Origin: an uncultured Holophagales bacterium
GTDB lineage: Bacteria > Acidobacteriota > Thermoanaerobaculia > UBA5066
Reading direction: 5' to 3'
DNA length: 64,000 nt
Assembly (NCBI GenBank): GCA_964384675.1
Contig: CAYLNK010000002.1
Span: 1,516-65,515 of the forward strand
Shown: one piece after another, positions 1 through 64,000 of the stretch
How positions within the stretch are numbered: position 1 is the stretch's first letter
How the letters are laid out: each line of letters begins with the position of its first letter
Translations under genes and position numbers: made by a program
Notes under the pieces: generated by a model
Database searches by the model: none
The model's input: only the letters and a program-made list of their open reading frames with translations
Told to the model about the DNA's origin: nothing

Positions 1-273
1 CGGGGAGACGAGGACCGACTGGAGGAACCCCTCGCGGCGGTCCTCGATGACCGAGATCGTCGCGAAGATCGAGGCGAAGAGGACGACGAGGATGACGGTG
101 CCGGGGAAGAAGTAGGCCGAGAAGGAGCTTCCCGACGACCGGAACGACGAGCCGAATCCGGAGCCGAGGAGGACCCATGCGAAGAGGGGCGGGACGACGG
201 CGCCGACGATCCGGCTCGGCTGGCGGAAGAAGCGAACGAGCTCGCGCCGCGCCAGGGCCAGGGCCGGGCTCAC
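1..273 (-). CDS. ABC-2 type transporter permease, N-terminal part (gene continues past window start)
   Basis: Reverse-strand translation from the GTG at 273 gives MSPALALARRELVRFFRQPSRIVGAVVPPLFAWVLLGSGF..., typical of an ABC-2 permease N-terminus. The start overlaps the stop of the upstream ATPase (GTGA). There is no stop within the window, so it is absent from the ORF track. Confidence 0.6.
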   Translation of the reverse strand, partial: MSPALALARRELVRFFRQPSRIVGAVVPPLFAWVLLGSGFGSSFRSSGSSFSAYFFPGTVILVVLFASIFATISVIEDRREGFLQSVLVSP

Positions 274-1214
274 TCGTCGGCCTCCCGGAAGCGCCGGCCC
301 GTCTTGGCGACGAAGACGTCCTCGAGCGACGGGGCGCCGAGCGTCACGGAGCGGAACCGGCCGGGGAACGCCTCCACCAGCGGAGGGATGAACTCGTGGG
401 CGACCCGCGGCTGGAGGCGCACCGTCGGCCCGACGGTCGTGGGCGTCCCGGCCTGGGCTCCGAAGCGGGCGACGATCTCCCCGGCCAGGCGGGGCGCGTC
501 CTCGGGCTCGGGCGTCTCGACCACGAGGACGTCGCCGCCGAGCGTCTGCTTCAGCTCGCGCGGAGTCCCGAGGGCCAGGAGGTGACCCCGGTCGAGGATG
601 CCGATCCGGTCGGAAGCCTCGGCCTCGTCGAAGAGGTGTGTCGTGATGAGCACGCAGGTCCTGTCCTTGTGGGCGAGCTCGCGGAGCAGCTCGCGCAGGT
701 CGCGGCGGGCCCCCGGGTCGAGCCCGGTCGAGGGCTCGTCGAGGAGGAGCACCGTGGGGCGGTGGAGGAGCGACTTGGCGAGCTCGACGCGGCGCGCGAG
801 ACCGCCGGAGAGCGTCTCGACGAGGTCCGTCTTGCGGTCCAGGATCGAGAAGCGCGCGAGGAGCTCCTCGCCCCGGGTCCGGAGGGCCTCGCCCGAGAGC
901 CCGTACAGCTCCCCCTGGATCCGCACGTTCTCCCAGACGGTCAGCTTCTTGTCGAGGCTGGGCGCCTGGAAAACGACGCCGAGCGCGCGCCGGAGGGCCT
1001 GCAGGTCCCGCTCCGGCGAGAGCCCCTGCACGAGGAAGCTCCCCGAGGAGGGCGGCAGGAGCGTCGCCAGGATCCGGAACAACGTGGTCTTGCCGCCGCC
1101 GTTCGGGCCGAGCAGGCTGAACACCTCGCCGGGCTCGACGGCGAGCGAGACGCGATCGAGGGCGACACGATCCCCGTAGCGGCGGGTCAGCTCGCGGACG
1201 TCGACGGCGGGCAC
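270..1214 (-). CDS. ABC transporter ATP-binding protein (ABC-2/NosF-like family)
   Basis: 314-aa ORF with Walker A GPNGGGKTT, ABC signature LSGGLARR and Walker B LLLDEPSTGLD. GTG start at 1214 lies 4 nt after the ctaB stop. Confidence 0.9.
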   Translation of the reverse strand: MPAVDVRELTRRYGDRVALDRVSLAVEPGEVFSLLGPNGGGKTTLFRILATLLPPSSGSFLVQGLSPERDLQALRRALGVVFQAPSLDKKLTVWENVRIQGELYGLSGEALRTRGEELLARFSILDRKTDLVETLSGGLARRVELAKSLLHRPTVLLLDEPSTGLDPGARRDLRELLRELAHKDRTCVLITTHLFDEAEASDRIGILDRGHLLALGTPRELKQTLGGDVLVVETPEPEDAPRLAGEIVARFGAQAGTPTTVGPTVRLQPRVAHEFIPPLVEAFPGRFRSVTLGAPSLEDVFVAKTGRRFREADE

Positions 1215-1218
1215 GCGG

Positions 1219-2085
1219 TCAGGCGATCCGGTCGACGACCAGGAGGAGCAGGATCGCGGGGAGCCAGGCGATCGAGAACAGGAACAGCGTCAGGGCCGTC
1301 GCGTCCGTGGTGCGGCGCGCGAAGCGCCAGCCGAGGAGCAGGAAGAGGCCGGAGAGGAGGAACGCGATCACGCCGTACAGCGTGCCGGCCATCCCGGTGA
1401 ACGACGGCAGAAGGCTGATCGGCAGCAGCGCGACGCACCAGAGGAGCGCTTCGCGGCCGGAGCGGCGCCCCGACGGGTCGACCGTCGCCAGGATGCGGAT
1501 CCCGGCGCGCCCGTAGTCCTCGCGGTGGCGCCAGCCGATCGCGAGGAAGTGAGGCAGCTGCCAGACGAAGAGGATGGCGAACAGCACCAGGCCGGGCGTC
1601 CCGATGGCGCCGGTGACGGCCGTGTAGCCGCCCAGGGGCGGGAGGGCGCCCGGGATCGCCCCGACGATCGTCGACAGCGGCGAGCGGGTCTTCAGCGGCG
1701 TGTAGGCGAAGACGTAGCTCGTCAGGGTGAGGGCGGCGAGGAGAGCCGTCAGCGCGTTCGCGAAGAGGTAGAGCTGAACCGTCCCCGCCACCGAAACCAG
1801 GAGGGCGAACGAGAAGGCGAGGCCGACGGGGAGGCGTCCGTCGGGGAGCGGACGGTTGCGTGTGCGCGCCATCCGCCGGTCCACCTCCACCTCCCAGAGC
1901 TGGTTGAACGCGCTGGTGCCGCTCGCGACGAGCGCGGTGCCGGCGAGCGTGTGGAGGAGGAGCCCGAGGTCGATCGAGGAGAGCGAGCCCTCGAGACCCG
2001 CGACGAACCCGACGGCGGCGGTGAGCACCACGAAGAACGTGATCCGGGGCTTGGTCAGCGAGATCAGGTCGCGCAGCGTGCTCAC
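1219..2085 (-). CDS. ctaB: Protoheme IX farnesyltransferase (heme O synthase)
   Basis: The C-terminal 288 aa of ORF 1219..2826 is a UbiA-family prenyltransferase (NRPLPDGRL motif, multiple TM segments). The upstream 250 aa is low-complexity GC-frame readthrough. GTG start at 2085 overlaps the ctaA stop (GTGA). Confidence 0.85.
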   Translation of the reverse strand: MSTLRDLISLTKPRITFFVVLTAAVGFVAGLEGSLSSIDLGLLLHTLAGTALVASGTSAFNQLWEVEVDRRMARTRNRPLPDGRLPVGLAFSFALLVSVAGTVQLYLFANALTALLAALTLTSYVFAYTPLKTRSPLSTIVGAIPGALPPLGGYTAVTGAIGTPGLVLFAILFVWQLPHFLAIGWRHREDYGRAGIRILATVDPSGRRSGREALLWCVALLPISLLPSFTGMAGTLYGVIAFLLSGLFLLLGWRFARRTTDATALTLFLFSIAWLPAILLLLVVDRIA

Positions 2086-3050
2086 GCGGGGACCCCCGCT
2101 GCGGCGGGCGCGGCCGGGGACGAGGCCACCGAGGCCCGTGACGGCACCGGGCGCAGCGCCCGCGCCAGCGTCTGGGCCGCGGCGACGCCGACGACCCAGG
2201 TGAGCGCGCCCATCGCGAGGTGCGCCGTGGTCACCGGTACCGCCTTCCTCGTGTAGACCGAGAGGCCGCCGAGGACGACCTGGGTGACCAGGAGGGCGAT
2301 CCACGCGCTTCCGAGGAAGCCGAGAAGCCGCGACGCGGGGGCGAGGCGCCGGAGCGCGAACGCCGCCGAGAGGACGAGGACCGTCACGAGGAGGGCTCCC
2401 GCCCGGTGCGACATGTGGATCGCCACGCCGCGCTGCACCATCTGCGTGGCCGTGGGCCAGAGCCGGCCGAACGCGAGCGGGAGGTCCGGGACCGCGAGCC
2501 CGGCCGCGGTGTGGCGCATCACGGCGCCGAGGAGGATCTGGAGGTAGACGGCGGCCGCCGCCCAGAGCGCCGCCCGGTACGCGAGCCGGAGGGGCCTTTC
2601 GGGCGCCGCAGAGACGAGCGACCCGTCCTCGAAGCCGGGGCTCGCCCGGAGGGCCAGCGAGACGCACAGGGCGAAGACGATCTCGGCGAGCCCGGCGTGG
2701 GCCGACGACACGGCGGGCGGGAGCAGGAAGAGGACGGTGACGCCGCCCAGAACCGCCTGGAGCAGGATCGCGACGAACGCCAGGACCGAGAGGATCCGCA
2801 GATCGCGGCGCCGCGAGAAGCGCCACACGATCGCGACCTGGATCCCGACGAGGAACGAGACCGCCGCCGCCACGAGCCGGTGCCCGTGCTCGTAGAAGAT
2901 CCCGCCCACCATCGGCGGCATCAGACGGCCGTACGAGAGCGGCCAGTCCGGCACCGCGAGGCCCGACTCCGTCGAGGTCACGAGCGCGCCGGCCACCAGG
3001 AGCAGAAAGACGCCCGTCGCCACGACGCGGGTGGTGTGCTTGACGATCAC
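2082..3050 (-). CDS. ctaA: Heme A synthase (COX15/CtaA family)
   Basis: 322-aa polytopic membrane protein with conserved His residues in TM helices (HRLVAAAV, HMSHR) and DWP motif. Its position immediately upstream of ctaB supports the call. Confidence 0.85.
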   Translation of the reverse strand: MIVKHTTRVVATGVFLLLVAGALVTSTESGLAVPDWPLSYGRLMPPMVGGIFYEHGHRLVAAAVSFLVGIQVAIVWRFSRRRDLRILSVLAFVAILLQAVLGGVTVLFLLPPAVSSAHAGLAEIVFALCVSLALRASPGFEDGSLVSAAPERPLRLAYRAALWAAAAVYLQILLGAVMRHTAAGLAVPDLPLAFGRLWPTATQMVQRGVAIHMSHRAGALLVTVLVLSAAFALRRLAPASRLLGFLGSAWIALLVTQVVLGGLSVYTRKAVPVTTAHLAMGALTWVVGVAAAQTLARALRPVPSRASVASSPAAPAAAGVPA

Positions 3051-3078
3051 GTCGGGGTCGGTCTCCTCGCCGCTCGCC

Positions 3079-3924
3079 TCAGGCAGCCGGCTTGAACGTC
3101 CAGGTGGTGGCCTTGGCTTCCTTGTCTCCCACGGTCACCTGCTGCGTCTGGGTGCCGAGCTTCTCGTGCCACGCCTCGACCGTGTAGGTGCCCGGCGGGA
3201 GGTCCTTGATGGTGAACGTGCCGTCGGCCGCGGTCACCCCGAAGAACGGGTGAGGGAGGACGCCGGCGTACGACAGCATCCAGCCGTGCACGTCGCACTT
3301 GATCTTGACCATCACCTCGGGCTTGTCGAACTTCTTGGTGTACTTCATCCCCTGCACGGGCATTCCCAGGTTGAACGCCTCGTTCTTCTCGGGCAGGGCG
3401 TGGATGTTGTGGAGCGTCGCGTCGCTGTTGAGGATCTCGAGCGGCTGGCCCGCGACGATCCCGAAGACGTGCGGGTGGTACATGCACCCCTGCTGGTCGA
3501 TCTGCACGGGCGTCGTCGGGACCGGGTAGGTCCCCTTGATCCCGTCCTTGACGTAGACGAAGACGTGCTGGAGGCCCTTGTCGGGGCCCACGACGAGGTC
3601 TTCCTTGGCCACCTCCGACGCGTGCGCCTTGGTGCAGAAAGCGTCGGCCGTCATCTTGATCTTCTCGGCGATCGGGACCTCGCCGTCGAACGTGATCTTG
3701 CCGGTGATCGAGGCCGTACCGGTGGCTCCTGCGGCCGGGGCCGCCGCCGCGGCCGGGGCGGCTCCGCCCTCCGCCCCCGCCTTCTTCGCTCCGGCGGCCT
3801 TCGGGCGATCCTCGTCCTCGTCCTCGCTCCCGCCCCCGCACGACACGGAGAGGGCGAGGCCCAGGCCCGCCACGGCGACGGCGGTCAGGATTCGGGCGGT
3901 GGCGGCGTTCTTCGGGCTCAGCAC
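3079..3924 (-). CDS. Lipoprotein, His/Met/Cys-rich, putative copper-binding protein linked to the heme A operon
   Basis: Signal peptide with lipobox LSVSCGGG. Ala/Gly-rich linker, then a C-terminal domain with clustered metal-ligand residues (CMYHPH, HNIH, MPVQGM, CDVHGWM). It ends 29 nt upstream of the ctaA start. Confidence 0.5.
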   Translation of the reverse strand: MLSPKNAATARILTAVAVAGLGLALSVSCGGGSEDEDEDRPKAAGAKKAGAEGGAAPAAAAAPAAGATGTASITGKITFDGEVPIAEKIKMTADAFCTKAHASEVAKEDLVVGPDKGLQHVFVYVKDGIKGTYPVPTTPVQIDQQGCMYHPHVFGIVAGQPLEILNSDATLHNIHALPEKNEAFNLGMPVQGMKYTKKFDKPEVMVKIKCDVHGWMLSYAGVLPHPFFGVTAADGTFTIKDLPPGTYTVEAWHEKLGTQTQQVTVGDKEAKATTWTFKPAA

Positions 3925-4060
3925 GATCGGGCCTCCTTGAAAACGGCGGGAAAGGGCGGCGGCGTGGGCCGTTCCGTCCGGCGGGGAATCCTAGCGGCGG
4001 GGCGGGGGGGCGTCAAACGGGGATCCGCCCCGGGCCCCTCTCGCGTAGAGTTCGGGCGTC

Positions 4061-5167
4061 ATGCACGTCGACTTCGCCCGCCTGTTCCACGTCGCGATGC
4101 CGCTCAAGTTCCGCTTCCGGACGTCCTTCGGCGAGACCACGACGAAGCGCTTCCTGCTGCTCGAGCTCCGCTCGGGCGAGCATGCGGGGTGGGGCGAGTG
4201 CGTGGCCGAGGAAGACCCGTTCTACTCGCCCGAGACGACGGCCACCGCCGAGCACGTCCTGTCCCGTCATCTCCTGCCGCTCGTCCTGGGGCGCGAGCTC
4301 GCGGGTCCCGAGGCGTTCGACGCTCTGGCCGCCCGCGTCCGCGGGCATCGGATGGCCAAGGGGGCCGTGGAGGCCGCGCTTCGCGATCTGGCAGCGCGCG
4401 CGGCCGGGGTCTCGCTCGCCCGCTCGATCGGTGGATCGCGGATCGCGAACGAGGTCGGCGTCTCGCTCGGCCTCTCGTCCAGCGTCGCCGAGACCGTGGA
4501 GAACGTGAGGCGCCACGTGGGCCAGGGCTACCGGCGGATCAAGCTGAAGATCGAGCCGGGCGCGGACGTCGACCGGGTCTCGGCGACACGGGAGGCGTTC
4601 CCCGACATCCCGCTCACGGTGGACGCGAACGCGGCGTATCGGCCCGAGCAGGCCGACCTCATCCGCGCGCTCGACCCGTTCCGGCTGGACTACATCGAGC
4701 AGCCCCTCCACCACGAGGACCTCCTCCGGCACGCCGAGCTCCAGAAGTCGATGCAGACCCCGATCTGCCTGGACGAGTCGATCCGATCGGCCGAGGACGC
4801 CCGCGCCGCGATCGCCCTCGGGGCGTGCCGCGTGATCAACGTGAAGCTCGGGCGGGTGGGCGGCTACGGCGAGGCCCTCCGGATCCACGAGATCGCCGCC
4901 GCGGCCGGCGTCCCGCTGTGGTGCGGCGGCATGCTCGAGGCGGGCGTCGGCCGCGCGCACAACATCGCGCTGGCCAGCCTGCCGGCCTTCAGCAAGCCTG
5001 GCGACACGGCCTCCTCCTCGCGCTACTTCGAGGAGGACCTCGTCGAGCCGGCGCCGGAGGCCACCGACGGTCTCATGCCGGTGCCCACCGGGCCCGGGAT
5101 CGGCGTCGAGGTGCGGCACGATCGCCTCCAGAGATTCGTGACCAGCGTGGCGGAGATCCGTCCGTGA
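4061..5167 (+). CDS. Enolase-superfamily enzyme of the o-succinylbenzoate synthase / N-succinylamino acid racemase (MenC/NSAR) family
   Basis: 368 aa. The KxK (RIKLKIE), DxN, D...E...D metal-ligand arrangement and C-terminal K are typical of MenC/NSAR muconate-lactonizing-enzyme subgroup members. Confidence 0.85.
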   Translation: MHVDFARLFHVAMPLKFRFRTSFGETTTKRFLLLELRSGEHAGWGECVAEEDPFYSPETTATAEHVLSRHLLPLVLGRELAGPEAFDALAARVRGHRMAKGAVEAALRDLAARAAGVSLARSIGGSRIANEVGVSLGLSSSVAETVENVRRHVGQGYRRIKLKIEPGADVDRVSATREAFPDIPLTVDANAAYRPEQADLIRALDPFRLDYIEQPLHHEDLLRHAELQKSMQTPICLDESIRSAEDARAAIALGACRVINVKLGRVGGYGEALRIHEIAAAAGVPLWCGGMLEAGVGRAHNIALASLPAFSKPGDTASSSRYFEEDLVEPAPEATDGLMPVPTGPGIGVEVRHDRLQRFVTSVAEIRP

Positions 5168-6318
5168 GCGCGGCTCCGGAGCGGATCGAAGCGCTCGCCG
5201 CGTATTTCACGGCACGCGCGGACGCGCTCCTCGCGGACCTCGAATCGCTCGTGACGCGCGAGAGCCCGTCGGAGGAGGCGGAGAAGGTCTCTGCCCTGGC
5301 GGCGTGGATCGCCGGCCGGCTCACGCGTTCGGGCCTGGTCCCCGAGGCCGTGCCGTGCGAGGGGCGCGGCGACGCCTTCCGGCTCCGGCTCGGAACGGGG
5401 GAGGGTGGCACGCTCCTGCTGGGGCACCTCGACACCGTGTGGCCGGCCGGAACGCTCGGCGAGATTCCGTTCCGGGTCGAGGACGGCAACGCGCGCGGCC
5501 CCGGCGTCTTCGACATGAAGGGCGGCATCGCCGTGGCGCTGTCGGTCCTCGACGCGATTGCCGAGGGTGCGGTCACGCCGGCCGCGCCGGTGACGCTGCT
5601 CCTCACGCCGGACGAGGAGATCGGGAGCCACGCGTCGCGCGACCTGCTGGTGGCCGAGGCCAGGCGGCGTCAGAGGGTGCTGGTGCTCGAGCCGTCGGGC
5701 GACGGCGGGGCGGCGAAGGTGGCCCGCAAGGGGACGGGCCTCGTCGTGGCCCGCTTCCACGGTGTCGCCTCGCACGCCGGGCTCGACCCCGAGAAGGGGG
5801 CCTCGGCCCTCGCGGAGATGGCCCGGTACGTCCTCTACGCCGAGGCGCTCGCCGACCTCGCCGTCGGGACCAGCGTCGTGCCGACCGTCGCGTCGGCGGG
5901 GACGAAGAGCAACGTGGTGCCCGAGCGGGCGGAGGTGACCGTGGACTACCGGGTGTGGGACGGCGCGGAAGGGGATCGCGTGACCTCGGCGCTCACGTCG
6001 TACCGCTGCGCCGATCCGCGCGTGACGGTCGAGGTCGAGGGGGGCGTCAACCGCCCGCCGATGGAGCCGAGCGACACCTCGCTCGCGATCCACCGTCGGG
6101 CCGCCGCGATCGCCGAGCGGCTCGGGTTCGCGCTGCCGGGGACCCGCGTGGGAGGCGGCTCCGACGGCAACCTGACGTCGGCCGCCGGCGTGTCGACCCT
6201 GGACGGTCTCGGCCCGGCCGGTGCCGGCGCGCACGCCCGGCACGAGAGGCTGGAGGTGGCCGACCTGCCCCGCCGCGCGGCCCTCCTCGCGGCGCTCCTC
6301 GAGGAGGTGCCGTCGTGA
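5164..6318 (+). CDS. M20 family metallopeptidase (carboxypeptidase G2 / N-acyl-amino acid deacylase-like; putative desuccinylase)
   Basis: Starts at a GTG overlapping the menC-like stop (GTGA). HLDTVWP, GVFDMKGG and EPSGDGG motifs are typical of M20 dinuclear zinc peptidases. The upstream part of ORF 3031..6318 is frame readthrough. Confidence 0.8.
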   Translation: MSAAPERIEALAAYFTARADALLADLESLVTRESPSEEAEKVSALAAWIAGRLTRSGLVPEAVPCEGRGDAFRLRLGTGEGGTLLLGHLDTVWPAGTLGEIPFRVEDGNARGPGVFDMKGGIAVALSVLDAIAEGAVTPAAPVTLLLTPDEEIGSHASRDLLVAEARRRQRVLVLEPSGDGGAAKVARKGTGLVVARFHGVASHAGLDPEKGASALAEMARYVLYAEALADLAVGTSVVPTVASAGTKSNVVPERAEVTVDYRVWDGAEGDRVTSALTSYRCADPRVTVEVEGGVNRPPMEPSDTSLAIHRRAAAIAERLGFALPGTRVGGGSDGNLTSAAGVSTLDGLGPAGAGAHARHERLEVADLPRRAALLAALLEEVPS

Positions 6319-7094
6319 CGGCGCGCCTGGCGCTCCGCGAGCTGGCGAGTCCCGCCGAGTTCCGTGAGACGATGGACGTCTCCAAGGAGGCGTGGCAGTT
6401 CGCCGACCGCGAGGTCTCCCCGGCGGCCGACCTGATCGCCGCGACGCACGCCGGAGGCCTGACCGCCGGCGCGTTCCTCGGCAAGCGGATGATCGGCTTC
6501 GTCCATGGGGTGCCTCGGGTCAACCGCGGGGAGCCGTGCCTTCACTCGCACCTCCTCGCCATCCGGCCCGAAGCCCAGGGTAAGCGCCTCTCGGCGAAGC
6601 TGAAGCTGTTCCAGCGCGACTGGAGCCTGGCGCGCGGGATCCGTCTCGTCACCTGGACCTACGACCCGTTCCTGATCAAGAACGCCAAGCTGAACCTGGG
6701 CCGTCTGCGCGCCACGGTCTCGGCGCTGCTGCCCGATTTCTACGGTCACATGGGGGGGATCTACGGGGCCATCCCGACGGACCGCTTCGAGGTGTCGTGG
6801 CGGCTCGACGACCCGATCGTCGAGCGGGCCGCGCGCGGGGAGGAGCCGCTCCCGGGCCGGGACACGAGCGAGCTGCCGGTCGCGCTGCCCGGGCGGAGGC
6901 TTCCGTCCGCTCCGTCGGTGCTCGTCCCGTTTCCCGCCGGCGCGCCGGGCCTCTACCGGACCCACCCCGAGGTGGCGATCGCCGCCCGGCGGAGCTTCGG
7001 GAGGACCGTCACCCGCCTCTTCGAGCGGGGCTACGTGGCGATCGGCGTCGTCGAGCGGCCGGACGGTCCCGCCTATCTCCTCGAGCGCCACTAG
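6315..7094 (+). CDS. GNAT-fold acyltransferase-like protein (putative amino acid N-succinyl/acetyl-transferase)
   Basis: 259-aa ORF starting at a GTG that overlaps the M20 stop. Its size, position and secondary-structure-like pattern fit the GNAT members found in NSAR operons. The family assignment rests on context and weak motif recognition. Confidence 0.5.
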   Translation: MTARLALRELASPAEFRETMDVSKEAWQFADREVSPAADLIAATHAGGLTAGAFLGKRMIGFVHGVPRVNRGEPCLHSHLLAIRPEAQGKRLSAKLKLFQRDWSLARGIRLVTWTYDPFLIKNAKLNLGRLRATVSALLPDFYGHMGGIYGAIPTDRFEVSWRLDDPIVERAARGEEPLPGRDTSELPVALPGRRLPSAPSVLVPFPAGAPGLYRTHPEVAIAARRSFGRTVTRLFERGYVAIGVVERPDGPAYLLERH

Positions 7095-7302
7095 TGGCGT
7101 GTCAGCGAAGAATCCGAAGCGCCTGCCCGGCCCTCGACGCCGATAGCGGCATTGGTGCGCAGACGCTCGGCGAAGATGGAGGAGCCCCTTCAGCCCTCGG
7201 TCTGCGCGCCTGGCTCTCGGCGCCGATCGCCGTCGCATACACCTCGCCTTCCTCGCTGGCGCGCCACTAGAATCCCGTGCGTATCGACCGGAAGGAGAAG
7301 AC

Positions 7303-7590
7303 ATGAAACGTCTCAGCAGCCTCGCCGCCGCCCTGGTCCTGGCGTCCGCCCTGACGGCGTCCGCTCACGATCTGAAGACCGACAGCTTCCAGGTCACCGG
7401 GACCGTCTCCGCCGTCGACGACGGCTCGGTCACCGTGATGAAGGGGAAGGAGCGCTTCCACATCACCCGCGACGCGGCCACGAAGGTCACGGGCGACCTG
7501 AAGGTGGGCGCCAAGGTGACGATCGCGTACAAGATGTACGCGGTCTCGGCCGAGGTGAAGGAAGAGAAGGCCGCCGCGAAGAAGAAGTAG
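7303..7590 (+). CDS. Small secreted protein (95 aa), hypothetical
   Basis: Strong SD (GGAAGGAGAAGACATG). Signal peptide MKRLSSLAAALVLASALTASA with an AxA site. Lys-rich C-terminus. Confidence 0.6.
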   Translation: MKRLSSLAAALVLASALTASAHDLKTDSFQVTGTVSAVDDGSVTVMKGKERFHITRDAATKVTGDLKVGAKVTIAYKMYAVSAEVKEEKAAAKKK

Positions 7591-7635
7591 CGGCTGGCTG
7601 CCGGAGCGGGGGCGCGCTGCCTCCGCTCGTCCGCC

Positions 7636-8718
<1,083 letters not shown>

Positions 8719-8787
8719 GGTGCCGGGGGGCGGCGGCGGGAGGCCGCCGGTGGCACCCGCCCGCGTGGCGGGCGGGTGCTAGGCCGT

Positions 8788-9048
8788 TCAGGCGGGTGTG
8801 GCTTCCGGGGCGGCCGCCGCGGTCTTCTTCTTCGGGGCGCTCGCCGGGGTCCGGTTGGCCCAGCGCTTCTGGAAGCGCTCGACGCGGCCCTCGGTGTCGA
8901 CGAGCTTCGCCTTGCCGGTGAAGAACGGGTGGCAGCTGGAGCAGATCTCGAGCCTCAGCTCGTTCTTCGTGCTGCGGGTCTTCCAGGTGGTGCCGCACGC
9001 ACAGTGCACGCTGACTTCCTGGTACTGCGGGTGGATCTTTTCTTTCAT
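8788..9048 (-). CDS. rpmE: 50S ribosomal protein L31
   Basis: [12 protein letters not shown]..CxCG...[10 protein letters not shown] is canonical for zinc-binding L31. The ATG at 9048 is preceded by GGAGACTCCCTC. The longer ORF track start at 9093 is an upstream in-frame extension. Confidence 0.9.
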
Positions 9049-9147
9049 GAGGGAGTCTCCCGGCCGCGGCCGCTTTGGTAAGCCCCGGCGCAAACCGCGG
9101 ATACTAGCATGGGCCGCCGGCCGCGTCGGCCGGCCCGCGCCGCGGGA

Positions 9148-10554
9148 TCAGGCGGTTCGCTCGGCCCGGCCCGTGAAGGCCACGAACTCGCCGCTCCGTC
9201 CCTCGCGCAGCATGCCGTGCCGCTTGAGCATCTCGTTGAGGGTCGTCGGCTTCAGGCCCAGGAGCTCGGCCGCGCGCTTCTGAACGCCTCCGGCGCGGTT
9301 CATGGCGGCGGCCAGGAGGGAGCGCTCGTACGCCGCGACGGCGTCCTTGAAGTCGAGCCCGTCCGACGGGAGGGTCGCGGGCCGTGGCACCGAGCGGCGC
9401 ACCGCGTCCGGCAGCTGCTCGACGTCGATCACCCCGTGCCCGAGCACGAGGGCGCGCTCCAGGACGTTCTCCAGCTCGCGCACGTTGCCGGGCCAGTCGT
9501 GGTCGAGGAGGGCCTTCATCGCGCCCGGCGTGACCGACGGGATCGGCCGGCCGTTCTCGGCGGCCGCTCGCGCGACCAGCGCCTCGACGAGCAGGGGGAT
9601 GTCCTCCTTCCGGTCGCGCAGGGGCGGAAGGGCGATCGTGATGACACAGAGCCGGTAGTAGAGGTCCTCGCGGAAGCGCCCCTCGGAGACGAGGCGAGGC
9701 AGGTCGGCGTTGGTCGCCGCGATGACGCGCACGTCCGAGCGGATCGACTCCACCGCGCCGACCGGCAGGAACTCGCGTTCCTGGAGCACGCGCAGGAGCT
9801 TGGCCTGCGTCTCCATCGGCACGGTCCCGATCTCGTCGAAGAAGATCGTGCCGCCGTCGGCCACCTTGAAGAGCCCCTTCTTGTCGGAGACAGCGCCCGT
9901 GAAGGAGCCGCGCACGTGTCCGAAGAGGTTCGACTCCAGGAGGTCCGGCGGCAGCGCGCCCGAGTGGACGGTCACGAACGGGCCCGCCGCGCGCGGGGAG
10001 AGCCGGTGGAGCGCCTTGGCGACGAGCTCCTTGCCGGTCCCGCTCTCGCCGATGACGAGGATGGTCGAGCGGGCCGAGGCGGCTTGCCGCACGGTCTCGT
10101 ACACCTTCTCCATCACGGGCGCCCGGCCCACCAGCTCGCGCAGGTCCTTGCCCTCCCCGAGCCGGGCCTTCAGCGCGCGGTTCTCGACGACGAGGCGCCG
10201 CTTCTCGAGCGCCTGCTTGACGACGTGGACGACCTCCTCGTTCCGGAACGGCTTCGGCAGGTAATGGAAGGCGCCCTCACGCATCGCCGCGATCGCGCTC
10301 TCGACGGACGAGTACGCCGTCACCACGACGACGGGCATCTCGGGCCATCGGGCGCGCACCTCGCCGAGCAGCTCGAGCCCCGGGCGGTCCGGGAGCATCA
10401 GGTCGAGCAGCAGGAGGTCGAACGGCTCGCGGGCGAGGCGCTCCAGGCCCTCACCGGCGCTCGCGGCCTCGCGGGTCTTGAAGCCCGCCTTGGCCAGGAC
10501 CGTGCGCAGGACGTCGCGGATGACCGGTTCGTCGTCGAGGATGAGGATGGTCAT
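9148..10554 (-). CDS. Sigma-54-dependent two-component response regulator (NtrC family)
   Basis: REC domain ([10 protein letters not shown]...D54-like [10 protein letters not shown]). AAA+ sigma-54 interaction domain with GESGTGKE and GAFTGA-like GSFTGA. C-terminal Fis-type HTH. Confidence 0.95.
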
Positions 10555-10573
10555 GCCGTGGTCCTCTCGCTGG

Positions 10574-13303
10574 TCATGACATCACCGGCAGGGAGACCGT
10601 GAACCGCGACCCGCGGCCGGGTCCGGCGTCCACGTCGAGCGACCCGCCGTGAGCGTGGATGATGTCCTTGGCGATCGCGAGGCCCAGCCCGGTCCCGCCA
10701 GCGGCCTTCTTGGTGGAGAAGAACGGCTCGAAGGCGTGCCGGGCCTCGTCCGGAGTCATCCCTCTGCCGTTGTCCTCCACCTGAAACGTCACCTTCGCCC
10801 CGGTGTGGCCGAGGCGTAGGGAGACGCGCGGCTCGGGCCGGCCGGTCACCGCCTCGAGCCCGTTCTTCAGCAGGTTCACCAGCACCTGAACGAGCGCGTC
10901 CTCGTGCCCGGCGATCCGCGGGGTGTCGGCCGGGAGGTCGAGGATCAGCTGGACGTTACGTCCTTTCAGATCGGTCTCGAGGGAGCGGGCGGCCTCTCGG
11001 GCGACGTGCTGCGGCTCGAGCGGCGCCAGCTCGCGAGGACGGCCGCGGGCGAGGTCGAGGAGACTGCCGACCAGGCGCGAGGCGCGGAAGGCCTGCTCCT
11101 CGATCTTCTCCAGGAAGGGGCGCTTCGGGTCGGAGGCCTCGGTGTCGTCCAGGAGGAGGCGCGCATAGCTCGCGACGCCGGTGAGCGGTGTGTTGACCTC
11201 GTGCGCGACCCCGGCCGAGAGCGTCCCGAGCGCGGCGAGCCGTTCCCGGTCCGCGAGCGCGCGCTCCAGGCGAGCGGTCTCGGTCGCGTCCTGCAGGACG
11301 ATCACCTTCGCGGCGGAGCCCGCGCCCGCACCGGGGAAGCGGGAGATCGCGATGTCGAGGACGCGCGGGCCCTGCCCGAAGTCGACCTCGTGCCGCGGGG
11401 AGCCCGACGAGGCGAGGAGCGTGAGGGGAAGGACGTCCTGGTCGACCTGCCCGAGGATCGACTCCTTCGGCCGCCCGACCAGCTGGGCGAAGGCGTCGTT
11501 CAGCGACGTGAACCGGCCTGCGTCGTCGGTGGCGGCGATGGCCGCGGCGGAGCCCGCCACCACGTCCTCGTGGAACTCCTTCAGGGTCTGGAACTCGGCG
11601 GCCTTGACCCGGAGCTCCTCGTAGAGTCGGGCGTGGTCGAGCGCGAGCGCGGCCGGAGCCAGGACGGTCTCGAGCAGCTCGCGGTCGTCCGACGAGAGCG
11701 GGGTCGGCCCGATCTTGTCTCCGACGGCGAAGAGCGCGAGCAGGCGGCCGGAGACGGCGAGCGGCGAAACCGTGCGGAAGCCGGCCCTCCGGAGGCGGTC
11801 GACCGGGCCGCCCGTCTCCCCGAGGGCACGGCGCAGGCGTGTCGTCCCGACGAGCACCTCCTCCGGCAGGAGCTCGAGGTCCAGAGGCGGTCCGCCGTCG
11901 ACGCGATCGGCGGCCAGATGGCCGTCCGCAAGCACGAGGAGGAGCGCGGCTGGCTGCACGCCCAGGCCGCGGGAGACGCGGGTGGAGAGGAGCTCGTCGA
12001 CCTCGGAGAGCGGACGAGGCGTCGGAAGCTCGCGCACCAGCGACAGGAGGGCCTCGCGGTCGCTCCAGACGTCCCGGTACTGCACGCGGGTCAGGGCCGA
12101 GGAGAGGCCGCGCCGGATCGGGACGAAGCTCAGCGCCAGGAAGAGACCGACGGAGGCCTGGAAGGTCCCCTTGGCGTACGGGAGGTCGGCGGGCACGGCC
12201 CGCGCAAGGACGCGTTCCGTGATCGCCAGGACACCGGCGCCGAAGAAGAGGGCTCCGAGGAGAGCGGTCGTCTCCCGGCCGAGGGCCTCCACGTCCCACA
12301 GCCGGTAGCGCGTCAGGGCCGCGAGGAAGGCCACCGGCACGAGCGCGAGCGGCAGCAGGGAGAGGGACGAGAGGAGGGGAATGGGACCGCCGAGGAGCCG
12401 GGGCAGGAAATCGAGGAGGCAGAGGGGCAGGAGGCCCGCGGCGGTCCCGAGGAGGAGGAAGCGGACCTGCTTCTCGGTGAGGAGGTCCATCCGCCGGCGC
12501 GACAGGACGACGAGCCGCGCCGCGCACGCGATCGCCGCCACGCTCATCCAGACGGCCTGGAGGTGGTCGAGCCGGTCGATGCGCGGCCGGGCGACGCCGG
12601 ACGGTGCCAGGTACGTGCTGGCCCAGAGGATCATGAGGGCGAGCGCCGGTGTCCAGAAGAGCGGGGTCGGGGCCCTGCGGGCGCGACGCGGGAAGGTGAA
12701 GACGAGCTGCAGGAGCAGGGCCGGGAAGAGGGCGCGGGCCAGGTCCTCGAGCGCGACGCCGGTCCGGTACCAGGCGTCGAACGGCGGGGCCGGCGAGAGG
12801 ACGAGCGCGAGGGCGAGGCCCAGGCTGAACGCGGAGAAGAGGAGAGCCTCCGGTCCGGGCGAGCCGGACGCGACCAGCACCCTGAGCCCGGAGAACGCGA
12901 AGACCGCGCCGACGAGGACCAGGAAGAAGTAGCGCACGCTCCACGGGCTCCGCGCGGGCGCCGACTCGACTCGGACGGCCCGATCCTGCCGGAGGACGGT
13001 CAGGTCGGCGCCCGACTCGGCCAGGCGGAGCGAAGGGTCCTCGACGAGGCGAGCCGGCCGCCCGTCGATCAGGACGATCACGTCGCCATCGACGAGACCG
13101 GACGCATGCGCCGACGGCCCGACGCTCTCGACCCTGTAGCCGGACTCCGTCGTCGACACGTAGAGCTCGGCTCTGCGGAACGATCCGAGCTTCCGCCCGA
13201 AGCCGACGATCATCGGCACCAGGGCGGCCAGGTAGAGGCCGATGAGGAGCCCGCGCAACAGGCGTCCCGAACGTCCGCGCTCCATCGCGTGGACGAGACG
13301 CAA
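10574..13303 (-). CDS. Sensor histidine kinase (PDZ-like N-domain, polytopic membrane region, GAF/PAS, HisKA, HATPase_c)
   Basis: H-box GVAHEVNTPL, N box, and G1/G2 boxes (DNGRGM, GGTGLGLAI). The ORF track start is a TTG at 13303. A more likely start is the ATG at 13285 (MERGRSGRLL...). Confidence 0.85.
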   Translation of the reverse strand: MRLVHAMERGRSGRLLRGLLIGLYLAALVPMIVGFGRKLGSFRRAELYVSTTESGYRVESVGPSAHASGLVDGDVIVLIDGRPARLVEDPSLRLAESGADLTVLRQDRAVRVESAPARSPWSVRYFFLVLVGAVFAFSGLRVLVASGSPGPEALLFSAFSLGLALALVLSPAPPFDAWYRTGVALEDLARALFPALLLQLVFTFPRRARRAPTPLFWTPALALMILWASTYLAPSGVARPRIDRLDHLQAVWMSVAAIACAARLVVLSRRRMDLLTEKQVRFLLLGTAAGLLPLCLLDFLPRLLGGPIPLLSSLSLLPLALVPVAFLAALTRYRLWDVEALGRETTALLGALFFGAGVLAITERVLARAVPADLPYAKGTFQASVGLFLALSFVPIRRGLSSALTRVQYRDVWSDREALLSLVRELPTPRPLSEVDELLSTRVSRGLGVQPAALLLVLADGHLAADRVDGGPPLDLELLPEEVLVGTTRLRRALGETGGPVDRLRRAGFRTVSPLAVSGRLLALFAVGDKIGPTPLSSDDRELLETVLAPAALALDHARLYEELRVKAAEFQTLKEFHEDVVAGSAAAIAATDDAGRFTSLNDAFAQLVGRPKESILGQVDQDVLPLTLLASSGSPRHEVDFGQGPRVLDIAISRFPGAGAGSAAKVIVLQDATETARLERALADRERLAALGTLSAGVAHEVNTPLTGVASYARLLLDDTEASDPKRPFLEKIEEQAFRASRLVGSLLDLARGRPRELAPLEPQHVAREAARSLETDLKGRNVQLILDLPADTPRIAGHEDALVQVLVNLLKNGLEAVTGRPEPRVSLRLGHTGAKVTFQVEDNGRGMTPDEARHAFEPFFSTKKAAGGTGLGLAIAKDIIHAHGGSLDVDAGPGRGSRFTVSLPVMS

Positions 13304-13315
13304 GGAAAGTGCCAG
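13300..13315 (-). promoter_or_regulatory. Sigma-54 (-24/-12) promoter upstream of the histidine kinase / response regulator operon
   Basis: Minus strand reads CTGGCACTTTCCTTGCG, which matches TGGCAC-N5-TTGC exactly (GG-N10-GC). It sits directly upstream of the kinase start. Confidence 0.6.
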
Positions 13316-13436
13316 GTATCCGGATCCTTGAATCAGGTCAAATCCCTACAAAATGGGAAGTTATCCCAGAAAGGTCCGGATGTGATCCAAAATGTCGGAT
13401 TAACTCCGAGGAATCTTGGAGGGCCGAGTCCCCGGA

Positions 13437-15311
13437 TCAGAAGGAGAAGGCGAGCCCGCCGGCGAACCGGCGATTGCTTCGCGCCTCGTCCTTGCCTTCC
13501 TGACGGCGGCCGAGCTCGACCGAGAGCAGCGCCCGAAGCTCCGAGCCGAAGCTCCTGAGTGCCGCGATCGGGACCGCTTGGGCGAGGCTGAAGTCGACCG
13601 CCTCGACGTCGTTGCGCAGCCCGTCCCGACCCTGGTGCAGGGTCTGCGTCACGACCCGGTAACCTGCGCCGATCGAGGTGCGGGTCACCGCCACCATCAC
13701 CGAAAAGTCCGCCACCCCGTACGTCGCCTCGTTCTCGTCGATCACGCCGTGGCGGGAGCCGGCAACCCGGCCGCCGCGGGCGGCGATCCGTCCGTCGAGC
13801 CCCGCTCCGAGACGGAACGTCGTGGTGCTCGACAGCTCGGTCGCGACATCGGAGTCGAAGAAGTAGAGGGAGTCGAGGCGGTCCACGAAGTCCCGGTCCA
13901 GGAGCATCCGGTACGTGCCGCCGAGCTCACGCCGCGACACCTCGACCGAGAAGCTTTCGCCGTCCTGGCTGTCGTACCGGATCCCGCCACGGTACGTCGA
14001 GCGGGCGAGGCGGGAGAGATCACCGTCCTCGGTCCCCGCGTACCCGAGCGGGATGCCGTCGAGGAGGCGCCGCTCGAACCGGCGGGAGAGGAAACCGAAC
14101 GCGCGCCAGCCTTCCTCGGTCTTGAGCGTCAGCGTCAGCTCGGGGGTCAGGCCGCGGAGGTGAGTCGAGGTCTCGCCGACGAGTCCACCCTCGAGCACGA
14201 GGTGGGGCAGGACCTCCATTCCGACGGAGCCGCCCATCCGGGTTTCCTGATCCCACGAGCCTGAGGGGGACCGGGTCTCGAGGCCCGTCGTGGTGCGGTA
14301 TCCGACGCTGACGCGGACGAAACGGCCGGCGTCCAGGTCGGTGCGATAGCTCGCGGCGAGCTCGACCGCGTTCGCCGCCCGCGTGAACAGCCCGTCGACC
14401 GGCACGCTGGAGGCGAGGTTCGCCTGGGAGAGAACCCGCGCCGAGACGGACGCGCGGGAGCCGTCCCCCAGAGAGCCGCTCCAGTCGACCCCGTGCGCGG
14501 AGAAGCGGGTGTCGGACGCCCCATCGAGGATCTGACGGCGCGACGAGATCCGGATCGCCTGGTTGTCCGTGGGCGCCACGTCGAGCGCGAGCCGCGAGGC
14601 GTCGCCGAGTCGCGTACCGCCGCTCGAGACACGGCTGTACTCGCCCTCGAGGCCCCAGCGGAAGCGTCCGCCTAGGCTCCCCGACACGTCGAGAGACGTC
14701 CGGGAGAGGTTCGCCGAGCCCTCGGCGCCGAACCCGGTGAGAGACGAGACGGACGCCCGCAAGGGGAGCGACAGGGACGCGCGGGCGAGGGACGACGACG
14801 GAGGGCCGGGCGGGCGAGCCGCGTCCTCGAGCGCCGCCACGACGCCTTCGTCGCGCAGCACGTCACCGGGAGCGAGCGCCCTCGCGATCCAGGGATCCGC
14901 CTCCCCGAGCGGTGTGACGGGAAGGACGCCGCTGGCCTTCTCGAGCTCCACCGAGACGAAGGAGACGGTTTCCCGGCCGGCCCGGTGGAGGATTCGCGTG
15001 ACGACGGGGCGGAAGCCGGGCGCGAAGGACAGGATCGTGTAGAGCCCCGCCGGCGCCCCCGGCAGCACGAAGCTGCCGTCGGACGCGGACCGCAGGACGC
15101 GCACGGTCGCGGCGACTCCGTTCTCGACGCTCCGGATCAGGAGTGTCGCGCCCCCGATGGGAACGCGGCCCACACGCACGATTCCGGCGAGCGGCGCGCC
15201 GGTCGGGACCGAGAGTCCACCGGGAACGGCGAGGGCAATGGCGGGAACCGAGACGGCGAGCAGCACCACCGCGAACCGGAGCCTCGAAGGGATTCGTCGA
15301 TAGCGGCTCAT
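13437..15311 (-). CDS. Outer-membrane beta-barrel protein with N-terminal carboxypeptidase-regulatory-like domain
   Basis: Signal peptide MSRYRRIPSRLRFAVVLLAVSVPAIALA. Alternating-hydrophobic beta-strand pattern throughout. C-terminal aromatic residue (…GGLAFSF). The start is the internal ATG at 15311 because the ORF-track extension has no signal peptide. Confidence 0.6.
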   Translation of the reverse strand: MSRYRRIPSRLRFAVVLLAVSVPAIALAVPGGLSVPTGAPLAGIVRVGRVPIGGATLLIRSVENGVAATVRVLRSASDGSFVLPGAPAGLYTILSFAPGFRPVVTRILHRAGRETVSFVSVELEKASGVLPVTPLGEADPWIARALAPGDVLRDEGVVAALEDAARPPGPPSSSLARASLSLPLRASVSSLTGFGAEGSANLSRTSLDVSGSLGGRFRWGLEGEYSRVSSGGTRLGDASRLALDVAPTDNQAIRISSRRQILDGASDTRFSAHGVDWSGSLGDGSRASVSARVLSQANLASSVPVDGLFTRAANAVELAASYRTDLDAGRFVRVSVGYRTTTGLETRSPSGSWDQETRMGGSVGMEVLPHLVLEGGLVGETSTHLRGLTPELTLTLKTEEGWRAFGFLSRRFERRLLDGIPLGYAGTEDGDLSRLARSTYRGGIRYDSQDGESFSVEVSRRELGGTYRMLLDRDFVDRLDSLYFFDSDVATELSSTTTFRLGAGLDGRIAARGGRVAGSRHGVIDENEATYGVADFSVMVAVTRTSIGAGYRVVTQTLHQGRDGLRNDVEAVDFSLAQAVPIAALRSFGSELRALLSVELGRRQEGKDEARSNRRFAGGLAFSF

Positions 15312-15393
15312 GGGGCCCCCCGCTCGACCGGCGCAACCGGCCTTCGGGAGATCATCCGCCCGGAACCGCCCGCGCGTCAATCGGCCAGGAGCA

Positions 15394-16302
15394 TCACGTG
15401 GCGGGGCCGAGACCCAGGAGGGCCCGGAGCGCGTGCCCGGCGATCGCCGGGTTCTCTTTCAGGCGCCTCGTCGAGTACGCGTACCAGTCCCGTCCGTACG
15501 GCACGTAGACCCGGAGCCGGTGTCCGGCTTCGATGAGGATCTTGCGCAAGAGCGGGTCGACGCCGAGGAGCATCTGGAACTCGTACCGGTCGGGGGAGAG
15601 CTTCAGACGATCGATGGTGGCCAGCGCCAGCTGGACGCAGGCCTCGTCGTGGGTCGCGATGCCGGCGTAGCAGCCGGCCGAAAGGTGCTTGTCGACGAGC
15701 GCCCCGAAGTTCCGGATCACCACATCCCGGTCCTTGAAGGCGTGCGCGCGTGGCTCGATGTAGATCCCCTTGCAGATCCGGACGTTCATCTTCGCGTCGA
15801 TCAGCCGGTCGAGGTCCCGGAGGCTGCGCCGGAGGTACGCCTGGATCACCACTCCGATGTTCGCGTACTCCTTCTTCAGGTCGAGGACCAACGCGAGGGT
15901 GGACTCCGTGTACGGGGTGTCCTCCATGTCGAGGCGGATGAAGAGATTGCTTTCGGCCGCCTTGCGGCAGATGGCGAGGCAGTTCTCGCGAGCCAGACCC
16001 GGATCGATCGAGAGGCCGACGGCGGTTGGCTTGATCGAGACGTTGGCCGGCAAGCCCGAGGCGGCGAGCGCCCCGATCGCGCGCAGGTACTCGTCCCGCG
16101 TGGCGACCGTCTGCTCCCGACGTGTCACGCTCTCTCCGAGCACGTCGAGCGTGGCCATCGCGCCCTCATTCGCGAGCGCGCGGATCGCGGCGAGCCCGTC
16201 GTCGAGCGTTTCGCCCGCCACGTAGCGGGAGGCGAAGCGGCGGACGATCGGCTTCGGGACGGCGGGGAGGGCGGTGACGACGAGCTTGTTGAACAGCGAC
16301 AT
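15394..16302 (-). CDS. Proline dehydrogenase (monofunctional ProDH/PutA-like)
   Basis: 302 aa, TIM-barrel ProDH family pattern (…LDMEDTPYTE…QAYLRRS…NVRICKGIY…YVPYGRDWYAYSTRRLKENP). Confidence 0.85.
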   Translation of the reverse strand: MSLFNKLVVTALPAVPKPIVRRFASRYVAGETLDDGLAAIRALANEGAMATLDVLGESVTRREQTVATRDEYLRAIGALAASGLPANVSIKPTAVGLSIDPGLARENCLAICRKAAESNLFIRLDMEDTPYTESTLALVLDLKKEYANIGVVIQAYLRRSLRDLDRLIDAKMNVRICKGIYIEPRAHAFKDRDVVIRNFGALVDKHLSAGCYAGIATHDEACVQLALATIDRLKLSPDRYEFQMLLGVDPLLRKILIEAGHRLRVYVPYGRDWYAYSTRRLKENPAIAGHALRALLGLGPAT

Positions 16303-16322
16303 TCGTGCTCCGGGCCGGGCGC

Positions 16323-17063
16323 CTACGGTGTGCGGGCGAGGACGAGCAACCTGACCTCCAGCGCCCCGGCGTCGAGGAGGGCGGAGGAGGCGGCGCGCAC
16401 GGTGGCGCCCGTTGTCATGACGTCATCGACGAGGACGAGGCGCTTTCCCCGGGCTTTGGCCGGGATGGCGGCGAAGGCGCCGGCCACGTTACCGCGCCGG
16501 GCCGTGGCGGGGAGCGCGGACTGCGGGGTGGCGTCCCCGCGGCGTTCGAGGGCCTCGACCAGAGGAAGCGCGCTCCGACGCGCGATCTCCGCGGCGAGCA
16601 GCCGGGCCTGGTCGTAGCCTCGATCGCGGTTTCGCCGCCGCGTCGACGGCGCCGGAGTCACGCCGTCGAGGCCCTCGAGGAGCCGGACGCGGCGTGCGGC
16701 AGCCACGAGCCGGATCGCCGCCGGCCTCGCGGCGATGTCCAGCCCCCGGAACTTGAGCGCGGCGACGATCCGGGCGAGCGCGCCTCCGTAGTCTCCGAGA
16801 CAGCTCGCGGCGGTGAAGGGCGGCGGGTCGGTCAGGCAGTCGCGACAGAGTCCCTCGCCGGGGAGGGCGCAGCGTGGGCAGCGGGGTTCCTCGGTCGGCA
16901 GGCCGCCCCAGCAGGTGGCGCAGACGCCACCTCCGCCGAGCCCGCTCCTCGGGGCCCGGCAGCCGGCGCAGAGCGACGGGGCGAAGAGGTCGAGCAGGCG
17001 CCGCACGGCCGGATTCGCGCGCTCCCGAGCCACGCCGATCGCGGCAGCCTGCACGCCGATCAT
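16323..17063 (-). CDS. ComF family protein (phosphoribosyltransferase domain, N-terminal Cys4 zinc finger)
   Basis: N-terminal CxxC…CxxC. C-terminal PRTase PRPP-binding motif LVLVDDVMTTGAT. Confidence 0.85.
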   Translation of the reverse strand: MIGVQAAAIGVARERANPAVRRLLDLFAPSLCAGCRAPRSGLGGGGVCATCWGGLPTEEPRCPRCALPGEGLCRDCLTDPPPFTAASCLGDYGGALARIVAALKFRGLDIAARPAAIRLVAAARRVRLLEGLDGVTPAPSTRRRNRDRGYDQARLLAAEIARRSALPLVEALERRGDATPQSALPATARRGNVAGAFAAIPAKARGKRLVLVDDVMTTGATVRAASSALLDAGALEVRLLVLARTP

Positions 17064-17144
17064 TCTAGACGAACGGCCCGCAGGATCCGTATCTCCGTCG
17101 TGAGCGTTGACGCTTCGTTCGCCCCGCCCCTATCCTGCCGTCCG

Positions 17145-17711
17145 ATGAGCATCTCCCGTCCCCTCCGCGTCCTCGCCCTGGTCCTCTGCTCGGCCACGCT
17201 CGTGGCGAACCCCGCGAAGGCGCAGTCGTTCGCCGTCGGCGGGGGCGGCTCGTTCGTGAACGACACCGGCTCGGAGTTCAGCACGACCGATTTCGTCACG
17301 AGCTTCGACACGGTCGGAGCCCACCTTTTCGGAGACGTCGTTCTCGAGGATGGGGTCGTCTTCGAGGCCCGGACCTCGCAGTTCGGGCTCGAGGGCTCGG
17401 TGGCCGGCGCGCCCAACCTGAAGGCGACCGCCGGCACGTTGTCGGTCACGTACCTCTTTCGCGAGGCCTGGATCCGCGCCGGATTCGTGGCGGGTGGCGG
17501 CGTCTACCGGGTCGTTCCCCGTCCAATCGAGGGCGGTCAGGTCGCGGCCGACGTCTCCCAGACCTCGTTCGGGTTCTTCGGAGGGCTCGTCAGTGTTTTC
17601 GACATCGGCAAGCGGTGGGACGCCAGGCTCGAGGTGACGATCCATTCGATCCGCACCGACTACCGGCACACTCCGGTCTTCCTGACCGGCGGGATCGCGT
17701 ACCACTTCTGA
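17145..17711 (+). CDS. Small outer-membrane beta-barrel protein (OmpW/OmpA-TM-like)
   Basis: Signal peptide MSISRPLRVLALVLCSATLVANPAKAQS. Amphipathic beta-strand pattern. Terminal ...GGIAYHF. The long ORF-track extension upstream is readthrough. Confidence 0.65.
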   Translation: MSISRPLRVLALVLCSATLVANPAKAQSFAVGGGGSFVNDTGSEFSTTDFVTSFDTVGAHLFGDVVLEDGVVFEARTSQFGLEGSVAGAPNLKATAGTLSVTYLFREAWIRAGFVAGGGVYRVVPRPIEGGQVAADVSQTSFGFFGGLVSVFDIGKRWDARLEVTIHSIRTDYRHTPVFLTGGIAYHF

Positions 17712-18161
17712 CCGGGTGAGGGTTCCGTGTCGGGGCCGCGGACGGGCCCGGCGCGGGCCACGTGGTATCGACGGACCGTCCGGAAATGGTGGGACCTGCC
17801 CGGCCTTTTCGGCCGGGCAGGGGTTGCGACGGTGGGATGTTCTAACTTGTGGGCTAGTGAGAGGTAGGACTGAGGTGGCGGGCCCGCAAACCGGGTGATC
17901 TGCGGGTTACGTGGGGAGTGTTTTCGAAGATCGTCTTCATCGGTCTTGCGAACGCTTGGGGTTCGATCTCCTGACCATCTATACGCAAGTCGGATGCCTA
18001 TGGTTTACCTGCTCGCCACGATTCCCGGAAGTCGTTCTTTCGCATTGGCTTGGATCCACCGCTGGCGGGAGCCCCCTCTGGAGCCGTCTCAGAATCAGTC
18101 CAATAAGGTGCAATTCGGCACTCCGGAAGGGAAAAATGTCGCGAAACGGGTGGGGCTTTTT

Positions 18162-18611
18162 TCAGGTCAGGGGAAGGAGCGTCGAGTCCTTCTTGACGGA
18201 CAGCGAGAGCTCGACCTTCGTCCGCACCACGCCCCGGATGGTCTGGATCCGTTCGCGCAGGACGGACTCCACGTGCTCGACGTCGCGCGCCCGGATCTTG
18301 AGCCTGTATCCGTAGTCGCCCGAGAGCGCGTAGCACTCCTGGACATCGAGGAGGTTCTCGATCTCGTCCAGGAAGGGGCGCTCGAAGCGAGGGTGCTCGA
18401 GACCGACGTCGATGTGTGCCACGAGAGGCATGCCGACGAGTCGCGGATCGAGCAGGGCCGTGAACCTCCGGATGAAGCCCCGGGTCTCGAGCTTCTTGAT
18501 CCGCTCGTTCACCGATGGCGTGGTGAGTCCCACGCTCTCGGCGATTCGCGCCTGGGACACCTTGCCGTCCCGCTGCAAGATATCCAGGATCTTTCGATCG
18601 ATCTCATCCAT
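18162..18611 (-). CDS. Lrp/AsnC family transcriptional regulator
   Basis: 149 aa. N-terminal HTH (DEIDRKILDILQRDGKVSQARIAESVGLTTPSVNERIKKLE) followed by a RAM/AsnC_trans_reg domain. Confidence 0.9.
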   Translation of the reverse strand: MDEIDRKILDILQRDGKVSQARIAESVGLTTPSVNERIKKLETRGFIRRFTALLDPRLVGMPLVAHIDVGLEHPRFERPFLDEIENLLDVQECYALSGDYGYRLKIRARDVEHVESVLRERIQTIRGVVRTKVELSLSVKKDSTLLPLT

Positions 18612-18668
18612 AAAATATTCGGCCCGCTTGTCTGCGGGCCGAATATTATTTGGATGCAGGGGTCTGGA

Positions 18669-19940
18669 TCAAGAGGATAGAGCGACCCGGCGAGCCGGCT
18701 CCGGTATCTCGGCGCCCTTGGGCAGGACGACCACGCCCCCTTCCGAGACGTGGAATCGCCGCCGGTCCTCCTCGGGATCGAACCCGATCTCGACCCTCGG
18801 GGGGATCCGGAGCCCCTTGTCGGCGATGACCCGTCTCAGCCGCGCGTGGCGGCCCACTTCCACACCGTCCATCAGGACGCACTCCTCGATGTGCGAGAAG
18901 GAGTTGACCCGGACTCGCGGGAAGAGGATCGACCGGTGGATCGTGCCGCCGGAGATGATGCAGCCGTTCGAGACCATGGAGTCGGTGGCGATCCCGATTC
19001 GGTTCGAGGCGGCGTCGGCGAAGACGAACTTCGCGGGCGGCAGCTGGGGCGAGCGGCTCTTGATCACCCACTTCGGGTTGTAGAGATTGAGCGGGGGAGT
19101 CACCGAGATCAGGTCCATGGAGGCATCCCAGTACGAGTCGACGGTGCCGACGTCCCGCCAATACGGCGGCAGGTCCTCGTCGCCGGGCACCCGGTTGGAC
19201 GAGTAGTCGTAGGCGAAGATCCGTGCGCCGCCGGCCATGAGCGACGGGATGATCGTCTTCCCGAAGTCATGAGAGGTGTCCTGCAGGGCGTCGTGCTCCA
19301 GCGCGTCGATCAGCACATCCGGCTCGAAGACGTAGTTCCCCATCGAGGCCAGGGCGAAACCGGGGCTCCCGGGCATCTCCTTCGGCTCGGCCGGCTTCTC
19401 TTCGAAGCCGAGAACCCGGCCGTCGTCGCCGATCTCCAGGACGCCGAATCGCGAGGCCTCCTCGAGCGGGACGGGGATCGCCGCGATCGTCAGGTCGTGG
19501 CCGCCGTCCTCGTGGAAGACCAGCATGGGGCTGACGTCCATCATGTAGATGTGGTCGCCGCCGAAGACGCAGACGTGGGACGGCCGCTCGTCGAAGATGA
19601 GGTCGAGGTTCTGGTACACGGCGTCCGCCGTTCCCCGGAACCAGTGGGGCCCGCGCCGCATCTGGGCCGGAACCGGGTCGACGAACTGGCCGATGTCCGC
19701 GGTGAGCCGCCAGGTCCGGATGATGTGCTCGATGAGGGAGTTCGACTTGAACTGCGTCAGGACCTTGATCTTGGTGAGACCCGAGTTGACGAAGTTATTC
19801 AAGGCGAAGTCGATGATCCGGTAGCGGCCGCCGAACGGGACGGCGGGCTTGGCGCGGTCCCGGGTCAGGGGGAACAGCCGCTCTCCCATCCCTCCGGCGA
19901 GGATGATGGACAGAACGTCCCGGTGCTGGATGACCTTCAC
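18669..19940 (-). CDS. glgC: Glucose-1-phosphate adenylyltransferase
   Basis: ILAGGMGERLFPLTRDRAKPAVPFGGRYRIIDFALNN is the canonical GlgC N-terminus, and the protein has a left-handed beta-helix C-terminus. Start is the GTG at 19940 (SD GGCGAGGGG). Codons upstream of it are AT-ending and atypical for this genome. Confidence 0.85.
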   Translation of the reverse strand: MKVIQHRDVLSIILAGGMGERLFPLTRDRAKPAVPFGGRYRIIDFALNNFVNSGLTKIKVLTQFKSNSLIEHIIRTWRLTADIGQFVDPVPAQMRRGPHWFRGTADAVYQNLDLIFDERPSHVCVFGGDHIYMMDVSPMLVFHEDGGHDLTIAAIPVPLEEASRFGVLEIGDDGRVLGFEEKPAEPKEMPGSPGFALASMGNYVFEPDVLIDALEHDALQDTSHDFGKTIIPSLMAGGARIFAYDYSSNRVPGDEDLPPYWRDVGTVDSYWDASMDLISVTPPLNLYNPKWVIKSRSPQLPPAKFVFADAASNRIGIATDSMVSNGCIISGGTIHRSILFPRVRVNSFSHIEECVLMDGVEVGRHARLRRVIADKGLRIPPRVEIGFDPEEDRRRFHVSEGGVVVLPKGAEIPEPARRVALSS

Positions 19941-20008
19941 GTGTGCCCCTCGCCGATTTTCGCACCGCTGCATCGCTCGTGGCGGTCCGAAGTGAGTATC
20001 TTTGACGC

Positions 20009-20983
20009 ATGGCAACGAAGGACCCGTACGAGCTGCTCGGGGTCGAGCGGAACGCGTCGGACGCGGAGATCAAGAAGGCGTATCGGCGGCTGGCGCGCAA
20101 GCACCATCCGGACGTCAACCCCGGTGACGTCTCGGCGCAGAAGAAGTTCCAGGAGATCGCGTCGGCGTACGAGGTCCTGAAGGACCCGGCGCGACGTGCC
20201 CGCTACGACCGCACGGGCTCCGCGGACGAGACCCCTCCGCCGCCCCCGGCGGCGAGCGGGAGCCCGTTCGGGGGCGGTGGAGGGGTCCGGTGGAGCGCCG
20301 ATTTCGGGGACCTCTTCTCCGAGATCTTCTCGGGAGCCTCCCGCGCTGGCTTCGGGGCCCCCGAGGAGGAGGATGACGACGTCGCGGTTCCCCTCACGAT
20401 CCCGTTCAAGGACGCGGTCCTCGGCGGTCCGGTGACGTTCAAGGCGAGGATCCCGCGACGCTGCTCCCGTTGCGGGGGCTCGGGGCGCTCCGGGCGCAGC
20501 TCCTGTCCTGCCTGCCATGGCGGGCGCTTCGTGGTGGAGAACGAGAAGCTGTCGGTTCGAATCCCGGCTGGCGTGCAGAGCGGCTCGAAGATACGGGTGC
20601 CGGGAAAGGGCCGCTCCGAGGGGGGCGACCTCTACATCACCCTGACCGTGGAGGCACATCCCTATTTCCAGCGGGATGGTGACGACATCCAGGCCGAGGT
20701 CCCGATCACGGTGGCGGAAGCGTACGTCGGGGCGGAGATCGAGGTGCCGACGATCCACGGCCCGGTGAGGGCGCGCATCCCGTCCGGGACGGCCGGTGGC
20801 CAGCGTTTCCGATTGCGAGGGCGGGGGATCCTGAATGGGCATACCAGCATCACGGGCGATCACTACTACCGGATCGCCATCGTGATGCCGAGTCGTGTGA
20901 CGGACGAAGGACGGGTGGCCGCCGAAAGGTTCGCGACGCTGTACACGGAGGATCCGCGAGCGACGCTACCGAAGGGGCTGTAG
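20009..20983 (+). CDS. DnaJ-domain chaperone (DnaJ/CbpA-like with Cys-rich zinc finger)
   Basis: J domain with HPD (KHHPDVNP), G/F-like region, CxxCxGxG zinc-finger repeats (CSRCGGSG, CPACHGG), C-terminal substrate-binding domain. Confidence 0.85.
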   Translation: MATKDPYELLGVERNASDAEIKKAYRRLARKHHPDVNPGDVSAQKKFQEIASAYEVLKDPARRARYDRTGSADETPPPPPAASGSPFGGGGGVRWSADFGDLFSEIFSGASRAGFGAPEEEDDDVAVPLTIPFKDAVLGGPVTFKARIPRRCSRCGGSGRSGRSSCPACHGGRFVVENEKLSVRIPAGVQSGSKIRVPGKGRSEGGDLYITLTVEAHPYFQRDGDDIQAEVPITVAEAYVGAEIEVPTIHGPVRARIPSGTAGGQRFRLRGRGILNGHTSITGDHYYRIAIVMPSRVTDEGRVAAERFATLYTEDPRATLPKGL

Positions 20984-21145
20984 GGTTCGGGGAGGCCCAG
21001 CGAGGGCCTCCCCGCCTCACCAAGGAAAGCGATTCGTGTGGGAGGGGTTCGGGGAGGCCCAGCGGGGGCCTCCCCGCCTCACCAAGGGAAGCGATTCGTG
21101 TGGGAGGGGTTCGGGGAGGCCCAGCGGGGGCCTCCCCGCCTCACT
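20984..21145. repeat. Tandem 61-bp repeat (2.6 copies), each unit carrying a 10-bp-stem GC hairpin, between convergent genes
   Basis: Unit GGGTTCGGGGAGGCCCAGCGGGGGCCTCCCCGCCTCACCAAGGGAAGCGATTCGTGTGGGAG repeats at about 20984, 21045 and 21107, the last copy truncated. The hairpin is GGGGAGGCCC-agcgg-GGGCCTCCCC. The array fills the gap from the stop of the DnaJ-like gene to the stop of the minus-strand gene at 21146. Confidence 0.85.
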
Positions 21146-22198
21146 TCAGTGCCGTTCCGCCATCTGGCGCAGGAGGCCGAGCGCGCGATCGATGTTGAAG
21201 TCGTCGCGGATGGAGATGGTGGTCGCGGGGAGATCGGGCGTGGCGTCCCCGCGAACGAACCTCAGGCTGCTCGGCTCCTCCCAATAGAAGGTCGGCATCC
21301 CCTCAGGCGAGATCAGCGTCCGGACGCTCTCTCCACGCACGTCGACGCGGACCGGAATCGCCCCTTCGCGGACTCCACGGCTGATCGGAATGTGAGCGCG
21401 AACGTAGGAGTCGCGGTCGGGGGTCTTCGAGCCCTCGGACAGCAGCTTCGAGATGTCGTCCGGGAAGTTGATCCGGATGACGCAGTGCTTCTGCGCCGCC
21501 AGGTTCACGAAGCTGACGAGGACGCCGCCGTTGGCGCCCGGATCGGGGACGACGTCGGGGTACTGATACGAGGAGAAGGGGAGTCCGGACGCCGGCGTCG
21601 GGCCGGTCACGCCGTGCAGGGCGTTCAGGTCGAACGCGCGCACGCCGTCGGAGTCGAGCACGCCGTCTTCGACGAAGAGGCAGGCATAGCGGGCCTGGGC
21701 GTAGGAGCTCTCCTCCCACCAGACCACCGACACGACCGAGCGGGTCTTCGGGACGCGCGCGCCGTCCTTGTCCACGTCGGTGTACTTCTGCCGCGTGACC
21801 AGGAGGCGCGGGTTCTTCGAGCTGTAGAGTCCCGCGTTCGGGAGGATGTTCTGGCTGATCCAGCGGCCGTCGCGTCGGACCGCGATGTTGATGTCGGAGT
21901 GGTAGCCCCGCATCTTCGTGAAGACGACGAACACGGTCTTCGTCACGCTGTCGTAGTCGAGCGACGCCACACCCTCGAGGTCGGAGTCGAGCGAGCCCTC
22001 GACGATGTCCGCCGAGGCCCAGCCGTCCGGCCGGGTAGACCGCAGCACAAGCATGCTGCCGAGGGACGACTTCGCGGAGACGACCTCCAGGAGAGTTCCG
22101 TCCGGGGTCATCAGGTCGGCGCGGCGGGAGTCCGCCTGAGCGGGCAACGCGAGGAGGACCGGAAGGACGGCGAGGAGACCGAACCGGACGCGGCGCAT
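21146..22198 (-). CDS. Secreted hypothetical protein (350 aa)
   Basis: Signal peptide MRRVRFGLLAVLPVLLALPAQA. No recognisable catalytic motifs. Codon usage is typical for the genome. Confidence 0.6.
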   Translation of the reverse strand: MRRVRFGLLAVLPVLLALPAQADSRRADLMTPDGTLLEVVSAKSSLGSMLVLRSTRPDGWASADIVEGSLDSDLEGVASLDYDSVTKTVFVVFTKMRGYHSDINIAVRRDGRWISQNILPNAGLYSSKNPRLLVTRQKYTDVDKDGARVPKTRSVVSVVWWEESSYAQARYACLFVEDGVLDSDGVRAFDLNALHGVTGPTPASGLPFSSYQYPDVVPDPGANGGVLVSFVNLAAQKHCVIRINFPDDISKLLSEGSKTPDRDSYVRAHIPISRGVREGAIPVRVDVRGESVRTLISPEGMPTFYWEEPSSLRFVRGDATPDLPATTISIRDDFNIDRALGLLRQMAERH

Positions 22199-22201
22199 GA
22201 C

Positions 22202-23128
22202 TCAGCCCCTCAGGTTGATGACGTTTCGAAAGTCGAAGACGTCGAGGTAGGCCCGGAGGTTGCGGAATTCCGGGTAGTGGGCGGCGAGTCGATCGAAGTA
22301 CCCCTCGGCGGCGCCTGAGTCTCCGCTCAGGTGGCACGTTTCGCCGAGGAGGTAGAGGAAGTTCTTCTCCAGGTCCTTCTCGCCGACCAGCTCGACCCGC
22401 TCGAGCCCGGCTTCACCGAAGTAGCGTGCCTCCGCGTAGCGGTCGAGCTTGAGGTATCCGAAGCAGAGGTCGAGGAGCGGGAAGACCGTCAGACCGGGCG
22501 ACTGGGTCCGCTCGAGCTGCTCGAACGAGTCGTGAACCAGCGCGAGCCCGTCCGGGACGAGGTCCAGCGCCATCAGGCAGTAGCCCAGGTTGTCCTGGAT
22601 GATCGCCTGTACCGTCGGGGAGACACCGCCGTTCTCCCGGGACGAGGTCCAAGCCGTCCGGTAGGTTTCCGCGGCCTCGCCGAAGCGGCTGTCCGCCACG
22701 AGGAGCATCCCGCTCTGGTTCGCGGCGCCGATCGCCAGCAGCGGCTCGCCGGGCAGCGCGCTCGCGTGCTGCACCGCGATGCGGTTGTAGAAGAGGGCCT
22801 TCTTGAGGTCCTTTCTGAGCTCGCAGACGCGCGCGATGTTGTAGGCCGCCCGGAAGCTGGTGCCCGGATCGGTACTGCGCAGGAGTATCCGCTTGAGCTC
22901 GAGGAACTCGGCGTCGGCGGAGCCGGTCTCGACGGCGGCGGTCGAGCGGCAGACGTAGATCCAGTCCACGAAGGCATCGTCCCCGGTCTCGCGAGCCGCC
23001 GCGAGCGCGGCATCGAAGACGGCGAGCGCCTCGGTGTACTGGCCACGATCGTTGAGGGGGACGCCTTCGAGCCGCAGCCTCTCGGCCTCGGCGCGCCGGC
23101 CGTCCGGGGTCCTGATCTCTTCGGCCAT
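22202..23128 (-). CDS. TPR-repeat protein
   Basis: 308-aa helical repeat protein with TPR-like A/L/Y/F periodicity. Tightly linked (3-6 nt gaps) to the upstream HTH gene and the downstream secreted protein. Confidence 0.6.
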   Translation of the reverse strand: MAEEIRTPDGRRAEAERLRLEGVPLNDRGQYTEALAVFDAALAAARETGDDAFVDWIYVCRSTAAVETGSADAEFLELKRILLRSTDPGTSFRAAYNIARVCELRKDLKKALFYNRIAVQHASALPGEPLLAIGAANQSGMLLVADSRFGEAAETYRTAWTSSRENGGVSPTVQAIIQDNLGYCLMALDLVPDGLALVHDSFEQLERTQSPGLTVFPLLDLCFGYLKLDRYAEARYFGEAGLERVELVGEKDLEKNFLYLLGETCHLSGDSGAAEGYFDRLAAHYPEFRNLRAYLDVFDFRNVINLRG

Positions 23129-23134
23129 GCTTCG

Positions 23135-23563
23135 CTACGCCTCGTCCTCGCTGGAGTCGACGTCGTCGACCGAGCCAGTCGCGTCGCGCCGTCGGGCTTC
23201 GTTTTGCATCCTCTTGAAGGCCACGAACTCCCGCACCTCACGGCGCGAGCTCTCGGACAACGCCGACCAGTCCGAAAGGAGACCGGCCTGATCGGCGGGC
23301 AGTCCATCCGGAACGGCCACGGGCTCTGGCTCGGCCGGGGCCTCCTCGAAGAACCGGCTCATCGAGAGCTCGAAGACCTGGAGGATCCGGAAAAGGGTGT
23401 CCAGGCCGACCTTGTACTCCCCGTTCTCCATCCGCGACAGGTCCGACTGCGTCACGCCGATGCGTGCCGCGAGGTCGGCCTGGGTCAGATGACGGCTCTT
23501 CCGGATCTGCCGGATCTTCTGGCCGACCATCTGGATCTGGCGAACGGGTGGAGCTGCGCTCAT
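23135..23563 (-). CDS. XRE-family helix-turn-helix transcriptional regulator
   Basis: IRQIRKSRHLTQADLAARIGVTQSDLSRMENGE is a canonical HTH_XRE motif. Acidic C-terminal tail. Confidence 0.8.
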   Translation of the reverse strand: MSAAPPVRQIQMVGQKIRQIRKSRHLTQADLAARIGVTQSDLSRMENGEYKVGLDTLFRILQVFELSMSRFFEEAPAEPEPVAVPDGLPADQAGLLSDWSALSESSRREVREFVAFKRMQNEARRRDATGSVDDVDSSEDEA

Positions 23564-23610
23564 GGTCCAGGTTCTAAGATACGCCGCGAAAGGCTGCTGT
23601 CAAGCTCCAT

Positions 23611-24387
23611 ATGACTGGGAACCATAGACCGCTCTTCGTGGTCCAGCAGCTCGTCAGACGAGACCTGGAGACGCGATTCGCCGGGAGCGCCGGCGGCCTG
23701 CTCTGGACGATCCTGAACCCCGTCATCCTCTGCCTGCTCTACGCGTTCGTCTTCTCCCGGGTCCTCCAGGTCTCGCCCCCGGAGGGCTTCCGCGGGACGT
23801 ACGCCCTCTTCGTCCTCGCCGGTCTCGTGCCGTGGCTCGGGCTCCAGGAGGCCGCCCTGCGGGGTGCGACCGCGGTGACCGACCAGGCGCACCTCGTCCG
23901 GAAGCTGTCGTTCCCGGCCGTGCTCCTTCCCCTCTCGGCCCTGGCGACGGCGCTTCTCGTGCAGCTCGCGGGCCTCGTCCTGGTGGCCGCGTTCGCGGCG
24001 GTCGACGGGGCCCTGCGCCTCGATCCGCTCCGGCTCGCCGGAGCGCTGGCGCTCCAGGCGGCCGCGCTGTCGGGCCCGATCATCGCTCTCGCCGCGGTCA
24101 ACGTCTTCGTGCGGGATCTCCCCCAGCTCCTCGCGCCTGCCCTCCAGATCCTCTTCTATCTGACTCCGATCCTCTATCCGGCCGAGAGGGTGCCTGCCTC
24201 GGTCTCCCGATTCACGGCCTTGAATCCGTTCGCGGACCTCACCGGCCTCTTCCGGGCCGGCCTCCTCGGGACACCCTCCCCACCCGTTAGCCGGCTGGTC
24301 CTGTGGGCACTCCTGAGCGCTGTGATATGCTTTTTCAGCATCCGCCTTTTCAGGCGATGCAGCCAGCATTTTTCGGACCTTCTGTAG
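23611..24387 (+). CDS. ABC-2 type polysaccharide/polyol-phosphate exporter permease (Wzm/KpsM/TagG-like)
   Basis: 258 aa, six TM segments. The N-terminal RRDLETRFAGSAGGLLWTILNP motif is typical of Wzm/TagG permeases. No adjacent ATPase. Confidence 0.8.
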   Translation: MTGNHRPLFVVQQLVRRDLETRFAGSAGGLLWTILNPVILCLLYAFVFSRVLQVSPPEGFRGTYALFVLAGLVPWLGLQEAALRGATAVTDQAHLVRKLSFPAVLLPLSALATALLVQLAGLVLVAAFAAVDGALRLDPLRLAGALALQAAALSGPIIALAAVNVFVRDLPQLLAPALQILFYLTPILYPAERVPASVSRFTALNPFADLTGLFRAGLLGTPSPPVSRLVLWALLSAVICFFSIRLFRRCSQHFSDLL

Positions 24388-24463
24388 CGCTGACTGACGT
24401 GCCTTCCTTCCTATCTCTGGCGTGGGGCTGCCGCCCCGCGAACCGTGCGCCCAAGGAGTCCTC

Positions 24464-26227
24464 TTGAAGCGTTTCCTCGCCCTGGCCCTGCCTGCCGTCG
24501 TCGCCGTCGCCGGCTGCTCCACGTCGCAGGCTCCCGGCCCGAAGGCGGCCGCGCCGGCCGCCGCCCCGCAATCCTCGCCGACCGCGACACCGACTCCGCT
24601 GCCGGAGTCGCCCGCCCTGGCCGAGGACGTGGCACGCCTCGAGCTGCAGAAGAAGTTCCGGGCCACGGAGGCCGCGGTCACGGGCAAGTCCTCGACGGGA
24701 GACGACCAGGTCACCCCCGCCCCCGTCGTCTTCGTGGATCCGGCCACCGGCAAGAAGATGGAGCGGATCCCGAAGAACCCGGCCCTCTACGTGGTGCGGG
24801 GCCGCCTCTACTTCGCTGGGCTGGCCGCCAGCAAGGGGATCCCGCTCGTCCGGGAGGATGCCGACGCCTACTACGTGGAGGTCAAGGCCGAGAAGCCCGT
24901 GGCTCCGCCAGCCTCACCCACGCCGGCTGCGGAATCCCTCGAGGGGCTCAAGCCGATCGTGGAGGTGCCCGAGGAGGAAGCCGTCGAGATCGTCCCTCCG
25001 ACGTCCGCCATCCAGATCCACCTCGAGGACGCCTCCCACGGCCTTCCCAACGCCGGAATCTGGCGGGACAACTTCGACGTCAAGGACGTGGACGGTGACG
25101 GGCGGCCCGAGATCGTGACCCCGCCCGCCCGCCTCTCGGGTGACGACATCCAGGCTTACAAGCTCAAAGGGAACCAGTGGTCCCGCGTTCCCCTCAAGTT
25201 CGACGATCCCCAGCAGATCGGCTTCGAATACGGGGGCGTCGCGGTCGGGGACATGGACGGCGACGGCCGGAACGACATCATCTTCGGGAAGCACGGGGGC
25301 GGCCCGACGATCGCCTACAACAAGGGAAAGGGGCTCTTCCGGGTGGAGACGAGGGGCCTGCCGAAGCTGATGACCACCCGGGCCCCCGTCGTCGGGGACC
25401 TGGACGGCGATGGCCGGCTCGACGTCTTCGCCGTCTCCGACATGCCGGAGGCCGCCGACATCGCGCTCGCGGAGCGGAACGGGAATGCCTCGGCGCGGCT
25501 CCCCCGGGTCGACGGCTACCTGCCGGGCTTCGACGCACGCGGCTTCCTCTCGCGGGGCGGGAAGTACGAGGAGGTCCACGCAGGCCTCGAAGAGTGCTGC
25601 TTCGGCTACAACATCGGCCTGATGGCGCCGGCCCCGGACGGCGGCAACCCGTTCTACGTCTCGTCCTGCCGCTACATCAACGGGACGGGGATGCTGTACG
25701 AGTTCGATGCCCGAACCTCGAAGTGGCTCTACGTGGGCCGCAACGTCGTCGAGCTCTACGCCAACCACGTCGGCAGCGCGGTCGGACGTTACATGGGGCA
25801 CCCCGCGGCGTTCGTGGCGGTCACGAAGAACACCCCTCCGGGGGCCTCGAAGAACGTGACCGGGGACGGTCTCTCGATCTACTACCGCGACGGGGGCGTC
25901 TGGAAGCGGACGCGCATCATGAAGGTCATCAAGGACCCGAGCGCCTCGCAGGGCCTGGCGGTGGGGGACCTGAACGGGGACGGCCTCGACGACGTGGTGT
26001 ACGCCGACGACGGCCTGCTGCGGGTGCGGGTCTTCTTCCAGACGGCCAAGGGCGGCTTCGAGGAGCTCGCCTCGGACCTCGAGCCGACCTACACGAATCA
26101 CTCGTCGGCCATCCGGCTCGCCGACGTGGACGGAGACAAGCGGCTCGACATCGTCCTGATGACCCACTACCTCACGGGCGACGAATCGCGGGCCGGGGGC
26201 TTCCGGGTGTTCCGGAACCTACGCTAG
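24464..26227 (+). CDS. Lipoprotein with FG-GAP/VCBS-like (integrin-alpha beta-propeller) repeats
   Basis: TTG start 5 nt after a perfect AAGGAG SD. Lipobox LPAVVAVAGCS. Repeated DxDGDG calcium-binding-like motifs (DVDGDGRPEI, DMDGDGRNDI, DLDGDGRLDV, DLNGDGLDDV, DVDGDKRLDI). Confidence 0.7.
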   Translation: MKRFLALALPAVVAVAGCSTSQAPGPKAAAPAAAPQSSPTATPTPLPESPALAEDVARLELQKKFRATEAAVTGKSSTGDDQVTPAPVVFVDPATGKKMERIPKNPALYVVRGRLYFAGLAASKGIPLVREDADAYYVEVKAEKPVAPPASPTPAAESLEGLKPIVEVPEEEAVEIVPPTSAIQIHLEDASHGLPNAGIWRDNFDVKDVDGDGRPEIVTPPARLSGDDIQAYKLKGNQWSRVPLKFDDPQQIGFEYGGVAVGDMDGDGRNDIIFGKHGGGPTIAYNKGKGLFRVETRGLPKLMTTRAPVVGDLDGDGRLDVFAVSDMPEAADIALAERNGNASARLPRVDGYLPGFDARGFLSRGGKYEEVHAGLEECCFGYNIGLMAPAPDGGNPFYVSSCRYINGTGMLYEFDARTSKWLYVGRNVVELYANHVGSAVGRYMGHPAAFVAVTKNTPPGASKNVTGDGLSIYYRDGGVWKRTRIMKVIKDPSASQGLAVGDLNGDGLDDVVYADDGLLRVRVFFQTAKGGFEELASDLEPTYTNHSSAIRLADVDGDKRLDIVLMTHYLTGDESRAGGFRVFRNLR

Positions 26228-26265
26228 GGCTTATGGGGAGAAAGCATATTCCGGCCGAAAAATAC

Positions 26266-26294
26266 TTGACATTCATATCCACGGTTCCTTACAT
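26266..26294 (+). promoter_or_regulatory. Candidate sigma-70-type promoter (TTGACA-17-TTACAT) in an AT-rich intergenic region
   Basis: TTGACATTCATATCCACGGTTCCTTACAT lies about 230 nt upstream of the Cys-rich secreted protein gene. The intergenic region 26228-26523 is markedly AT-richer than its surroundings. Confidence 0.35.
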
Positions 26295-26523
26295 TCCCCT
26301 TTAAGTCGGATGTGGACCATCACGAGTCTCCGCCTGGATTTGCATTCCCGTGGCGCCGCGCTGCCGCACGCCACTCGATCGAACTGGACGTCGAACATGA
26401 CAGGAACTCTCGGAGCTGCGACTCGAACGATGATGACGGAGGTGATCCAGTATCGCGGGAGGATGGAGTTTGGAGTTTCGCGAATTGAACCCGGTCTCAA
26501 TAACTGAATCGGTAGGAGTAAAG

Positions 26524-28077
26524 ATGAAAAAGCTTTCCGCTCTGGCAGCTCTCGGCCTTCTGGCGGCCTCTGGAGCTGGCTACGCGGCGACGTGCTCGCA
26601 GGACAACGTGCCTGCCGCGACGCTGCTCGTGCCCCACTTCAAGGTCAGCCGCGGCACCGCCGACGGCACGGGTCAGATCGCGCCGCAGGGCACGAACACC
26701 GTGATGGCGATCACGAACGTGTCCAACAACGGCGTCATCGCCCACTTCGTCGTGTACAACAAGTACTCGGCGCTGGTCGTCGACTTCAACGTTCCCCTCA
26801 CGGGTAACGACGTCGCGTTCTTCGACATGCGTCAGATCCTCAACGGGGACCTGAACCTGAACAAGAACCTGCAGGCGACCGGCAAGACCGACGCGTGCAC
26901 GACGACCCCCGGCTACGGCCCCACCCGGTACGTCCGCTTCACGAACCCGGACTCGACGGACAAGCTCCTGGCCATCTCGATCTATCCGCCGCTCTCCGGC
27001 TCCTTCCTCAGCGACATGCGCGACTCGCTCGACGAGTCGGGCGACGTCACGTCGTTCCTCAGCGCCAAGTCCGCCAACATCCTCGACGAGGACAACCAGC
27101 GGTGCGGCTCTGACGTCGACGGCAAGGTCGCGGGCGACTTCTCGGGGTACATCACGATTGACGTCGTGAACTACTGCACCCTGCACAACCCGTCCGACAA
27201 CGACGCGCTCTACTTCATCAACGACGCGATCGCGACGACCGGCTGGTCCCCGAACGGCTGGACGCCGAACGTGCTCATGGGCGACATCTTCTATGTCGAC
27301 CCGGCGGCCGCCGGCGGCAACATCAGCGGCGATCCGATGGTCGCCCTGGAGTTCGACGCTCGCCTCGCGACCTCGACCTGCAACTGGTTCAACATCGCCG
27401 GCGTCGCCGGTGAGACCAGCTGCAAGACCTTCTACAACCGCTACTACAACTACCCGGCCTCCCAGAACGACAACGCGGCCACCCCGGCCTCCGTCCCGGT
27501 TGCCTACCGTGGCATCGGCGACGGCCGCGAGCCGCTCACCTCGCGCTACGGCTTCCGCTACCTGTCCGACCAGACCAACGGCCTGACCTCGTGGGCCCTG
27601 GTGTGGCGCTCCGACCTCTGGACCGCCATCAGCATCGCTCCGGACAAGTCCACCACCCTCTGCGAGTGGTGGGGCGACTGCCTCTCGTCCGACATCAACA
27701 ACTGCCGCGGCTGGGGCTCCTGGGATACCCCGCACCAGCTCTCGATCGGCATCTACAACAACGACGAGGGTCAGTACGCCGCCAGCCAGCAGGGCTGCCC
27801 GTCGCCCTGCCAGACTCTCCCGACCCCGTACATCTACCTCGAGACGCAGCGCATCTCCCTCGCGGGCAACGCTGACATCGGCCTCAACGACCCGGGCTTC
27901 AAGGGCGGCTGGATCGACCTGACCATGGGCGGCTTCCCGGCCACCCACCAGGCCTGGGTTGGCATCCAGCACTCGGCCCCCGGCCAGTTCGTGTCCGTCG
28001 GCCACTCGGCCACGGTCCTCTCGAACCAGTTCATCTGCGTTCCGTCGCTCTTCGGCGCCGGCAACATCGTCAACTAG
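26524..28077 (+). CDS. Secreted Cys-rich protein (517 aa), hypothetical
   Basis: SD GGTAGGAGTAAAG-ATG. Signal peptide MKKLSALAALGLLAASGAGYAA. About 14 Cys in the mature protein and many Asn/Asp/Trp. 5' codon usage (AAA, AAG, CTT) is less GC-biased than in neighbouring genes. Followed by a canonical terminator. Confidence 0.7.
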   Translation: MKKLSALAALGLLAASGAGYAATCSQDNVPAATLLVPHFKVSRGTADGTGQIAPQGTNTVMAITNVSNNGVIAHFVVYNKYSALVVDFNVPLTGNDVAFFDMRQILNGDLNLNKNLQATGKTDACTTTPGYGPTRYVRFTNPDSTDKLLAISIYPPLSGSFLSDMRDSLDESGDVTSFLSAKSANILDEDNQRCGSDVDGKVAGDFSGYITIDVVNYCTLHNPSDNDALYFINDAIATTGWSPNGWTPNVLMGDIFYVDPAAAGGNISGDPMVALEFDARLATSTCNWFNIAGVAGETSCKTFYNRYYNYPASQNDNAATPASVPVAYRGIGDGREPLTSRYGFRYLSDQTNGLTSWALVWRSDLWTAISIAPDKSTTLCEWWGDCLSSDINNCRGWGSWDTPHQLSIGIYNNDEGQYAASQQGCPSPCQTLPTPYIYLETQRISLAGNADIGLNDPGFKGGWIDLTMGGFPATHQAWVGIQHSAPGQFVSVGHSATVLSNQFICVPSLFGAGNIVN

Positions 28078-28107
28078 GTCTCGAGAGAAACCCGGTTTTT
28101 CCGGATC

Positions 28108-28142
28108 GGAGCGGGGGGAAACCCCCGCTCCTTTCTTTTTTT
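28108..28142 (+). terminator. Rho-independent terminator
   Basis: GGAGCGGGGGG-aaa-CCCCCGCTCC followed by TTTCTTTTTTT, immediately downstream of the Cys-rich secreted protein gene. Confidence 0.75.
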
Positions 28143-28189
28143 CGGGAAAGATCCCCGTGACGCAGGGCACTACCCGTCACCGGTCCAGG

Positions 28190-28218
28190 TTGCCGGACTT
28201 ACGTAAATGACTTAGCAT
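28190..28218 (+). promoter_or_regulatory. Candidate sigma-70-type promoter (TTGCCG-17-TAGCAT) with an embedded TTACGTAA palindrome
   Basis: About 40 nt upstream of the giant protein 1 start codon. The spacer contains the perfect 8-bp palindrome TTACGTAA. Confidence 0.3.
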
Positions 28219-28256
28219 GCCAGGGGTACGGGTTTGTCCTTCCTCTTCGTGCAGGG

Positions 28257-31200
28257 GTGAAAATGGTCTCAGCTCCGCTTCGCCGATGCGTTCTGCTGTC
28301 GGTCGCCGCCACCGCGCTCCTCGGGGCCCCCGTGAGGGATGCCGAGGCCCAGTGCACCGTGAGCGCCCCCCAGCAGTTCCTGTCGAACCCGTCGCCCTAC
28401 CCTCGTTTCCGGACGGCGGGATACGTCAACAGTCTGGGTCTCTACAAGGACCAGAGCGGCATCCAGCGGATGCTCTCCATCGACAACTACGGCTACTACA
28501 TCTTCAATCTGGCGGACCCCAGCTCTCCGAGCTACATGAGCCAGCTCGACATCGAGCAGACGGTGCCTCGAGTCGGGGACACGTTCTCGATCCTGGGCTC
28601 GCTGGCGACCGCGCCGGACGGGTCGAGGGCTCTCGTCACCACGGGCCACACCGCCGAGAACGGCGTCCTCCTCATGAAGGGGAACAGCAGCGCATTCGTC
28701 TACGGAGGCGATTTCAAGCCGAAGGAAGCGCGCGCCGTGGTCCTCGACCAGAACGGGAGCAAGTGGTGGGGATACGCCCTCAAGGACCAGTATCTCTACG
28801 TCGCCGACGTGAGCAGCTTCTGGACCGGCAACCCGTCGACCAAGCCTAACTCGGTCCCCTCGAGCTTCTACGACATCGGGCCCGTCGTTCCCCGCAGCGC
28901 GTCGGTGGCGAACCACCTGATCGTCTTCGCCGTCGGATCCTCGGGAATTCGCGTGGCCGACGCTCGCAACCCAGGATCCGGCTCGTTCCCGATCTACTCC
29001 GTGAGCGCGACGACGCTCGGCTTCGGGGCCGGCACCAGCGTCGAGCGCGTCAGCTCGACCGTCCACCCGAACGGCACGGTCTACATCGTCGCGGAGGGCG
29101 TGATCAACGGGAACCAGACCGCTGGCTTCGTGATGGGGACCCTCTCCTCCGACGGCAGCAGCTTCAGCCGGAAGGGGAACCTCTGGATGCCGCCGTCGCC
29201 GTATTCGGGGACGGGTTCGATCACCTCGGCCTCCCGCCCTGCTCTGGTGTCCGATTCCAGCAACGGGGAGGTCTGGGCCTTCGTGTGGGGCGGTTCCGCC
29301 GCCAGCCGCTTCAAGCTCTTCGGCCTCTCTCTGAAGGAATGGGAGGGGAGCGGCAGCCCCTCCGACCTGACCCCGAACGCGTCGTACCAGTCCTCCGACT
29401 CGTGGGCCACCATCGCGACGACCGAGCCGCTCAAGGTCGGCTCGACGATCTACCTCTACGTGGGCGCGACGAACTCCGGGCAGGCCCTCACGGTATCGTG
29501 TACGTCCCAGAACTCGCCACCGACCGCCACGATCTCCGTCACGAACGTCTCCGACGGCGACACGGTTTTCGTCGGTGACTCGCTCCGCGTGCACGCTGCC
29601 GTGGCGCCCGCTCCTTCCTCGTCCCAGCTCGCGGACTGGGCCTTCGACTTCAACTACCACTCGAACGAGGGGTCGGGATCGACCTATCCCATCCTGCAGA
29701 CGCCGGACCGCACGCAGTCGGCCGCGAGCAGCCAGCCGTTCTCGAACGAGCTCGTGATAGGTCCGTGTGACCCGCGCACCGGCGGGGCGCTGGCCAGCGG
29801 GGCGGGTTGCTGGGCCTCCGTGCTGGGAGACTTCGCCTCGACGGCCGAGGGAGCGGTGCAGCCGCTCCGATTCGCGATGGAGGCGAGGAACGGGTTCGGC
29901 TCCTCTTCGCTGCGCACCTTCACGATCAACTGGAAGATCCCCAAGGCGAGGTTCACCCCCGTCGCCGTGCTGAACGGCGGCCAGCTCAGCGATGCGTCGG
30001 AGGGGAGTCCCCGCAGCGACGGCGCCGGGTTCCGCTGGTACTTCGGGGAGACGCCGGGCAGTACCGCCGTGGTCGAGGACGTCGGCTGCCGGGACAAGCG
30101 GACCTGCACGCACCCGTTCAACAACGGCAAGGGAAAGTACAAGGCCTGGATCCAGGCGGCGTACTCGAACGGCTTCGTCACGGCGGGCGTGCCGGCCAGC
30201 TCCGCCAGCCTTCGCGACGTCGACGTCCAGGACGTCGTCCTCGGTGTGACGGGCGCCTCCGCGTCCGTGACCCGTACGGGCAGCGCGACGAGCATCCCGC
30301 TCAAGGTGACGAAGACCGCGTCGGGCTCGATCAACGACTGCCCGGCCAGCGGCAGCCCGTACGCCTACAGCATCTGCAAGACGACCGACTCCGCCTGCGC
30401 CAGCGCCAGCTCGGCCACCTACCTCCCTCTCACCGTGGACGGTAGCGGGAACGCCCCCATCTCGTTCCTCTTCCCGGAGAACGGCGACTACTACCTGCGC
30501 GTGAAGTACACCTACGGAACCGGCAGCTGCACGTCGCCCCTCTCGGAGTCGTGGAAGCCGGGCCTGGAGAGCGACCCGACGGCGTTCAAGATCAGCGCGA
30601 CGGACGTCGTCACCGTTCCCTCGATCTACCTCGCCGGGCTCAACGGCTCGCAGGAGTACCCGCTCTGCGCTCTCTATTGCAGCGGCGGCAAGTTCAGCGT
30701 CTCACCGGGCCAGACCATCGTCGTGTACGCCTACGTGAACGGCGTCGTCGATCCGAATCCGCCCCCGGGTCTCAGCTGGTCCTTCGGCTCCGCGGGAAGC
30801 CCGAGCCCGTCGAGCGGCAACGGGCAGGGCGTCCGGTTCTCGTATTCGACGGCGGCCACGACCGCGACGATCACCATGCAGGGGTATCCCCAGACGTACA
30901 CCTTCCTCGGCAAGGTGTCCGGCACCACGCCGCCGCCGCCCACCGGCCTCTCGGTGACCGCGTCGGCCAACCCCAACCCGGGCACGGTGAACCAGGCGGT
31001 GTCGTTCACGGCGGCCGCCTCGGGGGGGACCTCGCCCTACACGTACTCGTGGAACTTCACCGACGGGGCCACGTCGAACCAGCAGAACCCCTCCCACTCC
31101 TACTCGGCGACCGGCTCGTACTCCGTGGTCTGCACCGCGACCGATCAGACCGGTGCGCAGGCATCCCGGACGGTCTTCCTGACGGTCAATCCCGTGGCCG

Positions 31201-33284
31201 CGCCCACGCTCGCGGTGGCGCTCACCGACACGCAGACCGGGACGGGGCTCTTCGCGTACCAGGGGAAGTTCCAGGCCGCCAGCGGACAGAGCATCACCTT
31301 CACCGCACGGCTCGGTGAGTCCCTGGCCTCGAACGTGATCTGGGTGTTCGGTGACGGCCAGCAGTCGGCGGCGAACCCGGCCACCTACGTCTACACGAAC
31401 ACGACGGCGTCGGACAAGACGTTCAACGGGTCGATCTCGAACGGTGGCTCCACGATCAATTTCGCCGTGCTGGTCACGAAGGCCGTCAACCAGAACCCGA
31501 CGGGCGCCTACACGTATCGCTACGTCGACACCAGCGCCGTCGACATCGCCAAGGTCGACGCGTCCAAGGCGGTCCGCTTCACGGCCTCCGAGGACGCCGA
31601 CAGCTACGACTGGGACTTCGGGGACAGCAGCCTCCACGGGACCACCAAGAGCGTCGACCACACGTTCCCCGCGACCGGCGGCGCGTACCGGGTCGCGCTC
31701 AAGGAAGTGAAGGCGGGCACGACGTACACCACGGCGAGCCCGGTGACCTTCACGATCCCGGCCCCCCCCGAGCCGCCGCGCTGGATGCTCGTCGGCATGG
31801 CGTCGACGGAGGGGCAGGGCGGCGCGTACTGGAGGTCCGACGTCACGATCTACAACCCGAGCGCCGAGCAGGGGATGGCGCTGCGCCTCGCCTTCCTGGA
31901 CGCCAGCAAGACGGTGAAGCCCGAGGACCTCAAGTGGGCGGTCGTGATCCTGCCTCCGCTCGGGACCAAGACGGTCGTCGACATCCTCGGGAACGGGGCG
32001 CTCCCGGACTGGGGCCTCTTCACGGCGAACCGCTCGGGGGCCCTGCTCATCCAGGGCGACACGCTCCCGACCAACACCGACCCGGTGGTGGTCGGGAAGA
32101 CCTACAACACGGGTACCGTGGAATCGGGGACCTACGGCCTCTCGATCCCGGCGGTGCGCGTCACCGAAGGCGTCAAGCCCTCGAGCGTGGCGGCGGCCAG
32201 CCAGCTGATCGGCCTCCGGCAGACCGACGATTTCTACACGAACCTCGCTGTGGTGAACCTGCGCGCCGACGACGCCGAGGTAGAGGTCCGGTTCTACAAC
32301 GCCGCCGGCGCCCTGGTCGGCCAGCCGGTCACCTACCAGGTCGGGCCGTACGGCATCCAGCAGAAGAACAACATCCTGCGCGACGTCGCGGGGTATCCGG
32401 ACCCGCTCGACTCGTTCCGGGCCGTGCTGACGATCAAGAAGGGGACCGGGGTCACGGCGTTCGCGTCGGTGACCGACGTGAGGTCCAAGGACCCGATCTT
32501 CATCGCCCCCCAGCCGAAGACGAACCCGTCCTACCGTCTGCCGGGCATCGTCCGCGCGGCGGGGGCAAACAACTCGCTGTTCCGGAGCGACGTCGTGCTC
32601 TACAACACGTCCTCCGCGGCGCGCACGGCGACGCTCGCGTTCACCTACCGCTCGTCGAAGGACACCTCGGTCACCAACAAGTTCTGGGAAATCCCCCTCG
32701 CCGCCAACCAGGTGGTGGACATCAACGACTTCGTCAAGACGCAGCTGAACCTGGCGGAGTCCGACGACACCTCGTACTACGACTCGTTCGTCGACGTCCA
32801 GCAAAACGACTCGGGGCAGGACCCGATCCTGGTCATGGGCCGCACCTACAACAAGCAGGACAACGGCAGCACCGGGCTGCAGGTGAAGGCCTTCGGGCCC
32901 GACGACACCGCCTCGGCGTCGGGCGTGAAGAAGCGCCTGATCCTGACGGGGCTCAAGTCGTCCGCCGACCAGTCGGTCGGGTTCCGCTCCAACGTCGCCG
33001 TCTTCCTCGGCACACCCGGTCAGTCGGGCTCGGCGCAGCTGAAGATCCGACTCTACGACGGCAACGGCGACTCGCAGGGGACGCTCAACGTGAGCCTGAG
33101 CGCGGCCAAGCCGTTCCTCCAGATCGGCGACCGCGAGCTGTTCGGAGGCGCGCGGTGGGACCTGTCGAACATCACGGTCGTCGTCGACGTCATCTCCGGG
33201 ACGGTGCCCGTCGCGGGATACGCGACCACGCTCGACAACCGGTCCAACGACGCGGTCTTCACCGGCGCGGTCGCCCTCCCGTAG
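28257..33284 (+). CDS. Giant secreted protein 1 (1675 aa): conserved N-terminal domain, PKD domain, two tandem C-terminal ~250-aa modules
   Basis: Signal peptide MKMVSAPLRRCVLLSVAATALLGAPVRDAEA. The N-terminal ~430 aa is about 70-80% identical to the next gene. PKD domain at about nt 30940-31200 (…SPYTYSWNFTDG…GSYSVVCTATDQTG…). Two C-terminal modules share GGAYWRSDVTIYNPS / NNSLFRSDVVLYNTS motifs. Confidence 0.8.
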   Translation: MKMVSAPLRRCVLLSVAATALLGAPVRDAEAQCTVSAPQQFLSNPSPYPRFRTAGYVNSLGLYKDQSGIQRMLSIDNYGYYIFNLADPSSPSYMSQLDIEQTVPRVGDTFSILGSLATAPDGSRALVTTGHTAENGVLLMKGNSSAFVYGGDFKPKEARAVVLDQNGSKWWGYALKDQYLYVADVSSFWTGNPSTKPNSVPSSFYDIGPVVPRSASVANHLIVFAVGSSGIRVADARNPGSGSFPIYSVSATTLGFGAGTSVERVSSTVHPNGTVYIVAEGVINGNQTAGFVMGTLSSDGSSFSRKGNLWMPPSPYSGTGSITSASRPALVSDSSNGEVWAFVWGGSAASRFKLFGLSLKEWEGSGSPSDLTPNASYQSSDSWATIATTEPLKVGSTIYLYVGATNSGQALTVSCTSQNSPPTATISVTNVSDGDTVFVGDSLRVHAAVAPAPSSSQLADWAFDFNYHSNEGSGSTYPILQTPDRTQSAASSQPFSNELVIGPCDPRTGGALASGAGCWASVLGDFASTAEGAVQPLRFAMEARNGFGSSSLRTFTINWKIPKARFTPVAVLNGGQLSDASEGSPRSDGAGFRWYFGETPGSTAVVEDVGCRDKRTCTHPFNNGKGKYKAWIQAAYSNGFVTAGVPASSASLRDVDVQDVVLGVTGASASVTRTGSATSIPLKVTKTASGSINDCPASGSPYAYSICKTTDSACASASSATYLPLTVDGSGNAPISFLFPENGDYYLRVKYTYGTGSCTSPLSESWKPGLESDPTAFKISATDVVTVPSIYLAGLNGSQEYPLCALYCSGGKFSVSPGQTIVVYAYVNGVVDPNPPPGLSWSFGSAGSPSPSSGNGQGVRFSYSTAATTATITMQGYPQTYTFLGKVSGTTPPPPTGLSVTASANPNPGTVNQAVSFTAAASGGTSPYTYSWNFTDGATSNQQNPSHSYSATGSYSVVCTATDQTGAQASRTVFLTVNPVAAPTLAVALTDTQTGTGLFAYQGKFQAASGQSITFTARLGESLASNVIWVFGDGQQSAANPATYVYTNTTASDKTFNGSISNGGSTINFAVLVTKAVNQNPTGAYTYRYVDTSAVDIAKVDASKAVRFTASEDADSYDWDFGDSSLHGTTKSVDHTFPATGGAYRVALKEVKAGTTYTTASPVTFTIPAPPEPPRWMLVGMASTEGQGGAYWRSDVTIYNPSAEQGMALRLAFLDASKTVKPEDLKWAVVILPPLGTKTVVDILGNGALPDWGLFTANRSGALLIQGDTLPTNTDPVVVGKTYNTGTVESGTYGLSIPAVRVTEGVKPSSVAAASQLIGLRQTDDFYTNLAVVNLRADDAEVEVRFYNAAGALVGQPVTYQVGPYGIQQKNNILRDVAGYPDPLDSFRAVLTIKKGTGVTAFASVTDVRSKDPIFIAPQPKTNPSYRLPGIVRAAGANNSLFRSDVVLYNTSSAARTATLAFTYRSSKDTSVTNKFWEIPLAANQVVDINDFVKTQLNLAESDDTSYYDSFVDVQQNDSGQDPILVMGRTYNKQDNGSTGLQVKAFGPDDTASASGVKKRLILTGLKSSADQSVGFRSNVAVFLGTPGQSGSAQLKIRLYDGNGDSQGTLNVSLSAAKPFLQIGDRELFGGARWDLSNITVVVDVISGTVPVAGYATTLDNRSNDAVFTGAVALP

Positions 33285-33350
33285 CACCACCCGCCGACAC
33301 CATCCTTCCGGCCCGGGCGTGAGCCCGGGCCGTTCCCGTCTGGAGCCCCG

Positions 33351-36300
33351 ATGTCCCGCGCCTCGTCCCGACGCCTCCTGATCGCCGCGGTCATCGCGCT
33401 CTCCCTGGGGCCGTGGGACCGCTCCGCGAGCGCGCAGTGCACGGTGGGCCCGCCGTACGAGTTCCTCTCGGCGCCCGGCCCCTACTCGCGCTTCCGGACC
33501 GAGGGCTACGTCAACAGCCTCGGCGTCTACGAGGACGGGAGCGGGGCCCGCCGGCTCCTCTCGGTCGACAACTACGGCTACTACGTCTTCAGCCTCGGGA
33601 CCCCTGGAGCGCCGAGCCACATGGGCCAGCTCGACATCGAGCAGACCGTGCCGCGCCTCGGCGACACGTTCTCGATCCTGGGACCGCTCGCCGTGGCGCC
33701 CGACGGCTCGCGCGCGCTCGTCTCCACCGGGCACACCGCGGCGAACGGCGTCCTCCTGATGAAGGGCGCGAGCAGCTCGTTCTCGTACGGAGGTGACTTC
33801 AAGCCGACCGGGGCCCGCGACGTGGTGCTCGACCAGGTCGGGAGCAAGTGGTGGGGCTACGCCCTGAAGGACGGTTACCTGTACGCGGCCGACGTGACGT
33901 CGTTCTGGAGCGGCGTCCCGGCCACGAAGCCGGGCTCGATCGCTTCGGAATTCCACGGGATCGGGAGCGTGGTGCCACGGAGCGCGTCCGTGGCGAACCA
34001 CCTGATCGTCTTCGCGACCGGCGGCGGCGTGACCGTGGTCGACGCTCGTAACCCGACGTCGTACTTCCCGTACAACGCGCACTCCGCGGCCTCCCTCGGG
34101 TTCCCGGCCGGCACGAGCCTGGAGCGGGTCAGCGCGGTCACGCGTCCCAACGGCACGGTCCTGATCGTGGCGGAGGGAGTCGTGAACGGGAACCAGACCG
34201 CGGGCTTCGTGATGGGGACGCTCTCGGCCGACGGGGGCACGTTCACGCAGCTCGGGAATCGCTGGGTGCCTCCCGCGCCGTTCTCGGGAGACGGCTCGAT
34301 CACGACGGGCTCCAGGCCCGCGCTCGTGTCGGACGGCGACGCGGGCGACGTCTGGATCTTCGTCTGGGGCGGCTCGTCGACGGGCCAGCTCAAGCTGTAT
34401 GGCCTCTCGGCGAACGACTGGGAGACACGTGGAGCTCCGGCCGACCTCACGCCGACGGCGTCGTACCAGGCCTCCTCGAGCTGGGCCTACGTCGCCACCA
34501 CCGAGCCGCTCATGGTCGGCTCGAGCATCTACCTCTACGTCGGCGCGACCAACTCCGCGCAGGCGATCCGCCTGAGCTGCAAGGCCCCGGCTGCCACGCC
34601 GTCGATCTCGCTCGCGTTCGTGAACGGCGGCGTCGAGTATCCGCTCTGCAGCATGGCGGGCTCCTGCGGCGGGGGGCGCTTCTCGGTGGAGACCGGGCAG
34701 GAGCTGGTCGCGTACGCCTACAAGGGCGGCGTGAAGGACCCGACGCCGCCGGCGGGGCTGGCCTGGTCGTTCGGCGGCGCCGGAGCCCCGTCTCCGACCG
34801 GCGGGACCGGCCAGGGCGTTCATTTCACGTTCACGGCGCCCGCCGGGGACGTCGCGGTCACCATGACCGGGTATCCCGAGACGTACACCTTCACGGGGGC
34901 CGTCTCGAATGCCCTCGCCGTCACGGCCACGGCCGCTCCCAATCCAGGGCGGGTGGGGGAGCCGGTGCAGCTGGGCGCCACGGTGACGGGCGGAACGCCT
35001 CCCTACACGTACGTCTGGACGTTCGGCGACGGCACCACGTCGGCGCTGCCGGCGCCCGTCCACGCCTACGCGAACGCGGGCACCTACTCCGTGACGTGCT
35101 CGGTCAGGGACGCCAACGGGCTCACGAAGGCGGCCGTCGTGCCGGTGACCGTCGACGTCGTGGTCCCGTCCGCGCTCGCGGCCGCGGTGACCGACACCGA
35201 GACCGGCGCGCCTCTCGTCGAATCCGGTGGCCTGCTCCTTTCGGCGAGCGGGCAGAGCCTCACCTTCACGGCGCGCGACGGCGAGACCCTGGCCCCGTCG
35301 GTCGTGTGGAGGTTCGGGGACGGCCAGCTCTCGGCTCTCAACCCGGTGACCCACGTCTACGGGAACAACGGCGCCCTGGACCTCGTCTACAACGGCTCGA
35401 TCTCCGCGGGCGGCGTCACGATCCTCTTCTCGATCGCCGTCGCGCCCGCGGACGCGCCTCCGACGGGCGCCTACTCCTACACCTATTCCGACGGCGGCCC
35501 CGTCGTGGCCACGAAGGTCGATCGGGGGCGCGCCGTCCGGTTCACCGCCGCCGAGAAGGCGGACGGCTACGACTGGGACTTCGGGGACGGCAGCCCGCAC
35601 GGCGCGGCGCGAAGCGTCGACCACACCTTCCCGACGACGGGAGGGGACTACACGGTGACCCTCCGCGAGACGAAGGGCGCCCTGACGGCCGTCACGGCGA
35701 GTCCGGTGACGTTCCACGTTCCGCCTCCCCCCGAGCCGCCACGCTGGATGCTGGTCGGCATGGCGTCGACCGAAGGGCAGGGCGGGGCGTACTGGCGTTC
35801 CGACGTCACGATCGGCAACCCGAGCGGCGCGGCGCCGATGACGGTGCGTGTCGCGCACCTCGACGCCGAAAGGAGCGTCCCGGCGTCCGGGCTCGCCTGG
35901 TCGGTGGTCACGCTCGCCCCGCGCGCCACGCGAACCCTCGTCGATGTCCTCGGCGCCGGCGCCCTGCCCGAGTGGGGCCTCGCGCCCGCGAACCGCTCCG
36001 GCGCCCTTCTCGTGGAGGGCGTCTCGTTGCCCTCGGACGTCGAGCCGGTCCTGGTGGGAAGGACGTACAACACCGGGACCTCGGGGTCCGGGACGTTCGG
36101 GCTCTCGATCCCGGCGGTCCGTACCACGGAGGGGATCCGTCCCCAGGGCGCGGCGTGGGCGTCGCAGCTGATCGGCCTCCGCCAGACCGAAGCGCACTAC
36201 ACGAACCTCGCGGTCGTGAACCTCGGGACGGACGACGCCGAGGTCGAGGTGAGGTTCTTCGATCCGACGGGCGCGGTGCTCGGGCAGCCGGTGCTGTACC

Positions 36301-37247
36301 AGGTCGGGCCGTACGGGATCCAGCAGCGGAACAACGTGCTCCGGGACGCCGCGGGCGTCGCGAGCCCGACCGACTCGTTCCGCGCGTCTCTCACCGTCCG
36401 CCGTGGGACCGGCGTCACCGCGTACGCGTCCGTCACCGACGTGGCGTCCAAGGACCCGGTCCTGAGCGTCCCGGCGGCCGGCGTGAGCGCGTCTTATCGC
36501 CTGCCGGGGATCATCCGGGCGGCGGGCGCGAACGGCTCGCTCTTCCGGAGCGACGTGGTCCTGTACAACGCCGCGGCGGCGGCGCGAGTCGCCACGTTCA
36601 CTTACTCGTATCGCACGAGCCGCGACCCGTCGCTCCGCAGCCTCACCTGGCAGGCTCCGCTCGCGGCCGGGCAGGTCCTCGACATCGTCGACTTCGTGAA
36701 GGCCCGGCTTCCCGTGCCCGACGGCGACGAGACGTCGTACACGGACTCCTTCGTCGACGTGGCGCAGGACGACGGGGGGCCGGATCCGATCCTCGTGATG
36801 GGACGCACGTACAACCAGCAGGGCTCGGGCAGCACCGGACTCCAGGTGAAGGCGTTCGGACCGGCGGACACCGCGTCCGCCGCCGGGCCGAAGCGGCGTC
36901 TCTACCTCACCGGACTCCGCTCCTCGACCGACGGGACGACGGGCTTCCGCTCCAACGTCGCGCTCTTCCTGGGGACGCCGGGAGCCCAGGGGACGGCCCA
37001 GGTGGAGGTGAAGGTCCTGGACGGAAGCGGCGACGTGAAGGGCACGACCGGCGTCACCCTCTCGGCGGGCCAGCCGTTCGTCCAGCTCGGGGACCGGACG
37101 CTCTTCGGCGGGGCGGCCTGGGACCTCTCGAGCATCACGGTCGTCCTCGAGGTGGTCGCCGGCCCGGAGCCGGTCGCCGCCTACGCCACGTCCCTGGACA
37201 ACGTGTCGAACGACGCGGTGTTCCTGCCCGCGGCTCCGCTCCCGTAG
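33351..37247 (+). CDS. Giant secreted protein 2 (1298 aa), tandem paralog of protein 1
   Basis: Signal peptide followed by SASAQCTVGPPYEFLSAPGPYSRFRTEGYVNSLGVYEDGSG…, closely paralogous to gene 1. PKD domain at about nt 34920-35160 (PPYTYVWTFGDGTTS…GTYSVTCSVRDANG). The same two C-terminal modules are present. It lacks a ~370-aa segment that gene 1 has. Confidence 0.8.
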   Translation: MSRASSRRLLIAAVIALSLGPWDRSASAQCTVGPPYEFLSAPGPYSRFRTEGYVNSLGVYEDGSGARRLLSVDNYGYYVFSLGTPGAPSHMGQLDIEQTVPRLGDTFSILGPLAVAPDGSRALVSTGHTAANGVLLMKGASSSFSYGGDFKPTGARDVVLDQVGSKWWGYALKDGYLYAADVTSFWSGVPATKPGSIASEFHGIGSVVPRSASVANHLIVFATGGGVTVVDARNPTSYFPYNAHSAASLGFPAGTSLERVSAVTRPNGTVLIVAEGVVNGNQTAGFVMGTLSADGGTFTQLGNRWVPPAPFSGDGSITTGSRPALVSDGDAGDVWIFVWGGSSTGQLKLYGLSANDWETRGAPADLTPTASYQASSSWAYVATTEPLMVGSSIYLYVGATNSAQAIRLSCKAPAATPSISLAFVNGGVEYPLCSMAGSCGGGRFSVETGQELVAYAYKGGVKDPTPPAGLAWSFGGAGAPSPTGGTGQGVHFTFTAPAGDVAVTMTGYPETYTFTGAVSNALAVTATAAPNPGRVGEPVQLGATVTGGTPPYTYVWTFGDGTTSALPAPVHAYANAGTYSVTCSVRDANGLTKAAVVPVTVDVVVPSALAAAVTDTETGAPLVESGGLLLSASGQSLTFTARDGETLAPSVVWRFGDGQLSALNPVTHVYGNNGALDLVYNGSISAGGVTILFSIAVAPADAPPTGAYSYTYSDGGPVVATKVDRGRAVRFTAAEKADGYDWDFGDGSPHGAARSVDHTFPTTGGDYTVTLRETKGALTAVTASPVTFHVPPPPEPPRWMLVGMASTEGQGGAYWRSDVTIGNPSGAAPMTVRVAHLDAERSVPASGLAWSVVTLAPRATRTLVDVLGAGALPEWGLAPANRSGALLVEGVSLPSDVEPVLVGRTYNTGTSGSGTFGLSIPAVRTTEGIRPQGAAWASQLIGLRQTEAHYTNLAVVNLGTDDAEVEVRFFDPTGAVLGQPVLYQVGPYGIQQRNNVLRDAAGVASPTDSFRASLTVRRGTGVTAYASVTDVASKDPVLSVPAAGVSASYRLPGIIRAAGANGSLFRSDVVLYNAAAAARVATFTYSYRTSRDPSLRSLTWQAPLAAGQVLDIVDFVKARLPVPDGDETSYTDSFVDVAQDDGGPDPILVMGRTYNQQGSGSTGLQVKAFGPADTASAAGPKRRLYLTGLRSSTDGTTGFRSNVALFLGTPGAQGTAQVEVKVLDGSGDVKGTTGVTLSAGQPFVQLGDRTLFGGAAWDLSSITVVLEVVAGPEPVAAYATSLDNVSNDAVFLPAAPLP

Positions 37248-37279
37248 GGGCGGGATCCACCTTCGGGTACCCTCGAGCC

Positions 37280-38488
37280 GTGGCGTTCGAGCCGGCGGTC
37301 CCCGTGGACGACGTGATCGCGTTCACGGATCTCTCCAAGGTGTATCGCGTCTACGCGAGCCCGCGCGAGAGGCTCGTCTCGGCCCTCTTCGGGGGCGGGC
37401 GGGGCACCGAGGTCCACGCGCTGCGCGGCGTGTCGGGTCGCGTCCCGAGGGGGCGTGTCATGGGGCTGGTGGGAGAGAACGGCTCGGGCAAGAGCACCCT
37501 CCTGAAGGTCCTCTCCGGCACGACTCCGCCGACGGCCGGCACGGTGAGCGTATCGGGCCGCGTGGCGTCGATCCTGGAGCTCGGCTCCGCCTTCCACCCC
37601 GAGGTGACGGGACGGAAGAACGTCGTCCTGCAGGCCGCGCTCCTCGGTCTCTCGCGCGCCGAGACGGAGGCCGCGCTTCCGGAGATCGAGCGCTTCGCCG
37701 AGCTGGGGGAGTTCTTCGACCGGCCGGTGAAGACGTACTCGTCCGGGATGGCGATGCGTCTCGCGTTCGCGGCGGCCACCGCCGTCCTGCCCGACGTCGT
37801 GCTCCTCGACGAGGCGCTCGCCGTCGGAGACGGCCGCTTCCAAAAGAAGTGCGTGGACCGGATCCACGATCTGAAGGCCTCGGGCCGGACGATCCTCTTC
37901 TGCAGCCACGCGATGTACTACGTCTCCACGATCTGTGACGAGGCCATCTGGCTGCGACATGGCGAGGTCGCCGCCTCGGGGGACGCGCAGAAGGTCGTCC
38001 TCGAGTACGAACGGTTCCTCGCCGGCAAGGAGCAGCGCGACCAGTCGGCGGCTCCGGCGCACGCCGTCCAGCCCGATTCGCACGGCCGGATCGTCTCGGT
38101 CGACGTCGTCGGCGCCGGCGGGGAGCCGCGCACCGCCTTCGCTCCGGGCGAGCCGTGGGGGGTCGTGCTCGACCTCGCCGTCGACCGCGCGGACCGCCCG
38201 GTCCAGATCCACCTCGCGGTGTCGACGCGTGACAACGTCGTTTGCCTTTCCTTCGACACGCGCCTGGACGGCTTCGGCCCGCTCTTGGGCGCGGAGCGGT
38301 ACCGCGTGCGGATCGGGCTCGACTCGCTCCCGCTCGCGAAAGGGGAATTCATCGTCTACGCGTACCTGGCCGACGAGAAATCCCTGGCGCTCTACGACGC
38401 CCGGAGCGACCGCGCCTTTCACGTGGAGTCCGAGGCGTGGCAGAGCGGCCTCTTCCTGGCGCCGGGGCGCTGGGAGCGCCTGACCTGA
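37280..38488 (+). CDS. ABC transporter ATP-binding protein, Wzt/KpsT/TagH type with C-terminal Wzt_C-like substrate-binding domain
   Basis: Walker A GENGSGKST, signature YSSGMAMRL, Walker B VVLLDEALAVGD, H-loop CSHAM. About 170-aa C-terminal beta-rich extension as in Wzt. Start set to the in-frame GTG at 37280. No strong SD, so the start is uncertain. Confidence 0.75.
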   Translation: MAFEPAVPVDDVIAFTDLSKVYRVYASPRERLVSALFGGGRGTEVHALRGVSGRVPRGRVMGLVGENGSGKSTLLKVLSGTTPPTAGTVSVSGRVASILELGSAFHPEVTGRKNVVLQAALLGLSRAETEAALPEIERFAELGEFFDRPVKTYSSGMAMRLAFAAATAVLPDVVLLDEALAVGDGRFQKKCVDRIHDLKASGRTILFCSHAMYYVSTICDEAIWLRHGEVAASGDAQKVVLEYERFLAGKEQRDQSAAPAHAVQPDSHGRIVSVDVVGAGGEPRTAFAPGEPWGVVLDLAVDRADRPVQIHLAVSTRDNVVCLSFDTRLDGFGPLLGAERYRVRIGLDSLPLAKGEFIVYAYLADEKSLALYDARSDRAFHVESEAWQSGLFLAPGRWERLT

Positions 38489-38597
38489 GGTCCCGGCGCG
38501 CCATTCGCCTCGGGTTGCGAGCCCCGGGCCGGGTTGCTATCGTGGAACGAGGACAGGCCGGGCTCGCACCCTCGCGGCCGCCGGATCCGGCTCTCCC

Positions 38598-39593
38598 ATG
38601 AACGACGAACATCGCTCTCCGGCCAACCCTCCCCCGGCGCACGTGTCGGTCCGCTCGCTCTTCCGTGGGGCGGCGGGCGAGACGTTCGACGAGCGGCTGA
38701 GGCTCATGGCGTCGTCCGACCCGGCCGACTGGGACGGCGTGGCGTTCCCCACCGAGGTGGCGATCGAGCTGGCCGCGCTCTGCAACCTGGCCTGTGTCAT
38801 GTGCCCGGTCCCGACGACGAAGCGGCCGCCGGAGCTGATGAAGGAGAAGCTCTTCCTCGAGACGGTGGACCAGCTCGCCACCGAGAAGGGCTACGTCCTC
38901 CTGCCTCAGGGCTTCGGCGAGTCGATGCTCCACCCGAAGTGGGCGGGCCTCATCGCGGCCGCGCGGGAGCGCGGGATCGGCCCGATCATCATGCTGACGA
39001 ACGGCATGCTCCTCAACGAGAAGAACGTGTCGCGAGTCCTGGAGCTGGACGTCGACGCGCTCGTCGTCTCGATCGACGGCACGACCGCCGCGACGTACGC
39101 GTCGGTGCGCGTCGGCGGAGACCTCGACGTCGTCGAGCGGAACGTCGAGCTCTTCCTGGCGCGGCGTGGCGCCAGGTCCTCCCCGAAGCTGGTGGTGCGC
39201 ATCATCCGGATGCAGGACACGGCGAACGAGATCGACGCCTTCTTCGAGCGGTGGACGCCGCGCCTTCAGGGTGGCGACGAGATCCGGATCAACGAGTACA
39301 ACAACTGGTCGGGGCGCGTCGAGGACAGGGCGGCGGCCGGCGCCGCCGCCCCCGACGTCGCGCACCGCGCGCCGTGCCGCATGCTCTGGTCGAACCTCTC
39401 CGTCCACGCCGACGGCAAGGTGTCGGCGTGCTGCCACGACAGCGAGGACGAGCTCGTCGTCGGCGACCTCGCGGCGGGCGACACGCTCCAGTCGATCTGG
39501 CGCGGAGAGAAGCTGAGGGCCCTCCGGACGATCCACCGCGAGGGCCGCACCGCCGAGCTGCCGATCTGCCGCGACTGCCGCAACTGGACCTGA
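38598..39593 (+). CDS. Radical SAM / SPASM-domain protein (putative peptide- or protein-modifying maturase, anSME-like)
   Basis: CNLACVMC (Cx3Cx2C) radical-SAM cluster motif. C-terminal Cys cluster (CRMLW…SACCHDS…ICRDCRNW) is typical of the SPASM/twitch auxiliary Fe-S domain. Confidence 0.8.
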   Translation: MNDEHRSPANPPPAHVSVRSLFRGAAGETFDERLRLMASSDPADWDGVAFPTEVAIELAALCNLACVMCPVPTTKRPPELMKEKLFLETVDQLATEKGYVLLPQGFGESMLHPKWAGLIAAARERGIGPIIMLTNGMLLNEKNVSRVLELDVDALVVSIDGTTAATYASVRVGGDLDVVERNVELFLARRGARSSPKLVVRIIRMQDTANEIDAFFERWTPRLQGGDEIRINEYNNWSGRVEDRAAAGAAAPDVAHRAPCRMLWSNLSVHADGKVSACCHDSEDELVVGDLAAGDTLQSIWRGEKLRALRTIHREGRTAELPICRDCRNWT

Positions 39594-40720
39594 GCGGGCC
39601 GGCCATCCTTCGCCGAGTCGTCGACCGATTCCGTGGGCTCCTGGGCGCGGGAGCCAGCCGCGACGTCGCCCCGGCGGAGCCGGCTCCGTCCGGCCCGGCG
39701 GGGCCGAGCGTCCTCTACATCCTCCCCGCCACGACGATCTACGGCGGGCACCGGGTTGTCTTCGAGCACGCGAACCTCCTCGTCGCCCGAGGCTACGACG
39801 TCACCGTGGTGAGCCCCGGGCCCGCGCAGCAGTGGCATCCCCTGGTGGCGCGCTATCTCACCGTCGACCTCGACGACCCCGCCTCGATGCCGAAGGCCGA
39901 CATCGTGATCGGCACGTCGTGGACGACGATCCGCGCGGCGGTGGCGACGGGGGCGCCCACGATCTTCCACTTCTGCCAGGGGTTCGAGGGGGTCCATCGC
40001 GAGTACGCGCCGATCCTGCCCAAGATCGACGAGGCGTACGCCGTGCCGATCCCGAAGCTCCTCATCTCGGCGCACCTCGAGCCCGTGCTGCGCGAACGGT
40101 ACGGCTCGCGGTGCTACCTGATCGGGCAGTCGATCGACACCACGATCTTCACGCCCGGACCCTTCCGTGAGGACGCCAGGCCGCTCCGGGTGGGTGTGGT
40201 CGGGCCGTACGGGATCCGCCCCAAGGGGATCGACGAGCTGCTCCGGGGGCTGCGCCTCACGAGGGAGGCCGGGCACGAGATCGAGGTGCACCACGCGTCG
40301 CCCGCGTCCCTGGACGAGGGAGAGGCTGCGCTCGGTGTCACCGACCGCTACTACGAACGCCTTTCGACCGCCGAGATGGCGGAGTTCTACCGGGGCCTCG
40401 ACGTCTACATCCATCCGTCGTGGGACGAGGAGGGCTTCCCGCTGCCGCCGCTCGAAGCCATGGCGAGCGGCGTGGCGGTCGCCCTCACCGACATCCGCTC
40501 GTTCAGGCCGATCCCCGAGGACGCCGCCCTGCGCTTCCGTTGGGGAAGCCCCGAGGCGATCCCGCCGCTCTTCTCCCGCTTCGCCGACCCGGCCACGCGC
40601 CGGCGTCTGCGGGAGGCCGGTCTCCGCCTGATCGCGGACTACCGTCACGATGCGGTGATGGACAAGGTCGAGGAGGCGTTCGCGGCCGAGGGGGCCGGGC
40701 GCCGGCGGGGCCCAGGCTAG
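39590..40720 (+). CDS. Glycosyltransferase family 4 (GT-B fold)
   Basis: Conserved GT4 core through to the EX7E region (HPSWDEEGFPLPPLEAMASGVAV). The N-terminus VLYILPATTIYGGHRVV is typical. Between the rSAM stop and this N-terminus the frame has no ATG/GTG/TTG, only a CTG overlapping the rSAM stop, so the start is unresolved. Confidence 0.65.
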   Translation: MSGPAILRRVVDRFRGLLGAGASRDVAPAEPAPSGPAGPSVLYILPATTIYGGHRVVFEHANLLVARGYDVTVVSPGPAQQWHPLVARYLTVDLDDPASMPKADIVIGTSWTTIRAAVATGAPTIFHFCQGFEGVHREYAPILPKIDEAYAVPIPKLLISAHLEPVLRERYGSRCYLIGQSIDTTIFTPGPFREDARPLRVGVVGPYGIRPKGIDELLRGLRLTREAGHEIEVHHASPASLDEGEAALGVTDRYYERLSTAEMAEFYRGLDVYIHPSWDEEGFPLPPLEAMASGVAVALTDIRSFRPIPEDAALRFRWGSPEAIPPLFSRFADPATRRRLREAGLRLIADYRHDAVMDKVEEAFAAEGAGRRRGPG

Positions 40721-42262
40721 GTGCCGGCGCCACCCCGGAATCGGTTCGAGCGGTTCCACGCCCAGGCGCTCGCGCCCGCCGTCCTGCTGCTGGCGGCGCT
40801 CGCCTCCCTCTTCGTTCTTCGGGGTCACGGGTCGAGCTTCGGCCCCGGGAACCAGGGCTTCCTCTCGTCGCACGGGATGACGCTCGCGGCGAACCTCTCG
40901 CCGCGGCACGGCTTCCTGATGTTCAACCGGATGTCGCTCGGGAAGGACGGGGCCGTCTCGTACGATGCCTACAACAGCTTTCCGCCGGGCGCGTTCGCCC
41001 TGATCAAGCTCGTGACTCTCCCGGTGGGAGAGCTGGGCGTCCAGATCTCCGTGGCGCGCCGCCTGATGATCGCGTTCTTCGCGGGCGCGGCGTGGCTGGC
41101 CTACCTCTCGATCCTGCGGCTCACCCGGAGCCGGTGGGTCGCCGCGACGGCGACGCTCCTGGCGTTCTCCTCGTACTACGCCCTCTACTACGGTGACCTG
41201 ATCTTCAACGACGTGCCGGCCCTGTTCGGTCTCCTTCTCACGTTTCACGGCATGGTGCTCTTCGTCGAGGAGGGTCGTTTCCCGCAGCTCCTCGCCAAGG
41301 CCCTCGGCTCGCTCTTCCTGGGGTGGCAGGTCTACGCCCTGCTCCTCCCGTTCACGTTCCTCGGCTGCGTGCGGGTGTGGATCGACTCGCGGTCGCTGCG
41401 GGCCGCCGTGCGGAGCCGCTTCTTCGGGCTGGGCCTCGCCGCGCTCCTCGGTGGGGTCGCGATCCTCGCCGGGAACCTCCTCAACGAGCGACTGGCGATC
41501 GGCGGACGGCTCGACGACCTGCCGACGTTCCGCCACATGGTGGGGCGCCTCGGTCTCGCGCCCGCCGAGGTGTACGTCCCGTACGCCCACCAGCTCGCCT
41601 TCGGGCCCTTCGTGAAGGACCAGCTCGTGCGGATCGGGCGGATGTCGGTCCCGCACGTCCTCGCCCGGCAGGGACTTCCGTCGGCCACGATCCCCCTGCT
41701 CGGAGGAGCGGCACTTCTCCTGGCCCTGGTGGGCGGGGCTCTGATCCGCCGGGGGGCCCTCGTCGCGAGCCTCGTCCTGTCGGGCCTCTGCTGGGCGATC
41801 CCGATGCGCCACTTCGTGGCCTTCCACGACTTTCAGAGTCTCTTCTGGATCGGCGTTCCCCTGGTCTTCTTCTCGGGGCTCGCCCTTGCCGCCGAGCGGG
41901 CCGGCCGTGGCCCGAGCGTCGGCGTGGCGGCGGCCGCGTTCCTCCTCTTCACCTGCTCCGCCCTCGGCGTCGACCGAATCAAGGACGCCTCCTCCGGGCC
42001 GAACGAGGTCCTGGCCGATTTCCAGAGGATCCGCGACGTGGTCGGAGCCGGCCGTCGGGTCCACGTGGAAGGAGACCTGTATGCCATCGGCGGGGCGTAC
42101 CACGCCGCCGAGTTCTATCTCTCGGGCTGCCATATCCAGCCGACCCCGGAGGAGGCCGACTTCGTCGTCTCTGGCCGCGCGCGGAATCCCGGGGCTCTCA
42201 CGCCCGGCAACGCCGGCGTCTTCCTGTACAGGAGCGAGAAGTCCGCACCCGACCTGAGGTGA
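40721..42262 (+). CDS. Polytopic membrane protein, possible GT-C-type glycosyltransferase / glycan polymerase-ligase-like
   Basis: 513 aa with about 11 TM segments and loops between them. GTG start abuts the GT4 stop (TAGGTG). Family assignment is tentative. Confidence 0.45.
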   Translation: MPAPPRNRFERFHAQALAPAVLLLAALASLFVLRGHGSSFGPGNQGFLSSHGMTLAANLSPRHGFLMFNRMSLGKDGAVSYDAYNSFPPGAFALIKLVTLPVGELGVQISVARRLMIAFFAGAAWLAYLSILRLTRSRWVAATATLLAFSSYYALYYGDLIFNDVPALFGLLLTFHGMVLFVEEGRFPQLLAKALGSLFLGWQVYALLLPFTFLGCVRVWIDSRSLRAAVRSRFFGLGLAALLGGVAILAGNLLNERLAIGGRLDDLPTFRHMVGRLGLAPAEVYVPYAHQLAFGPFVKDQLVRIGRMSVPHVLARQGLPSATIPLLGGAALLLALVGGALIRRGALVASLVLSGLCWAIPMRHFVAFHDFQSLFWIGVPLVFFSGLALAAERAGRGPSVGVAAAAFLLFTCSALGVDRIKDASSGPNEVLADFQRIRDVVGAGRRVHVEGDLYAIGGAYHAAEFYLSGCHIQPTPEEADFVVSGRARNPGALTPGNAGVFLYRSEKSAPDLR

Positions 42263-42308
42263 GCGGCATTCCCTGAGTGCCGCGGCGGGCGCGATACGAT
42301 CCAAGATC

Positions 42309-43331
42309 ATGGCCAGCGAGATAGAGCCCGCGCCGGACGTCTCCGCGTACGACACCGCCGTGCTGTCGGCTGGCTGGACTCCCGAGCTGACCGGGCACGA
42401 GCCGGTCGTGCTCTGGGAGAAGGGCGAACGGACGGGCGGCGCCGTCCTTCTCGTCGCGGGCACCGCTGCCTTCACGATGGAGACGCCGCTCGGGCCGTAC
42501 ACGTTGTGCCAGCTGACCGCGCCATGCCTGGTCGGGGTCGGCGAGCTCCTGATGATCGGATCGGGGCGGCTCCACGGCGTGACGGTGGGACCCCGGTCCG
42601 CGTTCGTGAAGATCCCGGCGAGCGAGCTGCGCCCCCACCTCCTCCACGAGGACCCGGTCGGCGCGTCCTGCCGCCGGCTGGCGCTCGCCTCGCTGGGGCG
42701 CGCCATCCGCCGCACGAACGCTGGGCTGGGCCGCTTCTTCTCGACGCCGGGCAGGGAAGGCGCCGGGCACCTCCCCGGCGCGGGGCCGAAGCCGGCGGCC
42801 TCCGATCCGGCCGACTCGCAGAAGGCGGGGAGCCTCTTCGAGACGCTCGGCCTCGACCCGCGGACGCTCCCGAACCTCGGCCTCCGCGAGCGCCGCTACG
42901 CACCGGGGGAGCGGCTGGCGAGCGAGGGGGAAGAGGCCGACGAGGCGTTCCTCATCGAGACGGGACGGGTGCGCGTGTCGAAGGACATCGCCGGGCAGGG
43001 CGAGGAGGCCCTCGGCTTCTGCGAGGCGGGGGAGTTCGTGGGCGAGATGGCGCTCCTCGACCGGTCGGCGCGCTCCGCGGACCTGATCGCCCACGAGGGA
43101 CCGGTCTCGGTCTTCGTCCTCTCGCGCGACGTCTTTCGCGCGCTGCTGGACCACCCGCCGCGCGGGTCGGCTCCGCTCCTCTCGGGGATCGCCATGGCGC
43201 TCTCGCTCCGGCTCGAGCAGGCGATCAAGAGGTCGGTCGCGTTCTTCGTGATGTCGGGGGGGAACACGTCGTCGGAGATGCCGCCGGCCGGCTTCCTCTT
43301 CGGCGAGGACGAGACGGCCGACGAGGGCTGA
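42309..43331 (+). CDS. Protein with two cyclic-nucleotide-binding (cNMP/CAP-like) domains, no recognisable output domain
   Basis: The C-terminal domain has the canonical FCEAGEFVGEMALLD…RSA signature. The N-terminal domain is degenerate but has similar topology. Confidence 0.6.
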   Translation: MASEIEPAPDVSAYDTAVLSAGWTPELTGHEPVVLWEKGERTGGAVLLVAGTAAFTMETPLGPYTLCQLTAPCLVGVGELLMIGSGRLHGVTVGPRSAFVKIPASELRPHLLHEDPVGASCRRLALASLGRAIRRTNAGLGRFFSTPGREGAGHLPGAGPKPAASDPADSQKAGSLFETLGLDPRTLPNLGLRERRYAPGERLASEGEEADEAFLIETGRVRVSKDIAGQGEEALGFCEAGEFVGEMALLDRSARSADLIAHEGPVSVFVLSRDVFRALLDHPPRGSAPLLSGIAMALSLRLEQAIKRSVAFFVMSGGNTSSEMPPAGFLFGEDETADEG

Positions 43332-43353
43332 CGCGGAGCCGCCCAGGATCCGA

Positions 43354-46300
43354 TTGCTGACCGAATCCCGTCCGCGCGTCGCCCCGGTGGCCCTGCTGCT
43401 CTTCGGCTCCGGGCTCTGCTCCCTCGTCTATCAGATCGTCTGGCTGCGCGAGCTCCGGAACGTCTTCGGGTCCTCGACGCCGGCCACCGCGGCCGTCCTC
43501 GGGATCTTCATGGGCGGGCTGGGGCTCGGGGGGCTGCTGCTGGGGCGGCGGGCGGACCGGCACCGGAATCCGCTGCTCCTCTACGCGAGGCTGGAGGGCG
43601 GGATCGCGGCCGCCGCGCTCCTCACGCTCCCGCTGGTGAGGCTGGTCGAGCTGGCCTACTACGCGAGCGGCGGCTCGCCCGCGCTGGGGATGACCGGTGC
43701 GACGCTCCTGCGCCTCCTCCTCGCCGCGTCGATGCTCGGCGTGCCGACGTTCCTGATGGGCGGGACGCTCCCGGCGGCGGTCCGCGCCGTCCTGCGGCCT
43801 GGCGACGTGAGGCGGCGGGCGGTCGCGACGCTGTACGGCGTCAACACCCTCGGGGCGGTCGCCGGCGTCGTCGGGGCGAACTTCTTCGCGCTCGAGATCC
43901 TCGGCAACCGGCGGACGCTCCTGATCGGTGTGCTGCTGAACCTGCTGGTCGCCATCACCGCCCGCGCCCGCTCGCGGGTCGCCGGCGAGACGGCCGTCGA
44001 TGGGGCCGAGGCGCCCACCCCCTCCGGCTGGCCCGAGACGCCGAGCGGCGGGGCCGCGGGGGTCTTCACCTGGGCGGCGGCGGCGGTGGCCGGCTTCTCG
44101 TTCCTCCTCCTCGAGCTGGTCTGGTACCGGATGCTCGCGCCGATCCTCGGTGGCTCGACGTTCACGTTCGGCCTCATCCTGGCGACGGCGCTCCTCGGCA
44201 TCGGACTCGGCGGGCTTCTCTACGCGCTCTCCGCCGGCGACCAGCCGGCGTCCCTGCCTCTGTTCGCCGCGACCTGCGGGCTCGAGGCCCTCGCCATCGT
44301 GGTCCCGTTCGCCCTCGGGGACCGCCTGGCCGTGCTGGCGGCGCTGCTGCGCCCCCTGGAGACGCTCGGTTTCACGGGCAACCTGATCGGCTGGTCGCTC
44401 GTGTGCGGCGCCGTCGTGCTCCCCGCGGCGATCGTGTCGGGGGTCCAGTTTCCCCTCCTGATCTCGCTCGCGGGCGCGGGGCGGGACAACGCCGGCCACG
44501 ACGTGGGGCGGGTCTACGCGTTCAACACGCTCGGTGCCATCGCGGGCTCTCTGGCTGGCGGATTCGGCCTGATGCCGCTGCTCACGGCTCCCGGCTGCTG
44601 GAAGCTGGCGGCGTGGCTGATGGTCGTCCTGTGCGCCGCGTCGGCGCTCCTGGCGTTCCGTGCGCGCCGTCCCGGCTGGAGCGGACCGGTCTTCGCGGCG
44701 AGCGCGGCGCTCCTCCTCCTCTCGGCGCGTGGCCCGACGGCCGTCTGGCGCCATTCGCCGATCGGGGCGGGCCGGATCGACCTGACCCACAAGACCACCA
44801 ACGAGGTGCGCGACTGGATGGCGCACGTGAGTAGCGGCCCCGTCTGGGAGACCGAGGGCGTGGAGAGCAGCATCGCCCTGGACGGTCTCGACGGCTACGC
44901 GTTCATCGTGAACGGCAAGTCCGACGGCAACGCGGTCGGCGACGCCCCGACGCAGGTGATGGGCGGCCTCCTCGGGGCCCTTCTCCACCCCGGGCCGAAG
45001 CGCAGCCTCGTGGTCGGTCTGGGGACCGGGAGCACCGCGGGCTGGCTGGGGAAGGTGCCGGGCATGGAACGCGTCGACGTGGTCGAGATCGAGCCCGAGA
45101 TCCGGGAGGTCGCGGCGCGGTGCGCGGCGGCCAATCAGGACGTCCTCGGGCAGCCCAACGTCCGGATCGTCTACGGAGACGCGCGCGAGCTGCTCCTCGT
45201 CACGCGGGACCGCTACGACCTCGTCTTCTCGGAGCCGTCCAACCCGTTCCGCGCGGGGATCGCCAGCCTCTTCACCGAAGAGTTCTACGGGGCCGTGGCC
45301 CGGCGGCTGACGGAAGGCGGCGTCTTCGTCCAGTGGGTCCAGGCGTACGAGATCGACGCACGCACGGTCGAGACGATCATGCGGACGCTCCAGGGCGCGT
45401 TCGGCCACGTCCAGGTGTGGCAGACGATCGACAAGGACATGGTCCTCGTCGCGTCCCGGGCCGCGCGACCGGTCGACGCGGACGAGCTCCGGAGGCGGAT
45501 CGCCGGGGAGCCGTATCGCGCGGCGCTGCGCATCGCGTGGCGCGTCGACTCGGTGGAGGGGCTCCTCGCGCACCTGGTCGCGGACGACACGTTCACGCGA
45601 CACGTCGCGACGTACACGGCGAGCCCGGTCAACACGGACGATCGGAACGCGGTGGAGTTCGGGCTGGCCCGGAGCGTGGGCCGCGGACGGGGCGACGTGG
45701 TCGCGGAGATCCGGGCCGCCGCCGCGCGGCTCGGCATGCGGGACCGTTCGTTCCGGGGGGCGTTCGACCCGGAGCTGGTCCGGCGCCATCGGACGACCTC
45801 GCCGTTGATCGCCGGGACGGACGTGCTCGAGGACCCCCGGATCGCGAGCGTGGTCTCCGCTCATCGCGACGGCCGTTACGCGGAGGCGGGCCGGCGCTTT
45901 CGGGAGCTCGGTCTGACGCCGGCCTCGCACGCGGAGACCCTGATCGCCGCCGAGAGCTTCGCCCGCACCGGAGACGACGCCTGCCTCCCCCTTCTCGGGC
46001 CGCTCCGCGAGTACGACGCCGTCGAGGGGCACCTCGTGGCCGCGACCTACCTGGACGCGAAGGGCCGTCCGGACGACGCCACGCGCGCCCTCGCGGCCGG
46101 CTTCCGGCTCTGCCGAAGCTGGCCCTGGGCCGACACGGGCCTCCTGTTCCGCGCCGTCGGGCTCGCCAACGAGCTGGTGACGGGCGCCGCGAGCGCGGCC
46201 GCGGTGGAGGCGCTGGCCGAGGCCGTCGACGAGCCGTTCGTCCTCCACCGGCTCGGGGAGGTGCGCCGGCTCCTCGTCCTGAACGTCGCCCGGCGCCTCG

Positions 46301-46509
46301 AGAAGGGGTGCGGACCGCGGGTCATGAAGGCGCTCGCGCTCCAGGAGCCGCACGTGCGGATGAGGGCCGACCTCCTCGACATCCGCGCGGCGTGCTACGC
46401 GGAGAATGGCCACCCGCTGGCCGCGCTCGCCGCGCGGGAGCGCGACGAGTTCCGAGAGGGGGAGCCCCAGGTGCTCGGTAGTGACCTGCCTGCCCCCCGG
46501 CCGCGCTGA
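43354..46509 (+). CDS. Fused membrane (MFS-like) domain / spermidine-synthase-like (SpeE-fold) / TPR-like C-terminal protein
   Basis: About 8 N-terminal TM helices. Central Rossmann region VVGLGTGSTAGW…VDVVEIEPEI…VYGDAREL…DLVFSEPSNPF matches the polyamine aminopropyltransferase fold. Helical-repeat C-terminus. Confidence 0.7.
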   Translation: MLTESRPRVAPVALLLFGSGLCSLVYQIVWLRELRNVFGSSTPATAAVLGIFMGGLGLGGLLLGRRADRHRNPLLLYARLEGGIAAAALLTLPLVRLVELAYYASGGSPALGMTGATLLRLLLAASMLGVPTFLMGGTLPAAVRAVLRPGDVRRRAVATLYGVNTLGAVAGVVGANFFALEILGNRRTLLIGVLLNLLVAITARARSRVAGETAVDGAEAPTPSGWPETPSGGAAGVFTWAAAAVAGFSFLLLELVWYRMLAPILGGSTFTFGLILATALLGIGLGGLLYALSAGDQPASLPLFAATCGLEALAIVVPFALGDRLAVLAALLRPLETLGFTGNLIGWSLVCGAVVLPAAIVSGVQFPLLISLAGAGRDNAGHDVGRVYAFNTLGAIAGSLAGGFGLMPLLTAPGCWKLAAWLMVVLCAASALLAFRARRPGWSGPVFAASAALLLLSARGPTAVWRHSPIGAGRIDLTHKTTNEVRDWMAHVSSGPVWETEGVESSIALDGLDGYAFIVNGKSDGNAVGDAPTQVMGGLLGALLHPGPKRSLVVGLGTGSTAGWLGKVPGMERVDVVEIEPEIREVAARCAAANQDVLGQPNVRIVYGDARELLLVTRDRYDLVFSEPSNPFRAGIASLFTEEFYGAVARRLTEGGVFVQWVQAYEIDARTVETIMRTLQGAFGHVQVWQTIDKDMVLVASRAARPVDADELRRRIAGEPYRAALRIAWRVDSVEGLLAHLVADDTFTRHVATYTASPVNTDDRNAVEFGLARSVGRGRGDVVAEIRAAAARLGMRDRSFRGAFDPELVRRHRTTSPLIAGTDVLEDPRIASVVSAHRDGRYAEAGRRFRELGLTPASHAETLIAAESFARTGDDACLPLLGPLREYDAVEGHLVAATYLDAKGRPDDATRALAAGFRLCRSWPWADTGLLFRAVGLANELVTGAASAAAVEALAEAVDEPFVLHRLGEVRRLLVLNVARRLEKGCGPRVMKALALQEPHVRMRADLLDIRAACYAENGHPLAALAARERDEFREGEPQVLGSDLPAPRPR

Positions 46510-46540
46510 GGCGGGATCCCCTCGTCTCGGGATCCCTTCG

Positions 46541-48319
46541 TCACCACCCCGCGATCGACCGCTCGCCGCGCACGTCGGCGCCGCCGAAAAGGGTGCCGTT
46601 CTTCGGGTCCACGCCGACCGCCGTCACCGCGGTCCCCATCCGCCAGGGGCCGACGACCCGCAGGTCGTGGCCGCGGCGCTTCAGGTCTTCGAGCACGTCC
46701 CAGGAGAAGCGGTCCTCCACGGTCAGGACGCCCGGCTGGTCGAGGTGCTCGCGGAACGAGTTCCGCATGTGCTCGGAGTTGATCCGTGGCGCCTCGATCG
46801 CGGCCTGGATCGGCATGCCGAAGTCGAGGTGGGCGAGGAGGACGTTCAGCAGCTGCTGGTCCTGGCTGTCGCCGCCCGGCGTCGCGATCGCGAGGTACGG
46901 CGCGCCGTCCTTCAGGATCACGGTCGGCGTCAGGGTGATGCGGGGCCTCTTGCGGGGCGCCACGACGTTCGGGCTCTTCGGGTCGAGGGAGAACTGCTGC
47001 ATCCGCTGCGACAGCGGGACCCCGGTGTCTCCGGCGATGAACGCTCCGTCCAGGACCCAGGCGCCCGACGTCACCGCGGAGAAGAGGTTCCCCGAGGCGT
47101 CGACGGCGTTCACCGCCGTGGTGTCGCCGGCGACGCCGGTCGCGCCGGAAGGGCGCGGCTCCGCGGTCACGGGAGCCGGGGCACCCCCCGGCACGCCGGG
47201 CCGGTGCTCCCTGGACGCGCGCTTCGGGTCGATCAGCTTGCGTCGCTCGTCCGCGTACGCCAGGGAGAGAAGCGCCTCGGCGGGTACCTTCGCGAAGTCC
47301 GGGTCGCCGTAGAAGGCGTCGCGATCGTCGAAGGCCAGCTTCATCGCCTCGGTGAAGTGGTGCAGGTGATCGGCCGACTGGAACCCCATCGCCTTCAGAT
47401 CGAACCCGGACAGCAGGTTCAGGGTCTGGAGCAGCACCGGCCCCTGCGTGAAGAAGCCTGGCTTGTAGACGTCGTAGCCGCGGTACCGCGCCGAGACCGG
47501 CTTCTCGAGCCGCCCCCGGTACGTGGCGAGGTCGTCCTCGGAGAGGAGGCCGCCCGCGTCGCGGCATGCCTTCACCAGGCGCTTCGCGACACTTCCCGTG
47601 TAAAACGCGTTGCGCCCCGCCTCGATCGCCTTCTTCCGGTCCATCGAGCGGCGGAACTCGGCGTCGTCCGCCGCGGCGATCGCGCGAAGGGTGCGGGCCA
47701 GGTCGGGCTGCCGGAACACCTCGCCGATCGCCGGGACGCGCCCGTCGGGGTAGTAGACGGCCATCGTGCTCGGGTATCGCTCGCTGTTCTTGCGCTCCCG
47801 TTCGAGCGTGTCGTGGAGGATCGAGTACATCGGGAAGCCGTCCGCGAGCTCGATCGCCGGGGCGAGCACCTCCGAGAGGCGGCGGGTGCCGTAGCTCGAC
47901 AGGACGAGCGCCATCGCGTCCAGCACGGCGGGCACGGTCGCCGCTTTCGGGCCGTGGAAGTCGACGTACGGCTTCCCGGCCCAGACCTCGGGCCGCGCCG
48001 CGGCCGGGGCGACGCCCTGCCCGTTCACGACGACGACCTCCTTCCGCTTGGCGTCGTACAGGACGACCGGCGCCTCTCCCCCGAACCCGAACAGCTGGAT
48101 CTCGGTGACGCTCGCCGCGAAGACCGCGGCGACGCCCGCGTCGAAGGCGTTCCCGCCGTCCCGGAACGTCCTCATCGCCGCCTCGGTCGCGAAGTGGCGT
48201 CCCGCCGCCACCGCGTACCTCCGGGCGTTCATCTCGGGGCGCATCCGCTGATCGGAGCGGGCCGGGGACGCGAGCAGGGCGAGGGTGGCCAGGGCGGCCA
48301 GGGTGGCTCGGTTGCGCAT
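46541..48319 (-). CDS. ggt: Gamma-glutamyltranspeptidase
   Basis: Signal peptide. GGT family with the autoprocessing Thr in a …GDTTAVNAVD… context and a C-terminal small-subunit fold (GG…ADVRGERS). Confidence 0.85.
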   Translation of the reverse strand: MRNRATLAALATLALLASPARSDQRMRPEMNARRYAVAAGRHFATEAAMRTFRDGGNAFDAGVAAVFAASVTEIQLFGFGGEAPVVLYDAKRKEVVVVNGQGVAPAAARPEVWAGKPYVDFHGPKAATVPAVLDAMALVLSSYGTRRLSEVLAPAIELADGFPMYSILHDTLERERKNSERYPSTMAVYYPDGRVPAIGEVFRQPDLARTLRAIAAADDAEFRRSMDRKKAIEAGRNAFYTGSVAKRLVKACRDAGGLLSEDDLATYRGRLEKPVSARYRGYDVYKPGFFTQGPVLLQTLNLLSGFDLKAMGFQSADHLHHFTEAMKLAFDDRDAFYGDPDFAKVPAEALLSLAYADERRKLIDPKRASREHRPGVPGGAPAPVTAEPRPSGATGVAGDTTAVNAVDASGNLFSAVTSGAWVLDGAFIAGDTGVPLSQRMQQFSLDPKSPNVVAPRKRPRITLTPTVILKDGAPYLAIATPGGDSQDQQLLNVLLAHLDFGMPIQAAIEAPRINSEHMRNSFREHLDQPGVLTVEDRFSWDVLEDLKRRGHDLRVVGPWRMGTAVTAVGVDPKNGTLFGGADVRGERSIAGW

Positions 48320-48459
48320 TCTCGGGGCCTCCGCTCGGCATTCGAGCAGTCGCTTCCCGGCGCGTCAAGGCATCGGCTGGTACCGGGCGGTTCCATGTGG
48401 CAGGATCGGTGTCGGGGTGCCTCCGGCATCCCCCAATACTGAGGAGGTATCAAGTTCAG

Positions 48460-49269
48460 ATGAGCGTTCGAAAAGGCGGCTTCCGTTCCCGCTCGCTTCT
48501 CGCGTTCGGTGCGGTCCTGTTCCTCTTTCAGCTCGGTTGCGCCTGCACGAAGCCGGGGTGCGGCGGCTTCGCGATCACATCGCCCAAGGCGGGCCAGGTA
48601 CTTCCGGCCGGTGATGTCGACGTGATCCTCGACCCCCTGCGTTCCGACTTCTGCAACCTCCCTCCGTCCGCCTACCAGGTGACCCTGGACGACGGTACTC
48701 CGGTCAGCGTCCCGGTCGCGGAGGTCCTGAAGGCCCGCTTCGCGAACGTGAAGCCGGGTGAGCACACCGCGCGCGCCGTCGCGCTCGACTCCAAGGGGCG
48801 GCCGCTCCAGTCGACCGCCGTCAAGTTCAGGGTCGAGGCGCCGGCGCCCGTCGCGCCTCCGCCGACCCCGACGCCCACCCCGACGCCGAAGCCCACCGAC
48901 GAGACCCTGACGGTGACGAAGATCAACGATGGGGGCTACCTCAAGGACCTGTTCTTCGATTTCGACAAGTACGACGTCCGGGAGGACCAGCGCGCCAACC
49001 AGGAGGCGAACGGGGCGTTCCTCGGCAAGAACTCCATGGTGAAGCTCACCGTCGAGGGCCACTGCGACGAGCGCGGGACGCGCCAGTACAACCTGGCCCT
49101 GGGCGAGAAGCGGGCGAACGCGGCCAAGGAGTACCTGGAGCGGCTCGGCATCGACGGTCGGCGGATGACGACGATCAGCTACGGCAAGGACAAGCCGTTC
49201 GCGGACGGACACGACGAGACCGCCTGGCAGAAGAACCGCCGGGCTCACTACGTCGCCACGTCCAACTGA
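48460..49269 (+). CDS. pal: Peptidoglycan-associated lipoprotein (OmpA-family, Pal-like)
   Basis: SD GAGGAGG. Lipobox LFQLGCAC. Pro/Thr-rich linker. C-terminal OmpA domain (…FDFDKYDVRED…LTVEGHCDERGT…YNLALGEKRANA…). Confidence 0.8.
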   Translation: MSVRKGGFRSRSLLAFGAVLFLFQLGCACTKPGCGGFAITSPKAGQVLPAGDVDVILDPLRSDFCNLPPSAYQVTLDDGTPVSVPVAEVLKARFANVKPGEHTARAVALDSKGRPLQSTAVKFRVEAPAPVAPPPTPTPTPTPKPTDETLTVTKINDGGYLKDLFFDFDKYDVREDQRANQEANGAFLGKNSMVKLTVEGHCDERGTRQYNLALGEKRANAAKEYLERLGIDGRRMTTISYGKDKPFADGHDETAWQKNRRAHYVATSN

Positions 49270-49291
49270 CCTGACCCCGTTCCGGGTCGAA

Positions 49292-49327
49292 AAGGCGGGT
49301 CGAGACCCGCCTTTTCGTTTTTCTTTG
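49292..49327 (+). terminator. Rho-independent terminator
   Basis: AAAGGCGGGTC-gag-ACCCGCCTTT followed by TCGTTTTTCTTTGGG, downstream of pal. Confidence 0.7.
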
Positions 49328-49369
49328 GGTTCCTGAAACCTGGAGGGCGGCAGGGCATCGAAAGCGCGC

Positions 49370-49951
49370 ATGGCACGCCTCGTCCTCCTGCCCGACCCTG
49401 CCGCGGTTTCCCTGAAGGGGGCCTTCCGCGTGGGCCGTCGCGTCGCCCAGCTGGCTCGCTCGAGCCAGCCCGTGCGGCTCCTGGTCGCAGGCGGACGGGC
49501 GCTGGGCCCGCTCCTCGATCTCTTGGCGGCCGAGGGTCAGGGGTTCCGCGACGCGCTGCCCTGGGGCGGGCTGGAGATCGCCTGCCACGGCGAGGAGGCC
49601 CTCCGCCAGGTCGAGGAGCGGATCGTTGCGACCGGAATCCGTCCGGGGCTCGGCGTGACCGCGCCATCGGCCGGGGACGACACGTTCCAGCTGGCGCTCC
49701 TGGCGCTCGACGCCACCGGCCGGATACCTGCCCCCGACGACCTCGTGACGCGCGCCGACGAGGTCTGGGTGCTCGCCTCCGGCGAGGAGGACTCGGAGCC
49801 GACGGCGCGGCTCTTCGCCGAGATGGAGGGCTGGACGTGCGGCTTCGAGCCGACTCTCCTGGCCGATACCGCCGCGGCGAGCCGGATCGACCCCGCGTCG
49901 ATCAGCCGGGAGAGCTGCCGGTCCGACGTCTGCCTGCGGGTGGTGGTGTGA
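49370..49951 (+). CDS. Hypothetical protein (193 aa), possibly a sugar-phosphate isomerase/lactonase-like fold
   Basis: Codon usage is consistent with coding. Weak resemblance to the NagB/Pgl fold (LLVAGGRALGPLL…). It precedes the ECF sigma gene. Confidence 0.4.
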   Translation: MARLVLLPDPAAVSLKGAFRVGRRVAQLARSSQPVRLLVAGGRALGPLLDLLAAEGQGFRDALPWGGLEIACHGEEALRQVEERIVATGIRPGLGVTAPSAGDDTFQLALLALDATGRIPAPDDLVTRADEVWVLASGEEDSEPTARLFAEMEGWTCGFEPTLLADTAAASRIDPASISRESCRSDVCLRVVV

Positions 49952-49997
49952 GCCGCGGAGACTCTTTCGTGGTGCGGCGCACCGGACGTGAGAGAGC

Positions 49998-50618
49998 ATG
50001 AGCGCGATGACCGTGCCGGCCACCGAGGAGCTGCTGGTCCTGGGGCTCAGGGCTGGCGACGAGGAAGCGTTCGTCCAGGTGGTACGCCGCTACGGCGGTC
50101 CGCTCCTGGCCACGGCGCGCCGCTATCTGCGCAACGAGGAGGACGCCCGTGACGTCCTCCAGGAATCGCTGCTGCGGGCCCACCAGGCGATCGGCCGGTT
50201 CCAGGGAGGCTCGACGCTCTCCACGTGGCTCCACCGGATCGTGATCAACTCGTGCCTGATGCGGCTCCGCCGCACGCGACGCCATCCCGAGGACTCGATC
50301 GAGGAGCTGCTGCCGGGCTTCCTCGAGGAGGGGCATTCCGCGGGAGGGCCGTTCGTCTCCTGGAGCGACGATGCGGCGGCGGCTCTCGAACGGAAGGAGC
50401 TGTGCGCTCGGGTCCGGGGTGCGATCGATCGCCTGCCCGACACGTACCGCACCGTCCTCCTCCTGCGTGACATGGAGGAGCTCGACACCGCGGAGGTCGC
50501 CTCGCTCCTCGGCGTCACCGAGAACGCCGTCAAGATCCGCCTTCACCGGGCCCGGCAGGCGCTGCGCACGCTGCTCGACCAGGACCTCTTCAGGAGCCCT
50601 TCATGTCCCGCCTCATGA
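49998..50618 (+). CDS. RNA polymerase sigma-70 factor, ECF subfamily
   Basis: Region 2 (LLRAHQAIGRFQGGSTLSTWLHRIVIN) and region 4 HTH (ELDTAEVASLLGVTENAVKIRLHRARQAL). Confidence 0.9.
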   Translation: MSAMTVPATEELLVLGLRAGDEEAFVQVVRRYGGPLLATARRYLRNEEDARDVLQESLLRAHQAIGRFQGGSTLSTWLHRIVINSCLMRLRRTRRHPEDSIEELLPGFLEEGHSAGGPFVSWSDDAAAALERKELCARVRGAIDRLPDTYRTVLLLRDMEELDTAEVASLLGVTENAVKIRLHRARQALRTLLDQDLFRSPSCPAS

Positions 50619-50866
50619 CCTGCCGCGAGCTCATCGAGTTCCTCTGGCGCTACCTCGACGGCGAGGTGAACGACGCCGAGCGCCTGGAGTTCGAGCTGCA
50701 CCTCGCCCAGTGCACGTCGTGCGCGGCGTACATGGAGTCGTACCGGACGACGAAGCGGCTGGAGCGGCTCGGCTTCGAAGACCTCGACGCACCGGTGCCG
50801 GAGGAGGTCCCGGACGAGCTGGTGCAGGCCGTCCTGACCGCCAAGAGGCGGGGGCTCGCGACCTGA
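50603..50866 (+). CDS. Anti-sigma factor, zinc-finger (zf-HC2/ChrR-N-like)
   Basis: 87 aa with the H-x3-C-x2-C motif (HLAQCTSCAAY). Overlaps the 3' end of the sigma gene by 16 nt. Confidence 0.75.
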   Translation: MSRLMTCRELIEFLWRYLDGEVNDAERLEFELHLAQCTSCAAYMESYRTTKRLERLGFEDLDAPVPEEVPDELVQAVLTAKRRGLAT

Positions 50867-50872
50867 TCCGGC

Positions 50873-51184
50873 CTACGTCCGGGCGCGCTCCACGCGCCAG
50901 GTGGCGAGGAACCCGTCCTGCGGCCCGAGCCAGGTGACGACGGTGGCCCGATCGCCCGGCTCGAGCGTGAACCCGTCCGCGGTGACGCCGGACGGCAGCG
51001 CGTACCCGCTCGTCGACTCGCCGCCCCGCGCCACGAACGTCGCTCCTTCCGCGGGGCAGAGGTAGAGCATCGTCCAGCCAGGCGGACGGTACGTGATGTG
51101 ACCGGGATAAGCGTCCTCGACGTGCGGCGTCACCAGGTTGCGGCAGGCGCGAAAGGTCTCGACACGGGTCACGGCCTGGCTCAT
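50873..51184 (-). CDS. Small hypothetical protein (103 aa), cupin-like
   Basis: ATG at 51184 preceded by the SD GGAGAGGAG. Overlaps the ftsH stop (ATGA). The rest of ORF-track entry 50873..52258 is antisense readthrough of ftsH. Confidence 0.5.
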   Translation of the reverse strand: MSQAVTRVETFRACRNLVTPHVEDAYPGHITYRPPGWTMLYLCPAEGATFVARGGESTSGYALPSGVTADGFTLEPGDRATVVTWLGPQDGFLATWRVERART

Positions 51185-53007
51185 CTCCTCTCCACGCGCT
51201 GCGCCCGTCCGAGGAGCTCCGCCAGCTCCGGATCGGCCAGCGTCTCCTTCTCGAGGAGGGTCGCGGCTCCGCTCTCCAGGAGCGCCCGGTTCAGGTCCAG
51301 GATCGTCCGGGCCTGCTGGAAGGCCCGCTCCACGATCTCCCGCACGGCCACGTCGATCTCCCGGGCCGTCTCCTCGCTGTAGAGGCGCCGCTCGAAGGCC
51401 GGACCGCCCGGCCCGAGGAACGTGCCCGGCTCCGACTCGTAGCTCACCGGTCCGAGGTCGGGGACCATCGCGTACCGCGTCGCCATCGCGCGGGCGATCT
51501 GGGTGGTCTTCGAGAGGTCGTCGGAGGCGCCGGTCGAGAAGTGCCCGTAGATCAGGTGCTCCGCGGCGCGGCCGCCGAGGAGGACCGCCATCTTCCCCTC
51601 CAGCTCCTCGCGCGTCATCAGGAACCGGTCCTCGATGGGGCGCTGGAGCGTGTAGCCGAGCGCCCCGATGCCGCGCGGGATGATCGAGATCTTCTGGACC
51701 GGATCGCTTCCGTGCGTCGCCGCCGCCACCAGGGCATGGCCCATCTCGTGGTGCGCGACCACCTGCCGCTCCTTCGGGTTCAGGATCCGGTTCTTCTTCT
51801 CGAGCCCCGCGACGATCCGCTCGATGGCGACCGTGAAGTCGTTCGTGGAGATCGACGTGGCGTTCCGCCGCGTGGCGACGAGGGCCGCCTCGTTGACGAG
51901 GTTCGCGAGGTCGGCGCCGGTGAACCCGGGCGTCAGCGCCGCCACCTGGTCGAGCGCGACGTCGGGCGCCAGCGTCACGTTCTTCACGTGGACCTTCAGG
52001 ATCTCGACGCGCCCGATCTTGTCCGGGCGGTCCACGAGCACCTGCCGGTCGAAGCGCCCCGCCCGCAGCAGGGCGGGGTCGAGGATCTCGGGCCGGTTCG
52101 TCGCGCCGAGGAGGACGATGCCGCTGGTCGGGTCGAAGCCGTCCAGCTCGACGAGGAGCTGGTTCAACGTCTGCTCCTTCTCGTCGTGCCCGCCGAGGCT
52201 GGACCCGGAGCTCCGTGCCCGCCCCATCGCGTCGAGCTCGTCGATGAAGATGATGCACGGCGCCTTCAGGCGTGCCTGCTCGAAGAGGTCGCGCACCCGG
52301 GCCGCCCCGACGCCGACGAACATCTCCACGAACTCCGAGCCGCTGATCGAGAAGAACGCCACGCCGGCCTCGCCGGCGACGGCCCGCGCCAGGAGCGTCT
52401 TGCCGGTGCCCGGGGGCCCGACGAGGAGGACTCCCTTCGGCATCCGCGCGCCGAGGCGCCCGTACGACTTCGGGTCCTTCAGGAAGGAGACGATCTCCTC
52501 CAGCTCGTGCCGCGCCTCGTCGACGCCGGCGACGTCGGTGAAGCGCACCTTCACCTCGGTCTCGACGTACACCTTCGCCTTGCTCTTGCCGATCGAGAGG
52601 AGGCTCCCGCCGGGACCGCCGGCCCCGCCCATCTTCCTCGAGAGATAGACCCAGACGCCGAAGAAGATCAGGACGGGGAGGATCCAGGAAAGGAGCGTCG
52701 CGAAGAACTTGCTCTCGACGCGGCCCGAGAACGTGACGCCTGACGTGCCGAGCTCCTTGGCCAGGTCGACGTCGACGCGCGTCGCGATCACGGTCGTCTT
52801 GCCGTCGTGGGGCTCCTTGAGCGTCCCTTCCACCTGGTCCAGGGTGACGACGACCGACTTCACCTTCCCGTCCTTCACGAGCTTCTGGAACTCGCTGTAC
52901 GGGATCGGCTCGATGGTGGCGTAGCGCACCCAGACGTCGTGGATCAGGAGGATCCCGAGGAGCGCGATCGGGAGGTAGCCGAGGTTGAACTTGGTCTTCG
53001 GGTGCAT
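51181..53007 (-). CDS. ftsH: ATP-dependent zinc metalloprotease FtsH
   Basis: Two N-terminal TM segments. AAA+ Walker A GPPGTGKT and SRH. Protease HEMGH zinc motif. Confidence 0.95.
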
Positions 53008-53062
53008 CTCCCCCGAACTCTACTCCCCGGGGGACCCGGCCGGATCCCCCGGGGGGAACGCC

Positions 53063-56000
53063 TCAGAATCCGAGGCTCGCCTGCTGCGGCGGCCCCGGCG
53101 GGGCGAGCACCAGGACGCGGGGGCTGGCCGTGCTGTTGTCGATCACCGTGAGCGCCCCGACCACGAAGCCGGGCTCGTCGCCGATGGGCTCCAGCGACAT
53201 CGCCACGCGGTCGATCGAGGCCGATCCGATCCCGAATCCGCCCTCGCCGTTCCAGATGTCGTTGATCTGCACCCGCTGCCACGGGTCGAGGAGCCGCTCG
53301 ATCTCGGCGAGGACGCCTCCGGTGGTCCCGTTCACGACGCGGAGCCGCACGCGGGCCTTCTGGCCGCTCACCTCGGCGAGGATCAGGTTCGTCCGGATCC
53401 CGGCGTACTTCTGGAGGCCCGGGTACGTCGTCACCGGGGTGCGGGCCTTGCCTACGGCCTCGGGCGAGAACGCGGTGTAGCTCTGGAACTCGGCCCCCTT
53501 CGTGCCGCGGGAGGGGTTGCCGACCTCGACCGGGGTCGTGACCGAGGCGCGGGCGACGACGCGCCCGATGCCCTCGCCCTCGATCCGGAGCGGGCCCGCG
53601 GTGTTCACGTCGTCCGGCAGGCCGAACAGGTTCTTCACGACGTCCTGGCCCTTGGCGGCCGGCAGGGAGCCGCGCGGGGGAAGCGTCAGCGAGACGCGAG
53701 CGGTGCCGGAGACGTCGCCCACGTAGTCGTAGATGAAGGTCAGCGCGGCCGGCGATGCCGAGCCGTTCGTGACCGAGAGCTCGGTCGTGAAGAACGTGCC
53801 CGAGCCGCCGCGGCTGTGGACGATCGACGGGATGACCCGCGGCGAAGGGGGCGTGGCGAGCGGAGCCGCCGGGACCCGGGTCGCGGTCGTCTCGGCGGGT
53901 CTGAAGCGTCCCGAGAGCGCCTGGAAGCTGGCCGAGAAGTTGTCGATCAGCGTTCCGATCGCGGTGACGCGCCCGCCCCCCGAGATCGGCTCCACGAGGA
54001 GGGAGGCGGCCTCCACCGCGCCGGAAACCCCCAGCCGTTCCAGGAGCGGGAACTGGGTGTTGCCCGACGCGGGAACGTCGACCTCGGCCGAGCCCAGGTC
54101 CGCCCCGTCGCTCCCGACGAGGCGCAGCCGGACGCGCGCCGCGGTGCCGAGCGTCTCGGCCAGGATGATGTTGAGGCGGAACCGGTCGGACACCTTGATG
54201 CCGGTCAGGAGGAGGGGCGAGAGGCCGGCGCCGGTGCCGCTGCCGGAGCCGTAGACCGGGATCTCCGTGCCGTAGCGCGACGAGACGTCGCCGGTCCCCG
54301 GCAGGCCCGACGCCGTGGTGCGCAGCGAGAGCTGCGCGAAGCTCTTCGAGCGGATCTCGACGTGGGCGGCGAGGTCGGTGGTGCCGAAGAGACCCTGGAT
54401 GAAGTCGTAGAGCCGTACCGTGGCGAAACCGGGAATCGCCTGGGTCACCTTCGTGGCGGAGACCTGCCCGTCCTGCCCCGACGGAGACGCGTAGACGTCG
54501 AACGACACCGGGTCGGGCGAGAGGTTGCGGAGCCAGCCGTCGGACGTGAACACGGTGCCGCCGGCGCCTTCCTTGTGGACGCTCGTCGGCACGATGAAGG
54601 ACGCCTCACCGGGGGCGAGGAAGCCGCGGCCGTTGCCGACGACGACGTCGTTCTCCAGGGAGTAGAAGACCTTCACCTGCGCGAGGTCGCCGCCGTCGCC
54701 GCCGGCCGGCGTGAGCGAGAGGACCGTCCAGATCGGGAGAGGGTAGTCGGCCGGCGTGATCCGGGACGGGTCGGCCGAGAGCCTGATGTCGCGCGACGCC
54801 CCGGGCGCCAGCTCGGCCGCGAAGTCGGCGGGGTCGAGGCGGAGCCACGCGCCGCCCGGGCCTATGGACGGGACGAGGAAGATCGGCGAGGAGCCCGGGT
54901 TCGTCACACGCACGGTCTGGATCGGCGCGGCGAGCGGGACGCGGCCCGCCGTCCGGGCGTCGACGATGAGGAGCTCGTCCTGGTCGAGGCGCGGGCGGAT
55001 GCCGGTCGAGCGCGTTCCGGTGACGGTGAGGAACACCTCGGCCGATGCCGAGCCTTGCGGGTAGTCGGCGACCAGGCTGCCGCGCTTCGTGCCGGCGCTG
55101 CCGACAGCGGCGGGAAGCGTGTTCAGCGTGACGGTGACCTCCTGCCCGGCGGCCAGGTTGGCGCTCGAGGGGGAGAACGTGAAGATCGAGTCGGGGGTGC
55201 GGAACGTCACCGAGGCGGAGCTGCCGCCGACGTTCCGGAACCTCACGGTCGCGGCGGGCGGAAGCTCGCCCACCCTCACGGTCCACGCGGGCTCGGCCTC
55301 CTGGGAGACGACGAGGGACGGCGGATTCGGGGCGACGTTGATCGGCACGACGCGCGAGAAGCCGCTCTCCTGTCCGCAGCCGGCGATCGCCGAGACCCGG
55401 AAGAAGAGCGTCCCGTTGGTGGTGGCCGCGGTCGGGTAGGAGAGCGCGAGGTTCCGCGTCCGGATCTCGGTGAGGATCGACCCGGCGCCGAAGTCCGCCG
55501 AGGACGCCAGCTGGGTCCGGTACGTCCCGTCGGCGTCGGTCGGTCCGTAGACGTCGGTCCAGGAGACCGTGAACGAGTCGCCGGCGCGCACGAGGCCCTC
55601 GGGCGCGGAGACGACGTCCGGGGGCGAGGGCGGGCAGGCGGCCACGTTGGGCAGTACGACCGTGTCGAGGACGCTCTGGTCGTTGGTGGGGTTCGGGTCG
55701 GGCTCGGTCGCCTTCACCGAGACGCGGTTGACGAGCGTCGTCGGCTCGGGCGGCGCGGAGACGAACAGCGTCACGGTCCTCGACGTGCCGGCCGGGATCG
55801 TCCCGAGGCCGCAGGTGATCGGGGCCGTTCCGGTGCAGGTGCCGAGGCTCGGCGTCACCGAGATCGGCGAAACCCCGGCGGGCAGGGTCTCGGTGAGGGT
55901 GACGTTCGTCGCCGGCGCCGGGCCGTTGTTCTGGATGAAGAGCGTGTAGGTGAGGAGACGCGTGGCACGGGCCGGACTGGGCGACGCGCTCTGGAACACA

Positions 56001-58798
56001 CCGAGGTCGGCGGAGCCGGGCGGTGCGACGCGCGTCGTCGACGCCGCGGAGTTGTCGTCCAGGCTCGGGTCCGGCTCGAGCGCGCTGATGCGGGCGCGGT
56101 TGGTGATCTGGGGCGCGGCACCGGCGGTGACCGTGGCGGCGATCGAGAGCGTCACGTCCTGTCCCGGCACCAGGGTGCCGAGCGCGCAGAGGATCGGCGC
56201 CGTGCCGGTGCACGAGCCCTGCCCGGAGGTCGCCGAGACGAGCGTCAGGCCGGCCGGGAGGGTGTCGGCGACGACGGCTCCCGTCGCGGTCGTCGGACCG
56301 TTGTTGCGAGCCGTCAGGACGTACGTGATCCGCTGGCCCGGGATCACCGGATCGGGCGAGGCGGTCGAGCTCAGGCGCAGGTCCGCGAGCCTGTCCGTGA
56401 CCGTGACCGTGGCCGTGAAGCTGTCGGTGGCGCCGCAGCCATCGGAGACGCGCACCCAGTAGCCGGTGGTCACGGACAGCGGCGGGGTCGTGAGGCTGTA
56501 CGACGCGGCGCCCGCGACCGGCCGTCCGGTGTCGCCGCTCGCCCCCTCGTACCACTGGTAGCGGAGCGTCCCCGTCCCCGCGATCGCCGCCACCTCGAGG
56601 ACCGCCGCCGTCCCGGTCAGGACGATGGGGCTCGCGGGCTGCTGCGTGATGGTGGGCAGCGCGCAGCCGCCGATCGCGACGCGCCGGATCCGGTGGTTGA
56701 ACGAGTCGGCGATGAAGATCGAGCCGTCGGAGCCGACGGCGACGCTGCCCGGGCCGTTCAGCTTCGCGGCCGTCGCGGTGCCGCCGTCCCCGGAGAAGCC
56801 CTCCTGGTAGTACGGGTTGCCGCTCCCGGCGACGGTGCCGATCACTCCGGTCGAGGCCGAGATGCGGCGGACGCGGTGGGCGTCGGCGATCAGGAGGTTC
56901 CCGGCGGCGTCGAGCGCGGCGTTCCCGATCGGACCGTTCAGCCGCGCCAGCGTCGCGGTCCCACCGTCGCCGAAGCCGTCGGTGGGGTCGCCGCCGCCGG
57001 CGATCGTCGCGATGGTGCCGTTCGCGGCGACCATCCGGAGCCGGCCGTTGCCGGAGTCGGTGATGATCACGGTGCCGTCGGGCATCGCGAGGACGCCGCT
57101 CGGGACGTTGAGCCGGGCCGAGGTGGCGGGGCCGCCGTCGCCCGAGAACGCCCCGTTCTCGTTCCCGACCGGCCCGCTGCCCGCGACCGTGGAGATGGTT
57201 CCGTCGAGGGCGACCCGGCGGATCCGCTGGTTGTCCCGATCGGCGATGTAGACGACGCCGTTCGCCGCGACGGAGGCGGCGACCGGGTAGTTCAGCTGCG
57301 CGGACGTGGCGGGGCCTCCGTCGCCCAGCTTGTCCTCCGGGGTCCCGCCCCCCGCGATCCGGGCGATCTTCCCGCTCGCCGCGTCGACCTTGAAGACCAT
57401 GCCGTTGAAGCCGTCGACGATGTAGAGGTTCTTCGCGGCGTCGAGCGCCACGCCCCGCGGGAAGCCGATCGCGGCCTCCGTCGCGGGGAGGCTGGCCGCC
57501 GTGTCGAAGTAGTAGCCGCCGTTGCCGGCGGCGGTGGAGACGACGCCCTGGGAGACCTTCCGCACGCGCTGGTCGATGTAGTCCGCGACGTAGAACGTGC
57601 CGTCCGTGCCGAGCGCGATCCCGCGCGGCTCGCGCAGGATCGCCCGGGTGGCGGGCCCTCCGTCGCCCAGGTACTTTCCCGCGCCCGCGACGGTCGAGAC
57701 GAGGGTGGTGGCGGCGTCCACCTTGCGCACGTCGCCGTCCGAGACGTAGAGGTTCCCGGCGGCGTCGAAGGCGAGGCCGTACGGCGCGCGCAGTCCGGCC
57801 TCGACCGCGGGCTTGCCGTCCCCGCCGCCGTACGAGCCGTCCCCGAAGACCGTGGTGATGGTCCCGGTCACCGTGTCGATCCGGCGGATCCGGCCGTGGT
57901 AGCGGTCCGCGACGTGGAGGTACCGGCCCGAGGCGTCGAACGCGAGGAAGGAGGGGACGCGGAAGGTGGCTTGCGTGGCGGGCCCGCCGTCGCCGATCGG
58001 GGGCTCGAAGCTGCCGGTCCCGGCGATCGTGGTGATGGTACGCGTCGCGGCGTCCACGCGCCGGATCCGGTTGTTTCCGGCGTCTGCGATGTAGAGGTTG
58101 CCGGCCGGGTCCAGCGCGAGACCGTACGGGCTGTCCAGCGCGGCCTGCGTCGCCGGCCCGCCATCCCCGGAGAACCCCTGTGTGCCGTTCCCCGCGACGG
58201 TCTCGATCAGACCCGTCGACAGCGTCACCTTCCGGACCCGGTGCTGGTTGTACGCGGTGTCCGTGACGTAGAGGTTGCCGTCCTTGTCCAGGGCGAGCCC
58301 GTTCGGGGAGCCGAGCCCGGCTGATGTCGCGGGACCGCCGTCTCCGACCCCGTCCTGCGGGGAGCCCCCGCCCGCCACGGTGCGGATCTGTCCGGTGGCC
58401 GCGTCGATTCGCCGCACCCGGCCTTCGCCGTTGCTGGAGACGTAGACGTTGCCCGCCTTGTCGATGGCGAGACCGAGGGGCGTGCGGATGGTCGCGCTCG
58501 TCGCCGGGCCGCCGTCCCCGCCGCTGCCGCCGCCGCCGTTCCCGGCGACGTTCCTGACGAGGCCCGTCGCGGCGTCGATCCGGGAGACCCGGTTCGACGC
58601 GTCCTCGGCGATGTAGACGTTCCCGGCGGCGTCGACGGCCAGGCCGGTGGCCGCGTAGAGCCCGACCGTGGTCGCGGGCTGGCCGTCGTTCGAGCCGCCG
58701 CCGGCGATCGTCTGGATCGGCTGGGCAGCGAGCGGAGCGGCCAGGAGCGCGAGGAAGACGGGGATCGAAGCGCGAAGCGCTGCCGGGAGAGTACGCAT
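53063..58798 (-). CDS. Giant secreted NHL-repeat / DUF11-domain surface protein (1911 aa)
   Basis: Start at the ATG at 58798 (SD GAGGTGAGG, signal peptide MRTLPAALRASIPVFLALLAAPLAAQ). More than 25 NHL-type beta-propeller blades (…AGNLYIAD…NRIRRVD…). Then 3-4 DUF11 conserved-repeat domains (ADTLPAGLTLVSATSGQGSCTG…) and a long C-terminal region. The upstream ATG at 58831 uses rare codons. Confidence 0.75.
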   Translation of the reverse strand: MRTLPAALRASIPVFLALLAAPLAAQPIQTIAGGGSNDGQPATTVGLYAATGLAVDAAGNVYIAEDASNRVSRIDAATGLVRNVAGNGGGGSGGDGGPATSATIRTPLGLAIDKAGNVYVSSNGEGRVRRIDAATGQIRTVAGGGSPQDGVGDGGPATSAGLGSPNGLALDKDGNLYVTDTAYNQHRVRKVTLSTGLIETVAGNGTQGFSGDGGPATQAALDSPYGLALDPAGNLYIADAGNNRIRRVDAATRTITTIAGTGSFEPPIGDGGPATQATFRVPSFLAFDASGRYLHVADRYHGRIRRIDTVTGTITTVFGDGSYGGGDGKPAVEAGLRAPYGLAFDAAGNLYVSDGDVRKVDAATTLVSTVAGAGKYLGDGGPATRAILREPRGIALGTDGTFYVADYIDQRVRKVSQGVVSTAAGNGGYYFDTAASLPATEAAIGFPRGVALDAAKNLYIVDGFNGMVFKVDAASGKIARIAGGGTPEDKLGDGGPATSAQLNYPVAASVAANGVVYIADRDNQRIRRVALDGTISTVAGSGPVGNENGAFSGDGGPATSARLNVPSGVLAMPDGTVIITDSGNGRLRMVAANGTIATIAGGGDPTDGFGDGGTATLARLNGPIGNAALDAAGNLLIADAHRVRRISASTGVIGTVAGSGNPYYQEGFSGDGGTATAAKLNGPGSVAVGSDGSIFIADSFNHRIRRVAIGGCALPTITQQPASPIVLTGTAAVLEVAAIAGTGTLRYQWYEGASGDTGRPVAGAASYSLTTPPLSVTTGYWVRVSDGCGATDSFTATVTVTDRLADLRLSSTASPDPVIPGQRITYVLTARNNGPTTATGAVVADTLPAGLTLVSATSGQGSCTGTAPILCALGTLVPGQDVTLSIAATVTAGAAPQITNRARISALEPDPSLDDNSAASTTRVAPPGSADLGVFQSASPSPARATRLLTYTLFIQNNGPAPATNVTLTETLPAGVSPISVTPSLGTCTGTAPITCGLGTIPAGTSRTVTLFVSAPPEPTTLVNRVSVKATEPDPNPTNDQSVLDTVVLPNVAACPPSPPDVVSAPEGLVRAGDSFTVSWTDVYGPTDADGTYRTQLASSADFGAGSILTEIRTRNLALSYPTAATTNGTLFFRVSAIAGCGQESGFSRVVPINVAPNPPSLVVSQEAEPAWTVRVGELPPAATVRFRNVGGSSASVTFRTPDSIFTFSPSSANLAAGQEVTVTLNTLPAAVGSAGTKRGSLVADYPQGSASAEVFLTVTGTRSTGIRPRLDQDELLIVDARTAGRVPLAAPIQTVRVTNPGSSPIFLVPSIGPGGAWLRLDPADFAAELAPGASRDIRLSADPSRITPADYPLPIWTVLSLTPAGGDGGDLAQVKVFYSLENDVVVGNGRGFLAPGEASFIVPTSVHKEGAGGTVFTSDGWLRNLSPDPVSFDVYASPSGQDGQVSATKVTQAIPGFATVRLYDFIQGLFGTTDLAAHVEIRSKSFAQLSLRTTASGLPGTGDVSSRYGTEIPVYGSGSGTGAGLSPLLLTGIKVSDRFRLNIILAETLGTAARVRLRLVGSDGADLGSAEVDVPASGNTQFPLLERLGVSGAVEAASLLVEPISGGGRVTAIGTLIDNFSASFQALSGRFRPAETTATRVPAAPLATPPSPRVIPSIVHSRGGSGTFFTTELSVTNGSASPAALTFIYDYVGDVSGTARVSLTLPPRGSLPAAKGQDVVKNLFGLPDDVNTAGPLRIEGEGIGRVVARASVTTPVEVGNPSRGTKGAEFQSYTAFSPEAVGKARTPVTTYPGLQKYAGIRTNLILAEVSGQKARVRLRVVNGTTGGVLAEIERLLDPWQRVQINDIWNGEGGFGIGSASIDRVAMSLEPIGDEPGFVVGALTVIDNSTASPRVLVLAPPGPPQQASLGF

Positions 58799-58853
58799 GG
58801 CGAACCTCACCTCTAAGTGTAGGTGTCTCACGGCGGACGCGCTGTGAGGGGTC

Positions 58854-60203
58854 TCACCGGGTCTCCGCCTCCCCCCAGGCCCCGACGGCGTCTTCGACGT
58901 GCCCGAGGCTCCTCATGCCGAGGAGGACGACGGCGACTCCGTCCGTCCCGGCGAGGCCGCGAAGGACGCGCTGCGACAGCGTCCTGCCCGGGACGGGACC
59001 GAAGGCGTCCGCGACGAGCCGATCGAGAGCCGCCCGCCGGAGGCCTTCCCCGGCCAGGGCCGGGACGATCGCCTGCGTCGCCGCGGCATGCACCGCCGCG
59101 GTGTAGCGCTCGGCGAACTCGTGGAACGCCTCGTCTCCGGCGAAGGCCTCCGCGAGCTGGGGAAGCGTCTCCTCGAGGCGCGGCGCGATCTCACGGGCGA
59201 AGACGCGGCCCACGTGGATCAGGTCGCGCGCGTCGCGCTCGATTCCCCGGAGGACCGCTCGCGAGGCCAGGAGGTCGTCGGTCGACGCGCCCAGCCGGAG
59301 GAGCGGCGCCCACACGCGTGCGAACTCGGTCTCCGCGGACTCCAGCCTCTCCCAGCCGTCTTCGGGGACGGGATGGACGGGTACGAACGGTGGCCGGGCA
59401 TCGACGAAGCGGCCCGCCCCCGACTGGAGCGGGCGGTTGACGAGGACGTGGAGCCCGGCGGCGCGGGCCACGTCGAGGACGCTACGTCCGTCGCGGGTGT
59501 GGATCGAGTCCCGGGCGCCGAGCTCCGCCGGGTTCATCGGGAGCTGGATCGCGCGGAACCGCGGCCCCGCGACGGACAGGACGCGGGCGAGGTCCACCGC
59601 GCGCGCCTCTCCGCGCGCCAGGACGAGGCCGTTCGAGGAGATGCCGTAGGCCGTGATTCGCCCGGCGTCGGCCTCGTGCTCCAGATGCTCGAAGGCGAGC
59701 CCCAGCCGGGCATAGAAGGCGTCGAGCGCCGCGTCTGCGCCGTGCGAGGGGATGCCCTCGAGGAGGCCCTCGGGGTTGTGGAGGAGGTAGAGATCGACGC
59801 GCTCCTTGCGGAGCCGGGAGAGAGAGGACGAGAGCCGGTCCCCCAGGAACCCGGGCGCGACGCAATATCGGAGTCCTCCGCGTCCCTCGTGGACGTCCCC
59901 CGCCCATCTCGCGCCGGCTGGCTCCCGACCCTTCACGTACCCCGCCTTCGTCACGAGCACGACGTCACGCGCGCCGGTCTCGGCGAGCACCTCCCCGACG
60001 AGCGTCTCGGCGCGCCCGCCGCCGTACGTGGCGGCGGTGTCGATCAGATTGAGGCCGGCCTCGAGGGCTGCCCGAAGAGCTTCCCGGTGAGCCGCGATCC
60101 GGTCGTCCAGCTGGCTGGTCCCGACCCCGACCCGCGAGACGCGGTCGGAGAGCGGAGGGAGAGGTGTGAACGCATTTTCGGAAAGTCGAAGGCGATCCGT
60201 CAT
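58854..60203 (-). CDS. Aldo/keto reductase family oxidoreductase with C-terminal extension
   Basis: AKR N-terminal pattern (VGVGTSQL…LIDTAATYGGGRAE…DVVLVTKAG…). Start taken as the internal ATG at 60203 (MTDRLRLSEN). The ORF-track upstream extension is low-complexity. Confidence 0.65.
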   Translation of the reverse strand: MTDRLRLSENAFTPLPPLSDRVSRVGVGTSQLDDRIAAHREALRAALEAGLNLIDTAATYGGGRAETLVGEVLAETGARDVVLVTKAGYVKGREPAGARWAGDVHEGRGGLRYCVAPGFLGDRLSSSLSRLRKERVDLYLLHNPEGLLEGIPSHGADAALDAFYARLGLAFEHLEHEADAGRITAYGISSNGLVLARGEARAVDLARVLSVAGPRFRAIQLPMNPAELGARDSIHTRDGRSVLDVARAAGLHVLVNRPLQSGAGRFVDARPPFVPVHPVPEDGWERLESAETEFARVWAPLLRLGASTDDLLASRAVLRGIERDARDLIHVGRVFAREIAPRLEETLPQLAEAFAGDEAFHEFAERYTAAVHAAATQAIVPALAGEGLRRAALDRLVADAFGPVPGRTLSQRVLRGLAGTDGVAVVLLGMRSLGHVEDAVGAWGEAETR

Positions 60204-60341
60204 TTCCGGCGGGCCCGCACGGCCGCCGCGACGACGGAGCGAGTCGCCGCGAGACTTCCCGCCTGGTTTCCGGTTGACATGGTTTTCGACCCCCGGATAT
60301 AAGACTACTCTCGGTCTCAACTGGGATAGGAGGAGGAGAGT

Positions 60342-60821
60342 TTGATGCTACCGAAGGCTAGGGTGGAGGGGCTGGTGCTCCGGACCGTCGGGCAGGACCT
60401 CGTCATCTACGACAAGGCCGCCGACAAGAGCCACACGCTCAACGAGACGGCGGCCCTGATTTTCAGGGCGTGCGACGGCACGCGAGGCGTGGCGGAGCTG
60501 GCAGCCCTTCTGCCCGAGGGCGGCGAGGCTTCCGAGCGCGAGTCGCTCGTCTGGTCGGCGATCGCTCAGCTCAACCGGGGCGACCTCCTCGTCGAGAAGG
60601 TCGCGGTCCCGGGCGAAATGAACCGGCGCGAGAGCTTCGCGAAGCTCGCCGCCGCGGTGGCCCTGCCCGTCGTCCTGTCGATGCTGGCTCCCAAGAAGGC
60701 CCAGGCCGTCAGCGGCGACCAGGCGGACGGTGCGCAGGGGAACGACGGGGGCTTGATCATCACGGACGACTCCACGTTCGACGACCCGATCGTCATCGAC
60801 CCGGATCCGATCGACCCCTAG
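60342..60821 (+). CDS. PqqD-family (RiPP recognition element-like) protein with C-terminal hydrophobic segment and Asp/Pro-rich tail
   Basis: Strong SD AGGAGGAGGAGA. Residues about 1-90 follow the PqqD pattern (EGLVLRTVGQDLVIYDKAADKSHTLNETAALIFRACDGTRGVAELAALL). Next comes a signal-peptide-like stretch MNRRESFAKLAAAVALPVVLSMLAPKKAQA. The tail is VSGDQADGAQGNDGGLIITDDSTFDDPIVIDPDPIDP. Confidence 0.65.
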   Translation: MMLPKARVEGLVLRTVGQDLVIYDKAADKSHTLNETAALIFRACDGTRGVAELAALLPEGGEASERESLVWSAIAQLNRGDLLVEKVAVPGEMNRRESFAKLAAAVALPVVLSMLAPKKAQAVSGDQADGAQGNDGGLIITDDSTFDDPIVIDPDPIDP

Positions 60822-60845
60822 GGCTCCGCGAACCGCGCCGACGAG

Positions 60846-60878
60846 CTGGGGCCGCCTTCGGGCGGCTCCTTTCGTTCG
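60846..60878 (+). terminator. Candidate terminator/attenuator hairpin
   Basis: GGGGCCGCC-ttcg-GGCGGCTCC followed by TTTCGTTCG. The T-tract is weak. Confidence 0.3.
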
Positions 60879-60943
60879 ATGCGGCCGCGGGGCGTCCGCT
60901 CGTCTTTCGGGCATCATCCGGCACGGGGGAGGGGACGCGAGGG

Positions 60944-62233
60944 GTGGAGCGAGCCGTACCGAAGCGAGGGAGCATCGACTGGCTGATCCAACCGGTCGAG
61001 AAGACGACCTTCTTCTCCGAGTACTGGGAGACGAGACCGCTGCTCGTCCACCGGGAGGCGCCGGGTCATCTCGACGGGCTCCTCACCATCGCCGACGTCG
61101 ACGAGCTGATCGGCTCGGGCCGCGTCGCGTATCCGACGCTGCGGCTCGTTCGCCAGGGGGTCGAGACGCCTCCCGGTGACTACGAGGTCGAATTCCGGAA
61201 CACCTCCGGTGTCGAACGGCTCGCGGACCCGGGAAAGGTGGCGGACCACTTCCGGAACGGCGGCACGGTTTCCTTGAACCAGGTCCACCGGGTCTTCGCC
61301 GGCGTCGCCGACCTGTGCGCCCGTCTCGAGGGCGACCTCTCGCACACGGTCGAGTCGAACCTCTATCTGACGCCGCCCCACGCCCAGGGCGCGCCGTCCC
61401 ACTACGACGTCGTCGACGTCTTCGTCCTTCAGGTGGAGGGTCGAAAGACCTGGCGGGTCTACGAGGACCCGCCCGTTCCGCTCCCTCTTCCGACCGACCG
61501 AGCCCAGCGCGGCGCGGATCCGGGGCGCGCCGCGACGCTGCTGTTCGAGACGGAGCTGCATCGCGGGGACGTCCTGTACCTCCCTCGCGGCTGGGTGCAC
61601 GAGGCGCGGACGACCAGCGAGACGTCCCTGCACCTCACGGTCGTGGTCGACGTCCTGCGGTACGCGGATCTCGCGAGGATGCTGCTCGAGGACGCGTCGC
61701 GCTCGGGCGGCGGCCTGCGTCGGGCGCTTCCGCCCGGGTTCCTCGGGCCGGCGGCCGGCGTCGACGTGATGCGACGCGAGCTGGCGTCGCTCCTCGACGC
61801 GGCCCTCGACCCCGAGGCGCTGACCTCGGTCGTCCGCCGGCTCCGCCAGAAGCGTCGCTCCGCTCCGCGCTTCCTCATCGGGGGCCGCTTGCTGCAGGCC
61901 GAGGCCGCCGAGCGCGCGACGCCGGTGACGCCTGTCCGGCGGCGAGACGGCCTGCCCCTCGAGATCGAGGCCTCGGACCCGGGAATCACGCTTCACTTCG
62001 CGGGGCGCTCCGTGGAGCTGCCGTCCTTCGCGCAGCCCGTGCTCGACCTGACCCTTTCGGATCGCGCCTTCCGCGCGGTCGACGCCGAGCCGCGGCTCGA
62101 CGCCGGGACCGCGCTGACGCTGCTCCGCTCGCTGGTGCGCGAAGGGGTCCTGGTGATCGACCTCGCCACGGAGCCGCCCGATGGCGCCGGCGCCTCCCGT
62201 TCGCGGTCCTCGACGAGCTCGACGAACCCTTGA
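60944..62233 (+). CDS. JmjC/cupin-4 domain Fe(II)/2-oxoglutarate-dependent oxygenase (RoxA/YcfD-like), paralog 1
   Basis: GTG start with an upstream GGGAGGG. Motif NLYLTPPHAQGAPSHYDVVDVFVLQVEGRKTWRVY with HxD…H iron ligands (HYD, …LPRGWVHEA). C-terminal winged-helix-like region. Confidence 0.75.
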   Translation: MERAVPKRGSIDWLIQPVEKTTFFSEYWETRPLLVHREAPGHLDGLLTIADVDELIGSGRVAYPTLRLVRQGVETPPGDYEVEFRNTSGVERLADPGKVADHFRNGGTVSLNQVHRVFAGVADLCARLEGDLSHTVESNLYLTPPHAQGAPSHYDVVDVFVLQVEGRKTWRVYEDPPVPLPLPTDRAQRGADPGRAATLLFETELHRGDVLYLPRGWVHEARTTSETSLHLTVVVDVLRYADLARMLLEDASRSGGGLRRALPPGFLGPAAGVDVMRRELASLLDAALDPEALTSVVRRLRQKRRSAPRFLIGGRLLQAEAAERATPVTPVRRRDGLPLEIEASDPGITLHFAGRSVELPSFAQPVLDLTLSDRAFRAVDAEPRLDAGTALTLLRSLVREGVLVIDLATEPPDGAGASRSRSSTSSTNP

Positions 62234-62243
62234 GATCCGCGCC

Positions 62244-63113
62244 GTGTCGACGTCCGTGACGCCGCCCTTTCTCGAAGCGGGAGTGGTCGAGGCCTTCGGC
62301 GTGCGGCTCGGCGTGCGCTCGACCGAGCCGGGGACCCTGGAGAAGGTCGAATCGCGGCTTCCCGAGGACCTGACGTTCGTCCCGCACGACGTGGCGTTCT
62401 CCGGGGTCGAGCTCGACGGCACTCTCTCCCTCGTGGTGGACGGCGGCGCGCGGGTTCTCCTCGGCCAGGAGACGGTCGCGCTCGCCGAAGACCCGGCCGC
62501 CGGTGTCGACCGGCTGGTGCCCGAGATCCAGCTCTTCCTCCACGAGTTCGCGAGGACCCACGCCGTCGTGCACGCGGGCGTCGTGGGGGTCCGCGGCGAG
62601 GCGGTGGTCCTGCCGGGGCGCTCGTTCGCGGGGAAGAGCGCGCTCGTGGCGGCCCTGGTCGCCGCCGGCGCGACGTACTACTCGGACGAGCTGGCGGTCT
62701 TCGACGAGCACGGCCGGGTGCACCCGTTCCGCCGTCCCCTCGGCCTCCGGCTCGAGCCGGGCCGCCCCCGGGCTCACGTCCCCGTCGAGGAGCTGGGCGG
62801 CCGGGCCGGGCAGGAGCCCCTGCCGCTGGGACTGGTGCTGGTGACGCGCTACGTCCCGGGCGCGCCGTTCGCGCCGAAGCCGATGCAGCGGTCCGAAGCG
62901 TACCGGTCGCTCGTCCGGCACGCGATCGGCCTTCGCCGCCGTCCGGACCTGGTGACCTCGATCCTGAGCCGCGCCGTCGCCGGGGCTCATTGCTGGGCGA
63001 GCAAGCGCGGCGAGGCCGCGCCGGTCGCCGAGTTCCTGATGCAGCAGGCGCCGAGCACGCGGTTCCCCGTGCCGCGGTACGGCGCGATCCGTTTCGTGGA
63101 GCGACCCCGATGA
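62244..63113 (+). CDS. HPr kinase/phosphorylase C-terminal-domain-like P-loop protein (HprK-related kinase)
   Basis: P-loop GRSFAGKSALVAALVAAGATYYSDELAVF matches the HprK catalytic-domain Walker A context. An alternative ATG at 62181 would overlap the JmjC gene by 53 nt. The next gene overlaps its stop (ATGA). Confidence 0.6.
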   Translation: MSTSVTPPFLEAGVVEAFGVRLGVRSTEPGTLEKVESRLPEDLTFVPHDVAFSGVELDGTLSLVVDGGARVLLGQETVALAEDPAAGVDRLVPEIQLFLHEFARTHAVVHAGVVGVRGEAVVLPGRSFAGKSALVAALVAAGATYYSDELAVFDEHGRVHPFRRPLGLRLEPGRPRAHVPVEELGGRAGQEPLPLGLVLVTRYVPGAPFAPKPMQRSEAYRSLVRHAIGLRRRPDLVTSILSRAVAGAHCWASKRGEAAPVAEFLMQQAPSTRFPVPRYGAIRFVERPR

Positions 63114-64000
63114 CACGACGCACGTTCGATCTCGCCTGGCTCCTCTCCCCGGTGGAGGAGTCGGTCTTTCGCGCCGAGCACTGGGAGCGCCGGCCGCTCC
63201 TCGTCCGCCGCGAGGACCGCCGCTACTTCGACGGGCTCCTCTCCTTCGACGACGTGGACCACCTCCTCGGCGCGGGCTGGCTCGCGAAGTCCAGGATCCG
63301 GCTCCTGCGCGACGGGGACGAGCTGAAGGCCGAGACTTTCCACCACTCCTTCCGCGACGGCGAGGCGGTCGCCAACCCGGACAAGATCGCCTCCCACTAC
63401 CTGTCCGGCGGGACGATCGCGGTGAACCAGCTCCACCTCTCGTGGCCGCCGCTCGCCGAGCTGTGCGCCAAGCTGGAAGCGATCTTCTCGCAGCGCGTGC
63501 AGACGAACATCTACTTCACGCCACCCGAGGGGCAGGGCTTCAACGCTCACTTCGACACGCACGACGTCTTCGTCCTGCAGGTCGCGGGGCGGAAGACGTG
63601 GCGCGTCTACGACCGTCCGCCGGTGGAGCTGCCGCTCGTCGAGCAGAGCTGGAAGCGGACGGACGGTCCGACGCCGCCGCACGAGACGCTCCTGTTCGAG
63701 ACCGAGCTCTGCACCGGCGATCTCCTCTACCTGCCCCGGGGCTACGTACACGAGGCGCACACGAGCTCGGAGCTGTCGCTCCACCTGACCGTCGGCGTCA
63801 TCGCGCTCACCTACGCCGACCTGGCCAAGAAGGCGATCGACCTCCTGGCGCGGCGGGACGTGCGGTTCCGGAGGACGCCGCCGATCGGCTTCCTCAACGG
63901 CGGCGAGGCGCTCGAGGGCGCGGCGGCGGCCCTCGCCGAGCTCGCCCCGGAGATCGGGAAGCCGGAGACGGTCGGCGCGGTCGTGGCGCGCCTCGAGGAG
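63110..64000 (+). CDS. JmjC/cupin-4 domain Fe(II)/2OG oxygenase, paralog 2 (partial, continues past window end)
   Basis: Translation from the ATG at 63110 is MTRRTFDLAWLLSPVEESVFRAEHWERRPLLV…NIYFTPPEGQGFNAHFDTHDVFVLQVAGRKTWRVY…LPRGYVHEAHT, about 45% identical to paralog 1. There is no stop in the window, hence it is absent from the ORF track. Confidence 0.75.
   Translation, partial: MTRRTFDLAWLLSPVEESVFRAEHWERRPLLVRREDRRYFDGLLSFDDVDHLLGAGWLAKSRIRLLRDGDELKAETFHHSFRDGEAVANPDKIASHYLSGGTIAVNQLHLSWPPLAELCAKLEAIFSQRVQTNIYFTPPEGQGFNAHFDTHDVFVLQVAGRKTWRVYDRPPVELPLVEQSWKRTDGPTPPHETLLFETELCTGDLLYLPRGYVHEAHTSSELSLHLTVGVIALTYADLAKKAIDLLARRDVRFRRTPPIGFLNGGEALEGAAAALAELAPEIGKPETVGAVVARLEE

Follow-up and report, generated by a model that had tools for sequence, protein, structure and literature searches.

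The question raised by this locus is which molecule its enzymes modify. The window (the whole stretch of 64,000 nucleotides analyzed here) ends in four tightly linked genes of the + strand, coding for a PqqD-type protein with a RiPP recognition element or RRE (gene A), a JmjC oxygenase (JmjC-A), a P-loop protein and a second JmjC oxygenase (JmjC-B). The first-pass annotation had described them as co-directional, closely spaced and part of a cluster that leaves the window, and this was borne out (Table 1). Gene A and JmjC-A are separated by 122 nt, JmjC-A and the P-loop gene by 10 nt, and the stop codon of the latter overlaps the start of JmjC-B in an ATGA. JmjC-B is cut by the window end; at full length it has 404 aa (12766-13980 in the source contig, L001) and would end at about 64324 in window coordinates. 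On this contig, the window contains most of an operon of six genes, in the order gene A, JmjC-A, HprK-like kinase, JmjC-B, PF14907 nucleotidyltransferase and SGNH-like protein, the last two lying off-window. The PF14907 gene (L001 13987-15183; E = 2.4e-35) starts 7 nt past the JmjC-B stop, just outside the window. Being the next gene on the contig, the nucleotidyltransferase that had been reported as lacking is therefore simply off-window. Extension of the contig had been proposed as a way to see the downstream genes; it revealed the PF14907 and SGNH-like genes, but no separate precursor gene in the operon and no ABC exporter or B2 protease within 10 kb. The neighbourhood analysis proposed as a check of co-occurrence gave the same gene order in a sister lineage (L093), and genes of the Acyl_transf_3 and HTTM families are close to the operon in both lineages.

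Table 1. Features of the operon within the window (window coordinates).
Feature	Position	Strand	Basis
Shine-Dalgarno-like GGAGGAGGAGAG	60330..60341	+	Read from sequence; 3-4 nt upstream of gene A ATG (60345)
Gene A, 158 aa	60345-60821	+	Pfam PqqD match
Gene A residues 1-92, PqqD-type RRE	60345..60620	+	Pfam PqqD, AlphaFold model, PDB matches
Gene A residues 93-121, putative internal twin-arginine-type signal/membrane segment	60621..60707	+	NRRESFAK-LAAAVALPVVLSMLAP-KKAQA, terminal AxA motif
Gene A residues 122-158 + stop, acidic tail VSGDQADGAQGNDGGLIITDDSTFDDPIVIDPDPIDP, proposed core peptide/substrate	60708..60821	+	Hypervariable region in family
Terminator-like hairpin GGGGCCGCC-TTCG-GGCGGCTCC then TTTCGTTCGA	60848..60879	+	Terminator scan; directly 3' of gene A
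JmjC-A, predicted ribosomal-oxygenase-type Fe(II)/2-oxoglutarate hydroxylase, 429 aa	60944-62233	+	JmjC_2 1.7e-26
P-loop protein distantly related to HprK kinase domain, 289 aa	62244-63113	+	Walker A motif GRSFAGKS; HprK_rel_A match
JmjC-B, paralogue of JmjC-A	63110..64000, cut by window end	+	JmjC_2 2.8e-27

The gene content supports a peptide-modification (RiPP-like) cluster with a PqqD-type RRE, an HprK-like kinase and two paralogous JmjC oxygenases. The absence of a lasso B2 protease and a lasso cyclase had been pointed out before and holds over a wider region: neither B2 leader peptidase, Asn-synthetase-like cyclase nor ABC exporter was found within 10 kb of the operon in the source contig, and neither gene list, for L001 or for L093, includes the transglutaminase-like B2 peptidase or the cyclase. 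Clusters with a kinase, an RRE and an NTP transferase and no lasso enzymes are not unheard of, having been published as the linear polyphosphorylated peptide (LPP) clusters of Bacillota (Popov et al., Nat Commun 2026, PMC13381572). Among the genes called in the 10 kb at each side of the operon, in both L001 and L093, there was no Pfam family corresponding to a SipW-like signal peptidase I or an MsbA-like exporter. The leader motif YxxPxVLxHQxIxFETxxS was in no ORF of L001, and screening the ORFs of the operon for an LPP/lasso leader motif or for Asp-rich or Cys-rich content gave no further small candidate precursor.

Gene A itself offers a candidate. Its match to Pfam PqqD (PF05402) is above the cutoff (26.5 versus 23.4 bits), and the AlphaFold model of the RRE has three strands followed by three helices (E10-15, E18-23, E28-32, H34-42, H49-53 and H62-78) with pLDDT of 82-92. 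The top PDB match was the lasso RRE TbiB1 (TM 0.77, rmsd 2.5 A), lasso B1 and PqqD being matched as well, so that the PqqD-like RRE first proposed is confirmed in both sequence family and fold. The next segment fits the twin-arginine (Tat) pattern, with an S/T-R-R-x-F-L-K-type motif, a hydrophobic stretch, a basic c-region and an AxA site. It begins at residue 93, behind the folded RRE and not at the N-terminus as Tat signals do; following a folded domain of 90 residues is unusual for a Tat signal, and the segment could be a simple membrane anchor instead. The acidic tail is predicted to be disordered. The sister lineage retains it, differing by 8 synonymous and 5 conservative changes; its GC3 is 0.95, and the tail is under purifying selection. 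Rather than being a free chaperone, the RRE of gene A is fused, via the signal-like segment, to a short tail that is probably the substrate. The separate downstream precursor that had been envisaged is probably not the substrate, the tail being the likeliest one in an operon with no other candidate ORF. The hairpin after gene A has a fold z-score of -3.15 and is kept in the sister lineage, where its flanks have diverged; it may work as a partial terminator, leaving more mRNA for the precursor than for the enzymes.

This construction is not particular to the window. We surveyed the best 80 kinase loci of more than 520 matches, and all 62 RRE-tail proteins found there (a few of them incomplete) had the RRE, the RR motif, the hydrophobic stretch, the AxA site and a variable tail. 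Across the family, the RR motif reads [STN]RR[EQD][VML][ILMV][RK][KR] and precedes the hydrophobic stretch. The signal-peptidase site carries A, V or S at -3 and A at -1 in 180 of 194 proteins; a Ser or Thr at +2 after AxA occurs in 128/194, roughly two thirds, and is not universal. Of the 159 best family members, 146 had a Cys-rich tail, which is what exported peptides would be expected to show. A Cys-free acidic (Asp/Pro-rich) tail appeared, among the complete proteins of these 159, only in the window protein and its sister. The triad of kinase, RRE and nucleotidyltransferase is very widespread, and its canonical order (kinase, RRE-tail protein, PF14907) is so tightly packed in dozens of genomes that a further gene for a precursor would not fit in. 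Accessory genes at other loci code for a MauE/thioredoxin-like protein and a PMT_2 glycosyltransferase, both acting outside the cytoplasm; like the Cys-rich tails, we count them in favour of gene A as the precursor. At E <= 1e-30, about 1,600 cluster representatives belong to this type of PqqD protein, "too long" for the domain but lacking a second one.

The P-loop protein, first annotated as an HprK-like kinase, has a distant likeness to HprK. It matches the NCBIfam models HprK_rel_A (TIGR04352; 2.7e-14, with 53 bits far under the cutoff of 200) and hpr-ser (TIGR00679; 2.7e-4) weakly, whereas Pfam Hpr_kinase_C stayed under its cutoff (0.065) and HprK was not found in PDB with the family profile. 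The likeness is confined to the P-loop region, residues 90-170. Since it is weak and comes with no PDB match, we take kinase activity as an assumption. Full-length homologues of the protein number more than 749, with identities of about 40%. Homologues score 54-58 bits against HprK_rel_A, and this is a distinct, unnamed family only distantly related to the known HprK-like ones.

Both JmjC proteins match JmjC_2 (92.7 and 95.2 bits over a cutoff of 22) and share 45% identity from end to end, in agreement with the two paralogous oxygenases first described. JmjC-A starts at the GTG at 60944, which replaces a longer ORF from 60470. Its HxD...H iron triad (H153, D155, H219) is invariant in our alignment (A4), and its model (pLDDT 90.8) aligns over the full length to NO66, MINA53 and YcfD, with a Foldseek E value of 8e-29 over about 450 columns for NO66. 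To our knowledge, the characterised enzymes of this family all hydroxylate C3 of protein residues. Of 72 loci encoding JmjC relatives, 48 had an Asp-rich small ORF directly upstream of the JmjC gene, as did 23 of the 25 most similar ones, over a background of about 2%; because of this adjacency, hydroxylation of Asp looks like the likeliest chemistry for the pair, and the earlier suggestion of Asp, Asn, Pro or Arg as targets can be narrowed to Asp as the best candidate. The peptides beside other JmjC relatives carry a TLTDDEI-type leader motif, which the window tail lacks. Such pairs of JmjC and Asp-rich peptide occur in cultured actinomycetes, e.g. Kineococcus and Actinoplanes cyaneus, and the JmjC enzymes BipG and CzlI work in RiPP pathways (PMC12707348, PMC11575548). 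The combination with JmjC had been considered unusual, and indeed joining it to the kinase/RRE triad was absent from the 80 kinase loci (best of more than 520) and from 84 JmjC loci (also the best part, of more than 560 matches). In the loci inspected, two JmjC genes within a triad are found in the window lineage only, coinciding with the only acidic tail.

Starting from these direct observations of gene content, operon structure, folds, family-wide motifs and co-occurrence statistics, we infer the enzymatic steps, the export route, the cleavage and roles such as metal binding. On balance, we consider it somewhat probable that the operon adds phosphate and hydroxyl groups to a short acidic peptide, the C-terminal end of its own RRE protein, and then exports this peptide, gene A being both adaptor and substrate. 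In the cytoplasm, the N-terminal RRE would recruit the tailoring enzymes to the C-terminal tail of the same polypeptide. The kinase would phosphorylate Ser/Thr, the best candidate being Ser123, two residues past the AxA site, and the nucleotidyltransferase may then elaborate the phosphate, a step that has been proposed for lasso peptides of the paeninodin type and for LPPs; the homologous transferase LppN showed no activity in the sole experimental study. The two JmjC enzymes would hydroxylate Asp/Pro-rich tail residues, most likely at C3 of Asp. Tat-type export is post-translational, so modification before export is possible. The twin-arginine segment would carry the modified tail across the membrane, and a signal peptidase cleaving after AQA would free a polyanionic peptide of 37 residues.

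The same components can be read in other ways. Discrete PqqD-type RREs are usual in lasso and LPP clusters (PMC13381572), and gene A could be such a free chaperone, for a precursor encoded elsewhere, with its C-terminal part as a membrane anchor. About one third of the kinase loci have kinase and PF14907 with no adjoining RRE-tail gene, so the components can be encoded apart, and in some genomes there are extra RRE-tail paralogues a few kb away. We nevertheless find it unlikely: the operon has no small ORF of the LPP/lasso leader, Asp-rich or Cys-rich type, canonical triads leave no space for a precursor gene, and a plain anchor needs neither an AxA site nor a hypervariable Cys-rich or acidic tail co-varying with the accessory enzymes. 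A segment placed behind a folded domain would also suit the N-in anchor of an uncleaved membrane scaffold for kinase, transferase and oxygenases, the tail serving as periplasmic spacer or ligand and the target being an exported protein or a cell-envelope glycan. Related clusters are set in polysaccharide loci (L009 among Wzy and glycosyltransferase genes, LPPs in capsule loci, PMC13381572), and the SGNH-like gene after the operon and the nearby Acyl_transf_3 and HTTM genes of both lineages point the same way. Against this, JmjC_2-type enzymes of known substrate modify protein residues and not glycans, their stand-alone relatives are paired with Asp-rich peptides, and the conserved -3/-1 pattern of the AxA site speaks for cleavage, all of which makes the scaffold improbable.

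We give very little credit to the JmjC pair being housekeeping ribosomal-protein hydroxylases of the YcfD/RoxA type, inserted by chance in an ordinary kinase-RRE-transferase triad. The nearest solved structures are ribosomal oxygenases, and homologues are listed in some databases as "ribosomal protein L16 Arg81 hydroxylase", but there is little identity with E. coli YcfD (E = 1.6e-6, about 75 residues aligned). Moreover, the paralogues flank the kinase on both sides, at the 10-nt gap and the ATGA overlap, an arrangement conserved in the sister lineage; the closest JmjC relatives are those paired with Asp-rich peptides (23/25), and the presence of JmjC matches the sole acidic tail among the 159 best family members.

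The closest characterised relative of the kinase-RRE-nucleotidyltransferase triad is the LPP system, where LppK phosphorylates Ser3 of the core peptide, next to a site cut by a signal-peptidase-type enzyme (PMC13381572). The two systems share an HprK-like kinase, an NTP transferase that is uncharacterised, a PqqD-type RRE, the lack of lasso cyclase and B2 protease, a variable core peptide and clusters often near polysaccharide genes; in both, kinase and PF14907-type transferase are associated (side by side in 70 of the 80 best loci, of more than 520, for the window family). However, in LPP clusters the RRE is free and the precursor, with its YxxPxVLxHQ leader, is a protein of its own, while the window RRE is fused to the presumed precursor; LPP clusters have a dedicated SipW-like peptidase and MsbA-like exporter, neither being in the window operon, which adds two JmjC oxygenases and a twin-arginine-type signal. 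Lasso clusters of the paeninodin/pseudomycoidin type share the HprK-like kinase, the PF14907-type transferase and the PqqD-type RRE, and the window RRE fold best matches lasso B1 proteins, but B2, cyclase and ABC exporter are missing within 10 kb of the operon and the tail of gene A has no lasso-type leader. The NCBIfam HPr-rel-A system provides the best-scoring named models for kinase and RRE and the same three-gene logic, although the window proteins score far under its cutoffs (53 versus 200 and 20.9 versus 35 bits, the latter with 5.2e-4 for gene A against TIGR04353, PqqD_rel_X) and the TIGR04353 model, with 74 positions, has the length of the RRE domain alone. With NO66, MINA53 and YcfD/RoxA, the window oxygenases share the JmjC domain with its HxD...H triad, the helical dimerisation region, the C-terminal winged-helix-like domain and the expected C3 hydroxylation of a polypeptide residue. 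Identity to them is only 17-23%, the window has two paralogues in a peptide-modification operon, and its JmjC relatives are paired with Asp-rich small ORFs and not with an evident ribosomal substrate. Two RiPP groups with unusual leaders provide precedents. In borosins the core peptide is fused in cis to its own modifying enzyme, whereas the cis partner here is an RRE; in bufferins a Sec signal peptide serves as RiPP leader, whereas the signal here is internal and of twin-arginine type. PMC12710340 cites the bufferin paper.

The operon joins two widespread gene modules in a combination that we have not found described, and our literature search found no paper on either architecture (the triad with RRE, signal and tail, or JmjC with an Asp-rich peptide). 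It is possible, though we hold it as tentative and rather doubtful, that this is a new RiPP architecture in which a twin-arginine signal is the leader and the RRE lies in cis on the precursor, with phosphorylation, nucleotidylation and JmjC poly-hydroxylation of Asp preceding Tat export and release by signal peptidase. The product would then be a peptide with phosphate and abundant beta-hydroxy-Asp, for instance a metal- or calcium-binding agent, and the window would fuse two large undescribed peptide families, one with RRE, signal and Cys-rich tail and the other with JmjC and Asp-rich peptides. If the proposal is true, the large orphan group of over-long PqqD proteins (about 1,600 representatives) would gain a function, with precursor, recognition element and export signal on one polypeptide, an arrangement missed by mining for small separate precursor genes. 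It would also provide a simple acidic substrate for an LPP-type pair of kinase and nucleotidyltransferase, and hydroxy-Asp-rich peptides would be of interest as metal chelators. JmjC with Asp-rich peptides would be a second unexplored family, directly testable because it is present in cultured actinomycetes.

The four plus-strand genes that the first-pass annotation had placed at the 3' end of the window, namely a PqqD-domain protein (gene A), two JmjC oxygenases (JmjC-A and JmjC-B) and an HprK-like P-loop protein, were borne out both in content and in tight linkage by ORF reading and by Pfam and NCBIfam scans. JmjC-A and the P-loop gene are separated by 10 nt, and an ATGA overlap joins the stop of the latter to the start of JmjC-B. 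In the Pfam scan, residues 20-58 of gene A matched PqqD (26.5 bits, cutoff 23.4) and both oxygenases matched JmjC_2 (1.7e-26 for JmjC-A, 2.8e-27 for JmjC-B). The likeness of the P-loop protein to HprK is weak. It has a Walker A motif (GRSFAGKS) and matched the NCBIfam model HprK_rel_A at 2.7e-14, yet with 53 bits against a cutoff of 200; the values were 2.7e-4 for hpr-ser and 0.065 for Pfam Hpr_kinase_C. None of the HprK structures in the PDB was matched by the kinase family profile, even at E = 10, and the relationship to HprK, as judged from sequence, is remote.

An exact-sequence look-up of gene A recovered the source contig (L001, JGI Ga0310361_1503179, 82 kb) and five near-identical contigs. 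On L001 the complete JmjC-B has 404 aa, and 7 nt after its stop starts a nucleotidyltransferase of 398 aa (PF14907, NTP_transf_5; 2.4e-35). The first-pass annotation had taken such an enzyme to be absent; this was an effect of the window edge, since the PF14907 gene lies directly beyond it. An SGNH/GDSL-like protein of 398 aa comes next, with an N-terminal hydrophobic segment containing RR. Convergent to it on the opposite strand are genes for an HTTM-domain protein (SdpB/vitamin-K carboxylase-like) and an Acyl_transf_3 protein, present both here and in a sister lineage (L093).

In the sister lineage the genes likewise run gene A, JmjC, kinase, JmjC, PF14907, with identities to the window of 87% for gene A, 69% for JmjC-A and 87% for the kinase, and the SGNH-like gene there is truncated. 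The aldo-keto reductase next to gene A was rejected as a member of the operon because L093 lacks it at that upstream position; there an aldo-keto reductase is found downstream instead, which suggests a local rearrangement. Just upstream of the operon there is also a giant predicted secreted protein with NHL/TEN_NHL repeats and CLIPPER and Ig-like domains, which the sister lineage keeps beside an FtsH gene and an ECF sigma/anti-sigma pair.

Coordinates of the operon genes, their surroundings and related features (L numbers are retrieved loci; L001, source contig; L093, sister lineage)
Feature	Sequence	Position	Strand	Size	Basis or remark
Gene A	window	60345-60821	+	158 aa	ORF listing and sequence reading
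JmjC-A	window	60944-62233	+	429 aa	GTG start; ORF listing and sequence reading
P-loop protein (kinase)	window	62244-63113	+	289 aa	ORF listing and sequence reading
JmjC-B	window	63110 to past window edge	+		ORF listing and sequence reading
Aldo-keto reductase	window	58854-60203	-	449 aa	upstream of and divergent from gene A
Giant predicted secreted protein	window	53063-58831	-	~1,911-1,922 aa	
Region downstream of operon	L001	15195-18930			window-equivalent ~65539-69274, off window
Region downstream of operon	L093	14717-20332			
Two tandem triads	L007	5533-12612			
383-399 aa protein	L007	7162-8310			
383-399 aa protein	L022	11556-12704			
383-399 aa protein	L029	11476-12639			
383-399 aa protein	L037	11529-12725			
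MauE plus thioredoxin-like membrane protein	L019	12154-13065			Richelia sinica
PMT_2-type membrane glycosyltransferase	L058	11521-12984			
Kinase and PF14907, no RRE-tail gene beside	L027	9959-11953			
Asp-rich ORF and JmjC module	L096	5826-5987			
Asp-rich ORF and JmjC module	L106	5524-5898			
Asp-rich ORF and JmjC module	L176	2766-2999			
Asp-rich ORF and JmjC module	L177	2747-3001			

More than 749 full-length homologues of the P-loop protein were found at about 40% identity, and three neighbourhoods showed one and the same gene set, the kinase together with PF14907 and a PqqD protein of 165-182 aa. We then have a scan of one genome per species, with at least 520 kinase relatives, from which the best 80 loci were examined by profile searches on six-frame ORFs. 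They belong to Acidobacteriota (many Pyrinomonadaceae, Blastocatellia), Gemmatimonadota, Cyanobacteria, Armatimonadota, Planctomycetota, Methylomirabilis and Nitrospinota. PF14907 was present in 70 of these 80 loci and the PqqD protein in 48, where kinase, PqqD protein and PF14907 mostly follow one another in that order and nearly without gaps; a JmjC gene was present in none. No protein of the triad family that was scanned reached the cutoffs of the NCBIfam HPr-rel-A system; the family is related to that system but has no name. In about one third of the kinase loci (L013, L014, L018, L027 and some 25 others), most of them from Pyrinomonadaceae, kinase and PF14907 adjoin without a neighbouring RRE-tail gene, and the substrate may be encoded elsewhere in the genome. 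L029, L037 and L054 have additional RRE-tail paralogues 4-5 kb away. Two loci (L007, from a 4.8-Mb genome, and L008) carry two tandem triads between rpoC and the ribosomal operon rpsL-rpsG-fusA-tuf, an unusual location for an accessory cluster, and in L008 a transposase disrupts one copy.

The PqqD proteins of these loci have a common architecture, drawn from alignments and from 62 distinct proteins, a few of them truncated or lacking a clear RR motif. A domain of about 90 residues of the RiPP recognition element (RRE) type is followed by the motif [S/T/N]-R-R-[E/Q/D]-[V/M/L]-[I/L/M/V]-[R/K]-[K/R], a hydrophobic stretch, a small-x-small site and a tail of 20-100 residues without sequence conservation. 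At the site, A, V or S occupies position -3; out of 194 proteins, 180 have A at -1 and 128 have Ser or Thr at +2. The RR motif matches the twin-arginine signal consensus and the small-x-small site that of signal peptidase I, the internal location of the segment being the one mismatch. In the AlphaFold model of gene A, three strands and three helices are predicted with confidence for residues 1-90, a fold best matched in the PDB by lasso RREs (TbiB1, lasso B1) and PqqD, and the rest is disordered. At E <= 1e-30 an exhaustive profile search counted 1,593 cluster representatives, a number that rises to 5,907 at E <= 1e-10. Among the 159 best members, 146 have at least four tail cysteines (for example ATCxPSGxxCTxSAQCCSGVCxxxxCA), and a complete tail that is both Cys-free and acidic is confined to the window protein and its sister.

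The substrate could be this tail or a separate precursor. For the latter no candidate was found, the operon having neither an LPP-type leader (that of the linear polyphosphorylated peptides) nor an Asp- or Cys-rich small ORF; the sole small ORF noted, of 35 aa, overlaps the JmjC-A start. We read the tail as the substrate because the window operon offers no other candidate small ORF, because the compact triads leave no space for another precursor gene and because a hypervariable peptide after a conserved cleavage-type site resembles RiPP cores. Besides, Cys-rich tails fit export and disulfide formation, and some accessory enzymes found within triads work outside the cytoplasm: the MauE plus thioredoxin-like protein and the PMT_2 glycosyltransferase are compatible with modification of an exported peptide. 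Between window and sister lineage the tail differs by 8 synonymous and 5 conservative changes, with a GC3 of 0.95, and it is both translated and constrained. Downstream of gene A there is a hairpin, with a T-rich tail, that is kept in the sister lineage while its flanks have diverged. In bacteriocin operons, partial terminators follow precursor genes, and the hairpin resembles them.

Several triads contain a further protein of 383-399 aa between the RRE-tail and PF14907 genes, with the motif FAFPDGV(Y/F)xYVCAECTALCC(R/K)G(D/H)GFGGSLE. The L007 copy, the only one scanned, had no Pfam or NCBIfam match; the protein may serve as a further enzyme that tailors Cys-rich tails.

The oxygenases have a different background. 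Full-length homologues of JmjC-A were found at 30-40% identity. JmjC-A and JmjC-B are 45% identical end to end, against no more than about 40% to any outside homologue, which suggests from the sequences a duplication within this lineage. The model of JmjC-A (pLDDT 90.8) aligned over some 450 columns with NO66, MINA53 and YcfD, and H153, D155 and H219 are invariant in 39 homologues. Known ribosomal oxygenases of this group are protein hydroxylases that act at C3 of His or Arg. In the model, the C-terminal part of JmjC-A has three helices after a set of strands, and a remark in PMC12710340 concerns PF08007 domains that are fused to RRE-like folds. Comparison of the C-terminal domain of the JmjC family with the RRE domain, profile to profile, was not significant (probability 0.6%, 13 columns); the sole basis for a possible RRE-like nature would be that remark and the order of the secondary-structure elements.

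A metagenome scan returned more than 560 JmjC relatives, from which 80 loci were kept, and neither in these neighbourhoods nor in four further loci did we find the kinase, PF14907 or the RRE-tail protein. What we did find (L094-L177) is a widespread two-gene module with an Asp-rich small ORF directly upstream of the JmjC_2 oxygenase. Counting co-directional ORFs that end at or just before the JmjC start with at least 15% Asp in the last 40 residues, it was present in 45 of the 74 loci with enough upstream sequence, against a background of 1.9% over all ORF segments. When the conserved N-terminal motif was counted too, the figures were 48/72 and, for the loci most similar to the window enzyme, 23/25. 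Some peptides are short (50-80 aa) and carry the motif TL(T/R/S)D(D/E)(E/Q)I ahead of runs such as DADGTDGDADGTDSD; others, of 110-140 aa, have the same motif, RRSFL with a hydrophobic stretch (twin-arginine-like) and DPDK-type repeats. A TL(T/R/S)DDEI-type motif occurs with or without the twin-arginine-like segment and repeats. Cultured carriers include Kineococcus sp. R86509 (L176) and Actinoplanes cyaneus (L177).

The window tail, DDPIVIDPDPIDP, shares Asp with the JmjC-associated peptides, and since this residue is common to both, Asp would be the likeliest target of hydroxylation in it. Its stretch LIITDDST was considered as a leader of the TLTDDEI type and rejected: a matrix built from 32 leaders gave -5.2, a score easily reached by shuffled sequences, against at least 19.7 for true members. 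Lacking this motif, the tail must be recognised differently, perhaps through the RRE in cis.

The closest characterised system is the LPP pathway, whose core genes provide a separate precursor and a discrete RRE along with an HprK-like kinase, an NTP transferase, a SipW-like signal peptidase and an MsbA-like exporter (PMC13381572). Its kinase phosphorylates the core peptide at Ser3, with one to four phosphates added, its peptidase requires the RRE, and its transferase was inactive in the heterologous host, the final product being unknown (PMC13381572). Kinase, transferase and RRE are common to both systems, as is a Ser near a signal-peptidase-type site. In contrast, the window system has no dedicated peptidase, exporter or free precursor; in their place it appears to have an RRE with a fused general export signal. 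JmjC enzymes are known from RiPP pathways (BipG, PMC12707348; CzlI, PMC11575548), and Asp beta-hydroxylation in RiPPs by other enzyme families (SmaO, PMC12186529; also CinX and CanE, as cited in PMC12636437). In the open-access literature searched, neither the RRE-signal-tail fusion nor the JmjC/Asp-rich pairing was found described, an absence that is not proof.

The first-pass annotation had predicted a substrate recognised by the RRE, phosphorylated and hydroxylated, and this interpretation has partial support. A hybrid is the best reading of the locus: it belongs to a large undescribed family of RRE-signal-peptide precursors that are served by a kinase and a nucleotidyltransferase. In the window lineage an Asp/Pro-rich core would have taken the place of the usual Cys-rich one, and a JmjC hydroxylase, now duplicated, would have come from a second large undescribed family. 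We infer all mechanistic steps of this composite model from sequence and consider it slightly more likely than not. The locus would be a RiPP-like pathway, and it brings to light an unusual precursor design as well as two untested families.

Follow-up and report, generated by a model that had tools for sequence, protein, structure and literature searches.

We found that a single gene in the window (the 64,000-nucleotide stretch of DNA analyzed here) encodes, in one reading frame, a PqqD-type RRE domain, a twin-arginine-type signal/anchor segment, and an acidic, cysteine-free tail. The same three-part architecture is conserved throughout a large family in which the signal is followed by hypervariable, mostly disulfide-type passengers, and the family gene is linked to genes for candidate tailoring enzymes. 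The interpretation we favor, at a probability of about 0.5, is that the gene would encode a self-recognizing, exported pro-protein. The gene is composed as follows:

60328 to 60337, + strand: Shine–Dalgarno sequence AGGAGGAGGA, read directly, preceding the ATG at 60345
60345 to 60821, + strand: complete gene, 158 aa, combining the RRE, the twin-arginine-type signal/anchor, and the acidic tail (public contigs, GC3)
60345 to 60608, + strand: PqqD/RRE domain, residues 1–88, three strands and then three helices (Pfam, AF2, fold match)
60618 to 60707, + strand: signal/anchor MNRRESFAKLAAAVALPVVLSMLAPKKAQA, residues 92–121 (family columns, Kyte–Doolittle maximum)
60624 to 60629, 60645 to 60689, and 60699 to 60707, + strand: RR, h-region, and AQA, the parts of the signal/anchor segment
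60618 to 60620, + strand: in-frame internal ATG at Met92, rejected as a start (codon comparison, no Shine–Dalgarno sequence)
60708 to 60818, + strand: Cys-free acidic passenger VSGDQADGAQGNDGGLIITDDSTFDDPIVIDPDPIDP, residues 122–158 (composition, the orthologue in locus L071, AF2)

The frame ends at a stop codon at 60819 to 60821 (+ strand) and offers two candidate starts, TTG at 60342 and ATG at 60345. The ATG is the start chosen by gene callers on public contigs (158 aa), and the strong AGGAGGAGGA Shine–Dalgarno sequence lies 8 to 17 nt ahead of it. GC3 values are 0.91 (PqqD part), 0.94 (RR/hydrophobic part), and 0.95 (tail); thus, the entire 158-aa ORF is coding in this frame. The identical 158-aa protein is found on 17 independent contigs, so the RRE–signal–tail fusion is no assembly artifact. 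An initial reading of the DNA made without database searches (the sequence-only reading) had proposed that one ORF joins an RRE of roughly 90 aa to a signal-peptide-like segment and then an acidic tail. The ORF lies where it was claimed to lie, the peptide strings quoted then match exactly, and the arrangement is borne out by the frame, GC3, Pfam, and the homologues.

The N-terminal domain matches Pfam PqqD (PF05402) over residues 20–58, scoring 26.5 bits (gathering score 23.4). Its AF2 model has a pLDDT above 90 across residues 1–88 and shows the three-strand, three-helix winged-helix fold of an RRE (strands 10–15, 18–23, and 28–32; helices 34–42, 49–53, and 62–78). The top PDB folds for these residues are the lasso B1 proteins 5v1u, 5v1v, and 6jx3 (target-normalized TM 0.73–0.79), with TbiB1 and another lasso B1 protein among the top matches at an rmsd of 2.2–2.7 Å. 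We conclude from sequence and modeling that residues 1–88 constitute a lasso-B1-type RRE/PqqD domain, for which leader binding is predicted. RREs are the chief class-independent handle on new ribosomal natural products, and they are usually separate from, or fused to, the enzymes.

The signal/anchor segment consists, in order, of NRR, LAAAVALPVVLSMLA, and PKKAQA, and its best 19-residue Kyte–Doolittle window (residues 97–115) has a mean of 1.9. An h-region of at least 13 uncharged residues and a small-x-small c-region are both present, with LAAAVALPVVLSMLAP (16 uncharged residues) followed by KK and AQA. Among the homologues, the first Arg of the pair is found in 271/271 and the second in 269/271, with Ser or Thr ahead of the pair in 242/271. 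Two prolines are conserved in the family (P108 in 266/269 and P116 in 267/270), and at the cleavage-like site Ala occupies position −1 in 248/268 sequences and Ala, Val, or Ser position −3 in 246/268. The complete order of RR, at least 13 uncharged residues, and AxA recurs in 263 of the 271 collected homologues, so the signal-like segment is more than a chance resemblance. The family consensus reads [ST]RRx[VLIMF][ILMV][RK]..G-AAAVALPVV-TSIVAP-T-A-A-Q-A, 156/263 family sequences carry a strict Tat-style motif, and basic residues are frequent in the c-region (KK in the window protein). Judged from these columns, the RR/h-region/AxA segment is more strongly conserved than a generic TM helix. The window protein itself is atypical: set against SRRxFLK, its N-R-R-E-S-F-A-K keeps the RR with the rest one residue out of register, and its signal motif is two residues shorter than that of the family. 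A Tat signal would be expected at the N terminus, whereas this segment begins at residue 92, behind a folded domain; a Tat or Sec signal behind a 91-residue folded domain is unusual. Both the atypical NRRESFAK motif and the internal position of the signal count against the reading as a self-recognizing pro-protein.

Homologues fall into 4671 clusters (50% identity) at E ≤ 1e-3 and 1330 at E ≤ 1e-10, with matches evenly covering query residues 1 to about 125, and they occur in Acidobacteriota, Chloroflexota, Gemmatimonadota, and Actinomycetota. Databases label them only “PqqD family protein,” and the window protein is a divergent representative of this very large family, which lacks annotation. 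Residues 1–121 are conserved across homologues and everything past AxA is hypervariable, a distribution that corresponds to the conserved leader and hypervariable core of RiPP precursors. At least four Cys are present in 229 of 263 tails, the count being even in 224 and odd in 13, with six as the mode. Most tails form knottin-like mini-domains with six Cys, a few being MsrA, TIG, or SH3 (SH3_3) domains instead, and typical tails end in Cys-Ala; the family consensus C-x6-C-x5-CC-x3-C-x4-C has the six-Cys spacing of knottins, whereas the window tail is Cys-free. In Pfam, typical tails give weak-to-threshold matches to the UPF0506, Toxin_12, omega-atracotoxin, and conotoxin families (knottin/ICK-type), and the window tail matches no knottin-type Pfam family. 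The tail of the family member P0241 is modeled at a pLDDT of 78–90. With their even Cys counts, knottin-type matches, and MsrA, TIG, and SH3_3 domains, the passengers look extracytoplasmic. Tandem paralogues occur and differ mainly in the tail. The literature searched contained no description of a PqqD protein with a Tat signal or of bacterial knottins with an RRE, and nothing on “HprK-related kinase” or on PF14907 in this gene context.

The window tail contains 10 Asp among its 37 residues, has a net charge of −10, lacks Arg and His, and ends in Pro. It is disordered in the AF2 model, in which residues 94–146 of the 158-aa protein have a pLDDT below 60. The sequence-only reading had held that a tail amounting to poorly conserved linker would speak against a substrate. 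Hypervariability is indeed family-wide; however, the tail resembles cargo rather than junk linker, given its six-Cys relatives and its comparison with the 86% orthologue in L071 (8 synonymous and 5 conservative nonsynonymous changes, similar to the RRE). Ser/Thr two residues past AxA was rejected as a universal phospho-site, Asn being about equally common there (S109/T76/N61).

Downstream of the gene, the window contains a hairpin and three enzyme genes:

60848 to 60879, + strand: terminator/attenuator-like hairpin GGGGCCGCC-TTCG-GGCGGCTCC, then TTTCGTTCGA, separating the precursor-like gene from the enzyme genes
60944 to 62233, + strand: first JmjC_2/ribosomal-oxygenase-like Fe/2OG hydroxylase, 429 aa (Pfam PF08007, 1.7e-26)
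62244 to 63113, + strand: HprK-related P-loop protein, 289 aa, alternative start at 62181 (TIGR04352 match)
63110 to 64000, + strand: second JmjC_2 hydroxylase, cut by the window end and 404 aa on the public contig L001 (Pfam, alignment)

The two JmjC genes are paralogous and flank the HprK-like gene, and an NTP_transf_5 gene (398 aa) follows the second of them outside the window. The first JmjC protein retains the HxD...H triad (H153, D155, and H219, invariant in the alignment). The nearest solved relatives of the JmjC proteins are NO66, MINA53, and YcfD, ribosomal oxygenases that hydroxylate Arg/His; such relatives, set against a tail devoid of these residues, would count against hydroxylation of Asp/Pro in the tail, which the sequence-only reading had proposed together with a putative phosphorylation of its Ser/Thr. 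The HprK-related protein matches TIGR04352 HprK_rel_A over its P-loop region at 3.4e-14, far below the equivalog cutoff, and no NCBIfam model reaches its cutoff for any cassette protein. The HprK-like P-loop protein and NTP_transf_5 are homologues of lasso-peptide tailoring enzymes. Across 64 genome loci, the HprK-like gene is adjacent to the family gene in 41, both enzymes are present in 30, and about 20 have neither nearby, which counts against the pro-protein reading; the recurrent gene order is HprK-like, family gene, NTP_transf_5. A B2 (transglutaminase-like) peptidase and a C (Asn-synthetase-like) cyclase are absent within 10 kb on L001 and absent in L071, L075, and L076. PADLOC gave no match, and a reading as a defense system was set aside. 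An ECF sigma/zf-HC2 anti-sigma pair lies about 10 kb upstream of the gene.

The hairpin region folds with z = −3.15, and the stem-loop is conserved in L071 despite diverging flanks. Terminator-like hairpins likewise occur in L004, L016, and L036; the feature belongs to several loci and was rejected as family-wide (median z = −0.29). A terminator-like hairpin ahead of the enzyme genes and tandem paralogues with different tails are precursor-like traits.

JmjC genes stand beside the family gene in the window (L001), L071, L070, L074, and L077, all with Cys-free acidic tails. They are absent from that position in all 64 genome loci (L006–L069, mostly with Cys-rich tails) and in L004, L075, and L076. 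Because JmjC occurs only beside Cys-free acidic tails, tail type and tailoring genes vary together, which supports the earlier proposal of the tail as a candidate substrate. These cases belong mostly to one clade (P0001, P0002, P0013, and P0015), with only L077 more distant, and therefore represent few independent events; the contexts of the acidic-tail relatives P0013–P0015, P0037, and P0045 are partial, on contigs mostly below 4 kb. A metagenome scan of 80 JmjC loci found the cassette only in L077, plus a differing cluster, L136, indicating that JmjC relatives are mostly in other contexts. Thus, as in RiPP precursors, the gene is encoded beside modifying enzymes and its tail type co-varies with them, in few independent lineages.

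We propose that the RRE (residues 1–88) would stay in the cytoplasm and recruit the co-encoded enzymes, while the internal twin-arginine-type signal (residues 92–121) would first act as an N-in/C-out signal-anchor. Acting in cis, before or during export, the RRE may serve as a docking module or signal-peptide holder for these enzymes: an HprK-like P-loop kinase and an NTP_transf_5 nucleotidyltransferase, joined only in this clade by two ribosomal-oxygenase-type JmjC hydroxylases. They would modify the pro-protein, most likely at its acidic tail. The passenger (residues 122–158) would then cross the membrane and be cut free by signal peptidase behind Ala-Gln-Ala121, yielding outside the cytoplasm a 37-residue polyanionic peptide that is probably hydroxylated and/or phospho-modified. 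We infer the export route, the cleavage, the modified residues, and the action of the RRE in cis. The sequence-only reading had offered a membrane-anchored RRE and a precursor fused to its own recognition element as alternatives; probably both are true at once. An extension that we regard as doubtful is that the family constitutes a new ribosomal peptide class, in which the leader combines a folded RRE with a Tat-type signal in one chain and the RRE, in cis, holds that signal until the enzymes have acted, after which export and cleavage follow. If so, thousands of bacterial knottin-like mini-proteins would exist across soil phyla, and the product in this lineage would be a polyanionic peptide of poly-hydroxy-Asp/phospho type that might serve as a metallophore for Ca/Fe.

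We consider it unlikely that the protein is instead a membrane-tethered RRE scaffold, in which an uncleaved signal-anchor would hold, on the inner side of the membrane, an RRE that presents a separately encoded peptide to the enzymes and the tail would be a short extracytoplasmic appendage. The hydrophobic segment is long enough to span a membrane, and RREs normally bind peptides in trans (5v1u and 6jx3 are B1–leader complexes). AF2 gave no confident cis docking of the RR/h-region or the tail on the RRE in the window protein or P0241, in which a short strand at VTSI is of low confidence; this result also counts against the pro-protein reading. In addition, stand-alone PqqD proteins occur in related clusters (L136) and in the TIGR04353-type system. 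However, the conserved Ala at −1 (93%) with a small residue at −3 is unexpected for a plain anchor, the tails are folded, of disulfide type or known extracytoplasmic domains, and hypervariable like cargo, tandem paralogues vary chiefly in the tail, and the tail type tracks the accessory enzymes. Nor does the operon offer a candidate for the separate peptide: no separate precursor gene was found in it, the sole intergenic gap being 122 nt, and a 35-aa ORF at 60879–60986 was rejected on the grounds that it runs into the JmjC start and lacks conservation in L071. A profile search with the C-terminal part turned up no stand-alone signal-plus-tail genes; nearly all short matches retain RRE helix 3 and are therefore mostly truncated gene calls, with P0283 (73 aa on a 1-kb contig), in which helix 3 is not obviously present, as a possible exception. 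These searches favor the earlier suggestion that the precursor is fused to its own RRE rather than encoded separately.

A single-pass TM sensor or regulator (ToxR/CadC-like or an anti-sigma factor), whose winged-helix N-domain would signal or bind DNA or protein while the variable tail senses an outside cue, is improbable. Its topology would resemble that of such regulators (a cytoplasmic winged-helix-like domain, one TM segment, and a small outside Cys domain), and the ECF sigma/zf-HC2 pair upstream would suit it. Against this, sequence and fold fit PqqD/lasso B1 and not the DNA-binding wHTH families, the linkage is consistently to lasso-tailoring-type enzymes rather than regulators, AxA is conserved, and 27- to 40-residue knottin-like or polyanionic tails and MsrA passengers would be odd sensors.

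Finally, the sequence-only reading had raised a second, small secreted product from the same frame, considered here as a free 67-aa pre-peptide starting at Met92 and recognized in trans by the full-length or separately folded RRE; this is very improbable, for although MNRRESFAK... would form a good N-terminal Tat-type signal and a hydrophobic Leu, Val, Ile, or Met is usual at this position in the family, only 10 of about 60 loci have a canonical start codon at the position equivalent to Met92 (ATG 8, GTG 1, TTG 1; elsewhere CTC, CTG, CTT, CTA, ATA, ATC, ATT, GTT, or ACG), no Shine–Dalgarno sequence precedes Met92, unlike the true start, and the short database entries beginning near RR are mostly truncated calls with RRE helix 3 (P0283 possibly excepted), so that we rejected Met92 as a translation start.

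An RRE fused to a presumed substrate and a general export signal is thus present in several thousand sequence clusters. If the pro-protein reading is right, it would define a precursor architecture of a new kind, one that present genome-mining tools would mis-score as a chaperone, it would reveal a large reservoir of secreted bacterial knottin-like peptides in Acidobacteriota, Chloroflexota, and Gemmatimonadota, and it would give the long-unexplained HprK-related kinase/PqqD/nucleotidyltransferase cassette a concrete substrate. The window member is an unusual acidic, JmjC-associated variant, and it is a convenient test case because hydroxylation or phosphorylation of a 37-mer is easy to see by mass spectrometry.

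Like Tat signals, the family segment combines [ST]RRx[hydrophobic][hydrophobic][KR] with an h-region that is mildly hydrophobic and rich in Ala/Gly/Thr, a c-region with basic residues, and AxA. Tat signal peptides have proofreading chaperones (TorD, DmsD, and NapD), and by analogy a peptide-binding RRE could hold the signal until maturation is done; unlike in those systems, the signal here is internal and its putative holder, a domain of RRE fold, is part of the same polypeptide. A large conserved N-terminal module before a short hypervariable C-terminal core is known from NHLP and Nif11-type leaders and the cis-fused borosin OphMA, systems with several paralogues with different cores per genome. 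The NHLP and Nif11-type leaders do not belong to the RREs, and C39-peptidase transporters cut them off at GG motifs; in borosins, the enzyme itself forms the fused module.

The B1-type RRE with HPr-kinase-like and NTP_transf_5-type neighbors recalls the lasso systems of paeninodin (PadeK), ThcoK/SyanK, and pseudomycoidin (PsmK/PsmN). In lasso precursors, such enzymes phosphorylate and then glycosylate Ser, and the kinases require a C-terminal Ser (PMC8498205). The C-terminal Pro here, and the Cys-Ala of typical tails, would count against a lasso-kinase-like modification. Unlike lasso clusters, the locus has no B2 protease or cyclase within 10 kb, its RRE shares one polypeptide with the presumed substrate and an export signal, the tails lack a terminal Ser, and the predicted products are linear and acidic or disulfide-rich rather than lariats.

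A similar partnership is found in the HPr-rel-A system (TIGR04352 with TIGR04353 PqqD_rel_X), an uncharacterized conserved cassette (NCBIfam) that provides the best NCBIfam matches for the kinase-like protein and the RRE. Both score far below the equivalog cutoffs (PqqD_rel_X 20.9 vs 35; HprK_rel_A 52.6 vs 200), as does a typical family locus, and the TIGR04353 model covers a free-standing domain (about 74 aa) that has neither the signal nor the tail of the window protein. The JmjC proteins share PF08007 and an intact HxD...H triad with BipG, CzlI, YcfD, NO66, and MINA53; JmjC enzymes acting on RiPP precursors are known (BipG, PMC12707348; CzlI, PMC11575548), and PF08007 proteins with RRE-like domains have been noted in RiPP-like contexts (PMC12710340). 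The Arg and His targets of the ROX enzymes are missing from the window tail.

The bufferins (PMC11626156) are known RiPPs whose precursors carry a signal peptide and are processed by signal peptidase; BufA, a small Cys-containing precursor with a general-secretion signal in place of its own leader and dedicated transporter, is modified in the cytoplasm with an RRE-type partner and then exported (PMC11626156, PMC12710340). Bufferins have an N-terminal Sec-type signal, a separate RRE partner, and MNIO/DUF2063 enzymes, whereas the window protein has an internal signal and a fused RRE and is accompanied by kinase-like, nucleotidyltransferase, and JmjC proteins.

The family gene of the window encodes an RRE/PqqD domain, a twin-arginine-type signal segment and a tail in a single frame:

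60342 (TTG) or 60345 (ATG) to the stop at 60819-60821, + strand: family gene ORF, by direct reading of the window

A strong Shine-Dalgarno sequence (AGGAGGAGGA) precedes the ATG at 60345, where public contigs also start the gene (158 aa). Counted by codon position over the ORF, GC3 is 0.91 in the PqqD part, 0.94 in the RR/hydrophobic part and 0.95 in the tail, so the entire frame is coding, and the identical 158-aa protein occurs on 17 contigs from independent samples. Start, GC3 and recurrence thus confirm as genuine the RRE-signal-tail fusion that the sequence-only reading had described.

Judged by sequence and modeled fold, residues 1-88 are an RRE: they score above the Pfam PqqD gathering score, the AF2 model gives three strands then three helices (pLDDT >90), and the closest solved structures are lasso-peptide B1 proteins with bound leaders (5v1u, 5v1v and 6jx3; target-normalised TM 0.73-0.79). 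Family RREs carry two near-invariant Cys (AHCLN, ACDG), which align with positions 31 and 43 of the window protein; there the second is retained (Cys43) and the first is Thr.

In residues 92-121 (MNRRESFAKLAAAVALPVVLSMLAPKKAQA) a twin arginine is followed by an uncharged stretch of 16 residues, where the hydropathy of the protein peaks (1.9 in a 19-residue span), and then by two Lys and AQA. The corresponding alignment columns are strongly conserved.

Conservation of the signal segment among family members
RR, first Arg: 271 of 271
RR, second Arg: 269 of 271
Ser/Thr preceding RR: 242 of 271
Pro108: 266 of 269
Pro116: 267 of 270
AxA position -1, Ala: 248 of 268
AxA position -3, Ala/Val/Ser: 246 of 268

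The family consensus, [ST]RRx[VLIMF][ILMV][RK]..G-AAAVALPVV-TSIVAP-T-A-A-Q-A, is what we take to be a textbook twin-arginine signal, judged against the SRRxFLK motif, with a mildly hydrophobic, Ala/Gly/Thr-rich h-region and frequently a basic residue in the c-region. The window member diverges from it (NRRESFAK, and a segment two residues shorter), and its segment is internal, where a Tat signal peptide is N-terminal. The window has Lys at both 117 and 118 (60693-60698); position 118 is seldom basic (7 of 269) but is so in P0001, P0002, P0013 and P0014, which form the JmjC-associated clade. Lys/Arg118 could serve to avoid Sec, or it could be another target for JmjC acting as a Lys/Arg hydroxylase.

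Searched sensitively against 1.84 billion cluster representatives, the window protein gave 4671 matches at E<=1e-3 (1330 at E<=1e-10), and nearly all of the best 150 of the 4671 span query residues 1 to ~120-137 and no further, because, as the alignments show, conservation extends over the RRE and the RR/hydrophobic/AxA segment and the sequence beyond AxA is hypervariable. Members come from Acidobacteriota (Blastocatellia, Pyrinomonadaceae, Vicinamibacterales), Chloroflexota, Gemmatimonadota, Solirubrobacterales, Methylomirabilota and others, and are labeled just "PqqD family protein" or "hypothetical"; no NCBIfam model reached cutoff for the window cassette proteins or for a typical family locus.

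The tails are passengers of several types. At least four Cys occur in 229 of 263, and 224 tails have an even number of Cys against 13 with an odd one (mode six), as expected of disulfide-bonded extracytoplasmic domains. Their usual spacing, C-x6-C-x5-CC-x3-C-x4-C, matches the inhibitor-cystine-knot framework, and isolated tails give weak-to-threshold Pfam matches to UPF0506, Toxin_12, omega-atracotoxin and conotoxin families; the tail of P0241, a typical member, is modeled by AF2 at pLDDT 78-90. Rarer passengers behind the same RRE and RR signal are whole domains, and a minority has no Cys and a low-complexity sequence (acidic, or rich in His/Asp, Asn/Gln/Gly, Thr or Pro).

L008 7965-8453, L075 9001-9477, P0012, P0241: examples of the 27-40-residue six-Cys mini-domain tails of most relatives, with inhibitor-cystine-knot spacing
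L041 7968-8987, L049 7806-9392, P0049: full-size passengers (MsrA/PMSR, peptide methionine sulfoxide reductase; IPT/TIG repeats; bacterial SH3_3)

The Cys-rich tails may thus form a big reservoir of bacterial knottin-like secreted peptides. The window tail (residues 122-158) has no Cys, Arg, His or Lys, ten Asp and a net charge of -10, and AF2 leaves it disordered. It does not behave like a junk linker, the outcome that would have counted against the sequence-only reading: of the differences between its 37 codons and those of the 86%-identical orthologue at L071, 8 are synonymous and 5 are conservative non-synonymous changes, a split similar to that of the RRE (23 and 14 in 90 codons), indicating comparable constraint.

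Gene linkage is recurrent. Read from the window and from L001, its contig with the full-length operon, the order is family gene, JmjC, HprK-like, JmjC, NTP_transf_5, the last gene lying beyond the window; L071 retains exactly these five genes, with different flanking AKR and GDSL genes. Typical Cys-rich loci read HprK-like, family gene, NTP_transf_5, with no JmjC, no protease or transporter of their own, and no lasso B2 or lasso C gene. Across 64 genome loci the kinase-like gene is present in 41, the nucleotidyltransferase in 34 and both in 30, with ~20 orphans having neither nearby. Two or three tandem paralogues with differing tails share a locus in L040 (7816-9864), L011, L012, L013, L008, L053 and L054. 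We found no separate precursor gene in the window operon, whose single gap (122 nt) holds a non-conserved 35-aa ORF, and a signal-plus-tail profile search for stand-alone genes matched, with one possible exception (73-aa P0283), almost only shortened gene calls still containing RRE helix 3. In lasso systems, homologues of the HprK-like protein and of the nucleotidyltransferase modify the C-terminal Ser of the precursor, first by phosphorylation and next by attaching a hexose to that phosphate (PMC8498205).

60848-60879, 27 nt past the family-gene stop: GC-rich UUCG-loop hairpin with T-rich tail, kept in L071 despite diverged flanks

This hairpin may set the precursor:enzyme transcript ratio. 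In L004, L016 and L036 clear terminators stand between the family gene and an HprK-like gene that follows it, but such a hairpin is not general across the family. A hairpin between precursor and enzyme genes is a familiar RiPP-operon arrangement. The region upstream of the operon encodes a 1911-aa protein with NHL/TEN_NHL/CLIPPER repeats and a signal-like N-terminus (53063-58831, -); directly beyond the far end of the operon, and beyond the window, are convergent HTTM (vitamin-K-carboxylase-like) and Acyl_transf_3 genes (L001 16328-18930, -), and the L071 operon likewise has an HTTM gene nearby.

JmjC genes turned up beside the family gene only with Cys-free acidic tails: in the window/L001, L071, L070 (JmjC N-terminus ~10 nt after the family-gene stop, then contig end), L074 (convergent, 2.3 kb away) and L077 (tail SSGPDGNDGTIDGDGAGGPDG...). 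None was found near the family gene in the 64 genome loci L006-L069, mostly with Cys-rich tails, nor in L004, L075 or L076. Four of the five positive cases fall in one clade, so independent events are few. Both window JmjC proteins have the HxD...H triad, and their nearest solved relatives are the ribosomal oxygenases NO66, MINA53 and YcfD. The two JmjC_2 paralogues (60944-62233 and 63110-64000; 45% identical) flank the HprK-like gene, and their C-terminal ~100 residues show a putative winged-helix/RRE-like pattern, as in ribosomal oxygenases. BipG (PMC12707348) and CzlI (PMC11575548) are known JmjC hydroxylases of RiPP precursors, and PF08007 proteins with RRE-like domains occur in RiPP-like contexts (PMC12710340). 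A different RiPP-like cluster (L136 1923-8221) combines NTP_transf_5, HprK-like, radical SAM, a stand-alone 90-aa PqqD and JmjC.

We postulate, at a probability of roughly one half, that the family gene product is a self-recognising exported pro-protein. The data show the architecture, how conserved it is, what kinds of passenger occur and which genes are linked; as to cis action, modified residues, export route and cleavage, we infer the following course. The RRE would remain cytoplasmic and, in cis, recruit or position the kinase-like protein, the nucleotidyltransferase and, in the window operon, the JmjC enzymes, or else hold the signal segment until they finish; the RR segment would next insert N-in/C-out, the passenger would cross, and signal peptidase would cleave after AQA121, freeing a 37-residue polyanionic peptide. 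Against this, AF2 gave no confident cis contact of signal or tail with the RRE (window protein, P0241), the signal is internal, the window RR motif is deviant, JmjC relatives prefer Arg/His, and lasso kinases require a C-terminal Ser. The chief alternative, an uncleaved membrane-tethered RRE serving a different peptide, is distinctly less probable, since the conserved small-x-small motif and the exported-looking passenger types argue for translocation and cleavage over a plain anchor. A single-pass sensor we consider improbable. Dual initiation, with a second start at Met92, is very improbable, because the homologous codon is a canonical start in 10 of ~60 loci (ATG 8, GTG 1, TTG 1) and no Shine-Dalgarno sequence precedes Met92. 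The remaining loci carry CTC, CTG, CTT, CTA, ATA, ATC, ATT, GTT, ACG and others, and the column appears simply to favor a hydrophobic residue. Thus the precursor-or-anchor fusion of the sequence-only reading survives and its internal start does not.

In the literature searched we found neither a protein that joins an RRE to a signal peptide and cargo nor a function for an HprK-like/RRE/NTP_transf_5 cassette. We would place the proposed pro-protein in a known kind of ribosomal peptide, RRE-guided and exported by a signal peptide; the large family of the window gene is itself undescribed. The window proteins score far below the cutoffs of TIGR04352 and TIGR04353 and are therefore not members of these equivalogs. 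The cassette shares recognition (RRE) and tailoring parts with lasso systems but is not a lasso cluster, because the B2 and C genes are missing. Conceptual parallels are the long protein-derived leaders of NHLP and Nif11 precursors and the cis-fused borosins. Closest in working to the proposed product are RiPP precursors that use the general export machinery, such as the bufferins (PMC11626156).
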